NCBI RefSeq assembly: GCF_963921235.1
Contig: NC_086108.1
Coordinates: 18,538,001 to 18,602,000 of the forward strand
DNA from: Mobula hypostoma
Lineage: Eukaryota
Direction of reading: 5' to 3'
Length of the DNA stretch: 64,000 nucleotides
Part shown: positions 1-64,000 of the stretch, piece after piece
How positions within the stretch are numbered: the first letter of the stretch is position 1
Layout of the letters: every line of letters begins with the position of its first letter
Notes under the pieces: model-generated
Told to the model about the DNA's origin: nothing
The model's input: only the letters and a program-made list of their open reading frames with translations
Database searches by the model: none
Position numbers and translations under genes: made by a program

Positions 1-3000
1 TCCAGAGAATTGGCCTCCACTGCCTTCTGAATCAGCGTGTTCCACACCTCCACAACTCTTTGGGAGAAGAAGTTCCTCCTCAACTCTGTCCTAAATGACC
101 TACCCCTTATTCTTAAACCATGCTCTCTGGTACTGGACTCTCCTAGCATCTGGATCATATTTCCTGCCTCTATCTTGTCCAATCCCTTAATAATCTTATA
201 TGTCTCAATCAGATCCCCCCTCAATCTCCTTAATTCCAGCGTGTACAAGCCCAGTCTCTCTAACCTCTTTGTGTAAGACAGTCCGGACATCCCAGGAATT
301 AACCTAGTGAACCTACGCTGCACCTCCTCCACAGCCAGGATGTCCTTCCTTAAGCCTGGAGACCAAAACTGCACACAATACTCCAGGTGTGGTCTCACCA
401 GGGCCCTGTACAAATGCAAAAGGATTTCCTTGCTCTTGTACTCAATTCCCTTTGTAATAAAGGCCAACATTCCATTAGCCTTCTTCACTGCCTGTTGCAC
501 TTGCTCATTCACCTTCAGAGACTGATGAACAAGTACTCCTGTATCTCTTTGTATTTCTCCCTTACCTAACTCCACACCATTCAGATAATAATCTGCCTTC
601 CTGCTCTTGCTCCCAAAGTGAATAACCTCACACTTATTCACATTAAACGCCATCTGCCAAGTTTCTGCCCACTCACCCAGCCTATCCAAGTCACCTTGAA
701 TTCTCCTAACATCCTCATCACATGTCACACTGCCACCCAGCTTAGTATCATCAGCAAACTTGCTGATGTTATTCACAATGCCTTCCTCTAAATCATTGAC
801 ATAAATCGTAAACAGCTGGGGTCCCAATACGGAGCCCTGTGGCACCCCACTAGTCACCACCTGCCATTCCGAGAAACACCCATTCACTGCTACCCTTTGC
901 TTTCTATCTGCCAACCAGTTTTCTATCCATGTCAATATCCTCCCCCCAATGCCATGAGCTCTGATTTTACCCACCAATCTCCTATGTGGAACCTTATCGA
1001 ATGCCTTCTGAAAGTCAAGGTACACCACATCCACTGGATCTCCCGCGTCTATCTTCCTGGTTACATCCTCGAAAAACTCCAATAGATTAGTCAAGCATGA
1101 TTTGCTCTTGGTAAATCCATGCTGGCTCGGCCCAATCCTATCACTGCTATCAAGATATGCCGCTATTTCATCTTTAATAATGGACTCTAGCATCTTCCCC
1201 ACTACTGATGTTCTCTGTTTTCTCCCTCCCTCCTTTCTTAAAAAGTGGGATAACATTAGCCAGTTGCCAATCCTCAGGAACTGATCCTGAATCTAAGGAA
1301 CATTGGAAAATGATCACCAATGCATCCGCAATTTCCAAAGCCACCTCCTTTAGTACCCTAGGATGCAGACCATCTGGACCTGGGGATTTGTTAGCCTTCA
1401 GTTCCATCAGTCTACTCATCGCCGTTTCCTTCCTAATGTCAATCTGTTTCAGTTCCTCTGTTACCCTATGTCCTTGGCCCATCCATACATCTGGGAGATT
1501 GCTTGTGTCTTCCCTAGTGAAGTCAGATCCAAAGTACTTATTAAATTCGTCTGCCATTTCTCTGTTTCCCATAACAATTTCTCCCAATTCATTCTTCGAG
1601 GGCCCAACATTGTTCTTAACTATCTTCCTTCTCTTCACATACCTAAAAAAACTTTTGCTATCCTCCTTTATATTCCTAGCTAGCTTGTGTTCATACCTCA
1701 TTTTTTCTCCCCGTATTGCCTTTTTAGTTAAGTTCTGTTGCTCCTTAAAAATTTCCCAATCATCCGTCTTCCCACTCACCTTAACTCTGTTATATTTCTT
1801 CTTTTTTAATGCTATGCCATCTCTGACTTCCTTTGTCAAACACTGTGGCCACTTTTCCCCCTTTGAATCCTTCCTTCTCTGGGGTATAAACTGATTTTTC
1901 ACCTTGTGCATTATTCCCAAGAATACCTGCCATTGCTGTTCCACTGTCTTTTCTGCTAGGATATCTGACCAGTCAACTTTGGCCAGCTCCTCCCTCATGG
2001 CTCCATAGTCTCCTTTGTTCAACTGCAATACTGACACTTCTGATCTGCCCTTATCCCTCTCAACTTGCAGGTAAAAACTTATCATATTATGGTCACTACC
2101 TCCTAATGGCTCCTTTACTTCAAGATCATTTATCAAATCCTGTTCATTGCACAACACTAAATCCAGAATAGCCTTATCCCTGGTCGGCTCTCGTACAAGC
2201 TGCTCCAAAAGTGCATCCCGTAGGCACTCTACCAACTCCCTATCCTGGGGTCCAGTACCAACCTGATTTTCCCAGTTCACCTGCCTGTTGAAATCCCCCA
2301 TAACTACTGCGACATTTCCTTTGCCACATGCCATTGTTAACTCCCTATTCAACTTGCACCCAATATCCATGCTACTGTTTGGGGGCCTGTAGATAACACC
2401 TGTTAGGGTCTTTTTGCCCTTACTGTTCCTCAGTTCTATCCACACTGATTCCACTTCTCCTGATTCTATGTCCCCCCTTGCAAGGGACTGAATCTCGTTC
2501 CTCACCAACAGGGCCACCCCACCCCCTCTGCCCACCTTTCTGTCCCTTTGATAGCACGTATACCCTTGTACATTCAATTCCCAGATCTGATCCCCCTGCA
2601 GCCATGTCTCCGTTATCCCAACAACATCATAGTTACCCATTCACACCTGAGCTTCAAGCTCATCCGCTTTATTTCTGACACTTCGTGCATTCAGATATAG
2701 AATTTTTAACCCATTTCTCCTCTCTCTGTTTAAATCGCTGCCTATTGTGCATAACCCAGCTCCCCAAACTCTCAGCAGGCTATACGCCCCTTGAATTTTG
2801 TTGTCCTTCTTAAATTTACTTACTCTTTCTGCACACTTAACTCCATGCTCCGTCAGACCATCCCTCTGCACATGTATCCTCCTTATCATTCGTTCCGCCT
2901 CACCTTTCTCTACTTCACACTTAATATTCCGGAACCGTGTAGTCCCCACCTGTCCTTTATACTTCATCTCGCTATCCTCTCTCACATTCTGGATCCCTGC

Positions 3001-3163
3001 CCCCTGCAAATTTAGTTTAAACCCCCCCAAGCAGCACTAGCCAACTTTCCTGCAAGAATGTTAGTACCCCTCCAGTTCAGGTGTAAACCGTCCTGTCCCA
3101 CCTTCCCTGGAACAAAGCCCAATTATCTAAAAACCTGAAGCCCTCCCTCCTGCACCATCCTTC
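1..3163 (-). mobile_element. CR1-clade LINE, 5'-truncated: end of ORF1 esterase plus disrupted ORF2 (APE endonuclease and RT); 3' end runs off the window
   Basis: ORFs 2641-3030 and 1174-2640 read YLNARS...ELEAQV*MGNYDVVGITETW, GDFN, LDLVL, SDH, KSPGPDG. There is an in-frame stop at 2641-2643 and a frameshifting deletion near 1205. RT sequence continues to base 1. A DGLHLNWRGTNILAG-type ORF1 end lies at about 3010-3160. Confidence 0.93.
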
Positions 3164-3459
3164 TATTGGAGAAGCCAAGAGCTAAGTGGTGTTCATTGAT
3201 ACAAATGGATAGGTACGTTGAACAGGAGCAAGAGTAGCCTAGTAAATCCTGCAATCTGCTTTGTTAGGCTGGTTGCCACGGATTGTTCGAGTTGCCACTC
3301 CCCCCATTTGCCTACCTCTCCACTTTCAGTCCTGGTGTATTTTATCAGTTTGAAACATCGACAGTTTCTCTCCCTCCGCAGATGCTGCCTGACCCACTGA
3401 ATTCCTCAAACAGGTTGTTTCTTGCATTCTCATCAAGTTGAGTTCATTGTCACATACGC

Positions 3460-3696
3460 TGTTATGTTATGTAACTCCAAAACATAAAACTAATCATAAG
3501 ATGAAGACAGGAGACCAGCAGAATGGGTCTTAGTTTCATTTTATTTTAACTAAGGCACGCACTTGTCACATAGTAGTGTCATGACATACGCAATTCACAT
3601 ATTTTTACATATAAGCCGTAATGAATTATTTAAATGAATAAGAATGCTTAATCAAACAATACTTTACAATATCACTCAAATATTAGATACACAACA
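3460..3696. mobile_element. Possible solo LTR inserted in a LINE tail
   Basis: 237-bp AT-rich segment with TGTT...AACA termini interrupting a Rex-like 3' tail; imperfect 5-bp flanks (tacgc/tgcac). Confidence 0.4.
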
Positions 3697-4739
3697 TGCA
3701 CTACAAATACTTACAATGAGGTACAGGTACAATGAAACGCTTGTTTGTAGCATCACAAGTACATAAGTGCAGACAACACAGAGCATATACTATACATAAA
3801 TTATGCAAAACAGTGAAGAAAAAAGAGATTGTGCAAAACAAGGTATTAGAGTAATAATAGGCAATAGGCACAGTCAGAAACATGGTCATGTAGTGTTCTA
3901 TTGCTGAGGAAGGATTAGGATTGTGCAGATTGTTTCAAGAACCTGATGGTTGTAAGAAAGTATTAATGAATCTGGTGGCTTGGGTCTTCAGGCTTCTGCA
4001 CCTCCTGACTGATGGTAGCAACATGATCTGGATGGTGGGGGTCCTTGATAACAGATGTGCATTCTTGCAGCAGCATCTCCTGTAGATGCTGTCAACTCAT
4101 CTCCACAGTCCTGCCTACCCAAATGACCTTTCTCCCCATTTATTATAGAATCTGTGTGTCTGAAAAATATTCAAAGATATTGCTTCCACCACCTTATGAG
4201 GAAGAGTTCCAAAGTTTACATCACTCAAAAGAATGAAAAAAAAGCTTCATCTGTGACTTAAGTAGTCTTCTCTAGATATAGCTTCGCCCCCCCCCCCCCC
4301 GCAGAATGGGAAGCCTTATTTCTATGCCCTACATTCATTCTCAATTCCTCATGTTCTTATGTCTCAGTCTAATCCCTATGCATTTCTCAGCTCCATCAGA
4401 TGGAGTCTAGACCACCTCATAAGACATAAAGGAATTGCAGCACATCTATAAGAGGTAAACACTCCCAAAGGTCTGTCAGATTTCAGCTGGTCTATGAGGA
4501 CAGGTGCTGTGGATGCTGAGGCCACAGTCAGGAGATGGTAAGATTTTCCACACAATCAGCTGGGGCAAAGGGCTTGTCAATAAGTAGGGAGGATGCTGTT
4601 GTTGAATCTGGTCACCTGGACTTTCTAGGTCCTGCATCCTCTCCCAGGGGGTGGAAGAGAGAAAAGGGAATGACTAGATGGCAAGCATTCTTGATGATAC
4701 TATTAGCCTTCCTGAAGCAAATCACCATTATTGATTAAG

Positions 4740-6360
4740 AAGCAGAAGTGGAATATAAGAACAAACTACTGGGAAACGTAAAACAGACCAGGAAATTCAG
4801 TTAGTGTTAAATGTGATATCCTTACAGATGGGAGAGTTTGCAATGGGAAATCAAGATATGACAGATGAATTGCATAAATATTCTGCATCTGACACAAAAT
4901 CCCTCCCAGAAATAACAGGGACCAAGGATCTAAGTTCAAATAAGGAAATTAAATCTATCAATAAGAAAAAGAAACATGACTAACAACTGGACATGATGAT
5001 ACACATCAAGCAACACACATAAAAGTTGCTGGTGAACGCAGTAGGCCAGGCAGCATCTCTAGGAAGAGGTACAGTCGACATTTCGGGCCGAGACCCTTTG
5101 TCAGGACTAACTGAAAGAAGAGCTAGTAAGAGATTTGAAAGTGGGAGGGGGAGGGAGAGATCCAAAATGATAGGAGAAGACAGGAGGGGGAGGGATGGAG
5201 CCAAGAGCTGGACAGTTGATTGGCAAAATCGATTATGATGATATACGTTTGTACATCACAGCATTGTGAAAGAGACATTAGAGATGGTGAATGCTCTGCT
5301 ATCATCTTTCAAATCAGCATAGATTCCGGATTTGTCCCAGTGCAATATTACAAATGTAAGCCCACTATTAAATAAATGATGGGGACAGAAAGTTGAGCTC
5401 TAATAATCTTGTACCAGTAGAAAATGTTGGAATATATAATAAAGAATCTGATAACAAGATACTACAAAAATAATGATATATTGAACAGAGTTAACGTTGA
5501 TTTAAGAAGGGGAAATAAAACAATTGGAGTATTTAGGAGTATCTGGTAGAGCAGGTGAGAGGAGATCAGTGGATATGGTGTATGTGAACTTTCAAGAGCT
5601 TTTGATAATGCAAATTACAGGAGGTTGGTGAACCAGGTTGGAGAATACTGTATCTGAGCAATATACCAGCAAGGATTGAGAGTTGCTATATTAACAGGAA
5701 TAAGGAATGGACCCTGTTCAAATTGTGAAGAATGGGGTGCTACAGTAATCAGTGCTTGGAGTCCAATCTATAAGGGATGGAACCAAATGTAATATGTCCA
5801 TGTTTGCTGATGACACATGAGAATGTGAGTTTGCAGAGAGACTTCAAGAGAACACAACCAAGCTGAGTGACTTAGTAATAACATGGTGGGTGGAGACCAA
5901 TAGGAAATAGGGAAATACCAAGAATGTTTTAAACGGGGGATCGGAAAATGCAGTGTTGAAAGGAAGCTGGATGTCCTTGTACACAAGGCACTGAAAGTTA
6001 ACGTTCAGGTGGAGCGGGCAATTGGAAGGCAGATGGTGTTTTGATCTTCATTTCTATAGGATTTGAGAAAAGTGCAAAGATATCTTACTGTATTTAAAGT
6101 CAAACTTGAATTTATTGTCATATGCACAAGTTCATGACCGTAAAGGGGCAAATGAAAAATTTACTTGCAGCAGCATCACAGACACATGGCATAATATAAG
6201 CAACAGTCACAAGAAAAATATAAATTAAACATATCATTTCAGATTGATATATTTTTGAATGTAATTTAATGAAATTTGTTTAACTAGTTTATGTATATAA
6301 TTACACAGAACATTGGTGAGACTACACTTGAAGTATTGTGTACAGTTTTGGTGTGAAAAG
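4740..6360 (+). mobile_element. Old, heavily decayed CR1 ORF2 (RT region) with nested insertions
   Basis: Degenerate 'tttgctgatgacac' (FADD), 'gtattgtgtacagttttggt' (YCVQFW) and other CR1 RT blocks. Confidence 0.65.
5010..5225 (-). mobile_element. Penelope-like 3' terminal module with degenerate hammerhead motif
   Basis: Minus strand agtcctgacaaagggtctcggcccgaaatgtcgact followed by gatgctgcctggcctactgcgttcaccagca; same module as at 21560-21745. Confidence 0.75.
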
Positions 6361-6365
6361 ATATA

Positions 6366-7153
6366 CAGTAGATTCCAGTTAATTGGCCATCGTTTAATCG
6401 GGGCAGCGCTTATTTGGGATAACTCTTAAACAACAAAAGCTAGTAAGAAAATAGCCAGGATTCCATTTGTTTATTTGGACATTATGCCACTTACTTGGGA
6501 CAGGAGATTGTTGCCAAACAGTTTCTAACTAGAACCAGTTGTGTGTACTTGCATGACTGTTAGATGCTACACCATGCTTAGAGTGAACAGTTTTTGAATA
6601 GCGTCAGTTGCGTGTGTTTGTGTTCAAAATGCAATGATTTTTGTCACTGATATTTGGCAAGAAATAATCAGTAAGAGAAGTCTGGACTGTTTTGCTGCAA
6701 TTTGAAGCATTCAGGCTTGGAGATGCCAGAAATGGCTGTGAGTGAAAATGAAATGATTTCAGTACTTGAATACGACAATGAAAATGAAGTTTTGGAAAAT
6801 GCAGTAATTGGAAGCATTGTATGAAGGAAATCCACTAACTGCACTAGGTATTTGTACTGATTTTGTTCATATACGCTCAGTCAAAAGAACACAGCAGCGT
6901 GCACTGGATGGATTCCTCAAACAGTGACTATTAGGAACCAATACACAGTCTTATAGTACTGTGGCAGTATTGGTAATGTTCTAATTCATTTTGTATTTCA
7001 TTCAAATATATATTTTGTTACTCAGTTAAATGCTAATTTGTCTTTTTTATACTCCTTTAACTATTTTCATGGAACTTCAGTTAATTGGCGCAGCTACTTA
7101 ATTGGGGCAAAATGTACTGGTCTTGATGTGTCTCAATTAACTGGAATCTACTG
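6366..7153. mobile_element. Non-autonomous Tc1/mariner (Tigger/pogo-type) DNA transposon / MITE
   Basis: Perfect 20-bp TIRs CAGTAGATTCCAGTTAATTG (6366-6385) and CAATTAACTGGAATCTACTG (7134-7153), flanked by TA on both sides; inserted in a CR1. Confidence 0.88.
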
Positions 7154-8069
7154 TATTTGCTAAGTAGAGCACAAGGTGAAGTAGGCCTTCACACGGCCTA
7201 TTCCTGTTTCATGGGATGGATATATTGCTAGATATTAAGTCATCAGTGGATACAAGGATAAATCAGAAAAGGTGGTATTGATATAGAACACCAACTGTGA
7301 TCTTGATGAATGGTGAACAGTTATAGAGCCAGAATGATGCACGTCTATTTTTTACTGTCTTGTAGAGATGGCACCACAGTTATGATTCAAAGATTCAAAG
7401 CACACTTATTATCAGAGAATGTATAAATTACACACCTTGAAATTTGTCTGCTTATAGACAGCCACAAAGCAAGAAACTCAAATAACCCAATTACAAGATA
7501 AAAATCAAAAGAAAACAAAATAAACCAAAAAACACTGCACAGAGAAAGAACAAGAGAGAAAAATAAAACACATTGTGCAAACAATAGAAGCAAGCCAACA
7601 GCATTCTGAACCAGACTGAGTCCCAGAGAGAAGTAAGGGCTTCTGTCTCATTGGTATGAAACATCCTTGTTATTTGGAGTTTATAAATGGCTAGACAAGA
7701 TCTGGAACACTGACGTATGATGCTCCAAACCTAGGCACTAATATTTGGACTTGGAGCTTACAGTCCTGCTGAGATCAGTCTCTGGAACCACACCATTAAT
7801 GATTAGCACCATCTCCTGTATGTAATGCAAATTACACACAAACTGAAGGAGGGCTTCCTCCAGTGCTGCAACCAGCCACTGTATGTTCATCGTGAGGTGC
7901 AAGTAATAAGGCAAATTCTTCTCTAGACCAGAGATACTGAACACAGGCATGCACAGACAGACAGACAGACAGGCACAGGCAGACACTTCTACAGGTGATA
8001 GGAACACAGGGACAGGAGGCCGCTATTTAGCCCTTCATTCCTTTTGCATGACAACATTAGAGCAGCAGT

Positions 8070-8480
8070 TAAGAAAGTAAGAAACAGGAGCAGCTGTCGG
8101 TCATCTGGCCTGATCCAGCATTCAATAAGATCTGTATGATCCAGCCAGGGACTCTGCTCCACATAATTAGGTCATAGGCCAATCCCTTCATCTCTGGAAT
8201 TAATCTGATGAACCTCTGCACCACCTCCAAAGCCAATATATCTTTCCTCAAGTAAGGAGACCAGAACTGCACGCAGCACTCCAGGTGTAGTACCCAGTAC
8301 AGTTGCAACATAACCTCCCTGCTCTTAAACTCAATCCTTCTCACAATGAAGGCCAACATTCCATTTGCCTTCTTGCACCTGTAAACCAACCTTTTGTAAT
8401 TCATGCATGAGCACTTCCAGATCCCCCTACAGAACATTATGCTGCCACCTTTCAATATTTAAGTACTAATCTATCCGTCA
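8070..8480 (-). mobile_element. CR1 3' fragment (RT C-terminal part and tail)
   Basis: ORF 8069-8455: KKANGMLAFI...IEFKSREVMLQLY...LECCVQFWSPYLRKDILALEVVQR. Confidence 0.8.
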
Positions 8481-8659
8481 GTATTCCAGTTAGATTTCCA
8501 GTGTGAGTATTTTTCTTATCTTTAATTTTTATTTCCTTGTGGTGTAGAATGAGGCCAATAAGCTTGAGTTTTTGCTGGTTATCCATCTACCCCATTTCCC
8601 CACTCACTGTCTTGTAACCATTCTCCTACATACATCCATTAACTTCCCACATTTTCCCA

Positions 8660-8870
8660 CAAGACACCTCCACACTGGGTAAAATACAGCAGCAAATAGC
8701 CCTACAACCCGTAAGTGTTTGGGATATGAGCAGTGAGCACCAAGAGGAAAGACACATGGTCATAGAGAGACCATGAAAACTCTACATGGTCAGCACCAAA
8801 GGCAGGATCAGACGCCGATCCCTGGAACTGTGAGATAACAGCATTACCTGCTGTGTCACTGTGACACCCA
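8660..8870 (-). mobile_element. tRNA-derived V-SINE (HE1-like), decayed
   Basis: tRNA-like head (gtgtcacagtgacacagcaggtaatgctgttatctcacagttccagggatc...) followed by a V-domain-like core; similar to 22530-22750 and 41600-41770. Confidence 0.55.
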
Positions 8871-9109
8871 TTGTGCCTTCATCAATAGATGTAAAGAAAT
8901 ATTCCATGACCAGCATTAGAATTATAGCAGCATCTCCATTTCTGAGGTTCAGCTCCATGACACTCACAGGAATGGGGTGCAACAGGAAGGCTTTCTGATT
9001 TCACTTTTAATATAATGTCACCTTGTTCTGGATGTTGGCGAGGTTTGTTGAGATGTGGTACCCAGACTGTGTACATGGGACAGAAGCTATTCACTGAGGA
9101 ACACAGAGT

Positions 9110-10835
9110 GAAGAAAAACCTGAACACTAAGTAAATCATAAACACAGGGAATAGCTGGAAGGTGACAGGTGAAGCCAGGAGGGTGGAGGAGGTCATGGGC
9201 TGGAGAAGAAGGAATCTAATAAGAGAGGAGAGGAGAAAGAGAAGGAAAAAGGAACCCAGAGGAAGGTAATAGGTAGGTGAGAAGAAGTAAGGGGCGAGAG
9301 AAGGGAATAGAAGAAGAGAGAGGGAGGGATTTTTTTCCCTGGAAAGAGAAACTGATATTCATGTCATCAGGTTGGAAGCTACCAAGATGGAATATAAGGT
9401 GTTCCACCCTGAGGGTAGCCTCATCATGGCACAAGAGGAGGCCATGGATCCTCATGTCAGAATGGAAATCAGAATTAAAATGATAGGCCACCGGGAAGAT
9501 CCACTTTTGACGGACGGAGCAGAGGTGCTCGACGAAGCTGTCCCCCAAATTATGACAAGTCTCAGCAATATTGATGAGGCTGCATCGGGAGCACTGGGCA
9601 CAACAGACAACCTCAGCAGATTTACAGGTGAAGTGTTGCCTCACCTGGAAGGACTGTCTGGGGCTCTGAACAGAGGTGAGGGAGAAGATGTATGGGCAGG
9701 TGCAACACTTAGGCCACTTGCAAGGATAAATGCCAGGAGAAAGATTAGTGGGGAGGGCAGAATGAACAAGGGAATCACGGATGGAGTAATTCTTGTAGAA
9801 AGCCCAGGGTGGGGGGAATGGTAAAGATATGTTTGGTGGTAGGATCCCTTTGGAGATGGTGGAAGATGCAGAGAATGATGTGTTGGATGCAGAGGTGGTA
9901 GTTAAGGGTGAGAGGAACTCTATCACTGTTAAGGCAGGGGAAAGATGTGGTGAGCACAGACGTTCAAGAAATGGAGGAGATATTAGCATCAATAGGGGAG
10001 GAAGGAAAACCCCTTTCTCAGAAGAAGGAGGATGGCTCTGATGTTCTGGAAAGGAAAACTGAATCCTAGGAACAGATGTGACAGAGACAAAGGAAATGAG
10101 AAATGTGAATAGCATGTTTACAGGAGATAGGGTGGGAAAAGGCATAATCTATATAACTGTGGGAATCTATAGTTTTATAAAAGATGTCAGTCAACATTTT
10201 GTCTTCAAAGATGCAGCCAGAGAGATTAAAAAGGGGGAGGAGGGTATCAGAAATGGACTAAGTGAATTTAGGGGCAGGGTGAGTCGTTGAAGGCAAATTT
10301 GATTAAATTGATTAGCTCATGAAGCAGCACCAATGCAGTTATCAATGTAGCGGAGAAAGAATTGGGGAACATTACCAGGGAAGGCTTGGAACATGGACTG
10401 TTCTAAGTAGCCAACGAAGAGGCAAACATAGCTGAGCCCCATGCAGGTGGCCATGGCTACCCCTCGAGTTTGGAGAAAGTGGGAGGAGCTGAAGGAGAAA
10501 TTGCTGAGGGTGAGGACCAGTTCTGCCAGATGGAGGAAGATAATGGTGGAGGGAAACTAGTTGGTTGTTTTATTGAGAAAGAAGCGGAAAGCTTTAAGAC
10601 CTTCTTAATGGGTAATAGAAATGTATGGGGACTGAACATCCATGGTGAAAATGTGGTGGTAAGGGCCAGGGAACTGTAAGTCAGTGAGGAGATCAAGACC
10701 ATGAGAAGTGTCATGGATGTAGGTGGGAAGGGACTGAACCAAGGGGGATAGAATGGAACTAAGGTATGAGGACATGAGTTCAGGGGGCAGGAGCAGGCGG
10801 AGACAATGGGACTATCCAGACCATCAGGTTGGTAA
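9110..10835 (-). mobile_element. Penelope-like retroelement relic (RT plus GIY-YIG endonuclease)
   Basis: Minus strand reads GVAMATCMGLSY...LRYIDNCIG (PLE RT motifs, about 10320-10470). ORF 9216-10145 has CKWPKCCTCP and HFTCKSAEVVCCAQCSRCSLINIAET...FVEHL (degenerate GIY-YIG). Confidence 0.87.
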
Positions 10836-13074
10836 GTAAGGAGAGCCAAGTGGAAAATTCTGGAGATGCTCAGATCAGGCAGCATCTGTGGAGTCAATGT
10901 TTCAGCACAATGGCTTTTTATCAGAAATGGGAAATGGTAGGAATTAAGTGTGGATTAAGTTACAGGGAAAGGGGAGGGGTAGAGAGAGCAAAGGGAATGT
11001 CTTTGCGAGTGCAGAGAGAATAAGTAAGACTGGATGACACAAAAGTTAATGATGCTAGCTGAGAAAGAGTGAAATTTGATCAACACGGCTGCTGAACCAT
11101 TGATTTTTGTTGAGAACTACTTTTGACATGGGACTTTTCTAAGGAGTTTTGATTTCAGATGGGCAATGATTAATTATCATTGGTGGATCCCTGCCCTATC
11201 TACCCATGTCATTATAAAGACACATGGGTGGGCAGAGTGGGAAGGGGAAATGGAAGTGCATTAAGTCCTCTGCATTTATCAATTATATAGACAGTAGATG
11301 GGTATCCCAAACTTGGCTTCAACGTGGCCTGTAGAACATCTGCTGGTCTCTTATAGATATGGGAGCAGCAGGCAGTACACAGCTGAGTCAGTCAGTCTCT
11401 CCCCTTCTCTCTCTCTCTCTCCCTCCATTCCCCCTCCCCACTACCCACCCCCCCCCCCACCTCTGGGCATCTCTACACCCTGTCAGAGTGAGATGTGCGT
11501 GGACTGAAAAATACTGAATGTAGAACTAATAGGATTCACCTACTGGCGGGTTTCCCTCACAGAGGTTATCATTGCCCGACATTGGAGCTGCAGTGAGATA
11601 TTTCCTGTGGAAATTCTATTTGCCGGGGTGAATCCAGGCAAGTGTCTGACATTACAGCTTCCTGGTTTCACAGCCTCCAGCCCAAGTGGCTCCAGGATAA
11701 GAAGATGGGAACAAGGATCTGCGCCTTCGAGCATGGTAACTGGAAATAGGTTTATTATTGTCACACGTACTGAGGTGCAGTGTAAAGCTTTTGTTCCTGT
11801 GCTATCTGGACAGATCATTACAAACACAAATATATTGAATTAGCAAAAAGAAAAAGAGAATACAGAATATATTGCTAGTATAACAGAGAAAGTGCAGTGC
11901 CGATAGACAATAAGATGCAGGAAATATAACCTACTAAATTGTGAGATTGGCCATTGGAAATAGAATTGCTCCTTGATGTAATATCTGAATATCAGGCTGT
12001 AATCTCCGGGCCACTGCATCTCCTTTTCCTCCTGTCCTTTCTCACAGCATCTCTCCTATCAAATTCTTGAAAATGGCTCCAAGTTTACTGAAATAGTGCA
12101 GCAGTTAAATTACAAGGCTGCCAATCCAGAGGCAAGTTTGAATTGCCCAGGGTAGATTGACTGCCCTACAACCATCAGGTCATTGAACAACCCTAATCCT
12201 CAGCCTCCTTATGGACCTCCTTTTGCATTATTAGATTTGCAGTCTTCCTATTCCTCTTCACTTTCATGCTTAATTTAAGAAACTTTGTGTTCTGCATGTT
12301 GTCTAGGATGCTGCGCAAGATTTTCACTAGATCTGCACTTGACTGTCCTTGTGTAAGTAACAATAAACTTAACTTGACCTGAGAGGTTAAATTCAGTTGT
12401 TAACTAATCTGGATTTCATTTTTTAGCAGTCAAGTAAGATATGGTGACTATTTGGCTCACTACTTTCTCTTTCCAGTAGGTGGCTGCAGACTCACAGCAA
12501 ATGGTTGGCTGTTAAATGGTCTCAGTTGAACTAATACAAGAGGCATTCACATGGCACTGGATTCAGACACTGGCAAGTTGCTCCCAACTGCACAGTGCCT
12601 AGAATATCCTCCATATGAACATCTGGATGCTAATGCTTAAACTGGGAGCTTTCCCACACACTGGCTTTCGGCAGCTGACCTAATCAAACTCCCAGAATCA
12701 CACACTGCAGCAGCTTTCAAGAAAAACTCCCATTAACACTATTTCCCTCTACACAGGTGCAGCCTGACCCTCTGAGTGTTTCCAGTGCTTTCTGTTTTTA
12801 TTTCAGGTTTCTGGCTTCTGCAGTCTTTGTTTGATTTTCGGGAGATAAATGAAACCTGAAATTATCAACAAGGGAGAAAGAAATAATTCACACTGGAAAT
12901 GTTCAAATGGAGTGGAATGTCTTACTTTCTGAAACACAATGTTAATTGTAATGTACCTCGTTGGAGGGTGAGATGTTTGTCCCTCATGCTTCCACTGAGC
13001 TCCATTGGAAATACGCAGGGGAACTTAGAAAGGTTAGCATGAGGGTGGGATGGAGAATTAAACAGAAAAATAGT

Positions 13075-13960
13075 TAGACCATAAGGCTGTAAAATATAGG
13101 AGCAGAATTAGGCCATTTGGCCCATTGAGTCTGCTCTATCATTTCATCATGGCTGATCCGCTTTCCCTCTCAGCATCAATCTCCTGCCTTCCTCCCATGT
13201 ACCTTCATGCTTGACTAATCTATCAACCTCTGCTTTAAATATACCTAATGACTTGGCCCCCACATCTGCTTGTGGGAATGAATTCCTCAGATTCACCGTT
13301 CTCTGGCTAAAGAAATTACTCGTCATCTCCATTCTAACTGTACATTCCTCTATTCTGAGGTTGTGTCCTCTGGTCTTAGATTCCCCTGCCATGGAAACAT
13401 CCTCTCTATCGAGTCCTTTCAACTATTGATAGGTTTCAATGAGGTCCCCTTTATTATTTTGAATTCCAATGAATTGAGGCCCAAAACCATCAAATGTCCC
13501 TTATATGACAAGCCTTTCAATCCCGGAAACATTTTCGTGAACCTCCTTTGAACCTCTCCTATTTCAGTACATACTTTCTTAGATAAAGGGCCCAAATCTG
13601 CCCACAATACTCCAAATGAGGCCTTACCAGTGCCTTAAAAAGCCTCAACATTACATCCTTGCTTTTATATTCTCATCCTCTTGAAATGAATGCTAACATT
13701 GCAGTTGCCTTCTTCACCACCGACTCAACCTTTTGGGAGTCCTGTATGAACACGCCCAAGTCTCTTTGCACCTCAGATTCATGAATTTTCTCTCTATTTA
13801 GAAAACAGACTACACTTTTATTTCTTCTACCAAAGTACATGAGTATACACTTCCTGACACTATATTTCATCTGTCACTTCTTTGGCCATTCTCCTAATCT
13901 GTCTGTCATTCTGTAGCCGCTCTGCTTCCTCAACACTACCTGCCCCTCCATCTATCTGGA
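13075..13960 (-). mobile_element. CR1 3' fragment
   Basis: ORFs 13673-13870, 13419-13607 and 13147-13422 (QRDLGV, QRRFTKMFPG, TRGHNLRI, FFSQRTVNLRN) plus CR1 3' UTR. Confidence 0.85.
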
Positions 13961-14104
13961 CTGATCTGAGGTATTCTGCAAGGGAGAGAAGTAGTACTCA
14001 GTTAAGACTTGTACTTCCCAGCTAGTTGTGCCTCTGACCAAGCATTCCAATTCAGTTACATCTCTGGCATTTTCTGATAATACAGAAAATCAGCCAGATA
14101 TGTC

Positions 14105-14700
14105 CTAGAACACAGAAGGGTACAACACAAGAACAGACTCTTTGGCTCACAATGTCTGTGTCTCACACAATGCCAAATTAAACTATGTCCCTCCATTCAT
14201 TCCTTGCATATTGATGTGCTTATTTAAACACCTCTGTTGTATCTGCTTCCACCACTATACCTGGTGGCCTATTCCGACCACCAACTGCTCTCTGAGTAAC
14301 AAGCATGTCACGCACATCTCCTTTAAACTCTGCCCCTCTCACCATAAATGTATGTCCTCTGGTATTTGTCATTTCTAATGTTGAAAAAAAGACTCTGCCA
14401 ACCAAGTTTTTTTTATAAGTTTCTATCAGGACTTCCCTTAACCTCTGACACTCCAGAGAAAACAACCCAAGTTTGTGTAACCTCTCTTTGTACCTCTTAC
14501 CAACCAATCCAGGAAGCATTCTGGAGAACTTCTTCTACACACTCTCCAAACCCTCCGCAGCCTTATTGTAACCAGAATTGCTCACAATGCTCCAAGTGCA
14601 GCAGAAACAAAGTTTTAGAGAGCTGCAATGTGACTTCCTAACCTCTATACTCATTCGCCTGACCAATAAAGGCAAGTATGCCATTTACCTTCTTTACCAC
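14105..14700 (-). mobile_element. CR1 3' fragment
   Basis: ORF 14220-14519: MLPGL...YKERLHKLGLFSLE...TRGH. Confidence 0.8.
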
Positions 14701-14737
14701 TGTGTGATTGGGTTGATCACCTAAATCATTTGAAAAC

Positions 14738-16955
14738 TTCTTTCTTTCTTTTCAAATCTTTTTATTGTTATATTATACAGAAAAAATAACGAGTACATTG
14801 AAATAACAACTCTTACAATGTTTCAAAAAAGACATTATCTTAAAGATTGAAAAAAAATTTTGTGATAACAAAAAAAACCTACTAAGCAGAAAAGTGAGAA
14901 AAAAAAAAGAACCAGTTAGGTGTACAACCACGCAGTCATGCGTCATACAAAAAGCTTCTAAAAATAAACATCAAACTGCCAGCAAGAAAAGAAAATATAC
15001 TAAAAAATTTACAATTAGATCGTGGAAAAATTACATCAGTTAGCTCAAATGATAATAATGAGCAAATGAGCCCCATCTTTTTTCAAAATCAAATAAAGGT
15101 TCAAAGGTTCGACTTCTAATTTTCTCCAAACTAAGACTTAGCATCACTTGAGAGAACCATTGTGACAAAGTGGGAGCTGATGTATCCTTCCACTTCAACA
15201 AAATGGCCCTCCTAGCTATCAATGTAACAAATGCAATAACATGTTGGTCAGACACAGAAATACCATGAATATTTTGAGGAATTATAGAAACCGTAGAAAC
15301 CATAGAAACTACAGCACAGGCCTTTTGGCCCTTCTTGGCTGTGCCGAACCATTTTCTGCCTAGTCCCACTGACCTGCACACGGACCATATCCCTCCATAC
15401 ACCTCCCATCCATGTATCTGTACAATTTATTCTTAAATGTTTAAAAAGAACCCGCATTTACCACCTTGTCTGGCAGCTCATTCCATACTCCCACCAGTCT
15501 CTGTGTGAAGAAGCTCCCCCAATGTTCCCTTTAAACTTTTCCCTCCTCACCCTTAACCCATGACCTCTGGTTTTTTTCTCCCCTTGCCTCAGTCGAAAAA
15601 GCCTGCTTGCATTCACTCTATCTATACCCATCATAATTTTATATACCTCTATCAAATCTCCCCTCATTCTTCTACGCTCCAGGGAATAAAGTCCTAACCT
15701 ATTCAACCTTTCTCTGTAACTGAGTTTCTCAAGTCCTGGCAACATTCTTGTAAACCTTCTCTGCACTCTTTCAACCTTATTTATATCCTTCCTGTAATTT
15801 GGTGACCAAAACTGAACACAATACTCCAGATTCGGTCTCACCAATGCCTTATACAACCTCATCATAATATTCCAGCTCTTATACTCAATACTTCGATTAA
15901 TAAAGGCCAATGTACCAAAAGCTCTCTTTACAACCCTATCTACCTGTGATGCCACTTTTAGGGAATTTTGTATCTGTATTCCCAGATCCCTCTGTTCCAC
16001 TGCACTCCTCAGTGCCTTACCATTAACCCTGTATGTTCTACCTTGGTTTGTCCTTCCAACGTGCAATACCTCACACTTGTCTGCATTAAACTCCATCTGC
16101 CATTTTTCAGCCCATTTTTCCAGCTGGTCCAAGTCCCTCTGCAGGCTCTGAAAACCTTCCTCGCTGTCTACTACACCTCCAATCTTTGTATCATCAGCAA
16201 ATTTGCTGATCCAATTTACCACATTATCATCCAGATCATTGATATAGATGACAAATAACAATGGACCCAGCAGTGATCCCTGTGGCACACCACTAGTCAC
16301 AGGCCTCCACTCGGAGAAGCAATTCTCTACTACCATTCTTTGGCTTCTTCCATTGAGCCAATGTCTGATCCAATTTACCACCTCTCCATGTATACCTAGC
16401 GACTGAATTTTCCTAACTAACCTCCCATGTGAAAAAGCACAGTTAATTTATTAGGTTGTAGATTAATTTTAAGTGCTTCAGAAATTGTTGAAAAAACCGA
16501 CTTCCAGAACTGTTCCAATATAGAACAAGACCAAAACATATGTGTCAGTGTAGCTATCTCAGTTTCACATCTATCACAATGACTATCAATATTAGAAAAG
16601 ATTTTAGAAAGTGTCTCCTTCGTCAAACAATAACGATGTACAATTTTATATTGAATCAATGAATGGCTAGCTCAAATTGAAGAAGAGTTAACCAACTTCA
16701 AAATCTGCATCCAATCCTCGGTCATAAAAGTCAAATTAAGTTCCTTTTCCCAATCCTGTTTAATCTTAGATAAAGGATGCTTATCCCATTGTAATAATAA
16801 ATTATAAATTCTTCCAATAGAACCCTTGATCAAAAGATTCATACTCATAATAGTATCTAACAGGTCAGCCTCCAAAATGTAAGGAAAATTACTTAAATAG
16901 TTTTGTAAAAAATGTCTAACTTGAAGGTATTGCTGGAAGTGTGAATATGGAAGTT
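14738..16955 (-). mobile_element. L1-clade LINE 3' part (ORF2 C-terminus and 3' UTR), split by a CR1 insertion
   Basis: ORF 16417-16659 has the CCHC knuckle CDRCETEIATLTHMFWSC; ORF 15040-15402 has ARRAILLKWK...LSLEKIR; 16672-16875 has KIKQDWEKEL; A-rich 3' end with AATAAA near 14745-14770. Confidence 0.85.
15285..16429 (-). mobile_element. 5'-truncated CR1 (RT C-half and tail) nested in the L1
   Basis: ORF 15458-16381: [35 protein letters not shown]-type tail repeats at 15285-15310. Confidence 0.93.
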
Positions 16956-16956
16956 G

Positions 16957-17516
16957 AAAACTTCTATAGGTGTACCACGGAGAGCATTCTGACAGGATGC
17001 ATCACTGTCTGGTATGGGGGGAGTTGGTAGAGGGTGTGTGACGGGACTACTGTGCAGGACAAAAAGAAGCTACAGAATGTTGTAAAATTAGTCAGCTCCA
17101 TCTTGGGTACTAGCCTCCATAGTATCCAAGGCATCTTTAAAGAGACATCCTCAGAAAGGCGGCTTCCATTATTAAGAACCCCCATCACCCAGGACATGCC
17201 CTCTTCTCATTGTTACCATCAGAAAGGAGGTACAGAAGCCTGAAGGCACACACTCAGTGATTCAGCAACAGCTTCTTCCTCTCTGCCATATTAATCCTAA
17301 ATGGACACTGAATCCATGAACACCACCTCACTTTTTCTTTTATATTATTTTTGTCTTGCACTATTTTTTAATTTAACTATTTAATATACATATATACTTA
17401 CTGTAATTGATTAACTTTTTTTTTCTTTCTATATTACGTATTGCATTGAACTGCTGCTGCTAAGTTAACAAATTTCACAACACTTGCCGGTGATAGTAAA
17501 CCTGATTCTGATTCTG
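16957..17516 (+). mobile_element. Rex1/Babar-like LINE 3' end
   Basis: FYRCTTESILTGCITVWYG (DUF1891-type C-terminus), HPGHALFSLLPS, (GATTCT)n tail. Confidence 0.78.
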
Positions 17517-17792
17517 TTGGTGAACTTTGGACTTGGACTCCAAGACCTTCCTGTACATCAGTGCTCTTAAGGGTCCTGCTGTTAACTGTGTACTGTTCCT
17601 TAACAGTTGACTTCCCAAAGTGCAACACCATACACTTGCCCAGATTAAATTCCATCTGCCATTGCAGTACCCATATCTGCAACTCATCTATGTTCCAATG
17701 TATCCTTTGACAACCTTCTTCACTATCCACAGCTCTTCCTTTGGGAGGTCAAATGTAAAGGAACAGTACACAGTTAATGGCAGGGCCCTTAA

Positions 17793-18122
17793 GACCATGA
17801 TTGTTCTTGGCAAATTTTTCTATAGAAGTGGCTTGCCATTGCCTTCTTCTGGACAGTGTCTTTATAAAACAGGTGACCTCAGCAATTATCAATACTCTTC
17901 AGAGACTGTAAACCTGGCATCGACAGTTGCATAACTAGGATTTGTGATATGTGCCAGCTGTTCATATGATCATCCACCACCTCCTCCCATGACTTCACAT
18001 GACCCTGATCAGGGGTGCTAAGCAGATGCTACACCTTGCCCAAGGGTGACCTGCAGGCTAGAGGAGGTAAGGAGCTCCTTACAGCTCCTTGGGTAGAGGC
18101 ATACAGTATCTCCACCCCACCA
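17793..18122 (-). mobile_element. SINE-like element with RTE-type 3' tail (related fragment at about 47660-47845, + strand)
   Basis: 'agaagtggcttgccattgccttcttc' resembles RTE/BovB-type 3' ends; the sequence recurs inverted at about 47660-47845. Confidence 0.5.
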
Positions 18123-20229
18123 CCCTTCTCCTCCAGTCACACCTCCTAAACTACAACTGAGATGGACAAAGGCAGAGGACATACAATATCACCACAAAGT
18201 TGTAGATCCCACCCCACCATATTCCACTCAATTATCAGCACTCCTTGATCATTGCTGGGACCACAGACTGCCCCTTGACAAGATTTTGCTGCGGGTTTCT
18301 GGGATATTTCAGAGGACTTTTGATGGGTCTGTCACACTGGAGTCATATATTGGTTAGACTATGTAAAAAAGGTAGTTTTTCTACCCAGATTTATCATTGT
18401 TACTAAGGTTAGCTGTTGTTTCACTAAATTTGATGTGAAACAGGGCTCTTGAGTTTAAATCTGGAAACTTACCATGGTATCTTTTTGTTCCTGACCCATA
18501 TTACACATTCCGTAGAGGTGAGCTGAAGAAAGATATTGTGGAAGAGAACTGTAAGACTGTGGAAGAGAAAGGAGTGACGAACCTCATTGAGGATGGTGAA
18601 TTGAACCAATGGTGTGTAACCACAAATGCACTTGAACTTAATTAGCCATTTAAGTAAAGAGATTTGACTCATATTCTTTCAAAGAGATCCTACTTCAGTT
18701 GCATAAAATTCCTCTTTTAAAGGGGCCCAAATAAAGCTGCTTTCCTGCACTGGGATTTGATGATGAATCTTCTTCATGCATTGCAAACATGTGTGAGTGG
18801 TTGGAGGGGATGGTTTAATTCTCCACACCCATCCTGGGTGTTGAAAGGCTTATAAGACAGTGTTATAGCAATGTCAGGACTGCCAGTGTTAATAAAGGAA
18901 CTCATTAATCATGGCTTGATTGGAGTTGCAGTATAGCTGCCTGGCCAGCCTTCTTCAGGTCTAAGTGACACCCATTAGTTAGATCACTTCGCATGTGATT
19001 AATTGAAGGATGATTCCTGGAAGCCAGGACTATGTGCCATTGCTTGCTCTGTGGTCACGTGACCCTCTTAGTCCTGGTTGCTGGCAATGCATCACTTCCT
19101 ACAAAGCAGCTAATTGAGAGTGGCATGTGCGGCAGCTGTGCCAGCATGCTAAGCGACACGGTTGATCCAAAATCAGACAGTACTGCTGCTCTCTGTGTAA
19201 GGCATGGTGATCAGCATGGGCAATTCATTATAAAGGAATTCCAATGGGTAGTCATTTTACTCTTCAAACCAGTTCAGTGGTCCAAATCCCTTCCAATTCC
19301 ATTCACTCCCACTGAACATTATCTTAATGGAACAGCCCATTCTCTGATTCCAACTTTAATTGCCATTGAGAGAGAAGGTCGTGAGCTGCCTCAGTCCTTA
19401 CTGCGAAGGTGCCTTCCCGCAGGAGTGAGTTCCAGGATTTAGGTCCAGCGACAGTGAACAACAATAGATATTGTATATTCCCATATTGGGATGATTTGTT
19501 CCTCAGGAGGAGAATCTGCAGGCGGTTGTGTTCCAATGTGCCTCCCGTCCATGTCCATCTTGGTGGAGGAGGTGGTGCATTTGGAAGATTCTGTCAGCAT
19601 AGCCTAGATGAGAATCTGCAGTGGAATTTGGGGATGGTAGAGACTGTGGCCACCTCCTGCTGGAGAGAGTCAGTGTTTAAGGTGGTGGATAACTTGCCTA
19701 TCAGGCAGGATGTTTTTATCACAGATAGTGTCAAATGTCTTTAAGAGTTGTTGGAGCTGCACTTATCCAAGTTAATGAAGACTGTTGCACCACACACCTG
19801 ACTGGTTCCTTATAACTGGTGTGAATGCTTTGGGGGTGCAGGAGGAGAGTCACTTGCCCTTATAACCATAATAATTATGTGGCTGGCCCATCTGACTCTC
19901 TGGTCACGGTAACCACAAGAACTATGATGGTGGGGGACTTCTGTTTTATAAATTTTATTTGTCACATGTACATCAAAACATTGAAACATTCTGTGAAATG
20001 TGTTATTTGCATCAAATTAAGGAGGATTGTGCTGGGCCCCCAACACCATGATAGCATGTCCACAGCTCATCTGTATGTCTTTGGAAAGTGAGAGGAAACC
20101 CACTATGTCATGAGGAGAACATACAGATAGTGGTGGGAGTTGAATAGAATCCCGATTTACAGATGGCGCTGACCACTACACTACCGTACCATCACTTGGG
20201 GATGGTATTGCTGTTAAATATGATGACTC

Positions 20230-20485
20230 AAAGGTTGGGGTGTGGATAGTGTGGAGAACTGTCAGAGGTTACAGCAGGACATTGATAGGATGCAAAACTG
20301 GGCTGAGAAGTGGCAGATGGAGTTCAACCCAGATAAGTGTAAGGTGGTTCATTTTGGTAGGTAGGTCAAATATGATGACAGAGTATAGTATTAATGGTAA
20401 GACTCTTGGCAGTGTGGAGGATCAGAGGGATCTTGGGGTCCGAGTCCATAGGACACTCAAAGCTGCTGTGCAGGTTGACTCTGTG
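20230..20485 (+). mobile_element. CR1 RT fragment
   Basis: Encodes ...LQQDIDRMQNWAEKWQMEFNPDKC...QRDLGVRVHRTLK. Confidence 0.8.
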
Positions 20486-21745
20486 GTTTCCCCTCTGCTG
20501 TTACATCTCAAATGTCCTCTTTCTTTAAGGATCGTGGTTTCCCTTCTGCTGTCCCATTCCCTATTCCCAGTTCCTCCTTCTCCGCTGCATCTGCTCCAAG
20601 GATGAGGTTTTCCATTCCAGGACATCTCAAATGTCCTCTTTCTTTAAGGATCGTGGTTTCCCTCCTGCTGTCGTCAATGATGCCCTCACCTGCATCTCCT
20701 CCATTTCCCGCACTTCGGCTCTCACCCTATTCTCCGGCCACCACATCAGGGACAGAGTTCCCTTTGTCCTCACCTACCACCCCACCAGCCTCTGGATCCA
20801 GCACATTATCCTCCGCAACTTCCGCCACCTTCACCAGGACCCCACCACTAAGCACATCTTTCCCTCTCCACGCCTGTCCGCTTTCCGTAGGGATCCCCGC
20901 GACTCCCTGATCCACACGTCCCTCCCCACGGATCTCCCACCTGGCACTTATCCCTGTAAGCGCAAGTGCTAAACCTGTCCCTACATCTCCTTTCTTGCCA
21001 CCATTCAGGGCCCCAAACAGTCCTTCCAAGTGAGGCAACACTTCACTTGTGAGTCTGTTGGGGTCATCTATTGCATGCGGTGCTCCCGGTGCGGCCTCCT
21101 TTACATCGGTGAAATCCAACGCAGATTAGGGGACCGCTTCGTCGAGCACCTCCGCTCCATCCGCCAAAACAAACAGGATCTCCCAGTGGCCACCCACTTC
21201 AACTCTGCTTCCCACTCCCATTCAGATATGTCCATACATGGCCTCCTCTACTGCCATGATGAGGCTAAACTCAGGTTGGAGGAGCAACACCTCATATACC
21301 GTCTAGGTAGTCCTCAGCCCCTTGGTATGAAAAAGAATTCTCCAACTTCCGGTAATTCCCTCCCCTTCCCTTCCCCTATCCCTATGTCATTCTGCCCCCT
21401 CCCCCAGCTGTCTATCACCTCCCACATGGTTCCACCTCCTTCTACTACCCGTTGTGCTTTCCCCTATTCTTTCTTCACCTTACCTGCCTGTCACCTCCCT
21501 GCTTCCCCTCCCCCACCCCTTTATCTTTCCCCTTACTGGTTTTTCACCTGGAACCTACCAGCCTTCTCCTTCCCACCCTCCCCCCACTTTCTTTATAGGC
21601 CTCTGCCCCTTCCCTCTACAGTCCTGACGAAGGGTTCCAGCCTGAAACGTCGACCGATCTTTTCCACGGATGCTACCCAACCTGCTGAGTTCCTCCAGCA
21701 TGTTGTGAGTGTTGCTTTGACCCCAGCATCTGCAGATTATTTTGT
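20486..21745 (+). mobile_element. Penelope-like element 3' half: GIY-YIG endonuclease plus 3' module with hammerhead
   Basis: ORF 21030-21785: FTCESVGVIYCMRCSRCGLLYIGEIQRRLGDRFVEHL (VIY...YIG); PFVLTYHP upstream; pyrimidine-rich 3' UTR. Confidence 0.9.
21619..21656 (+). ncRNA. Minimal type I hammerhead ribozyme motif (intact core)
   Basis: GTC-CTGACGA-AGG-GTTCCAG-CCT-GAAA-CGTC-GAC: helix I GTC/GAC, CUGAnGA box, helix II, GAAA box, loop-less palindromic helix III, predicted cleavage after GUC at 21651. Confidence 0.75.
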
Positions 21746-22529
21746 GTTTGGATATTTCCTGTTCTTGGGGATGGGACATACCTAGGCAATGTTCCACATT
21801 GCTGGGCAACTGCCTGTGTTGTAACCATAATGAAACAGCTTGGCTAAAGGCCCAGCTCTTTTTGGAAAGCAGATACTATAGCTGGGATGTTTTCTGGTCA
21901 CATAGCCTTTACTGTATGCATCAATTCTCAGCCATTTCCTGCCATGAATCACATTGGCTGGAGATTGTTGTCCATGATAATGGGGATCTCAGGAGGAAGC
22001 CAGGATGGGTCACCCAATCAACATTTCTGGTTGAGTAAGTCTCCAAGTATTCAGACTTTATCTTTAACACTCATGTGTGGATTCCTCCCATCACTGAGGA
22101 CGGAGATATTTCCAGAGCCTCATCCTTCCATTAGAAATCTGATTGTCTACCATCATTCATGACCCGATATGCTGGGATTGAAATGCTTCAGCCTAATCCT
22201 TGCTCAGTTTATAGAATACTGGTTATACTTGATAACACTTGGTTCTGTTTCCTTCAGTGGACTGGTACCTTGCTGTTGTTCGGTATGTCGGATACTGCTC
22301 CCACATGCCCTGTTGCACTCATCATTGAACAGTCTTTGGTTTGAGAGTAAAAGTGGAATGATACATATTCATGTTTCTTCTGCTGTTGATGGTTCACTAT
22401 GCACTGTGGATGCCCAGTTTTAGCTGTCGGATCTATTTTGAATCTGTCCCATTGAGCACATTTGTAGTATCATACATGTTGTGCTCATCCCACCTTAATC
22501 CTATTCATTATTCTCCCACATTCCCATTA

Positions 22530-22750
22530 ACTCACCCAGATTTTACCACTCACCTGCACACTGGGGGCAAATTAGAGTGGTCAGTAAACCTGCCAACCTG
22601 TACATCTTCGGGATGTTGGAAAAAACCAGGACATCTAGGGGAAAGCCACATGGTTAAAGGGAATGCTTGCAAACTCCACATAAACAGCATTAGATCCAGA
22701 TAACTGGAGATGTAAAGCAGCAACACTACCAGCTGTGCTACGGTGGTGAA
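22530..22750 (-). mobile_element. tRNA-derived V-SINE (HE1-like)
   Basis: Minus strand: tRNA-like head, then tggagtttgcaagcattccctttaaccatgtggctttcccctagatgtcctggttttttccaacatcccgaaga (V-domain). Confidence 0.65.
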
Positions 22751-22809
22751 AGGGAGCTGGTAGTATGCACTGTTTGAGTATGGATGGAGAACTGGGGAAT
22801 TGGTAATAT

Positions 22810-23450
22810 GGTAAATTGGTTTATTATTGTCACATGTACTGAGGCACAAGAGGAAAACTTAGTTTTGCAAGCCATCCATAAAGATGGCACAACAAGGTAG
22901 TCTGTGAGGTCAAGAGTCCACCTTGTCATACTAGGTGACTATTTAATAGTCTTATAACAGTGGGGTAGAAGCTGTCCTTGAGCGTGGTGGTGTGTGCTTT
23001 CAGACATCTTCTGCCCAGTGGGAGTGAGGAGAAGAGAGAATATCCTGGGTGGAATGGGTCTCTGATTTAGTTGTCTGTTTTACCAAGGCCGTGAGAGATG
23101 AAGACAGAGTCCATGCAGGGAGGATGGTTCCTGCAATGTGCTAAGTTATGTCCACAATTCTCCACAGTTTTGTTGCGATCATATACAGAGCTGTTGCCAC
23201 ACTAAGCCATGATGCATCTAGAGAGGATGTGTTTTATTTGTGAGAGTCAAATGGGACATGCCAAATTGCTTGCACCTCCAGAGGAAGTAGAGACACTGGT
23301 GAGCTTTCTAGATCATTGGCTGGACAAGGACAGGCTATTGTAATGTTCGTTCCTAGGAACCGTTTTCAGTCCCTCTCAACCTCAGCGTTGTTGATATAGA
23401 CAGGTGTGTGTGCACTGCTCTCCATCCTGAAGTCAATGCCCACCTTTTTT
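22810..23450 (-). mobile_element. Rex1/Babar-like LINE 3' fragment, decayed
   Basis: Minus strand ...KAHTTTLKDSFYPTVIRLLN and tail gacaataataaaccaattta. Confidence 0.6.
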
Positions 23451-25289
23451 ACTATGTGCATGAAATGAAAGTAGGCAGCATGAATAAGTGGGCCATAGTG
23501 AATTTGTCAAACTATAACTAGTTCATTGTCACTGATCAGTCCCGGTTGTAATGAAATGTTAAGTGTTAATGAACTGTATGAAGCTGATGTTCAGAAGGAT
23601 TTGGATGCCAATATGAATGAAAGAGCAAATGTCAACATGCAGGTACAACAAGAGATAAGGAACGGATTGGTATTCGCACCTACAGTATGCAGTATACGAA
23701 TAAAAATGTCTTGGTCAACTGCGGAATTAACATTTCCAAAGGTGAATACTTGTCTTGGGAAGAAGAGAGAGGTTCACTTGATTAACTCTTGATGAGGCAG
23801 TCACTCAAAATTGATTGAGATAGACCCATCCTCACTCGAGTAAAGAAATGAGAGCCGATCTCATTGAAACACGTAAGATTCAGTGAAGGGATGATGACGT
23901 TTTCCTTGGCTAATGAACTGAGAAGCAAGGTAATTTTTAATTGGTTTATTATTGTCGTATGTATTGAGGTACAGTGATAAATAGATTTGCATACAATCAA
24001 TACATCAGTACATCTAAGAAGTACAAAGAGAAAAGTAAGAACAGAATACGGAATACGGTATTACACTTGAGAGAAAATGCAGTTCAAGCAGACAATAAGG
24101 TGAAAAACCACGATGAAGAAGGTTGCAGGATCAAGAGCCATTCATATTGTATTATGGGACTATTCAAAAGTTTGATAACAGTGGTCTAGAAGTTGTCCTC
24201 AAGTCCAGTGGAATATGCTTTCCAGATTTTGTATCTTCTGCCCGATGGGAAGAGGAGGAAAAAAAATGTCCAAGGTAGTCAACGTTTTGCGATCATTGGA
24301 CATTATGTACTGAGTTGAGCATAAATTTCTTCACTTAGTGAAGTTGATTCCTTAGAATACCCTACTCCAGGGAGGGGTGTTCAGTCCAATCTCAAAACTG
24401 ATAGATTTTTGTGTTCCAAAAGATCAAGAAATAGATGATTGGACCTGAAAGTAGAGTTGTGACAGATGACCAGCTGTGGCATTACGAATATTAGATATAG
24501 AATCAACATGTGATGCATGGGAACAGACCAAAATGTATAGGAGTACTGTATTGTGAAATATATAGGAGCAGCCTTGTGCAGGTGAGTGTTGCATTGTGTG
24601 TGGGACGTTTGACGGCAAGTATCTAGACATTAAGGAGCACGTATCCACTTCATTTGGTGAGAACTGTTTTGTAGAGTCATATTGTCTTTCTCCTCTTCTC
24701 CTCTATTCCATCTCAGCACTTACTTAAAGTTTGTTGCACTCTAAGTTTTGTATAGATCTTCTTGATTTACATCACTCCAATCCAGAGATAACACATCTAT
24801 TACTAAGCAGGTACCCCACCCAACCTGCCCCAGATTTATTACTCCAAAGTGGGTGGTGGGTATAAGGAAAGCAGCCCTACCACAGCCTGAAGCACGACTT
24901 GGGTTTGGGGCAGGAACATCCTCATTGTTCTGTTTTCAAATCCCCATTGAGATTGCTTTTGAAGAGAAATGTTTCTGTGTCACCTAGTCTTAGAAAACAA
25001 TATTTGACACTGCATCATGAAAGGCAGTCTTGAACACAACCAGGCTTGAGCAATTATCCCGCCAGGCAAACTATCAGGTAAGTATTTTGATAATACTTAT
25101 ATCATTGTCTTCATATTTCAATTGTCTTGTATCTCTGGCAAAAGAGAAGAGATCATATTCTAATTTACTGTGAAAAGATTAAGTGCGGATGACAGACACT
25201 TGAAAGATTGTGTAAGCAGTGAGTTTCTTGTTAGAAATCTTCTAATCTTCTAAATTTAGACTCACATAGTTTGATAAAGTTAAAATGTG

Positions 25290-26030
25290 AATTCACTCAC
25301 AGGGAGTTTATTCTATATATAAACTACACAAAATGTTTTACTGAGTTCCAACCAGGAAGTGGCTCATGGGTATCTATTATTCTATATATACATAAAACCA
25401 CCCAGATCCCTTGATTAGACTCCAGCAAGTTAGGCATCTCTGGATATCTGTATTCTATGTTTAAATCTTTGAACCATTCAATTGGATTCTTGTCAGTTAC
25501 ACACTCCTGGGGATCTGTAATTCTTCATATAAACTGTCCCAAGTATCTTGATTATATTCCATTCAGTAAGTCACTCTTAACTATGTTTTTCTGCATAAAC
25601 TCCTGAACTCCTCAATTCAATTCCAGCCTGTAACTCAGTCTGTTATTCCATATAAAATCCTTTTGAACCTCTTGATTAAATGCCAGTTTATAACTCACTC
25701 CTGGATATCTGTTATTCTATACATAATTCCCTCAAACTCCTCGATTAGATTCCAGCCTGTAGTTCACTTCTCAGATATCTGTTATTCCATATACTGTATA
25801 AAATGCCAAATCAATTTATTTGATTCTAGTCTATAATTCACTCCTGGATATCTGTTATTCTACATATAATCCCCCTGAATCCCCTCAACTAGATTCCAAC
25901 CTGTATTTTATTAACATACTCCAGGTTATATGTTATTCTATATTTAAATCCCCTGTAATCCTTAATTAAGTTCTAGTCTGTAATTCACTCCTGGATGTCT
26001 GTCATTTATCTGTAAACCTATGTTTGAGTT
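25290..26030. repeat. Degenerate tandem repeat, unit about 66-72 bp, roughly 10-11 copies
   Basis: Recurring blocks taa(c/t)tcactcctggatatctgttattctata...gattagattccagcctg, e.g. 25691-25759. Confidence 0.8.
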
Positions 26031-28583
26031 TAGACCTCTTACACAATCCTAGGCATCAGGCATTCCGTTCATTAAACTACCCACCCCTGAGACAGAATTC
26101 AGGCTGTGATTTACACCCTCAGTCCTTGATAAGGTTCACTCCACTCTGTAGTGGCCATTACAGAGACTTAGCGAGCACCAGGGCAGGAATGGATTCTCAA
26201 CATTCCTGGATTTCAGTGCTTTAAAAGGGATGGCGGGGGGAAGGGGAGGAGGGGTGGCATTACTGTTCAGGAATACTATTACAGCTACAGAAAGGGTGTG
26301 TAATGTAGCAGGATCCTCTTTTGAGTCAGTGTGGGTAGAAGTCAGGAACCGGAAGGGAGCAGTTACTCTATTGGGAGTATTCTATAGGCCCCCTGTTATC
26401 AGCAGAGATACCAAAGAGCAGATTGGGAGGCAGATTTTGGAAAGGTGCAAAAATAACAGGGTTGTTATCATGGGTGACTTTAACTTCCCTAATATTGATT
26501 GGTACCTGATTAGTTCCAATGGCTTAGACAGGGCAAAGTTGATTAAGTGTGTCCAGGATGGATTCTTGTCACAATATGTTGACAGGCCGACTAGGGGGAA
26601 TGCCATACTAGATCCAGTATTAGGTAATGAACCGGGTCAGTTCACAGATCTCTCAGTGGGTGAGCATCTGGGGGACAGTGACCACTGCTCCCTGGCCTTT
26701 AACATTATCATGGAAAAGGATAGCATCAGAGAAGACAGGAAAATTTTTAATTGGGGAAGGGCAAATTATGAGGCTATGTGGCTAGAACCTGCGGTTGTGA
26801 ATTGGGATGATGTTTTTGCAGGGAAATGTACTATGGACATGTGGTCAATGTTTAGTGATCTCTTGCTGGATATTAGGGATAAATTTGTCCTGGTGAGGAA
26901 GATAAAGAATGGTAGGGTGAAGGAACCATGGGTGACAAGTGAGGCAGAAAATCTAGTCAGGTGGAAGAAGGCAGCATACATGAGGTTTAGGAAGCAAGGA
27001 ACAGATGGGTCTATTGAGGAATACAGGGAAGCAAGAAAGGAGCTTAAGAAGGGGCTGAGAAGAGCAGGAAGGGGGCATGAGAAGGCCTTGGCGAGTAGGG
27101 TAAAGGAAAAAACCCAAGGCATTCTTCAATTATGTCAAGAACAAAAGGATGACAGGAGTGAAGGTAGAACCGATTAGAGGTAAAGGTGGGAAAAAGTGCC
27201 TGGAGGCTGTGGAAGTGATCGAGGTCCTCAATGAATACTTCTCTTTGGTATTCACCAATGAGAGGGAACTTGATGATGGTGAGGACAATCTGAGTGAGGT
27301 TGATGTTCTGGAGCATTTTGATATTAAGGGAGAGGAGGTGTTGGAGTTGTTGAAATACATTAGGATGTATAAGTCCCTGGGGCCTGACGGAATATGCCCA
27401 GGCTGTTCCACGAGGTGAGGGAAGACATTGCTGAGCCTCTGGCTAGGATCTTCATGTCCTCGTTGTCCACGGGAATGGTACCAGAGAATTGGAGGGAGGT
27501 GAATGTTGTCCCCTTGTTCAAAAAAGGTAGTAGGGATAGTCCAGGTAGTTATAGATCAGTGAGCCTTACGTCTGTGGTGTGAAAGCTGTTGGAAAAGATT
27601 CTGAGAGATGGGATCTATGGGCATTTACAGAATAATGGTTTGATCAGGGACAGTCAGCATAGCTTTGTGAAGGGGAGATCGTGTCTAACAAGCCTGATAG
27701 AGTTCTTTGAGGAGGTAACCAGGCATATAGCTGAGGGTAGTACAGTAGATGTAATCTACACGTATTTTAGCAAGGCACTTGACAAGGTTTCACTCGGTAG
27801 GCTTATTCAGAAAGTCAGAATCATGGGATCCAGGGAGGTTTGGTCAGGTGGATTCAGAATTGGCTAGCCTGCAGAAAGGAGAGGGTCATGGTGGAGGGAA
27901 TACATTGGATTGGAGGGTTATGACTAGTGGTGTCCCACAAGGTTCATTCTGGGACCTCTGCTTTTTGTGATTTTTAATAACGACCTGTATGTGGTGGTAG
28001 AAGGGGAGGTTGACAAGTTTGCAGACGACACAAAGGTTGGTGGTGTTGTGGATAGTGCAGAGGATTGTCAAAGATTGCAGAAAAACATTGATAGGAAGCA
28101 GAAGTGGGCTGAGAAGTGGCAGATGGAGTTCAACCCGGAGAAGTGTGAGGTGGTACACTTTGGAAGGACTAACTCCAAGGCAGAGTACAAAGTAAATGGC
28201 AGGATACTTGGTAGTGTGGAGGAGCAGAGGGATCTGGGGGTACATGTCCATAGATCCCTGGAAGTTGCCTCACAGGTGGATAGGGTAGTTAAGAAAGCTT
28301 ATGGGGTGTTAGCTTTCGTAAGTCGAGGGATAGAGTTTAAGAGTCGCGAGGTAATGATGCAGCTCTATAAAACTCTGGTTAGGCCACACTTGGAGTACTG
28401 TGTCCAGTTCTGGTCGCATCACTATAGGAAGGACGTGGAAGCATTGGAAAGGGTACAGAGGAGATTTACCAGGATGCTGCCTGGTTTAGAGAGTATGAAT
28501 TATGATCAGAGATTAAGGGAGCTAGGACTTTACTCTTTGGAGAGAAGGAAGATGAGAGGAGACATGATAGAACATAGAACACA

Positions 28584-28710
28584 GATTAGATTAGATTCAA
28601 CTTTGTTGTCATTGTGCCGAGTACAGATACGAAGCCAATGAAATGCATTTAGCATCTGACCAGAAATGCAAAGAATAGTGTTATTTACAAAATAACTGCG
28701 AATAAAAAAA
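28584..28710 (-). mobile_element. Short Rex1/Babar-like 3' tail insertion
   Basis: Reverse complement closely matches about 53120-53243, ending in aatctaatct repeats. Confidence 0.75.
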
Positions 28711-29101
28711 GAACATAGAATAGTACAGCACACATTGTTGTGCCGACCCTCAAACCCTGCCTCCCATGTAACCCCCTAGACTTAAATTCCTCCATATACC
28801 TGTCTTGTAGTCTCTTAAATTTCACTAGTGTATCTGCCTCCACCACTGACTCAGGCAGTGTATTCCATGCACCAACCACTCTCTGAGTAAAAAACCTTCT
28901 TCTAATATCCCCCTTGAACTTCCCACCTCTTACCTTAAAGCCATGTCCTCTTGTATTGAGCAGTGGTGCCCTGGGGAAGAGGCGCTGGCTATCCACTCTA
29001 TCTATTCCTCTTAATATCTTGTACACCTCTATCATGTCTCCTCTCATCCTCCTTCTCTCCAAAGAGTAAAGCCCTAGCTCCCTTACTCTCTGATCATAAT
29101 C

Positions 29102-29772
29102 AGAGGAGGAGAAAATGGTGGCATGACTGCAGCGCGCGCGGCCTCTCCAGTGATGAATATCTGTTATCTGTCAAGTAGGGTACCGTGCACAATTCTGATT
29201 TGATGGAGAGACATGAGAGTATGGAGGAACATCTGGAAAACCTCTGAAATGCCCACTTCACTGCTGCTGCTACTGTGTGGTAACCAGAATCCCTGGAGCA
29301 GAATGCCCTGAATCCTCGGCTTTGCGTGTTTCAGCAGCCGAAGCGAGGTCGAAGGCGCCCGGCAGAGGATGGCGCTCGAGAGGCTGTATCGGAGGGGCTG
29401 CTCGGAAGCTCGGAGTTTTCGGACGGATGGACTCAGTGTCAGCTGTGGTCGTCTGCTTCCAAGGCATCGGCAAGTTTATGGTAGGGAGTTTCTCCCTTTT
29501 GCCGCCTGCTATCGGGTACTCGGGAGTCGATTGACTCTGGGACTTTTGAGACTCTTTTTACCATGCACATGGTTTTGTTCTTCATCAAATTATGGTATTG
29601 TTTTGCACTGCTGTAACTATATGTTATAATTATGTGGTTCTGTCAGTGTTAGTCTTTGGTTTGTCCTGTTTCCTGTGATTTCACTCTGGAGAAACATTGT
29701 ATCATTTCTTAATGCATGTATGCATTTCTAAATGACAATAAAAGAGGACTGAGTGTTACCATAATCTAAATC
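29102..29772 (+). mobile_element. Non-autonomous SINE-like element (CpG-rich head, Rex-type tail)
   Basis: Interrupts the CR1 at tgatcataatc|catactct with TAATC duplicated at 29097-29101 and 29773-29777; 3' end gacaataaaa...aatctaaatct. Confidence 0.75.
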
Positions 29773-31479
29773 TAATCCATACTCTCTAAACCAGGCAGCA
29801 TCCTGGTAAATCTCCTCTGTACCCTTTCCACATCCTTCCTATAGTGAGGCGACCAGAACTGGACACAGTACTCCAAGTGTGGCCTAACCAGAGTTTTGTA
29901 GAGCTGCATCATTACCTCATGACTCTTAAGCTCTATCCTTCGACTTATGAAAGCTAACCCCCATAAACTTTCTTAACTACCCTATCTACCTGTGAGGCAA
30001 CTTTCAGGGATCTGAGGACATGTACCCCCAGATCCCTCTGCTCCTCCACACTACCAAGTATCCTGCCATTTACTTTGTACTCTGCCTTGGAGTTTGTCCT
30101 TCCAAAGTGTACCACCTCACACTTCTCTGGGTTGAACTCCATCTGCCACTTCTCAGCCCACTTCTGCAACCTATCAATGTCTCTCTGCAATCTTCAACTA
30201 TCCTCTACACTTTCCAGAACACCACCAACCTTTGTGTCGTCTGCAAACTTGCCTTCTACCCCCACATCCAGGTCGTCAATAAAAATCACAAAAAGTAGAG
30301 GTCCCAGAACCGATGCTTGTGGGACACCACTAGTCACAACCCTCCAGTCCAAATGTACTCCCTCCACCATGACCAGACTTTCCTGGATCCCATGCCTTCT
30401 GACTTTCTGAATAAGCCTACCGTGTGAACCCTTGTCAAATGCCTTGCTAAAATACGTGTAGATTACATCCACTGTACTACCCTCAGCTATATGCCTGGTC
30501 ACCTCCTCAAAGAACTCTATCAGGCTTGTTAGACACGATCTCCCCTTCACAAAGCCATGCTGACTGTCCCTGATCAGACCATTATTCTCTAAATGCCCAG
30601 AGATCCTACCTCTAAGAATCTTTTCCAACAGCTTTCCCACCACAGACTTAAGGCTCACTGGTCTATAATTACCCGGACTATCCCTACTACCTTTTTTGAA
30701 CAAGGGGACAACATTCGCCTCCCTCCAGTCCTCCGGTACCATTCCCATGGACAATGAGGACATAAAGATCCTAGCCAGATGCTCAGCAATCTCTTCCCTC
30801 GCCTCGTGAAGCAGCCTGGGGAATATTCCGTCAGGCCCTGAGGACTTATCCGTCCTAATTTATTTTAACAACTCCAACACCTCCTCTCCCTTAATATCAA
30901 CATGCTCCAGAACATCAACCTCACTCATATTGTCCTCACTGTCATTAAGTTCCCTCTCATTGGTGAATACCAAAGAGAAGTATTCATTGAGGACCTCGCT
31001 CACTTCCACAGCCTCCAGGCACATCTTCCCACCTTTACCTCTCATTGGTCCTACCTTCACTCCTGTCATCCTTTGTCATGTTAGAGTTATACAAGATATT
31101 AAGACGAATAGATAGAGTGGACAGGCAGCACCTCTTCCCCAGGGCACCACTGTTCAGTACAAGAGGACATGGCTTTAAGGTAAGGGGTGGGAAGTTCAAG
31201 GGGGATATTAGACGAAGGTTTTTTACTCAGAGAGTGGTTGGTGCATGGAATACACTGCCTGAGTCAGTGGTGGAGGCAGATACACTAGTGAAATTTAAGA
31301 GACTACAAGACAGGTATATGGAGGAATTTAAGGTGGGGGTTATATGGATGTAGGGTTTAAGGGTTGGGACAACATTGTGGGCCAAAGGGCCTGTACTGTG
31401 CTGTACTATTCTATGTTCTATGTTCTATGTCCACAATTTCCGCATGACCCATTGCCAAAGCAGTTATCAATAGCTGAGT

Positions 31480-34400
31480 TTGTCACCATGTGTGAGTACA
31501 ATGAAAAATTTGCTTGGAGAAGCGTATCAGGTATGTAGATACGGACAGCAAAAAGAATAGAAATTATACAAGATATTGAAGGAAAAAAGACAAGGTGTTA
31601 GTGCAAAATGAAAACACAATCAGAGACAAGTTGATGATAGTGCAAGAGGTCTGTGCTGCTCCATTGCTAAGATTGGATTAGAGTTGTTTAAGTCAGTTGA
31701 AGAACCTAATGGTTGTAGCAGAGTACCTGTTCCTGAACCTGCTGGTGTGTAACACCAGGCCTCCGTACATTCCTGAACCTGCTGGTGTGTAACACCAGGC
31801 CTCCGTACATTCCTGATCCTGCTGGTGTGTAACACCAGGCTTCTGTACATTCCTGAACCTGCTGGTGTGTAACACCAGGCTTCTGTACATTCCTGAACTT
31901 GCTGGTGTGTAACACCAGGCCTCCGTACATTCCTGAACTTGCTGGTGTGTAACACCAGGCTTCTGTACATTCCTGATCCTGCTGGTGTGTAACACCAGGC
32001 TTCTGTACATTCCTGAACCTGCTGGTGTGTAGCACCAGGGCTCCGTACATTCCTGAACTTGCTGGTGTGTAACACCAGGCTTCTGTACATTCCTGAACCT
32101 GCTGGTGTGTAACACCAGGCCTCCGTACATTCCTGAACCTGCTGGTGTGTAACACCAGGCCTCCGTACATTCCTGATCCTGCTGGTGTGTAACACCAGGC
32201 TTCTGTACATTCCTGAACCTGCTGGTGTGTAACACCAGGCCTCCGTACATTCCTGAACTTGCTGGTGTGTAACACCAGGCCTCCGTACATTCCTGAACCT
32301 GCTGGTGTGTAACACCAGGCTTCTGTACATTCCTGAACCTGCTGGTGTGTAACACCAGGCCTCCGTACATTCCTGAACCTGCTGGTGTGTAACACCAGGC
32401 CTCCGTACATTCCTGAACCTGCTGGTGTGTAACACCAGGCTTCTGTACATTCCTGAACCTGCTGGTGTGTAACACCAGGCCTCCGTACATTCCTGATCCT
32501 GCTAGTGTGTAACACCAGGCTTCTGTACATTCCTGAACCTGCTGGTGTGTAACACCAGGCTTCTGTACATTCCTGAACTTGCTGGTGTGTAACACCAGGC
32601 CTCCGTACATTCCTGAACCTGCTGGTGTGTAACACCAGGCTTCTGTACATTCCTGAACCTGCTGGTGTGTAACACCAGGCTTCTGTACATTCCTGAACCT
32701 GCTGGTGTGTAACACCAGGCTTCTGTACATTCCTGAACCTGCTGGTGTGTAACACCAGGCCTCTGTACATTCCTGAACCTGCTGGTGTGTAACACCAGGC
32801 TTCTGTACATTCCTGAACCTGCTGGTGTGTAACACCAGGCTTCTGTACATTCCTGAACTTGCTGGTGTGTAACACCAGGCCTCCGTACATTCCTGAACCT
32901 GCTGGTGTGTAACACCAGGCTTCTGTACATTCCTGAACCTGCTGGTGTGTAACACCAGGCTTCTGTACATTCCTGAACCTGCTGGTGTGTAACACCAGGC
33001 TTCTGTACATTCCTGAACCTGCTGGTGTGTAACACCAGGCCTCCGTACATTCCTGAACTTGCTGGTGTGTAACACCAGGCTTCTGTACATTCCTGAACCT
33101 GCTGGTGTGTAACACCAGGCTTCTGTACATTCCTGAACCTGCTGGTGTGTAACACCAGGCTTCTGTACATTCCTGAACCTGCTGGTGTGTAACACCAGGC
33201 TTCTGTACATTCCTGAACCTGCTGGTGTGTAACACCAGGCCTCCGTACATTCCTGAACCTGCTGGTGTGTAACACCAGGCTTCTGTACATTCCTGAACCT
33301 GCTGGTGTGTAACACCAGGCTTCTGTACATTCCTGAACCTGCTGGTGTGTAACACCAGGCTTCTGTACATTCCTGAACCTGCTGGTGTGTAACACCAGGC
33401 CTCCGTACATTCCTGAACCTGCTGGTGTGTAACACCAGGCCTCCGTACATTCCTGAACCTGCTGGTGTGTAACACCAGGCTTCTGTACATTCCTGAACCT
33501 GCTGGTGTGTAACACCAGGCTTCTGTACATTCCTGAACCTGCTGGTGTGTAACACCAGGCTTCTGTACATTCCTGAACCTGCTGGTGTGTAACACCAGGC
33601 TTCTGTACATTCCTGAACCTGCTGGTGTGTAACACCAGGCTTCTGTACATTCCTGAACCTGCTGGTGTGTAACACCAGGCTTCTGTACATTCCTGAACCT
33701 GCTGGTGTGTAACACCAGGCCTCCGTACATTCCTGAACCTGCTGGTGTGTAACACCAGGCTTCTGTACATTCCTGAACCTGCTGGTGTGTAACACCAGGC
33801 CTCCGTACATTCCTGAACCTGCTGGTGTGTAACACCAGGCTTCTGTACATTCCTGAACCTGCTGGTGTGTAACACCAGGCCTCCGTACATTCCTGAACCT
33901 GCTGGTGTGTAACACCAGGCCTCCGTACATTCCTGAACCTGCTGGTGTGTAACACCAGGCCTCCGTACATTCCTGAACCTGCTGGTGTGTAACACCAGGC
34001 CTCCGTACATTCCTGAACCTGCTGGTGTGTAACACCAGGCTTCTGTACATTCCTGAACCTGCTGGTGTGTAACACCAGGCTTCTGTACATTCCTGAACCT
34101 GCTGGTGTGTAACACCAGGCCTCCGTACATTCCTGAACCTGCTGGTGTGTAACACCAGGCTTCTGTACATTCCTGAACCTGCTGGTGTGTAACACCAGGC
34201 CTCCGTACATTCCTGAACCTGCTGGTGTGTAACACCAGGCTTCTGTACATTCCTGAACCTGCTGGTGTGTAACACCAGGCCTCCGTACATTCCTGAACCT
34301 GCTGGTGTGTAACACCAGGCCTCCGTACATTCCTGAACCTGCTGGTGTGTAACACCAGGCCTCCGTACATTCCTGAACCTGCTGGTGTGTAACACCAGGC

Positions 34401-35280
34401 CTCCGTACATTCCTGAACCTGCTGGTGTGTAACACCAGGCTTCTGTACATTCCTGAACCTGCTGGTGTGTAACACCAGGCTTCTGTACATTCCTGAACCT
34501 GCTGGTGTGTAACACCAGGCCTCCGTACATTCCTGAACCTGCTGGTGTGTAACACCAGGCTTCTGTACATTCCTGAACCTGCTGGTGTGTAACACCAGGC
34601 CTCTGTACATTCCTGAACCTGCTGGTGTGTAACACCAGGCTTCTGTACATTCCTGAACCTGCTGGTGTGTAACACCAGGCCTCCGTACATTCCTGAACCT
34701 GCTGGTGTGTAACACCAGGCTTCTGTACATTCCTGAACCTGCTGGTGTGTAACACCAGGCTTCTGTACATTCCTGAACCTGCTGGTGTGTAACACCAGGC
34801 TTCTGTACATTCCTGAACCTGCTGGTGTGTAACACCAGGCCTCCGTACATTCCTGAACCTGCTGGTGTGTAACACCAGGCTTCTGTACATTCCTGAACCT
34901 GCTGGTGTGTAACACCAGGCTTCTGTACATTCCTGAACCTGCTGGTGTGTAACACCAGGCTTCTGTACATTCCTGAACCTGCTGGTGTGTAACACAAAGC
35001 TTCTGTATGTTCTGAGTGATAGTACCAGTGAGAAGATGATGTGACCTGGATAGTAGGGATCTTTGATGATAGCTGCTGCCTTCGCAAGATAGTTTCAATA
35101 GTGGGGAAAGGCTGTAGCCGTGATGGACCAAGCTGTGTCCACTTCCCTCTGTCGCCTCCTGCGCTCTTTTGCATAGCTTTCCATGAGTGCATGCTTCTTA
35201 GTGTTGGAGCAGGCTTGATGCAGAACAACCAGCCCACAATATTTGAAGTTTAGCATGTTACTGTCACTATCTGAATATCA
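31480..35280 (-). mobile_element. Decayed Rex1/Babar-like LINE 3' part hosting the 40-bp array
   Basis: Upstream flank resembles LPTIE...IIKDPYYPGH; downstream flank reads YRSLVLHTSRFRNRYSATTIRFFN, matching the family C-terminus seen at 52618-52872 (FRSLKTHTARFGNSFFPTEIRLLN). Confidence 0.72.
31731..35010. repeat. 40-bp tandem satellite/minisatellite, 81 full units plus 1 diverged terminal unit
   Basis: Unit TCCTGAACCTGCTGGTGTGTAACACCAGGC(T/C)TC(T/C)GTACAT; phase conserved throughout with no indels. Confidence 0.99.
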
Positions 35281-35859
35281 GAGGTGATGAGCTGAGAGCA
35301 ACAGTAGTGGAAATACATTGATGTGCCAGGAACTCACGTAAATAGGACCTGACTCTCCAAAGCAACCAAGACCTGATTGTGATTATTTAAACACAACCTT
35401 TTCCACTCTTTGCCTCTGCTAGTCTGTGATGAGGGCAAACACCAGACTGAATCATCCCGAACTGGCAGCAAAGTGGATTTAAAAATTAAAGGTATCTATC
35501 ATTGGACTGGAAAGGGACAAAGCAATGACTAATGGGCAGTGTGATTTGGGTTTCTGTAGTTGGAGGAGCAGGGAGGTGCATTGACAGAAGGGTGAGCTGC
35601 AGGGAGCCAGCTTGGGCTTGGCCACACTAGCCTGGCTGTGACTAACTCGACGTGACAGCTCCGTGCAGGACAGTGGGGCAATGCTTCTGCTAGAGAAGTC
35701 TTAATTATCACCCGTGCAAGTGTGGGCATGCAGGGGTGGTGCAGGGGTAAAGGGGTGGGGGGAGGGGTGCGGACCTCTGAAGTTTTCGTGTCATGGCCAC
35801 ATCTGCCTCCCCAGCGAAGCAGCAGGAAGCTAATTGGCAAGGTATTCTACTCCAGGGCT

Positions 35860-36450
35860 CCCAGCTTAAATCCTCCTCCCTGTTCCCACATTAACGTGTC
35901 TGTCCTCGGCCTCCTCCACTGCCAGGATGAGGCTAAACAGAAACTAGAGGAACATATTCCGCCAGGATAGTCTGCAGCCTGACGGTATGAATATATAATT
36001 CTCCAACCTCGTAATCTGCTCTTCCTCTGTATCTGTTCTCTCTCTCTCCCACATTCACCCCAACCTCTTTCACCCTGCTTTTCTACCCACTCCAGTTGGA
36101 CATCACTCACATACTCCTCCCACTGGTAAATTGGTTTATTATTGTCACATGTGGAAAACTTAAATTCTTATAGCATCCATTTCATCACCTCAGTACACTG
36201 AGGTGTTACAAAGGAAAAGCAATAACAGAATGCAGGATAAAATGTTACAGTTACAGAGAAAGTGCAGCGCAGATAGACAAGAATGTGCAAGGATGTGAGT
36301 TCGAGTCCACCTTGAAACTAGTTCCTTCCACCACACCCACTGTTCCCATCTGCCTTGCTACCTCTCCCTCACTTGGTTCCATGCCCCACCTTCCTCTCCA
36401 ATCAGATTTCACCATCTGCAGCCCTTCGTCACCTCCCAGCCTCTGTCCTG
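35860..36450 (+). mobile_element. Penelope-like 3' fragment (with nested LINE tail); module resumes at about 40695-40910
   Basis: Encodes SVLGLLHCQDEAKQKLEEH (compare SIHGLLYCHDEAKLRLEEQH at 21230-21290); degenerate hammerhead module at 40818-40905. Confidence 0.65.
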
Positions 36451-36617
36451 ACAGGGTTCTGAGTTGGATGATCAGCCATGATCGTACTGAATGGCGGTGC
36501 AGGCTCGAAGGGCCGAATGGCCTACTCCTGCACCTATTTTCTATGTTTCATAGAACATAGAACATAGAATAGTACAGCACAGCACAGGCCCTTTGGCCCA
36601 CAATGTTGTGCCAACCC

Positions 36618-39341
36618 TCAAACCCTACCTCCCATATAAGCCCCCACCTTAAATTCCTCCATATACCTGTCTAGTAGTCTCTTAAACTTCACTAGTGTAT
36701 CTGCCTCCACCACTGACTCAAGCAGTGCATTCCACGCATCAACCACTCTCTGAGTAAAAAACCTTCCTCTAATATCCCCCTTGAACTTCCCACCCCTTAC
36801 CTTAAAGCCATGTCCTCTTGTACTGAGCAGTGGTGCCCTGGGGAAGAGGCGCTGGCTATCCACTCTAACTATTCCTCTTATTATCTTGTACACCTCTATC
36901 ATGTCTCCTCTCATCCTCCTTCTCTCCAAAGAGTAAAGCCCTAGCTCCCTTAATCTCTGATCATAATGCATACTTTCTAAACCAGGCAGCATCCTGGTAA
37001 ATCTCCTCTGTACCCTTTCCAATGCTTCCACATCCTTCCTATAGTGAGGTGACCAGAACTGGACACAGTACTCCAAGTGTGGCCTAACCAGAGTCTTATA
37101 GAGCTGCATCATTACATTGCGACTCTTAAACTCTATCCCTCGACTTATGAAAGCTAACACCCCATAAGCTTTCTTAACTACCCTATCCACCTGTGAGGCA
37201 ACTTTCAGGGATCTGTGGACATGTACCTCGAGATCCCTCTGCTCCTCCACACTACCAAGTATCCTGCCATTTACTTTGTACTCTGCCTTGGAGTTTGTCT
37301 TTCCAAAGTGTACCACCTCACACTTCTCCAGGTTGAACTCCATCTGCCACTTCTCAGCCCACTTCTGCATCCTATCGATGTCTCTCTGCAATCTTTGACA
37401 ATCCTCTACACTATCTACAACACCACCAACCTTTGTGTCGTCTGCAAACTTGCCAACCCACCCTTCTACCCCCACATCCAGGTCGTTAATAAAAATCACG
37501 AAAAGTAGAGGTCCCAGAACAGATACTTGTGGGACACCACTAGTCACAATCCTCCAATCTGAATGTACTTTCTCCACCACCACCCTCTGCCTTCTGCAGG
37601 CAAGCCAATTCTGAATCCACCTGGCCAAACTTCCGTGGATCCCATGCCTTCTAACTTTCTGAATAAGCCTACCATGTGGAACCTTGTCAAATGCCTTACT
37701 AAAATCCACATAGATCACATCCACTGCACTACCCTCATCTATATGCCTGGTCACCTCCTCAAAGAACTCTATCAGGCTTGTTAGACACGATCTGCCCTTC
37801 ACAAAGCCATGCAGACTGTCCCTGATCAGACTATGATTCTCTAAATGTCTATAGATCCTATCTCTAAGAATCTTTACCAACAGCTTTCCCACCACAGACG
37901 TAAGGCTCACTGGTCTATAATTACCCGGACTATCCCTACTACCTTTTTTGAACAAGGGGACAACATTCGCCTCCCTCCAATCCTCCAGTACCATTCCCGT
38001 GGACAACGAGGACATAAAGATCCTAGCCAGAGGCTCAGCAATCTCTTCTCTCGCCTCGTGGAGCAGCCTGGGGAATATTCCGTCAGGTCCCGGGGACTTA
38101 CCTGTCTTAATGTATTTTAACAACTCCAACACCTCCTCTCCCTTAATATCAACATGCTCCAAAACATCAACCTCACTCATATCGTCCTCACCATCATCAA
38201 GTTCCCTCTCATTGGTGAATACCGAAGAGAAGTATTCATTGAAGTATTCAGTATTCAGCTCCTCTCTTGCTTCCCTATATTCCTCAATAGACCCATCTGA
38301 TCCTTGCTTCCTAAACCTCAAATATGCTGCCTTCTTCCACCTTACTAGATTTTCCACCTCACTTGTCACCCATGGTTCCTTCACCCTACCATTCTTTGTC
38401 TTCCTCACCGGGACAAATTTATCCCTTACATCCCACAAGAGATCTCTAAACGTCGACCGCATGTCCATAGTACATTTCCCTGCAAAAACATCATCCCAAT
38501 TCACACCTGCAAGTTCTAGCCTTTTAGCCTCATAATTTGCCTTTCCCCAATTAAAAATTTTCCTGTCCTCTCTGATTCTATCCTTTTCCATGATAATGCT
38601 AAAGGCCAGGGAGCGGTGGTCACTGTCCCCCAGATGCTCACCCACTGAGAGATCTGTGACCTGACCCGGTTCATTACCTAGTACTAGATCTAGTATGGCA
38701 TTCCCCCTGGTCGGCCTGTCCACATACTGTGACAGGAATCCATCCTGGACACACATAACAAATTCTGCCCCATCTAAACCCTTGGAACTAATCAGGTGCC
38801 AATCAATATTAGGGAAGTTAAAGTCACCCATGATTACAACCCTGTTATTTTTGCACTTTTCCAAAATCTGCCTCCCAATCTGCTCCTCTGTATCTCTGCT
38901 GCTACCAGGGAGCCTATAGAATACCCCCAGTAGAGTAACTGCTACCTTCCTATTCCTGACTTCCACCCATATTGACTCAAAAGAGGATCCTGCTACATTA
39001 CCCACCCTTTCTGTAGCTGTAATAGTATCCCTGACCAGTAATGCCACCCTTCCTCCCCTTTTTCCACCCTCTCTATCCCTCTTAAAGCACTGAAATCCAG
39101 GAATATTGAGAATCCATTCCTGCCCTGGTGCCAGCCAAGTCTCTGTAATGGCCAGTACATCATAATTCCATGTATGTATCCAAGCTCTCAATTCATCACC
39201 TTTGTTCCTGATGCTTCTAGCATTGAGGTACACACATTTCCGCCCTTCGATATTACTGTCTTTACACTGTTTATTCTGCTTCTCTTTCCTCAAAGCCTCT
39301 CTGTATGTTAGATCTGGCTTTACTCCATGCGCTTCTTTCAC
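36618..39341 (-). CDS. CR1 ORF2: APE endonuclease plus reverse transcriptase, 907 aa, open but with an in-frame internal deletion and a PQG-to-PQV change
   Basis: YLNARS, ITETW, GDFN, LDLV, SDH (EN); NYRPVSLTS, YVDFSKAFD, VPQVSVLGP, KFADD (RT); the linker present in the 26150 copy (KKGLRRA...) is missing at about 38250. Confidence 0.8.
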   Translation of the reverse strand: MKEAHGVKPDLTYREALRKEKQNKQCKDSNIEGRKCVYLNARSIRNKGDELRAWIHTWNYDVLAITETWLAPGQEWILNIPGFQCFKRDREGGKRGGRVALLVRDTITATERVGNVAGSSFESIWVEVRNRKVAVTLLGVFYRLPGSSRDTEEQIGRQILEKCKNNRVVIMGDFNFPNIDWHLISSKGLDGAEFVMCVQDGFLSQYVDRPTRGNAILDLVLGNEPGQVTDLSVGEHLGDSDHRSLAFSIIMEKDRIREDRKIFNWGKANYEAKRLELAGVNWDDVFAGKCTMDMRSTFRDLLWDVRDKFVPVRKTKNGRVKEPWVTSEVENLVRWKKAAYLRFRKQGSDGSIEEYREAREELNTEYFNEYFSSVFTNERELDDGEDDMSEVDVLEHVDIKGEEVLELLKYIKTGKSPGPDGIFPRLLHEAREEIAEPLARIFMSSLSTGMVLEDWREANVVPLFKKGSRDSPGNYRPVSLTSVVGKLLVKILRDRIYRHLENHSLIRDSLHGFVKGRSCLTSLIEFFEEVTRHIDEGSAVDVIYVDFSKAFDKVPHGRLIQKVRRHGIHGSLARWIQNWLACRRQRVVVEKVHSDWRIVTSGVPQVSVLGPLLFVIFINDLDVGVEGWVGKFADDTKVGGVVDSVEDCQRLQRDIDRMQKWAEKWQMEFNLEKCEVVHFGKTNSKAEYKVNGRILGSVEEQRDLEVHVHRSLKVASQVDRVVKKAYGVLAFISRGIEFKSRNVMMQLYKTLVRPHLEYCVQFWSPHYRKDVEALERVQRRFTRMLPGLESMHYDQRLRELGLYSLERRRMRGDMIEVYKIIRGIVRVDSQRLFPRAPLLSTRGHGFKVRGGKFKGDIRGRFFTQRVVDAWNALLESVVEADTLVKFKRLLDRYMEEFKVGAYMGGRV

Positions 39342-39376
39342 TGCTCTATCGCTCTGGGTCCCATCCCCCTCGCAAA

Positions 39377-40316
39377 TTAGTTTAAACCCTCCCGAACCAT
39401 GCTAGCAAACCTACCTGCAAGGATATTGCTCCCCCTCGAGTTCAGGTGCAACCCATCCAATCTGTACAGGTCCCACCTTCCCCAGAAGAGATCCTAATGA
39501 TCTAAAAATCTAAAACCCTGCTCCCTGCACCAACTCCTCAGCCACGCATTCAACTGCCATCTCCTCCAGTTCTTACCATCTCTGTCACGTAGCACTGGCA
39601 GCAATCCTGAAAACGTCACTCTTGAGGTCCTATTCTTCAGCCTTCTGCTTAATTCCCGAAACTCACACTTCAGGACCTCATCCCTTTTCCTGCCTATGTC
39701 GTTGGTCCCAACCTGTATCACGACTTCTGGTTGCTTTCCCTCTTGTATCAGGATGTCGTGCACCCGGTCAGAGACATCCCGGACCCTGGCACCCGGGAGG
39801 CAACAAACCATGCAGGTGTCCTTCTCACGTACACAAAATCTCCTGTCTGCTCCCCTGACTATAGAGTCTCCAATGATGACAGCTCTCCTCTTCTCCGTCC
39901 CACCCTTCTGCACCACAGGGTCAGACTCAGTGCCGGAGGCCCTGCCACCATGGCTCACACCTGGTCGGTCGTCCCCACCAACAGTATCCAGGACGGTAAA
40001 CATTATTCAGGGGAATGGCTACAGGGGTGCTCTGCACTACCTGTCTGCTCACCCTCGCTTTCCCCCCTCTGACTGTCACCCAACGACCTGCTTCCGACAC
40101 CCTAGGTGTGACGACCTCCCTGTAGCTCTCATCTATGACTGCCTCATTCTCTCTTATGAGTTGAAGGTCATCCAGCTGCAGCTCCAGATTCCTTACACGG
40201 TCTTCCAGCTCGCCCCGCCGTATGCACTTCTGGCAAATGTGACTCTGAGGGAGAGGGGAGTTCCCCCAAGACTGCCACATTTCACATGAGAGACACATCA
40301 CCGTCTCAGGAGACAT
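39377..40316 (-). pseudogene. CR1 ORF1: zinc finger, coiled coil and SGNH/GDSL esterase; frameshifted with a premature stop
   Basis: CLSCEMW...HICQKC, LEDRVRNLELQLDDL, IIGDSIVRG, VCCLPGA, VGTNDIG, DGLHLN; frameshift near 40000, stop at 39494. Confidence 0.88.
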
Positions 40317-41599
40317 TGTAAAAACTAACTGCGAGCTAGCTTGCCCTCTGCCTCTTCTCGTCGAAGCCTCTCGAGTCAAAGCCTCAAAGCTCCACTCCTT
40401 CACTGGCCCACTCACGCTCTGGCCGCTTCGCTTGAGCTATCCCTCTACTTACCTGTTTGAGCTTTTCAAAATGTTTGGTCACCTGACCTCGACTGCCCAA
40501 TCAGCTGCTTTCTGCTGAGTCTGAGCTATTCAAATCTTGATTGTCTAATCAACGGCTTTCTGCTGATCTATTCAAATCTTGATTGACTTGATTGCACAGA
40601 CCAACTGCCAAAACTGCCAGAATCTCTCGAGTCAAAGCCTCAAAGCTCCACTCCTTCACTGGCCCACTCACGCTCTGACCACTTTCTATGTTTCTTACAT
40701 CCACCCCCCCTCCTCCACCTGCCTATCACCACACCCTCACACCTGGATCCACCAGTCAGCCTAGAGCTCTCACCCAACCCCTTTCCTCTTTAGATTGGCT
40801 ACTTTCCCTCCATATTTCAGTCCAGTTGAGGGGTCTCAGCCCAAAACCGCCACTGGTCCATATCCTTCCACAGATCTGCCTGACCAGCAGAGTTCCTCCA
40901 GCATTGTTTTTGTTGGTCCAACCACCCACCCTCGACATTTAACAGCAATGACATCCCCAAGCCACCCACCATCATAATTCTTGTGGTAACCATGACCAGA
41001 AACTCGGGTGGGCCAGCCACATAATTATTATGGAGTTCCTGCATCATTTTGTGTGTTGCCCCAGATTTCAGTATCTGCTGTCTCTTGAATCTCCCAGCTC
41101 AGTGCTGTACAGGACAGGCTGTGGGAGAGAGGCATGATCACCAGTCTGGGCAGGGGGAGGCACATTAACCTGTTGGTTATTACTGGCCTGCTGTCCTATC
41201 CTGCTGACCAGTGAGGACCTCTGTCTTCTGCTGAAGATGGATAGAAGCATTTGGTTCCCTGCTCCTTCTTGCCGGACGGCAGCCAGATGTTGGTGCTGGA
41301 GAAGCCGGCCAGACCAAAGGCTAAAACTCCCAACCAGCTCTGCCCAGAATCCTGAGGTGTTGTCATGGTAGGGGATTGATCGGACATCAACTAGAGGGCT
41401 GCGATTCTACCACTGGCAACTTCAGAGACAGAGTAATTTATCGCACAGATAGCCAGTGACATTGTCAATGCAGGCTCCTGCTCTAGGCTGTGTGACCAGG
41501 AGATGTTGTGGGTCACTGAGTATTGGGCAGTCCTGCAACAGTGTGGGCACCTGACTCTGTCTGTGAGAAAGAGGTTTTTCTCCAGTGTGAGTGTTTGGA

Positions 41600-43690
41600 G
41601 CATGACACAGCAGCATAGTTAGTGGAGCCACTTCCCAAAATAGCTCTAGATATCTGGGTTCAATCTTAACCTTTCGCACAGTCTGTGTGGAGATTGTACA
41701 TTATTCCTGTCACCACATAGGTTTATGGGTTTACACCGTACTCTGGTTTCCTCCCACTTCTCAAAGTCATAGAACCATAGAACCATAGAACATTACAGCA
41801 CAGAACAGGCCTTTTGGCCCTTCTTGGCTGTGCAGAAGCATTTTTCTGCCTAGTCCCACTGACCTGCGCCTGGACCATATCCTTCCATATACCTCTCATC
41901 CATGTACCTGTCCAAGTTTTTCTTAAATGTTAAAAGTGAGTCCGCATTTACCACTTCATCTGGCAGCTTATTCCACGCTCCCACCACTGTCTGTGTGAAG
42001 AAGCCCCCTCTAATGTTCCCTTTAAACTTTTCCCCCTTCACCCTTAACCCATGTCCTCTGGTTTTTTTCTCCCCTTGCCTCAGTGGAAAAAGCCTGCTTG
42101 CGTTTACTCTATCTATATCCATCATAATTTTATATACCTCTATCAAATCTCCCCTCATTCTTCTATGCTCCAGGGAATAAAGTCCTAATCTATTCAACCT
42201 TTCTCTGTAACTCAGTTTCTCAAGTCCCAGCAACATCCTTGTAAACTTGCTCTGCACTCTTTCAACCTTATTAATATCTTTCCTGTAATTTGGTGACCAA
42301 AACTGCACACAATACTCCAAATTCAGCCTTATAAATTCAGATTTATAAAGGTCAATGTACCAAAAGCTCGCTTTATGACCCATCTACCTGTGACTCCACT
42401 TTTAGGGAATTTTGTATCTGTATTCCCAGATCCCTCTGTTCGACTGCACTCCTCAGTGCCCTATCATTTACCTTGTATGTTCTACCATGGTTTGTCCTTC
42501 CAAAGTACAATACCTCACACTTGTCTGTATTAAACTCTATCTGCCATTTTTCAGCTCATTTTTCCAGCTGGTCCAAATCCCTTTGCAAGCTTTGAAATCC
42601 TTCCTCACTGTCCACTACACCTCCAATCTTTGTATCATCAGCAAATTTGCTGATCCAATTTACCACATTATCATCCAGATCATTGATATAGATGACAAAT
42701 AACAATGGACCCAGCACTGATCCCTGTGGCACACCACTAGTCACAGGCCTCCACTCAGAGAAGCAATCCTCCACTACCACTCTCTGGCTTCTTCCATTGA
42801 GCCAATGTCTAATCCAATTTACTACCTCTCCATGTATACTTAGCGACTGAATCTTCCTAACTAACCTCCCATGCGGGACCTTGTCAAAGGCCTTACTGAA
42901 GTCCATGTAGACAACATCCACTGCCTTCCCTTCATCCACTTTCCTGGTAACCTCCTCAAAAAACTCTAATAGATTGGTTTAACATGACTTACCACACACA
43001 AAGCCATGTTGACTCTCCCTAATAAGTCCCTGTCTATCCAAATACTTGTAGATCCTATCTCTTACACTCCTTCCAATAATTTACCTACTACGTCAAATTT
43101 ACCAGCCTATAATTTCCCGGATTACTTTTAGAGCCTTTTTTAAACAATGGAACAACATGAGCTATCCTCCAATCCTCTGGCACCTCACCTGTAGATACCA
43201 ACATTTTAAATATATCTGCCAGGGCCCCTGCAATTTCAACACTAGTCTCCTTCAAGGTCCAAGGGAATACCTTGGATTTACCTGTGGATTTATCTACTCT
43301 GATTTGCCTCAAGATATGAAGCACCTCCTCCTCTTCAATCCGTATAGGTTCCATGACTCACTACTTGTTTGCCTTATTTTCATAGACTCCATGCCAATTT
43401 CCTCAATAAATACAGATGCAAAAAAAACTATTTAAGATCTCCCCCATTTCTTTTTATTCCATACATAGCCAACCACTCTTATCCTCAAGAGGACAAATTT
43501 TATCCCTTACTATCCTTTTGCTCTTAATATATAGGTTAATTGGCCAGTGAGGGAGAATCTGGGAATGATGGAATTGATGGGAATACAGGGAGAATTAAAA
43601 TAAAAGATATTAATGTAAAATTAGTGCAGATGGGTGATTGAACTCAGTGTGGACTCAGTGGGCTGAAGGTCCAGTTTGGATGTTGTACAG
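41600..43690 (+). mobile_element. V-SINE (41600-41767 and about 43535-43690) split by a CR1
   Basis: tRNA-like head, then gtctgtgtggagattgtacattattcctgtcaccacatagg...ggtttcctcccact; resumes with ggttaattggcca. Confidence 0.6.
41768..43532 (-). mobile_element. 5'-truncated CR1 (same subfamily as 15285-16429)
   Basis: ORFs 43088-43354, 42556-42939 ([22 protein letters not shown]) and 41850-42383; tail at 41768-41795. Confidence 0.93.
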
Positions 43691-45050
43691 CAGGGAAAAA
43701 TCCTCCTGACACATAAACCTCTGGCGTAAACATGTGCTACTGTGTAATTGGCATGATGACCTTGACAATGGCAGTCAAGGCCCAAGGTACTGTCAGTGTG
43801 GTTGGGTTCTGGGTCAATATGTCTTATTGGCAGAGGTCCTTACTCAGTATGTCTTGCTGGCACCATCGATGTGTCTGCAAAGGGTCCCAGGATGGTGTGG
43901 GCCTCACTCTATAATATGGCTGGGGGAGCGTGCTGGGTCACAGGATGTAATGTTCATTGTAACCAATTGCTTTGTGTCATTTTGACTTCCTGCTTATGTC
44001 CATGTGTGATTGGCATTGTACTGTGGCACTGAGGTGGCCTAGGTCAGTGCAGGCTCCTGGCTTTGACACCATGGAAGGATGATGTATAAGGTATTAGAGC
44101 CCTCACCAAGACCAGGGTTGCTCTGTATCAATATGTTTTTGTGTTGTAACATTGGCAGGTATGCAGGGTCAACGTAACTTATTGGCACTTTGAACACAGC
44201 AAAAATAGAAAATTGTAAAAACTCAGCAGGTCAGACAGCATCTCTGAAGGTAAAAGCTGTAAATGGAACTCAGCATCCGAATAACTTATTCTGTATCAGA
44301 ACCGGCCATTTCTTCCTGTACCCTTTAAGCTCCTGCTTCCTTTTTATTATACCACCTGTCCCCCAGTCCTACCATTAGCAACATATTACACAGACAAAGA
44401 AAGTAAATGTTACATTAAGGTACTCAGTGTTAGACCATCAGAGATATTCTGTTTCAGCTACCCATTAGCCCCCACCCTTCTCCGGCTTCCGATGGAGGGC
44501 CCCAGACTTGAAATATTGCCTGTTTCCCTCTCCAGATGCTGCCTGACTTGCTGAGTTTCTTCAGCATTTCTTTTTGTGTTTTTTTTCAACGTGTACAATT
44601 CTTTGAATTTCATGGCATATTGGATGACTTTGGGATGCTGTCATAGTCACCAAGGCAGGGAGGTATCCTTCAACAGAGCAGGCACTTAACATGGACAATG
44701 TGGTGTGATGGTATCCTGAGTTAATGTGTTCAATTGCATTGGCTATAGTGTCAGGGACCTGTCCTGTCTAGGCTAGCATGGCAGGGTGCTGTCCATGGAC
44801 ACGGTTGGTTACAGGCAACCTCTGAGCAAATGTGGGCTCCAGGCACTTACACAATGAAAGAAAGGTATCCACACCATCTTTTTATGAGGTGGTACGTACT
44901 GTTTCAGTGTGATTTGTGGCACAATCAACAAGAGATGAAAGGGTCCTGGTTGACTGTTAGAGACAGGAACTATTAAAGTGGCAAGAAGGTGTTGGGATAG
45001 AGCTGCCTCCTGACACTGTCACTATACAGCAAGCTGCTCTGGGACAATGT

Positions 45051-45219
45051 GGGTCAGAGACACTGTGAACAAGCAGGGAGATGTCCTGGGTCAGAGACAC
45101 TGTGAACAAAGCAGGGAGATGCCCTGATTCAGAGACACTGTGAACAAAGCAGGGAGATGTCCTGGGTCAGAGACACTGTGAACAAGCAGGGAGATGTCCT
45201 GGGTCAGAGACACTGTGAA
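45051..45219. repeat. 37-38-bp minisatellite, about 4.5 copies
   Basis: GGGTCAGAGACACTGTGAACAA(A)GCAGGGAGATGTCCT repeated. Confidence 0.93.
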
Positions 45220-46600
45220 TCAGTGGTACAGAGTAATGGCAATAGTAGACACAACATGGAGATTGTAGGTAGACAGGGTGGTGAATAAAACTTTTAGCAA
45301 GTTGGCCCCCAATTTATCAGTCAGGGCACTGAGTATGAAAGACGAGAGGTCATGGGTCAGTTGTAAAGGACATTGGTGAGGACTAATCAAGGTCTGTAAG
45401 TATAAGTTTGTTCAGGGAAGATCATATTTGACTAACTTGATTGACTTCTCTGATGACGCAACAAGGAGGGTGGACTACAGTGCTGTGTTGTTGTCTACAT
45501 GGATTTTGCCAACACTTTTGACAAGGACTAGGCTAATCATAAAAGTAAAGACCCATGGAATTCAAGAGACAGTGTCAAATTGCTTCCCTGATAGTCTCAG
45601 GTGGAGGAAACAAAATGGAAGTCAAAGCCAAATTTATTGTCAGAAGTACAAGTATACGTACGTTTGCAAAGGTGCAATGAAAAACTTACTGGCAGCAGCT
45701 TCACAAGGAAATAGGATCATTCAAAAGGCATACATAAATTAATCATTCATTATACACAATTTCCATAAGTAGGAAAGGGTAATGCTTGTTAGCAACACAC
45801 ATAAAAAATGCTGGTGAACGCAGCAGGCCAGGCAGCATCTATAGGAAGAGGTATAGTCGACATTTCGGGCCGAGACCGTTCGTTAGGACCTCGTGTTCCT
45901 CGTGTTTGCGTAATGATATGTGTTTTTGTTACTGAAGTCCTGCTTCCAACTGGGCTTTAGCTCTTCCCTTGCTTTTTGTGATTTAGATGAATCATTTTAG
46001 TGGAATCATATCCCTACTTAAAGAGGCCTAAACTCTCCACATTAATTCTAGCATAGTCCCACCAACACCATATACAGTTCAAACTTCCCCACTTTTATAC
46101 TCTTACATGGAAATAAAGGACAACGTTCTATTAGCATTGATAATTACTTGGTGCACTTGTATGCTTACTTTGGACATAAAACAGGAAATGCTGGAATCAC
46201 TCAGCAGGACAAGCGACTTCAGGCATCAGAGAATCAGAGTTAACGTCTCAGGTCCAGAATGAAGGAAGAGGGAAATCAAGTGAGTTTTCAATAGCGGGGA
46301 AGGAAGGGGTTGGGTAGAACAAAGGGGAATATCTCAAATAGAAAGAGACCAAAGTTCAATGTAAATTTATTAGCAAAGTACACATATGTCATCATACACA
46401 ACCCTGAGGTTCATTTTCTTGTGGGCATTCTCAATAAATCTACGTAATAATAACCATAAAAGAATCAATGAAAGACCTCTCCAACTTGGGTGTTCAACCA
46501 GTGTGTAAAAGACCAAATGACTTCATGTGGGCCAAGAGACCCAGACATGCAGGTTCAGCAATGCCTTCTTCCCCACTGCCCCAAACTTGCAATTTACGTA

Positions 46601-46735
46601 CAGTCAGTGGCCACTTTATTAGCTACACATGTACACCTGATTGTTTGTGCAATGATCTAGTCAGCAAATTATGTGGCAGCAACTCAGTGCATAATAGCAT
46701 GCAAATATGGTCAAGAGGTTCATTTGTTGTTCAGA
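46601..46735. mobile_element. Tc1-like terminal fragment
   Basis: TA followed by CAGTCAGTGGCCACTTTATTAGCTACAC, resembling a Tc1 TIR; partner TIR not found. Confidence 0.4.
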
Positions 46736-47637
46736 TCAATCAGAATCAGAATCAGAATCAGATTTATTATCACCGGCATGTGACGTGAAATTTGTTAACT
46801 TAGTAGCAGCAGTTCAATGCAATACAAAATCTAGCAGAGAGAGAGAAAAAAACATAATGAATAAGCAAGTAAATCAATTGTGTATATTGAATAGATTATT
46901 TTAAAAATATGCAAAAACAGAAATACTGTATATTAAAAAAATGAGGTAGTGTCCAAAACTTCAAAGTCCATTTAGGAATTGGATGGCAGAGGGAAAGAAG
47001 CTGTTCCTGAACTGCTGAGTGTGTGCCTTCAGGCTTCTGTATCTCAGTGAGAAAAGGGCATGCCCTGGGTGCTGGAGGATTTTAATAATGGACGCTGCCT
47101 TTCTGAGACACTGCTTCCTAAACATGTCCTGGATACTTTGTAGGCTAGTACCCAAGATGGAGTTGACTAGATTTACAACCTTCTGCAGCTTCTTTCGGTC
47201 CTGTACAGTAGCCCCTCCATATCAGGCAGTGATGCATCCTGTCAGAATGCTCTCCATGGTGCAACTATAGAAGTTTTTGAGCATATTTGTTGACATGAAA
47301 AATCACTTCAAACTCCTAATATAGACGCTGTCTTGCCTTCTTTATGACTACATCAATATGTTGGGACCAGGTTAGATCCTCAGAGATCTTGACACCCAGG
47401 AACTTGAAGCTGCTCACTCTCTCCACTTCTGATCCCTCTATGAGGATTGGTACATGTTTCTTCATCTTGCCCTTCCTGAAGTCCACAATCAGCTCTTTCA
47501 TCTTACTGATGTTGAGTGCCAGGTTGTTGCTGTGGCACCATTCCACTTGTTGGCGTATCTCACTCCTGTATGCCCTCTCGTCACCACCTGAGATTCTACC
47601 AACAACGGTTGTATCATCAGCAAATTTGTAGATGGTT
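46736..47637 (-). mobile_element. Rex1/Babar-like LINE, RT C-half and tail
   Basis: KFADDTTVVGRIS, WCHSNNLALNISKMKELIVDFRK, FKFLGV, HTQQFRNSFFPSAI; (GATTCT)n tail at 46736-46762. Confidence 0.88.
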
Positions 47638-48399
47638 TTATGTTTTTATGTTTCTATTAAACCATGGGAGCAGCTAGTGCATATCACAAGTCCTGGTTAT
47701 GCGATCATCAACACCAGGCAAACAATCTCTGAAGTATTGTTAATGGCTGGGGTCACCCATCTTGTAAAAACACTGCCCAGAAGATGGTAATAGCTTCTGT
47801 AGAAAACTTATATAAAAGATGCCAAGAACAATCCTCGTCAAGACCTGGTACATAATGAATGATTGAATAAATCCCCCAAAAGGAACATTTTTGCTACATC
47901 CTGCTGTTACAGAAAGAGCTCACCAAGCGCAAATTTTCCAACCCCATGGTTTATCAGGAGCTTGTAGCCTTTCTGGAGGCTAGTGCACCTTCCTGAGCTG
48001 TACACCTTGAATACTGGGTGCCCATGGAAGATGGACCTATGGCCATGACAGATGGCCTGTTGACGTGTCTGGCAGCTCCAAGTAACAGATAGGCTGATCT
48101 GTTGGAGAGGAAGGCAGTGTGTCGGGGAGCCAGCTGAGAGTGTTACATTAGAAATCTGTGGGAATGTGTGAAGACGCTAGATCCGAGTCTCTGGGACTGG
48201 CACTGCGTGCGTCAATCATTGTGGCAGAACATGGGCAAGCCCAAGGATGCCTGGGGGAGCTTGACAGCCGGACCATATCAGCAGTAAAGAGGCTGGAGTT
48301 TGGGTCTCCTCAAACAGAGAAAGCTTGTTGTTTGTGCATGGATTTTTGTCAGCATGTCAACCTACTCCATACAACCATCTATCCTGCTTGCATCTGTGA

Positions 48400-48900
48400 G
48401 TATCTGCATGATCATGTGTGTATGTATGACAGAGTGTGTGTGTGAGGGACAGTACATATGTAGTATGAGGGAGTATACAGTATGTGAGAGAGTTCGTGTG
48501 TGGGTTTGTATGAAAGAGAATGTGAGAGATTGTGCATGCATGTGTACTTCTGTAAGGCAATGTGAAACAAGGTGAACGTGTGTAAGTATATGTCTGTTCA
48601 TGAACGTGTGAGAGAATATGTGTGTACATGCGTGAGAGTGAATGTGTATGAAATTGTGTGTGTGAGAACATTTGAGAGTATGCGAGAGCAAAAGTGTGTG
48701 AGGGACAGAGAGAGAGAGAGTGTGTGTGTGTGTATGTGCACTTTTGCATTTCTGCTTGTGTTTCCATAGGTCTGTGTCTCTCTATATAATGGCATGTGTC
48801 CAAACGTCAATGTCTCACTGTGTGTTTCTATGTGTGTGCATGCACAAGTGTGCATAAAATGCACATGCATGTATGTGTTTTGTCTCAACATCTGTGTGTT
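48400..48900. repeat. Degenerate (TG)n/(GA)n low-complexity tract
   Basis: Dense TG/GA dinucleotide runs, e.g. 48707-48732. Confidence 0.85.
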
Positions 48901-49399
48901 TCTATTCATCTTGCTCTGGTGCCAGGGAAGATGCAAGTAAATTAATCTGTATTGCTCATGGAATGTATTTTTCTGCTGATAAACAGTTGCCTTAAAAGGT
49001 AACACCTTAAAGCTCCTGCCATTCTGCTCCCGAATTCTCAGTGGTGAATTTACAACTTTATGGGTTAATATTATCAAAATTAATATATCAGTTTCACAAC
49101 GAACATTGGAGAAGGATTGTTTAAACCAAAGATCCACATTACTGCTCATTGCTTCTTTAACCTTCCTCACCAGCTACTCTTGCCTATTTCTGTAACTCAC
49201 AACCGTTCCTTAGGGACTGATCAAAGACCAAAAGAAATGTATTGATGGATTTGGTTGAGGAGTTAAATTAGAGCTTTTCCAAGGAAGGAGATTCCGCAGC
49301 ATCACAGCAAAGGAAGATGTTAGAAAGGCCAAATGCATTGGGACAGACACCTGGGCCAAACGAGATGGATTCTCAGGTGTTGAACAAGATGAGGAGTTA

Positions 49400-49792
49400 G
49401 TAACATAGAAACATAGAAAACCTACAGCACAATACAGGCCCTTTGGCCCACAAAGTTGTGCTGAACATGTCCCTACCTTAGAAATTACTAGGCTTACCTA
49501 TAGCCCTCTACTTTTCTCAGCCCCATGTACCTAGCCAAAAGTCTCTTAAAGACCCTATCATATCTGCCTCCACCACCATTGCTGACAGCCCATTCCATGC
49601 ACTCACCACTCTCTGAGTAAAAAACTTACCCCTGACATCTCCTCTGTACCTACTCCCCAGCATCTTAAACCTGTGTCCTCTTGTGGCAACCATTTCCGCC
49701 CTGGTAAAAAGCCTCTGGCTATCTGCACGATCAATGCCTCTCATCATCTTATACACCTCAATCAGGTCACCTCTCATCCTCCGTCGCTCCAA
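49400..49792 (-). mobile_element. CR1 3' end
   Basis: ORF 49517-49816: LERRRMRGDLIEVYKMMRG...FFTQRVVSAWN; tail at 49400-49420. Confidence 0.88.
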
Positions 49793-50319
49793 GAGTTGTG
49801 GGGAAGAGTGTGACAACCCTGCATATTCATGTGCCTACTCTTGAATGCCACTATTGTGTCTGCTTCCACCACCACCCTTTCCACACATCCACTACTCTGA
49901 CATGTCCTCTTTACAAACTCCCCCTCACCTAAAGCTAGACCCACTCAGATTCAGCATTTTTATTCTGACCCATAACTTTGTCTTTCATGATTTTATAAAC
50001 TTCTATCAGTTCTCCCCTCAGTCTGACATACTAGAGAAAACAAGTTTGTTCAACCTTTCCTTACAGCACATACCTTCAATCCAGGCAACACTCTGCAAAG
50101 CCTACACGTCTTTCCTGTAATGAGGTGACCAGAAATGCACACGATATTCTAAGTGCGGACTAACCAAATATTTATACTACTGCATCTTGATTTCCTGATT
50201 CTTATACTTCATATCCCCAACAATTAAAGTGAGGATTTCATGCTCCTTCTTTACCATTCTATCTACAAACTTTGTACTTTGCTACATTCAGGGAGATATG
50301 GACTTTGACTCCAAGAGCT

Positions 50320-53300
50320 GTAGTGACATTAGTTAAGGATACAAATAGGAGGTTCTGTGGATGAGAACGAGATTCCTGGATGGTATGTTGCCTCCCAGGT
50401 GCCAGGGGAGAGATCGAGGCCACAGCATTCTTAAGTGGAAAGGTGAGTAGCCCAGAGGTCATGTTCCATGTTGGTAGCAATGACATGGGCAGGATGGGTG
50501 ACAAGTTCCTGCAAAGTGAGTTCAGGGAATTAGGTGCTTCACTAAAGGGCATGACCTCCGGGGTTGTGATCTCAGGCTTGCTATCCATGCAATGTGCAAG
50601 GGAGGCCAGAAATAGGATGATTATACATTTTAACATGTGGCTAAGGAGATGGTGCAGGACGGAGGGCTTCGGACTTTTAGATCATTGGGCTCTTTCAAGG
50701 AAAGGTGATACGGGTTTAGAAGGGACAGTTACAACCGAACTGGAGTGGGACGAATATCCTTGCAGGAGGCTTCGCTAATGCTGCACCTCTGTAAGTAAGG
50801 TGATTGGGGGAGGTTAAATTAGAGTTGCAGGGGGATGAGGGAGGGATGGGATCCAGAGTGCCAGAGTAGATAGTAGCGTGATTATGGGGAAAAATAGTGT
50901 TAAGCCTACATGCAAAGTCAGGAATCGAAAAATTGAGCTTAGTGGGACTAATATTCTGAGTTGCATATGTTTCAGTGCAAGGAGCATTATAGGAAAGGTG
51001 AATGAGCTTAGGATGTGGATCAGCATGTGTAATTATGACACTGCTGCTATTAGTGAGACTTGGTTGCCGGAGGGACAGTAGTGGCACCTCAGTGTTCCAG
51101 GTTTCCATTATCTTACATGGGATAGAAAGGGGGAGATTAAAGGAGGAAAGGTGGCATTACTAGTCAGCAAAAATCTCATGGCAGTGCTCAGACAGGACAG
51201 ACTGCAGAGCTTGTCTACTGAAGCTATATAGGTAAAACTGAGGAAAAAGAAAGGGATGATCACGTCAATAGGATTATATTATAGACCACCCAATAGTACA
51301 CAGGATTTAGAGCAGAAAATTTGTAGAGAAATAGCAGATTATTGCAAGAAACATAAGGTTGTGATAGCTGGTGATTTTTACTTTCCACCTATTGACTGGG
51401 ACTCCCATACTGTAAAAGTATTGGATCAGATAAGATTTGTCAAATGTGATCAGGAAAGTTTCCTTAATCAGTACATAGAAGTCCCAACTGGAGAGAGTGC
51501 AATACCAGATCTCCCATTAGGGAGAAAGGACAAGTGACAATGGTTTGTATAGGGGAACATCTTGCCTTTAGAAATCATAATGCCATTAGTTCCAAGATAA
51601 TTATGGAGAAGGATGAGTCTGGTCCTTGGGATGAAATTCTAAATTGGACAAAGGCCAAATTCGATGATATCAGTAAGGATGTGGCAAGTGTGGATTGGGG
51701 CAGGTTGTTTAGTGGCAAAGATGTACTTGGTAAGTGGGGAGGTCTTCAAAAGTGAAAGTTTGTGAATTCTGTGTTTGTATATTCCTGTCTCAATAAAAGG
51801 CAAGGATAACAGGTTTAGTGAACCTTAGTTTTCAAGAAGCATTTGAGGCCCTAGTTAAGAAAATAAAAAGGGGGTGCGTTACAGGTATTAGCAGGAAGTA
51901 GCAAAGAGGTACTTGGGAAGTATAACAAATGCAAAAGAACACTTAGGAAGGAAATTAGGATAACTAAAAAAAGACATGAGATTGGCTCTGGCAGACAAAT
52001 GAAAGAAAATCCCAAGGGTTTCTATATATATACTAAGAGTAAAAGGATAGCGAGGGACAAAATTAGTCTTCTGGAAGATAAGAGTGGTCATCTATACATG
52101 GAGTTGAAAGAGATGGGAGAAATCCTAAATGGATTTTTTGCAACTCTATTTACTTGAGAGACAGATACAGAGTCCATAGAAGTGAGACAAAGCAGCAGCG
52201 AATTTAGAGACTGTACATGGATTACAGAGGAGGAGGTCTTTGCTGTTCTGAAGCAAATTTACCGCTGTACCATTGAAAGCGTACTCACCAACTGCATCTC
52301 AGTGTGGTATGGCAATTGTCCCATATCAGACCGCAAAGCGTGTGGTGAACTGCCCAGCGGATTATACTTCATACTTTATTGTCGCCAAACAACTGGTACT
52401 AGAACGTACAATCACCACAGCGATATTTGATTCTGCGCTTCACACTCCCTGGATTACAAATATTAAATATTAAAATATTAAAAATAGTTAAAATTAGTAA
52501 ATATTAAAATTTTAAATTATAAGTCATAAACAGAAAATAGAACAATGGGAAGTATGGTATTGCAAAAAAAACAGAGAGGCAAGTCCAGATATTTGGAGGG
52601 TACGGCCCAGATCCGGGTCAGGATCCATTCAGCAGTCTTATCTCAGTTGGAAAGAAGCTGTTCCCAAATCTGGCTGTATGAGTCTTCAAGCTCCTGAACC
52701 TTCTCCCGGAGGGAAGAGGGACGAAAAGTGTGTCGGCTGGGTGGGTTGTGTCCTTGATTATCCTGGCAGCACTGCTCCGACAGCTTGCGGTGTAAAGTGA
52801 ATCCATGGACGGAAGATTGGTTTGTGTGATGTGCTGCATTATCGGCACCCAATTGCCCATCATTGAGAACATCTACCATAAACGCTGCCTGGGCAGAGCG
52901 AAAAACATTATCAAGGATGCATCTCACCCTAACCATGGACGTTTTACTCTCCTCCCATCCAGTAGGCGCTACAGGAGCCTCCACTCCCGCACCAGCAGGC
53001 ACAGGAAGAGCTTCTTCCCTGAGGTTGTGACCCTGCTGAACCTCATATCACAGCGCTAAGCGGTATTGCACCCATATTGTACTGTCTCAGTACTTTTGTA
53101 TTTGTGTGCTGTAGCACTTACTTTTTATTCGCAGTTATTTTGTAAATAACACTATTCTTTGCATTTCTGGTTAGATGCTAACTGCATTTCATCGGCTTTG
53201 TATCTGTACTCGGCACAATGACAATAAAGTTGAATCTAATCTAAATTAGGATGCATAAATCCACAGGGCCTGACAAGCTGTTCCCTTTGACAAGGTGTTC

Positions 53301-53765
53301 ACTCAGACCCTGTGAGAGGCAAGTGCAGAAATTGCAGGGGCCCCAGCAGAGATATTTAAAAGATCCTTAGTCACGGTTGAGGTGCCAGAGGGTTGGATGT
53401 TAGTTAATAATAATATTCCATTGTTTAAGAAAGGCTCTAAGAATGAGACAGGAAATTAAAGGCCTGTGACCTGACATTAGTAGTGGGTAGGTTATTGGAA
53501 GGTATTCTAAGGGACCAGATATAAAAGCATTTGGATAGACAAAGACTGATTAGGGGAGTCAATGTGGCTTTGTGTTTGGAAGGTCACATCTAACCAATTT
53601 CATAGAGTGTTTCGAGGAAGTTACAGCAAAGTTTATGAAGGCAAAGCAATGGATATTGGCTGCATGGACTGTAGAATGGTCCCGCATGGGAGGTTGATCA
53701 AGAAGGTTCAAACGCTTTGCATTCAAGATGAGCTAGTAAATTAGATTAGATATTGGCTTTGCCAG
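50320..53765 (+). mobile_element. Decayed CR1 (ORF1 esterase, EN, RT start) split by Rex-like insertions
   Basis: VCCLPGAR, HVGSNDMG (50380-50778); CFSARS, AISETW; YYRPPNS, GDFY; resumes after 53243 with AAATT duplicated at both junctions. Confidence 0.85.
52256..53243. mobile_element. Cluster of Rex1/Babar-like 3' fragments in both orientations
   Basis: + strand YRCTIESVLTNCISVWYG and IIKDASHPNH...RYRSLHSRTSRHRKSFFP; - strand 52365-52840 IIKDTTHP...HTARFGNSFFP. Confidence 0.85.
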
Positions 53766-53767
53766 AG

Positions 53768-56700
53768 AACATAAGACATAGGAGCAGAATTAGGCCACTC
53801 AGCCCATCGAGTCTGCTGATTTAATATCCCTCTCAACCCCATTCTCCCGCCTTCTCCCCATAACCTGACCAACCAAAAACCTGTTAACCTTTGCCTTAAG
53901 TATACTTAATCTACAGCCATCCGTGGCAATGAATTCCACAGATCTACTACCCTCTAGCTAAAGAAATTCCTTCTCATTTCCATTTTAAATAAATGTCCCT
54001 CTGTTCTGAGGCTGTGACCTCAGGTACTATGTTTTAATTAGTTCCCCCCCTCCCCCCCACCATTCTTCTAAACTCCACTAAGTACTGGTCCACAGCCATC
54101 AAACTCTCCTCATATGTTAACCCTTTCATTCCCAAAATAATTCTCGTGTACCTCCTCTGGACTCTCTTCAATGCCAGCACACCTTTTTGTAGATAAGGGA
54201 CTCAAAACTGCTCACAATACTCCAAGTGTGGTCTGACCAATGCCATATAAAGCCTTGGCATTACATCCTTGTTCTTAAATGAATGCTAACATTGCATTTG
54301 CCTTCCTTACTATCGACTCAAACTGCAAGTTATCCTTTAGGGAATCCTGCACAAGGACTTCCAAGTTTCTTTATACATCCGATTTTTGAATTTTCTACCC
54401 ATTAAAAAAAAGTTTACGCTTTCATTCCTTCCACCAAAGTGCATGACCATACGCTTTCGTACACTATATTCCATTTGCCATATCTTTGTCCATTCTCCTA
54501 ATCTGTCCAAATCCTTTGCAGACTCCCTGCTTCCTCAACATTATCTGCCCCTATACCTATCTTTTTATCATCTGCAAATTTGGCCACAAAGCCATGAATT
54601 CTGCTTTCCAAATCATTGACATATAACATGAAAAGAAGTGGTTCCAATACAAACCCTGTGGAACACTACGAGCCACTGGCATCCAACCAGAAAAGGCCCC
54701 CTTTATTCCCACTGATTGCCTCTTGCCAGCCAGTAGGCCAATCTTCTATGTTTGCTAGTATCCTTCCTGTAAAACCACAAACTCTTACCTTGTTAAGCAG
54801 CCACATGTGTGGAACCTTGCCAAAGGCCTTCCGAAAATCAAATAAACAACATTCACTGACTCTCCTTTGTCTATCCTGCCTCTTACTTCCTAAAAGAATT
54901 CCAACAGATTTGTCAGTCAAGATTTCCCCTTTGAGGAATTCAAGCTGACTTTATAACCATATAACCGTACAACAATTACAGCACGGAAACAGGCCATCTT
55001 GGCCCTTCTAGTCCATGCTGAACTCTTACTCTCACCTAGTCCCACCAACCTGCACTCATCCCATAACCCTCCATTCCCTTCCTGTCCATATAGCTGTCCA
55101 ATTTAACTTTAAACGACAACATCGAACCTGCCTCAACCACTTCTGCTGGAAGCTCGTTCCATACAGCTACCACTCTCTGAGTAAAGAAGTTCTCTCTCAT
55201 GTTATCCCTAAACTTTTGCCCTTTAACTCTCAACTCATGTCCTCTTGTTTGAATCTCCCCCACTCTCAATGGATAAAGCCTATCCACGTCAACTCTATCT
55301 ATCCCCCTCATAATTTTAAATACCTCTATCAAGTCCCCCCTCAACCGTCTACTCTCCAAAGAATAAAGAACCAACCTGTTCAACCTTTCTCTGTAACTTA
55401 GGTGACGAAACCCAGGTAATTTTCTAGTAAATCTTCTCTGTACTCTCTCTATTTTGTTTACATCTTTCCTATAATTTGGAGACCAAAACTGTACACAATA
55501 CTCCAAATTTGGCTTCACCAATGCATTACATTACATACCAACTCCTATACTCAATGCTCAGATTTATAAAGGCCAGCATACCAAAAGCTTTCTTCACCAC
55601 CCTATCCACATGAGATTCCGCTTTCAGGGAACTATGCACCATTATTCCTAGATCCCTCTGTTTTACTGCATTCTTCAATGCCCTACCATTTACCATGTAT
55701 GTCCTATTTTGGTTAGTCCTACCAAAATGTAGCACCTCACATTTATCAGCATTAAACTCCATCTATTATCTTTCAGCCCACTCTTCTAACTGGTCTAAAT
55801 CTCTCTGCAAGCTTTAAAAACCTACTTCATTATCCACAACTCCACTTATCTTAGTATTATCTGCATACATACTCATCCAATTTACTACCCCATCATCCAG
55901 ATCATTAATGTATATGACAAACAACATTGGACCCAGCACAGATCCCTGAGGCACACCACTAGACACTGGCCTCCAATCTGACAAATAGTAATCCACCACT
56001 ACTCTCTGACATCTCCCTTCCAGCCACTGCAGAATCTATTTTACTACTTCAATATTAATACCTAATGATTGAACCTTCCTAACTAACCTTCCGTGTGGAA
56101 CCTTGTGAAAGGCGTTACTGAAGTCCATATAGACAACATCCACCACTTTACCCTCGTCAACTTTCCTTGTAACCTCTTCAAAAAATTCAGTAAGATTTGT
56201 CAAACATGACCTTCCATGCACAAATCCATGTTGACTGTTCCTAATCAGACCCTGTCTATCCAGATAATTATATATACCATCTCTAAGAATATATTCCATT
56301 AATTTACCGGCCCCATTGATGTCAAACTCACAGGCCGATAATTGCTAGGTTTACCCTTAGAACCCTTTTTAAACAATGGAACCACGTGAGCAATATGCCA
56401 GTCCTCTGGCACCACCCTATTTCTAATGACATTTGAAATATTTCTGTCAGAGCCCCTGCCATTTCCACACTAACTTCCATCAAGGTCCTAGGGAATATCC
56501 TGTTAGGACCCAGAGACTTATCCACTTTTATATTCCTTAAAAGCATCAGTGCTTCCTCTTCTTCAATCATCATAGTTTCCATAACTTCCCTACCCATTTC
56601 CCTTATCTTCCACAATTCAATATCCTTCTCCTTAGTGAATACCAAATTAAAGAAATTGTTCAGAATCTCCTCCATCTCTTTTGGCTCCACACATAGCTGT

Positions 56701-57527
56701 CCACTCTGATTCTCTAAGGGACCAATTTTATCCCTCAGTATCCTTTTGCTATTAATATAATTGTAGAAACCCTTGGGATTTATTTTCACCCTGCTTGCCA
56801 AAGCAACCTCATATCTTCGTTCAGCTTTTCTAATTTCCTTCTTAAGATTCTTTTTACATTCTTTATATTCCTCGAGCACCTCATTTACTCCATGCTACCT
56901 ATACTTACTGTAGATATCTCTCTTTTTCCGAACCAAGTTTCCAATATCCCTTGAAAACCTCAAACTTTTTAACCTTTCCTTTCAACCTAACAGGAACATA
57001 AATATTCTGTACCCTTAAAATTTCACTTTTAAATGACCTCCATTTCTCTATTACATTCTCCCCATAAAACAAATTGTCCCAATCCACTCCTTCTAAATAC
57101 TTTTGCATCTTCTCAAAGTTAGGCTTTCTCCAATCAAAAATCTCAAGCACCTACTTTATCATACACCTCCAAATACCCCCAAACCTCATCGTTAATAATG
57201 AACTCCACTTCTTCCCGACCACTGTAGTCAGGTTAAAGAGCCTATAACTTCCTTTCTTCTGCATTCCCCCTCCCCTTAAAGAGTGAAATGTCATTTGCGA
57301 TTTTCCAGTCCTCCAGAACCATTCCAGAATCTAATGATTTTCAAAAGATCATTACTAATGTTTCTACAATCTCTTCAGCTACTTCTTTCAGAACCCTGGG
57401 CTGTAGTCCATCTGGTCCATGTGACAACTACCTTCAGACCTTTCAGCTTCCCAGGCACCTTCTTAGAAATTAACACTACACTCACTTCTGCCCCTGACAC
57501 TCTCAAATTTCTTGCATTCTGCTAGTG
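53768..57527 (-). mobile_element. Decayed CR1 containing a younger CR1 (about 54953-57147)
   Basis: Inner ORFs 55036-55521, 55526-55762, 55814-55999 ([12 protein letters not shown]), 56036-56299 and 56328-56879; outer DFRKAFGKVPH and a 3' tail at 53768. Confidence 0.88.
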
Positions 57528-59025
57528 CAGTGATTCCCAGCAGGAGTGGTACCACACCCTCAAGGGGGTAGATATGTGTCCTAAGGGGATGTTAGGGGAA
57601 CTAGAATTTGTCGGGCAGCATTCAAGATTCTTGGGGGGTGTAGTAAGCAGCACCCTAACTTGAGGCACGAAACCTAACGAACCATTAGTAGATCAGGCAC
57701 TTCCAAAAAGAGGATGAAGCACTGGAACACAAAAAAAAAACTTAGGTCTGCAGGTTGTGACCACTCAAAATCACAGCACATCTGAAACTCGACAATCTTA
57801 TCCGACCTTACCAACCAAATGGACATTACGGGGGAGGCATAAATTAGCAACCAGGGTGCCCAACAGCTCCCCTTGACTCACAGCATGGAATGAGTTCATG
57901 CAATTTAACAGTTGGTAAGTTAAGAACACACACTCAACTTTTTCTACAGAACTATGGGAAACAGCTAGTGCAATAGTACAGTGCTGGCTGGAACCAAACA
58001 GTAAAATAGAGCCAATCAGTGAACCTGCCAACTTCAAGGATTCTTCTTGAGGGGTTCAAAGTGACCCTGGCTTCATATGTGCAGTCAAGAACCATCTTTG
58101 GGGAGTATGAGATCTTGTGTATTTGGTGAATCACACTAACTGGAATAGTAAAAAGGCAACTCTATCCTGACTAACATTGAGATTCCAATCTGAATCTTCG
58201 TCAACATAATTTTTGCTGTTGTCATCATCTTCATCTTCGCCTCGTCATTCCTTTGCATGCCACCACCACCATTCCATCTGTGCCAACTCACTGCCATCAT
58301 CCTCATCCCATAGGCAATCCCAGTTTGGGTTAATTTTTAATTTTAATTTAGCCCCGTTAATGATGGATAAAAATGTACTGTGTGATCTCTATGAGTTTGA
58401 AAGCAGTGAAGCCTTGGATTCTAATTCTGCTAAGAAACAGAAACTACAGAAAGAACATCAATACAGTATTACATACCTGCAGTATGGTTTTATTCCATTC
58501 CTGTCAGATCAGCGACACCTCATGTGCCTTATTTGTAATACTGTACTGTCTGATGAAGCCATGAAACCATCAAGATTCCAGGAACATTTCCATCAAAGAC
58601 GCCTTGAAAAGGCTACTTATGCTATTACTCAGTTCCAGAAGATGAAAGTAGCATTTGAAAAGCAATGCACACTCAAGTCATTTGCCAAGAAAGCTAAAAA
58701 TGACTTTGATAGCGGTCTCATTTTCAAAATGGTATTAATGGGTGGAAAATCTCATACAATTGATGAAAGATTAATAATGCCTGCTGTATCAGAAGTGCTC
58801 ACTACTGTTCACAAAATGGATATCAGTGTTTTAAAATCAATTCTCTGAGTAATAACTCTGTGGCTCATCATATTGATGAAATGATTGAAGATATTGAGTA
58901 TCAACTATGTACAGAGCTACAAAAAACAAATTTTGGGATACAACAGGATGAGTCAACTGTGCGAGACATTGGGTATTGTTAATGGCATATGTATAGTTTA
59001 TCAGAAATGGAAAAGCTTATGAAGA

Positions 59026-62000
59026 GATTGGGACATAGATTGGGAGACTGCTTCACTAATCATCTATGCTCTGTCTGCCAGAACAAGTGGGATCTCCCAG
59101 TGGCTACCCATATTAATTCCACTTCCCATTCCCATTCTAATATGTCCATCCATGGCCTCCTCTACTGTCAAGATAAGGCCACATTTACGATGGCGGAACG
59201 ACACCTTATATTCCATTTAGGTAGCCTCCAACTTCTTGACATGAACAGCAATTTCTCAAACTTCCAGTAATGCTCCCCCTTCACCATTTCCCATCCCTTT
59301 GACCCTCTCTCATGTTATCTCCTTACCCATTCATCGCCTCGCCTCCCTCTGGTGCTCCTCCCTCCCGCCCCCCCCTTATTCTTTCTTCCATGGCCTTCTG
59401 TCTCTTTCACCAATCAATTTCCTAGCTCTCTGCTTCATCCCTCCCCCTCCAAGTTTCACCTATCACCTGATCACCTGGCATATCAACTTGAAATTTGATA
59501 GAGAGAAAGTAAAGTCTGATGTAGCAGTATTTCAGTGGAGTAAGGGAAATTACAGTGATATGAAAAAGGAGTTCACCAAAGTAAATTGGAAGGAACTGCT
59601 GGCAGGGATGTCAGCAGAGCAGCAATGGCGTGCATTTCTGGGAAAAATGAGGAAGGTACAGGACATGTGTATTCCAAAAATGAAGAAATACTCAAATGGT
59701 AAAATAGTACAACCATGGCTGACGAGGGAAATCAAAGCTATTGTAAAATCAAAAGAAATGGTGTAGAGCAAAGCAAAACTTAATGGGAAGATAGAGGACT
59801 GGGAAGTTTTTAAAAACCTACAGAGAGCAACTAAAAGAATCACTCGAAGGGAAAAAGTGAAATATGATAGCAAGCTAGCAAACAATATCAAAGTGGATAG
59901 TAAAAGTTTTTTTCAAGTATGTTAAAAATAAAAAAGAAATGAGAGTGGATATGGGACGCTGGAAAATGAATCAGGAGAAATTATAATGGAGGGGGCAAGG
60001 AGATGGCTGAAGAACTAAATAAGTATTTTGCATCAGTTTTCACTGTGGAGGACACTAACAGTATGCCTGATGTTGTAATGTGTGAAGGAAGAGAAGTGGG
60101 TGCAGTTACTGTTACAAGAGAGAAGATGCCAAAAAGCTGAAAGACCTAAAGGTAAATAAGTCACCCAGACCAGAGGAACTGCACACTAGGGTTCTGAAAG
60201 AGGTAGCATTAGAGATTGTGGTGGCATTAGAAATGATCTTTCAAAAATCATTGGACTCTGGCATGGTGCCAGAGGACTGGATAATTGCAAATGTTACTCC
60301 ACTCTTTAAGAAAGGAAGAAGGCAGCAGAAAGGAAATTATAAACCAGTTAGCCTGACCTCAGTGGTTGGGAAGATGTTAGAGCCAATTGTTAAGGATGAG
60401 TTATTGGAGTACTTCGTGACACAGGACAAGATAGTACAAAGTCAGCATGGTTTCCTTCAGGGAAAGTCCTGCCTGATGAACCTGCTGGAATTCTTTGAGG
60501 AGGTTTTAAGTAGGATAGATAAAGGGGATGCAGTGGAATTTGTATATTTGGACTTTCAGTAAGCCTTTGACAAGGTGCCACACATAAGGCTGCTTAACAA
60601 GTGAAGAGCCCATGGTATTTCAGGAAAGTTACTGGTTAGAGCGTTGGTTGATTGGTTGGAGGCAGCACGTTTCTTTTCTGGTTGGCTGCCAGTGACTAGT
60701 GGTGTTCTGCAGGGGTCGGTGTTGGGACCACTTCTTTTTATGCTGAATATAAATGATTTAGATGATGGAATAGATGGCTTTGTTGCCAAGTTTGCAGATG
60801 ATACGAAGATTGACAGAGGGGCAGGTAGTGTTGAGGAAACAGGTAGGATGCAGAAGAACTTAGACAGATTAGAAGAATGGGCAAGAAAGTGGCAAATCAA
60901 ATACAATGTTGGAAAATGCATGGTCATGCACTTTGGTAGTAGAAATAAATGTGCGGACGATATTCTAAATGGGGAGAAAATCCAAAAATCTGAGATACAA
61001 AGGGAGTTGGGTGTAAACTTGCGACTTGAAGGTTAACTTGCAGGTTGAGTCAGTGGTGAGGAAAGCAAATGCCATGTTAGCATTCATTTCAAGAGGTCTG
61101 GAATACTTTATTACTTTACTTTGTTACTTTATTGTAGCCAAACAATTGATACTAGAGTCTACAATCATCACAGTGATATTTGATTCTGCGCTTCGCGCTC
61201 CCTGGAGTACAAATCAATAGTAAATATAATAAGAATTTAAATTATAAATCATAAATAAAAAATAGAAAAGGGAAAGTAAGGTAGTGCAAAAAAACTGAGA
61301 GGCAGGTCTGGATATTTGGAGGGTACGGCCCAGATCCGGCCCAGTTCAGCAGTCTTATCACATTTGGAAAGAAACTGTTCCCAAATCTGGCCATACGAGT
61401 CTTCAAGCTCCTGAGCCTTCTCCAGTAGGGAAGAGGGATGAAAAGTGTATTGGCTGGGTGGGCAAAAGCAAGAGCAAGGATGTGATGATGAAGCTTTATA
61501 AGACACTGGTAAGGACTCATCTTGAGTATTGTAAATAGTTTTGGTCCTCTCATCTTCGAAAAGATGTGCTGGTATTGGAGACAGTCCAGAGGAAGTTCAC
61601 AGTGATGATTCCAGGAATGAAAGGGTTATCATACAAGGAACATTTGATGGCTCTGGGTCTGTACTCACTGGAATTCAGAAGGCTGAGGGGGAGTCATTGA
61701 AATGTTTCGAATGTTGAAAGGCCTAGACAGAATAGATGTGAAAAGGATGCTTCCCATGATAGGAGAGTCTAGGACAAGAGTGCACAGCCTCAGGATAAAG
61801 TGGCGGTCTTTCAAAACAGAGAAGTGGTGCAATTTCTTTAGCCAAAGGGTGGTGAATTTGTGGAATTTATAGCCACATGCAGCTGTGGAGGCCAAGTTGT
61901 TGGGTGTATTTAAGGCAGAGTTTGATAGGTTCTTGATTGGACATGGCATCAAAGGTTATGGGGAGAAGGCTGGGAACTGGGTTGAGGAGGAGAAAAAAAA

Positions 62001-62287
62001 AGGATCAGTCATGATAGAATGGTGGAGCAGACTCAATGGGCCAGATGGCCTAATTCTTCTCCTATGTCTTATGGTCTTATGTTTTATGGCATTTTTCTCT
62101 CTCCCTTACCTCCACCTTTCAAATATACTCCTCAGCTTTTTTTTCTCCAGTCCTGTCAAAGGGTTTCGGTCTGAAACGTCGACTGTAGTTTATTCCATAG
62201 ATGTTGTCTGGTCTGCTGAGTTCCTCTAGCATTTTGTGTGCATTGCTCAGATTTCCAGCATCTGCAGATTTTCTTTTGTTTTTAAGT
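59026..62287 (+). mobile_element. Penelope-like 3' fragment (59026 to about 59475 and about 62090-62287) with 9-bp flanking duplication
   Basis: RLGDCFTNHL...DLPVATHINS...SIHGLLYCQD; hammerhead-like module at 62148-62185; TTATGAAGA at 59017-59025 and 62288-62296. Confidence 0.82.
59478..62086 (+). mobile_element. 5'-truncated CR1 nested in the Penelope fragment; contains a - strand Rex-like tail at about 61105-61462
   Basis: ORFs 60218-60562 (NYKPVSLTS, YLDFQ) and 60644-61036 (QGSVLGP, KFADD); tail at about 62060-62086. Confidence 0.9.
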
Positions 62288-62793
62288 TTATGAAGATATA
62301 CTCCTTTGCAAAAAGTTAAAAACAAGTATCAGTGGAGAATCAATCTACAACGAGCTGAAAATGTATATTGAAGATAAAAGTGTTCCAATTAAGAACATGA
62401 CTTTTCTGCAACAGGTAGAGCACCACATATGACAGGTCACCATGCTGGTTTAGTGGCATTTATGAAAAAAGAAATTCCAAGTCTGTTTACAATTCATTGT
62501 GTAACTCATCATCAATATCTTGCCGCCAAAAACTTCACCAGTGACTTTTTTCAAGCATAACTCCCGTAACATCTGATATCAACAAAATTAGAGCTCATCC
62601 ATTAAATGGCAGAATATTTTCCCAGTTATGCCAAGGTAATGATTAAGACTTTGAATGCTTGCTTCTTCACACTGAAGTGTATTAGCTGTAAAGGAGGAAG
62701 AACAGGATGAGAGCTTGCAAGAAGAAATTATCAAAATTCAGAATGATGAAGAAGCAAAAATGCTTTTTACTATGTCAGTTTTTTGTGATATCG

Positions 62794-63112
62794 ACCATAA
62801 GACTATAAGACATAGGAGTAGAATTAGGCCACTTGGCCCATCAAATCTGCTCCACCATTCATTCATGGCTGATTTTTCCCCTCCTCAGCCCCACTCCACA
62901 GCATTCTCCCTGTAACCTTTGAACAGTGACCAATCAAGAACCTGTGAAGCTCTGCCTTAAATACACCCAATGACCTGGCCTCCACTGCTGCCTCTAGTAA
63001 CAAATTCTACAAATTCACCACCCTCCAGCTAAAGAAATTTCTCTGCATCTCTGTTTTAAATGTACGCCCCTCTATCCTACTGTGCCCTCTTTTCCTAGAC
63101 TCCTCCACATGG
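62794..63112 (-). mobile_element. CR1 3' end
   Basis: cataagactataagacatagg tail; FFSWRVVNL. Confidence 0.75.
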
Positions 63113-63631
63113 GAAACATAGAAACATAGGAACAACAGACAGGTAGTGACATTGGAGAAGGATTGTTTAAACCAAAGATCTACATTACTGCTCACTGTTT
63201 CTTTAACAGTCCCCATCAACTACTCTTTCCTATTTCTGTAACTCACAACCGTTCCTTAGGGGCAGATGAAAGACCAAAAGCAATGTATTGATGGATTTAG
63301 TTGAGGAGTTAAATTAGAGCTTTTCCGAGGAAGGAGATTCTGCAGCATCACAGCAAAAGAAGATGTAGAGGAGTGTTAGAAAGGCCAAATGCATTGGGAC
63401 AGACACCTGGGCCAAATGAGATAGATTCTCAGGTGTTGAACAAGATGAGGAGTTAGAAATATAGAAACATAGAAAACCTACAGCTCAATACACGCCCTTC
63501 GGCCCACAGAGTTGTACTGAACATATCCCTACCTTAGAAATTACTGGGCTTACCCATAGCCCTCTATTTTACTAAGCTCCATATACCTATCTAAAAGTTT
63601 CTTAAAAGACCCTATCATATCCGCATCCACC

Positions 63632-64000
63632 CGTCATGATCCGGTCCATGAAATCCGCATTCCGGTTCACGGTCCAGTCCATGTTTCTTATTCCAGGTTT
63701 TCCAGTTTTCCCCAATTTCTGTTGAGGCAGCTGATTCTCGTTTGGCTGGCCTCACAAATAGCGGCCTTTCTTCCCCACTTCCCTTGCTTCCTTGTCACGC
63801 CTAGCCCTGTTCCTAGTACTTCAGTGTCTGTGTCTTGCATTTGAATCCGCTCTTGCCCCACACTATGGCAGAACAGTCCAGACATGAAGTACCCAAGCCA
63901 TGATATATCCTCGCCTAGTTCCGGGGTCCAAGTCCGAATCAAAACCCAGGTTCTGGGTCCTTGTCCAGTCTCTGGTTCGGAGTCCAAGCCCAGGCTCCTA
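63632..64000. mobile_element. Possible LTR (LTR-retrotransposon-like), continuing past the window end
   Basis: Abrupt switch from CR1 sequence to a CpG-richer segment starting cgtcatgatccgg (TGTCA-like start), with TATA-like and short internal repeats. Confidence 0.35.

Follow-up and report, generated by a model that had tools for sequence, protein, structure and literature searches.

A minimal hammerhead at the 3' pseudo-LTR end of a disrupted Penelope-like element from a ray, likely an inactive relic

The minimal hammerheads (min-HHRs) of Penelope-like elements (PLEs) were described in 2014 as a class that extends from cnidarians to reptiles (Cervera and De la Pena, 2014; PMC4209133). As set out in that paper, the class has two marks, an unpaired base after A9 and a G10.1-C11.1 pair. 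In the assays reported there, the tested monomer showed no cleavage, while dimers and trimers cut weakly, and the accompanying model has two motifs swapping their helix I strands while their palindromes join into a helix III of 4 bp. A later review (PMC6765202) shares this dimer view. Among vertebrate elements carrying related motifs, one of nine Xenopus dimer elements was reported to cut (bioRxiv 10.64898/2026.07.22.740005). The hammerhead of an anole PLE is described as cutting only with the element's protein, as dispensable for insertion in vitro, and as leaving no RNA-seq ends at its site in the data presented (PMC11167929). The question behind the motif is whether PLE min-hammerheads ever cut in cells and, if they do, what they depend on: a partner motif, the protein of the element, or the two together. 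Here we describe a ray family that is added to the 2014 class, by way of a copy that is itself a worn relic. A genome with a very large family of this kind is a good place to ask the question, although a young full-length element with two pseudo-LTRs would suit better than the present locus.

The motif lies in a stretch of 64,000 nucleotides, referred to below as the window, and all positions are counted from its first letter. It occupies 21621-21654 on the forward strand and reads GTC CTGACGA AGGGTTCCAGCCT GAAA CGTC GAC, with GTC at 21621-23, CTGACGA at 21624-30, AGGGTTCCAGCCT at 21631-43, GAAA at 21644-47, CGTC at 21648-51 and GAC at 21652-54. All invariant core letters are present (11/11), as is the NUH triplet (GUC). 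The first core box, C3 U4 G5 A6 C7 G8 A9, was read directly from the sequence at 21624..21630 (+). The second, comprising G12 A13 A14 A15.1 with the ACGU palindrome, U16.1 and C17, was likewise read at 21644..21651 (+), where the numbering follows the descriptor in Fig. S7 of PMC4209133. The palindromic 15.1-16.1 segment is ACGU at 21647-21650 and has no loop 3. Since C17 is 21651, the cut is predicted between 21651 and 21652.

We searched both strands with a re-implementation of the RNAmotif min-HHR descriptor of Cervera and De la Pena (PMC4209133, Fig. S7), which allows a helix I of 3-7 bp, CUGANGA plus an optional base, a helix II of 3-7 bp and GAAANNUH, with G·U pairs permitted. The match at 21624 was the sole one in the 64-kb window, and none of 500 dinucleotide-preserving shuffles of the window produced a match. 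Rfam returned no hammerhead hit, either at the gathering score over the whole window or at E<=10 over 21400-21900, and the absence of helix III is the likely reason for this miss. The 61-nt fold was no more stable than its shuffles (z=+1.22; 176/200 shuffles fold as well), which would be unsurprising for a motif that lacks helix III. Together with the PLE context described below, the descriptor match and the empty shuffles identify the motif as a PLE-borne minimal hammerhead of type I, that is, a min-HHR in the sense of the 2014 paper. The original prediction had made this assignment from the letters, and its account of the motif sequence, the complete core, the loop-less palindromic helix III and the separation of 'about 300 bp' from the GIY-YIG coding sequence (289 nt when counted from the tblastn edge at 21332) was borne out. 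Its cut after C21651, with no activity expected of the monomer, agrees with the assays described in PMC4209133. Of the two kinds of model search that it had proposed, the RNAmotif descriptor located one site and the Rfam hammerhead models none.

The host of the motif is a 5'-truncated, stop-broken PLE at 20483..21750 (+), delimited by tblastn, a repeat family edge and contig depth, with both ends approximate. It runs from the end of the RT region through a linker and a GIY-YIG endonuclease to the 3' pseudo-LTR, and the RT core is absent. The 5' edge was taken from the start of the repeat family at 20483, and the 3' edge from the fall in placed contig depth from 238,868 (21746-53) to 751 (21754-61) in one run. 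No target-site duplication was evident at the element ends. Near the 5' end, 20503..20553 (+) is a 51-nt duplicate of 20622-20672 (98% identical) beside a ragged junction. This junction (20483-20672) contains the 51-nt duplication and a shorter third copy, and by eye it abuts a CR1-like RT fragment, with a few bases in common where the two meet.

A protein search returned 15 homologues at E<=0.001 among 50 candidates, the best of which were 83% and 80% identical and came from Mobula hypostoma and Hypanus sabinus (NCBI names), which makes a ray the likely source of the window. Searching back with the best homologue by tblastn gave 75% identity over 20556-21332, with an in-frame stop. The endonuclease remnant, at 21060..21332 (+), was recognised by Pfam, homologues and alignment and has the arrangement VIY-CxxCxxC-x3-YIG, with R, H and E. 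Both cysteines between the GIY-YIG boxes and the downstream histidines are present in translation and alignment, while the conserved N near the end of the domain reads K, at which point the homology stops. The Pfam match (PF01541; residues 30-104 of the frame from 20973; E=0.0055) scored 17.4 bits, below the cut-off of 22.6. In the translations, a zinc-finger-like CX3CxxC linker lies at 20955..20978 (+), where an in-frame stop (20970-20972) breaks it; the best homologue has CX4CxxC in its linker. A CX2-5CxxC linker is given as the mark of Neptune elements, with a reduced form in Nematis (PMC8557442), and by its linker motif and the cysteines between the boxes the present element would fit the Neptune type. 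It shares with the Neptune EN+ PLEs of that paper the C-terminal GIY-YIG domain, the cysteines between the boxes and the CX2-5CxxC linker. It differs from them in the missing RT core, and its clade assignment rests on a linker motif of which Nematis has a reduced form. CpG observed/expected was 0.53 in the coding part of the element, compared with 0.23 in the window.

Within this element the hammerhead sits on the sense strand of the terminal repeat of a high-copy family, 289 nt past the last aligned GIY-YIG codon and on the same strand as it. The remainder of the pseudo-LTR beyond the cut site, about 100 nt at 21657..21750 (+), was delimited from copy alignments. The final ~34 nt of it (21717-21750) resemble the optional tail of 30-40 nt known from PLEs (PMC11167929, PMC8557442). 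For the copies at 5109 and 45890 the alignment ends at ~21717, and for the one at 62144 it goes on to ~21750. Two classes of 3' end, ~34 nt apart, were observed (21717-21750 versus 5008, 45791 and 62281), as expected for an optional PLE tail arising from two RT start sites in the account of PMC11167929.

The features of the published min-HHRs recur at this locus: type I, CUGANGA, a bulged base, helix II, GAAA-NN-UH, a loop-less palindrome and a short helix I, found as a single 3' motif in a 5'-truncated element of a high-copy dispersed family (PMC4209133). The CGUC ending seen here also occurs in the Takifugu, cichlid, lamprey and Xenopus(1) rows of Fig. S3 of that paper, and cartilaginous fish are absent from its 56 rows. 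Helix II has 4 bp here versus 7-8 in the S. mansoni families described there, and unlike the min-HHR consensus this copy closes helix II with a G·U pair and has a mismatch in helix I. The small PLE hammerhead variants of Lunse, Weinberg and Breaker (2016), as presented in PMC6765202, have the same kind of palindromic, extremely short stem III and are likewise read under a dimer model. Anole Poseidon PAc (PMC11167929) resembles the present element in carrying a hammerhead in a PLE pseudo-LTR, in insertions that end past the cut site and in the optional 30-40 nt tail. As described, however, PAc is a Poseidon element with assayed, protein-assisted cleavage, whereas the element here is of Neptune type by its linker, and broken. 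The vertebrate non-LTR retrozymes (bioRxiv 10.64898/2026.07.22.740005) also contain a type I motif derived from PLE pseudo-LTRs, and one chondrichthyan genome is among those in which they are described. They are tandem non-coding units with at least two hammerheads, whereas here one motif is joined to coding remnants. Classification of the locus as a non-LTR retrozyme was rejected, the class needing at least two motifs and the site having no tandem array and one complete motif in 64 kb. Our literature search, whose coverage excluded most subscription journals, found no report of this ray family; the supplements of the retrozyme preprint may list the families of its one chondrichthyan.

To place the motif among its relatives we aligned copies of the 3' end found in the window by nhmmer. 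There were seven at E<1e-5, the query included; the alignment did not take in four weaker matches (E>1). The six other relics lie at 3320-3418 (+), 5007-5109 (-), 40807-40918 (+), 44479-44568 (+), 45790-45890 (-) and 62144-62270 (+). Each of them carries 1-4 core changes, and the core is unchanged in the query alone (1/7). The letters that follow helix I vary among the relics, suggesting several subfamilies. Covariation had little power among these seven decayed copies: no pair was changed on both sides, and 445/500 shuffles scored as high. Pairwise identity among the window copies was 0.65 in the hammerhead versus 0.71 in the downstream block, the motif being no better kept than that block. 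Three more coding remnants of the same PLE family were located by homology search at 9303-10454 (-), 59037-59333 (+) and 35884-36019 (+), and nhmmer found no hammerhead-bearing 3' end beside them. By eye, a faint trace of the 5' half of the motif may lie near 36440-36475.

Outside the window, contigs from four public runs were placed at 80% likeness, numbering 35,917 and 29,639 for DNA runs from two organisms, figures that are not copy numbers. The 4,081 and 2,265 contigs placed from two further runs, which are only guessed to be RNA, are not evidence of expression. None of the contig pieces listed spans the whole stretch, and a pattern search for outside copies gave no matches in viral contigs, metagenome contigs or prokaryote genomes. 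Letter counts in the placed contigs are biased towards the query. At a 5% threshold the 11 invariant core positions had no alternative letter, and the nine positions that did vary within 21619-21656 were N7, three letters of loop II, 11.1, 15.2, 16.2, 17 and 21655. Because copies of one parent look alike anyway, the conserved core in the contigs shows the letters of the parent and not selection.

Two of these variable positions bear on the stems. At 11.1/G12 the window copies read CG (n=2), TG (n=4) or CA (n=1). T at 21643 (11.1) is thus common, being found in 4/7 window copies and in 57-59% of DNA-run depth, with C making up 41% and 43% of contig depth in the two DNA runs. In loose-end rows, which are biased away from the query, C stood at 11.1 in 8/8 of the displayed rows covering this site (24 were displayed, another 682 omitted). 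The pattern of CG, TG and CA, together with C in the reads, makes it likely that U11.1 arose by CpG decay, and it could also be a subfamily letter. At 21655, T was found in 5/6 of the other window copies and in 11/11 of the shown loose-end rows that span the site. The DNA runs gave T in 31% and C in 69% of depth, a count biased to the query, and C21655 could be the letter of a C-bearing subfamily.

We next consider the stems of this copy. Helix I is built from a 5' strand at 21619..21623 (+) and a 3' strand at 21652..21656 (+), which pair as 21623-21652, 21622-21653, 21621-21654 and 21619-21656. It amounts to 3 bp, an A21620·C21655 mismatch where most window copies have T at the second position, and a lone C21619-G21656 pair. 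The predicted pair probabilities were 0.55-0.59, and 0.20 for the outer pair. Folding left A21631 (21631..21631, +) unpaired between positions 9 and 10.1, a feature named in PMC4209133, and placed helix II at 21632..21643 (+), with 4 bp (G·U, G-C, G-C, U·G; probabilities 0.96, 0.98, 0.98 and 0.88) around a 4-nt loop. The closing pair is G10.1·U11.1. In the 48-nt fold, G21632·U21643 with A21631 bulged had a probability of 0.96, versus 0.02 for A21631-U21643. The latter register, which the original prediction had drawn, was rejected as the main fold; by our own count it has one precedent among the 56 rows of Fig. S3 (PMC4209133). The seven-copy alignment did not separate the two registers (85.7% of cells paired over 4 pairs versus 76.2% over 3).

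With respect to the two class marks, the extra base after A9 is found in 54/56 rows of Fig. S3 by our own count, and the pair at 10.1:11.1 is present here as G·U and not as the consensus G-C. Across the same 56 rows we counted 43 G-C, 8 G·U and 5 A-U or U-A pairs at this position, and the G·U rows include S. mansoni family-1, the family assayed in PMC4209133. The G·U pair is not disqualifying, because 8/56 rows have it. The core of this copy is intact, but its stems are weakened in both helices. The description of the ribozyme as intact therefore held for the core and not for helix II, which closes with G·U, or for helix I, which is interrupted after 3 bp.

A different fold is predicted to prevail in the monomer. 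Given C at position 7, G5-G8 is complementary to C15.2-C17, and the monomer is predicted as a rod that hides the cut site, with G5-G8 paired to C15.2-C17 at probabilities of 0.98-1.0 in the 48-nt fold. In the 151- and 261-nt folds the hammerhead helices stood at <=0.005. The same rod was predicted when the family letters were used. It may serve as a lock inherent to the motif, or it may simply follow from the palindrome.

No core-intact partner was found in the 64-kb window, and the nearest related motifs, 16.5 kb and 19 kb off, are both core-broken. The active homodimer of this copy was predicted at -8.3 kcal/mol, versus -18.8 kcal/mol for two monomers. With the family letters at 11.1 and 21655 the corresponding values were -22.1 and -31.2 kcal/mol, so that wear at these two positions lowers dimer pairing by ~14 kcal/mol. 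When this copy was paired with a partner bearing the family letters, the heterodimer reached -16.4 kcal/mol, versus -26.6 kcal/mol for two folded monomers. The gap between dimer and monomers barely differs between this copy (10.5 kcal/mol) and the family-lettered one (9.1 kcal/mol). The nearest-neighbour model, which ignores core and protein contacts, therefore does not single out this copy. The original prediction had allowed self-cleavage as a dimer or in trans; for this copy that is unlikely, given that the window contains no core-intact partner, that the homodimer is predicted at -8.3 kcal/mol where the family letters give -22.1 kcal/mol, and that published dimers cut weakly (PMC4209133) or in one of nine cases (bioRxiv 10.64898/2026.07.22.740005).

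From the published work we picture the active parent as follows. Its two pseudo-LTR hammerheads would exchange helix I strands and share a helix III of 4 bp, and its tandem transcript would be cut slowly or with help from protein. A cut after C21651 would accordingly require a second hammerhead paired through the ACGU palindrome, and likely the protein of the element as well. For the present copy, folding predicts a monomer that closes into a rod burying the cut site and an active dimer that would be weakened by the mismatch in helix I and by G10.1·U11.1. The template RNA of this insertion probably escaped cleavage at the hammerhead, since the inserted sequence runs on for ~100 nt past C21651, and such a likely uncut template agrees with the anole result as described in PMC11167929. 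We are confident in reading the locus as the min-hammerhead of a broken PLE's 3' pseudo-LTR, with a predicted partner-dependent cut after C21651, and in taking this lone worn copy to be likely inactive.

This reading has to be weighed against others that grant the copy more activity, or less. It might be functional in cells, pairing in trans with family RNA once it is transcribed and either cutting or being cut; its helix I 5' strand fits the family 3' strand, which would make it a better enzyme half than substrate half. The core being intact in this copy alone among the seven in the window speaks for such a role, as do the very large family, the natural precedent for the G·U closure (8/56) and the gain from -8.3 kcal/mol in the homodimer to -16.4 kcal/mol in the heterodimer; a partner could moreover lie beyond the 64 kb examined. 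However, that heterodimer is still 10 kcal/mol above two folded monomers (-26.6 kcal/mol), and in longer context folding predicts no hammerhead helices. Pfam found no host exon among the 93 frames given to it, which leaves no known host transcript at this site, and an intact core suits a younger copy just as well as it suits selection, in line with the CpG ratios (0.53 versus 0.23). Even tandem dimers are weak in the assays of PMC4209133 and bioRxiv 10.64898/2026.07.22.740005. We consider function of this copy in cells improbable. A more speculative extension holds that solo hammerheads, locked as monomers, are opened in trans through ACGU by RNAs of the family. PLE protein and RNA could then trigger cuts in unrelated transcripts across the ray genome, to which this copy would mostly contribute the enzyme half. 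To this extension we give very little credence.

The opposite departure is that the motif was kept for a role other than cutting, even in the parent, be it as a binding or folding element for the PLE protein, as part of a pseudo-LTR promoter, or as a passenger. Insertions that extend ~65-100 nt past the cut site are compatible with this, as are the anole hammerhead mutants that left in vitro insertion unaffected (PMC11167929) and the lack of covariation among the seven window copies. Other functions are left open in PMC4209133, and PLE clades are described as thriving without hammerheads, which may parasitise PLEs (PMC8557442). Yet cleavage is documented for the anole motif, where it hinges on both C3 and G8, with the double mutant giving partial rescue (PMC11167929), and all catalytic letters are kept in the family reads, which a purely structural role would not need. 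A non-cutting role thus seems to us a slim prospect, about as doubtful as the cutting of unrelated transcripts. Least credible of all is a chance hammerhead look-alike in repeat DNA. It would suit the missing Rfam hit and the ordinary stability of the 61-nt fold (z=+1.22; 176/200 shuffles as stable), but no shuffled window out of 500 contained a descriptor match, and the motif matches the published class in its position, strand, bulge, palindrome and helix sizes, leaving a chance origin hardly any plausibility.

The remainder of the window is rich in repeats. Of ~111 frames at least 95 aa long, 93 were scanned with Pfam, overlapping ones being set aside. No host gene domain was recognised in these 93, whose hits were retroelement domains and repeat-driven artefacts. 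A sigma-70 promoter scan gave one weak site and was set aside as irrelevant to a vertebrate. LINE endonuclease/RT remnants were recognised by Pfam at 3-2640 (-), 15458-16447 (-), 26152-28641 (+), 30197-30859 (-), 42559-42978 (-), 56039-56344 (-) and 60086-61033 (+). A well-preserved LINE, which we take to be of CR1/L2 type, lies at 36621-40006 (-); its 927-aa frame encodes endonuclease and RT domains and follows another frame in which a GDSL esterase-like domain was recognised. Across a 40-bp tandem array at 31730-35007 (~82 copies, 96% match) the minus strand has long frames free of stops. The Pfam hits in these frames are artefacts of the repeat, in which no stretch passes alone. A 38-bp minisatellite of 4.5 copies (94% match) occupies 45050-45219.
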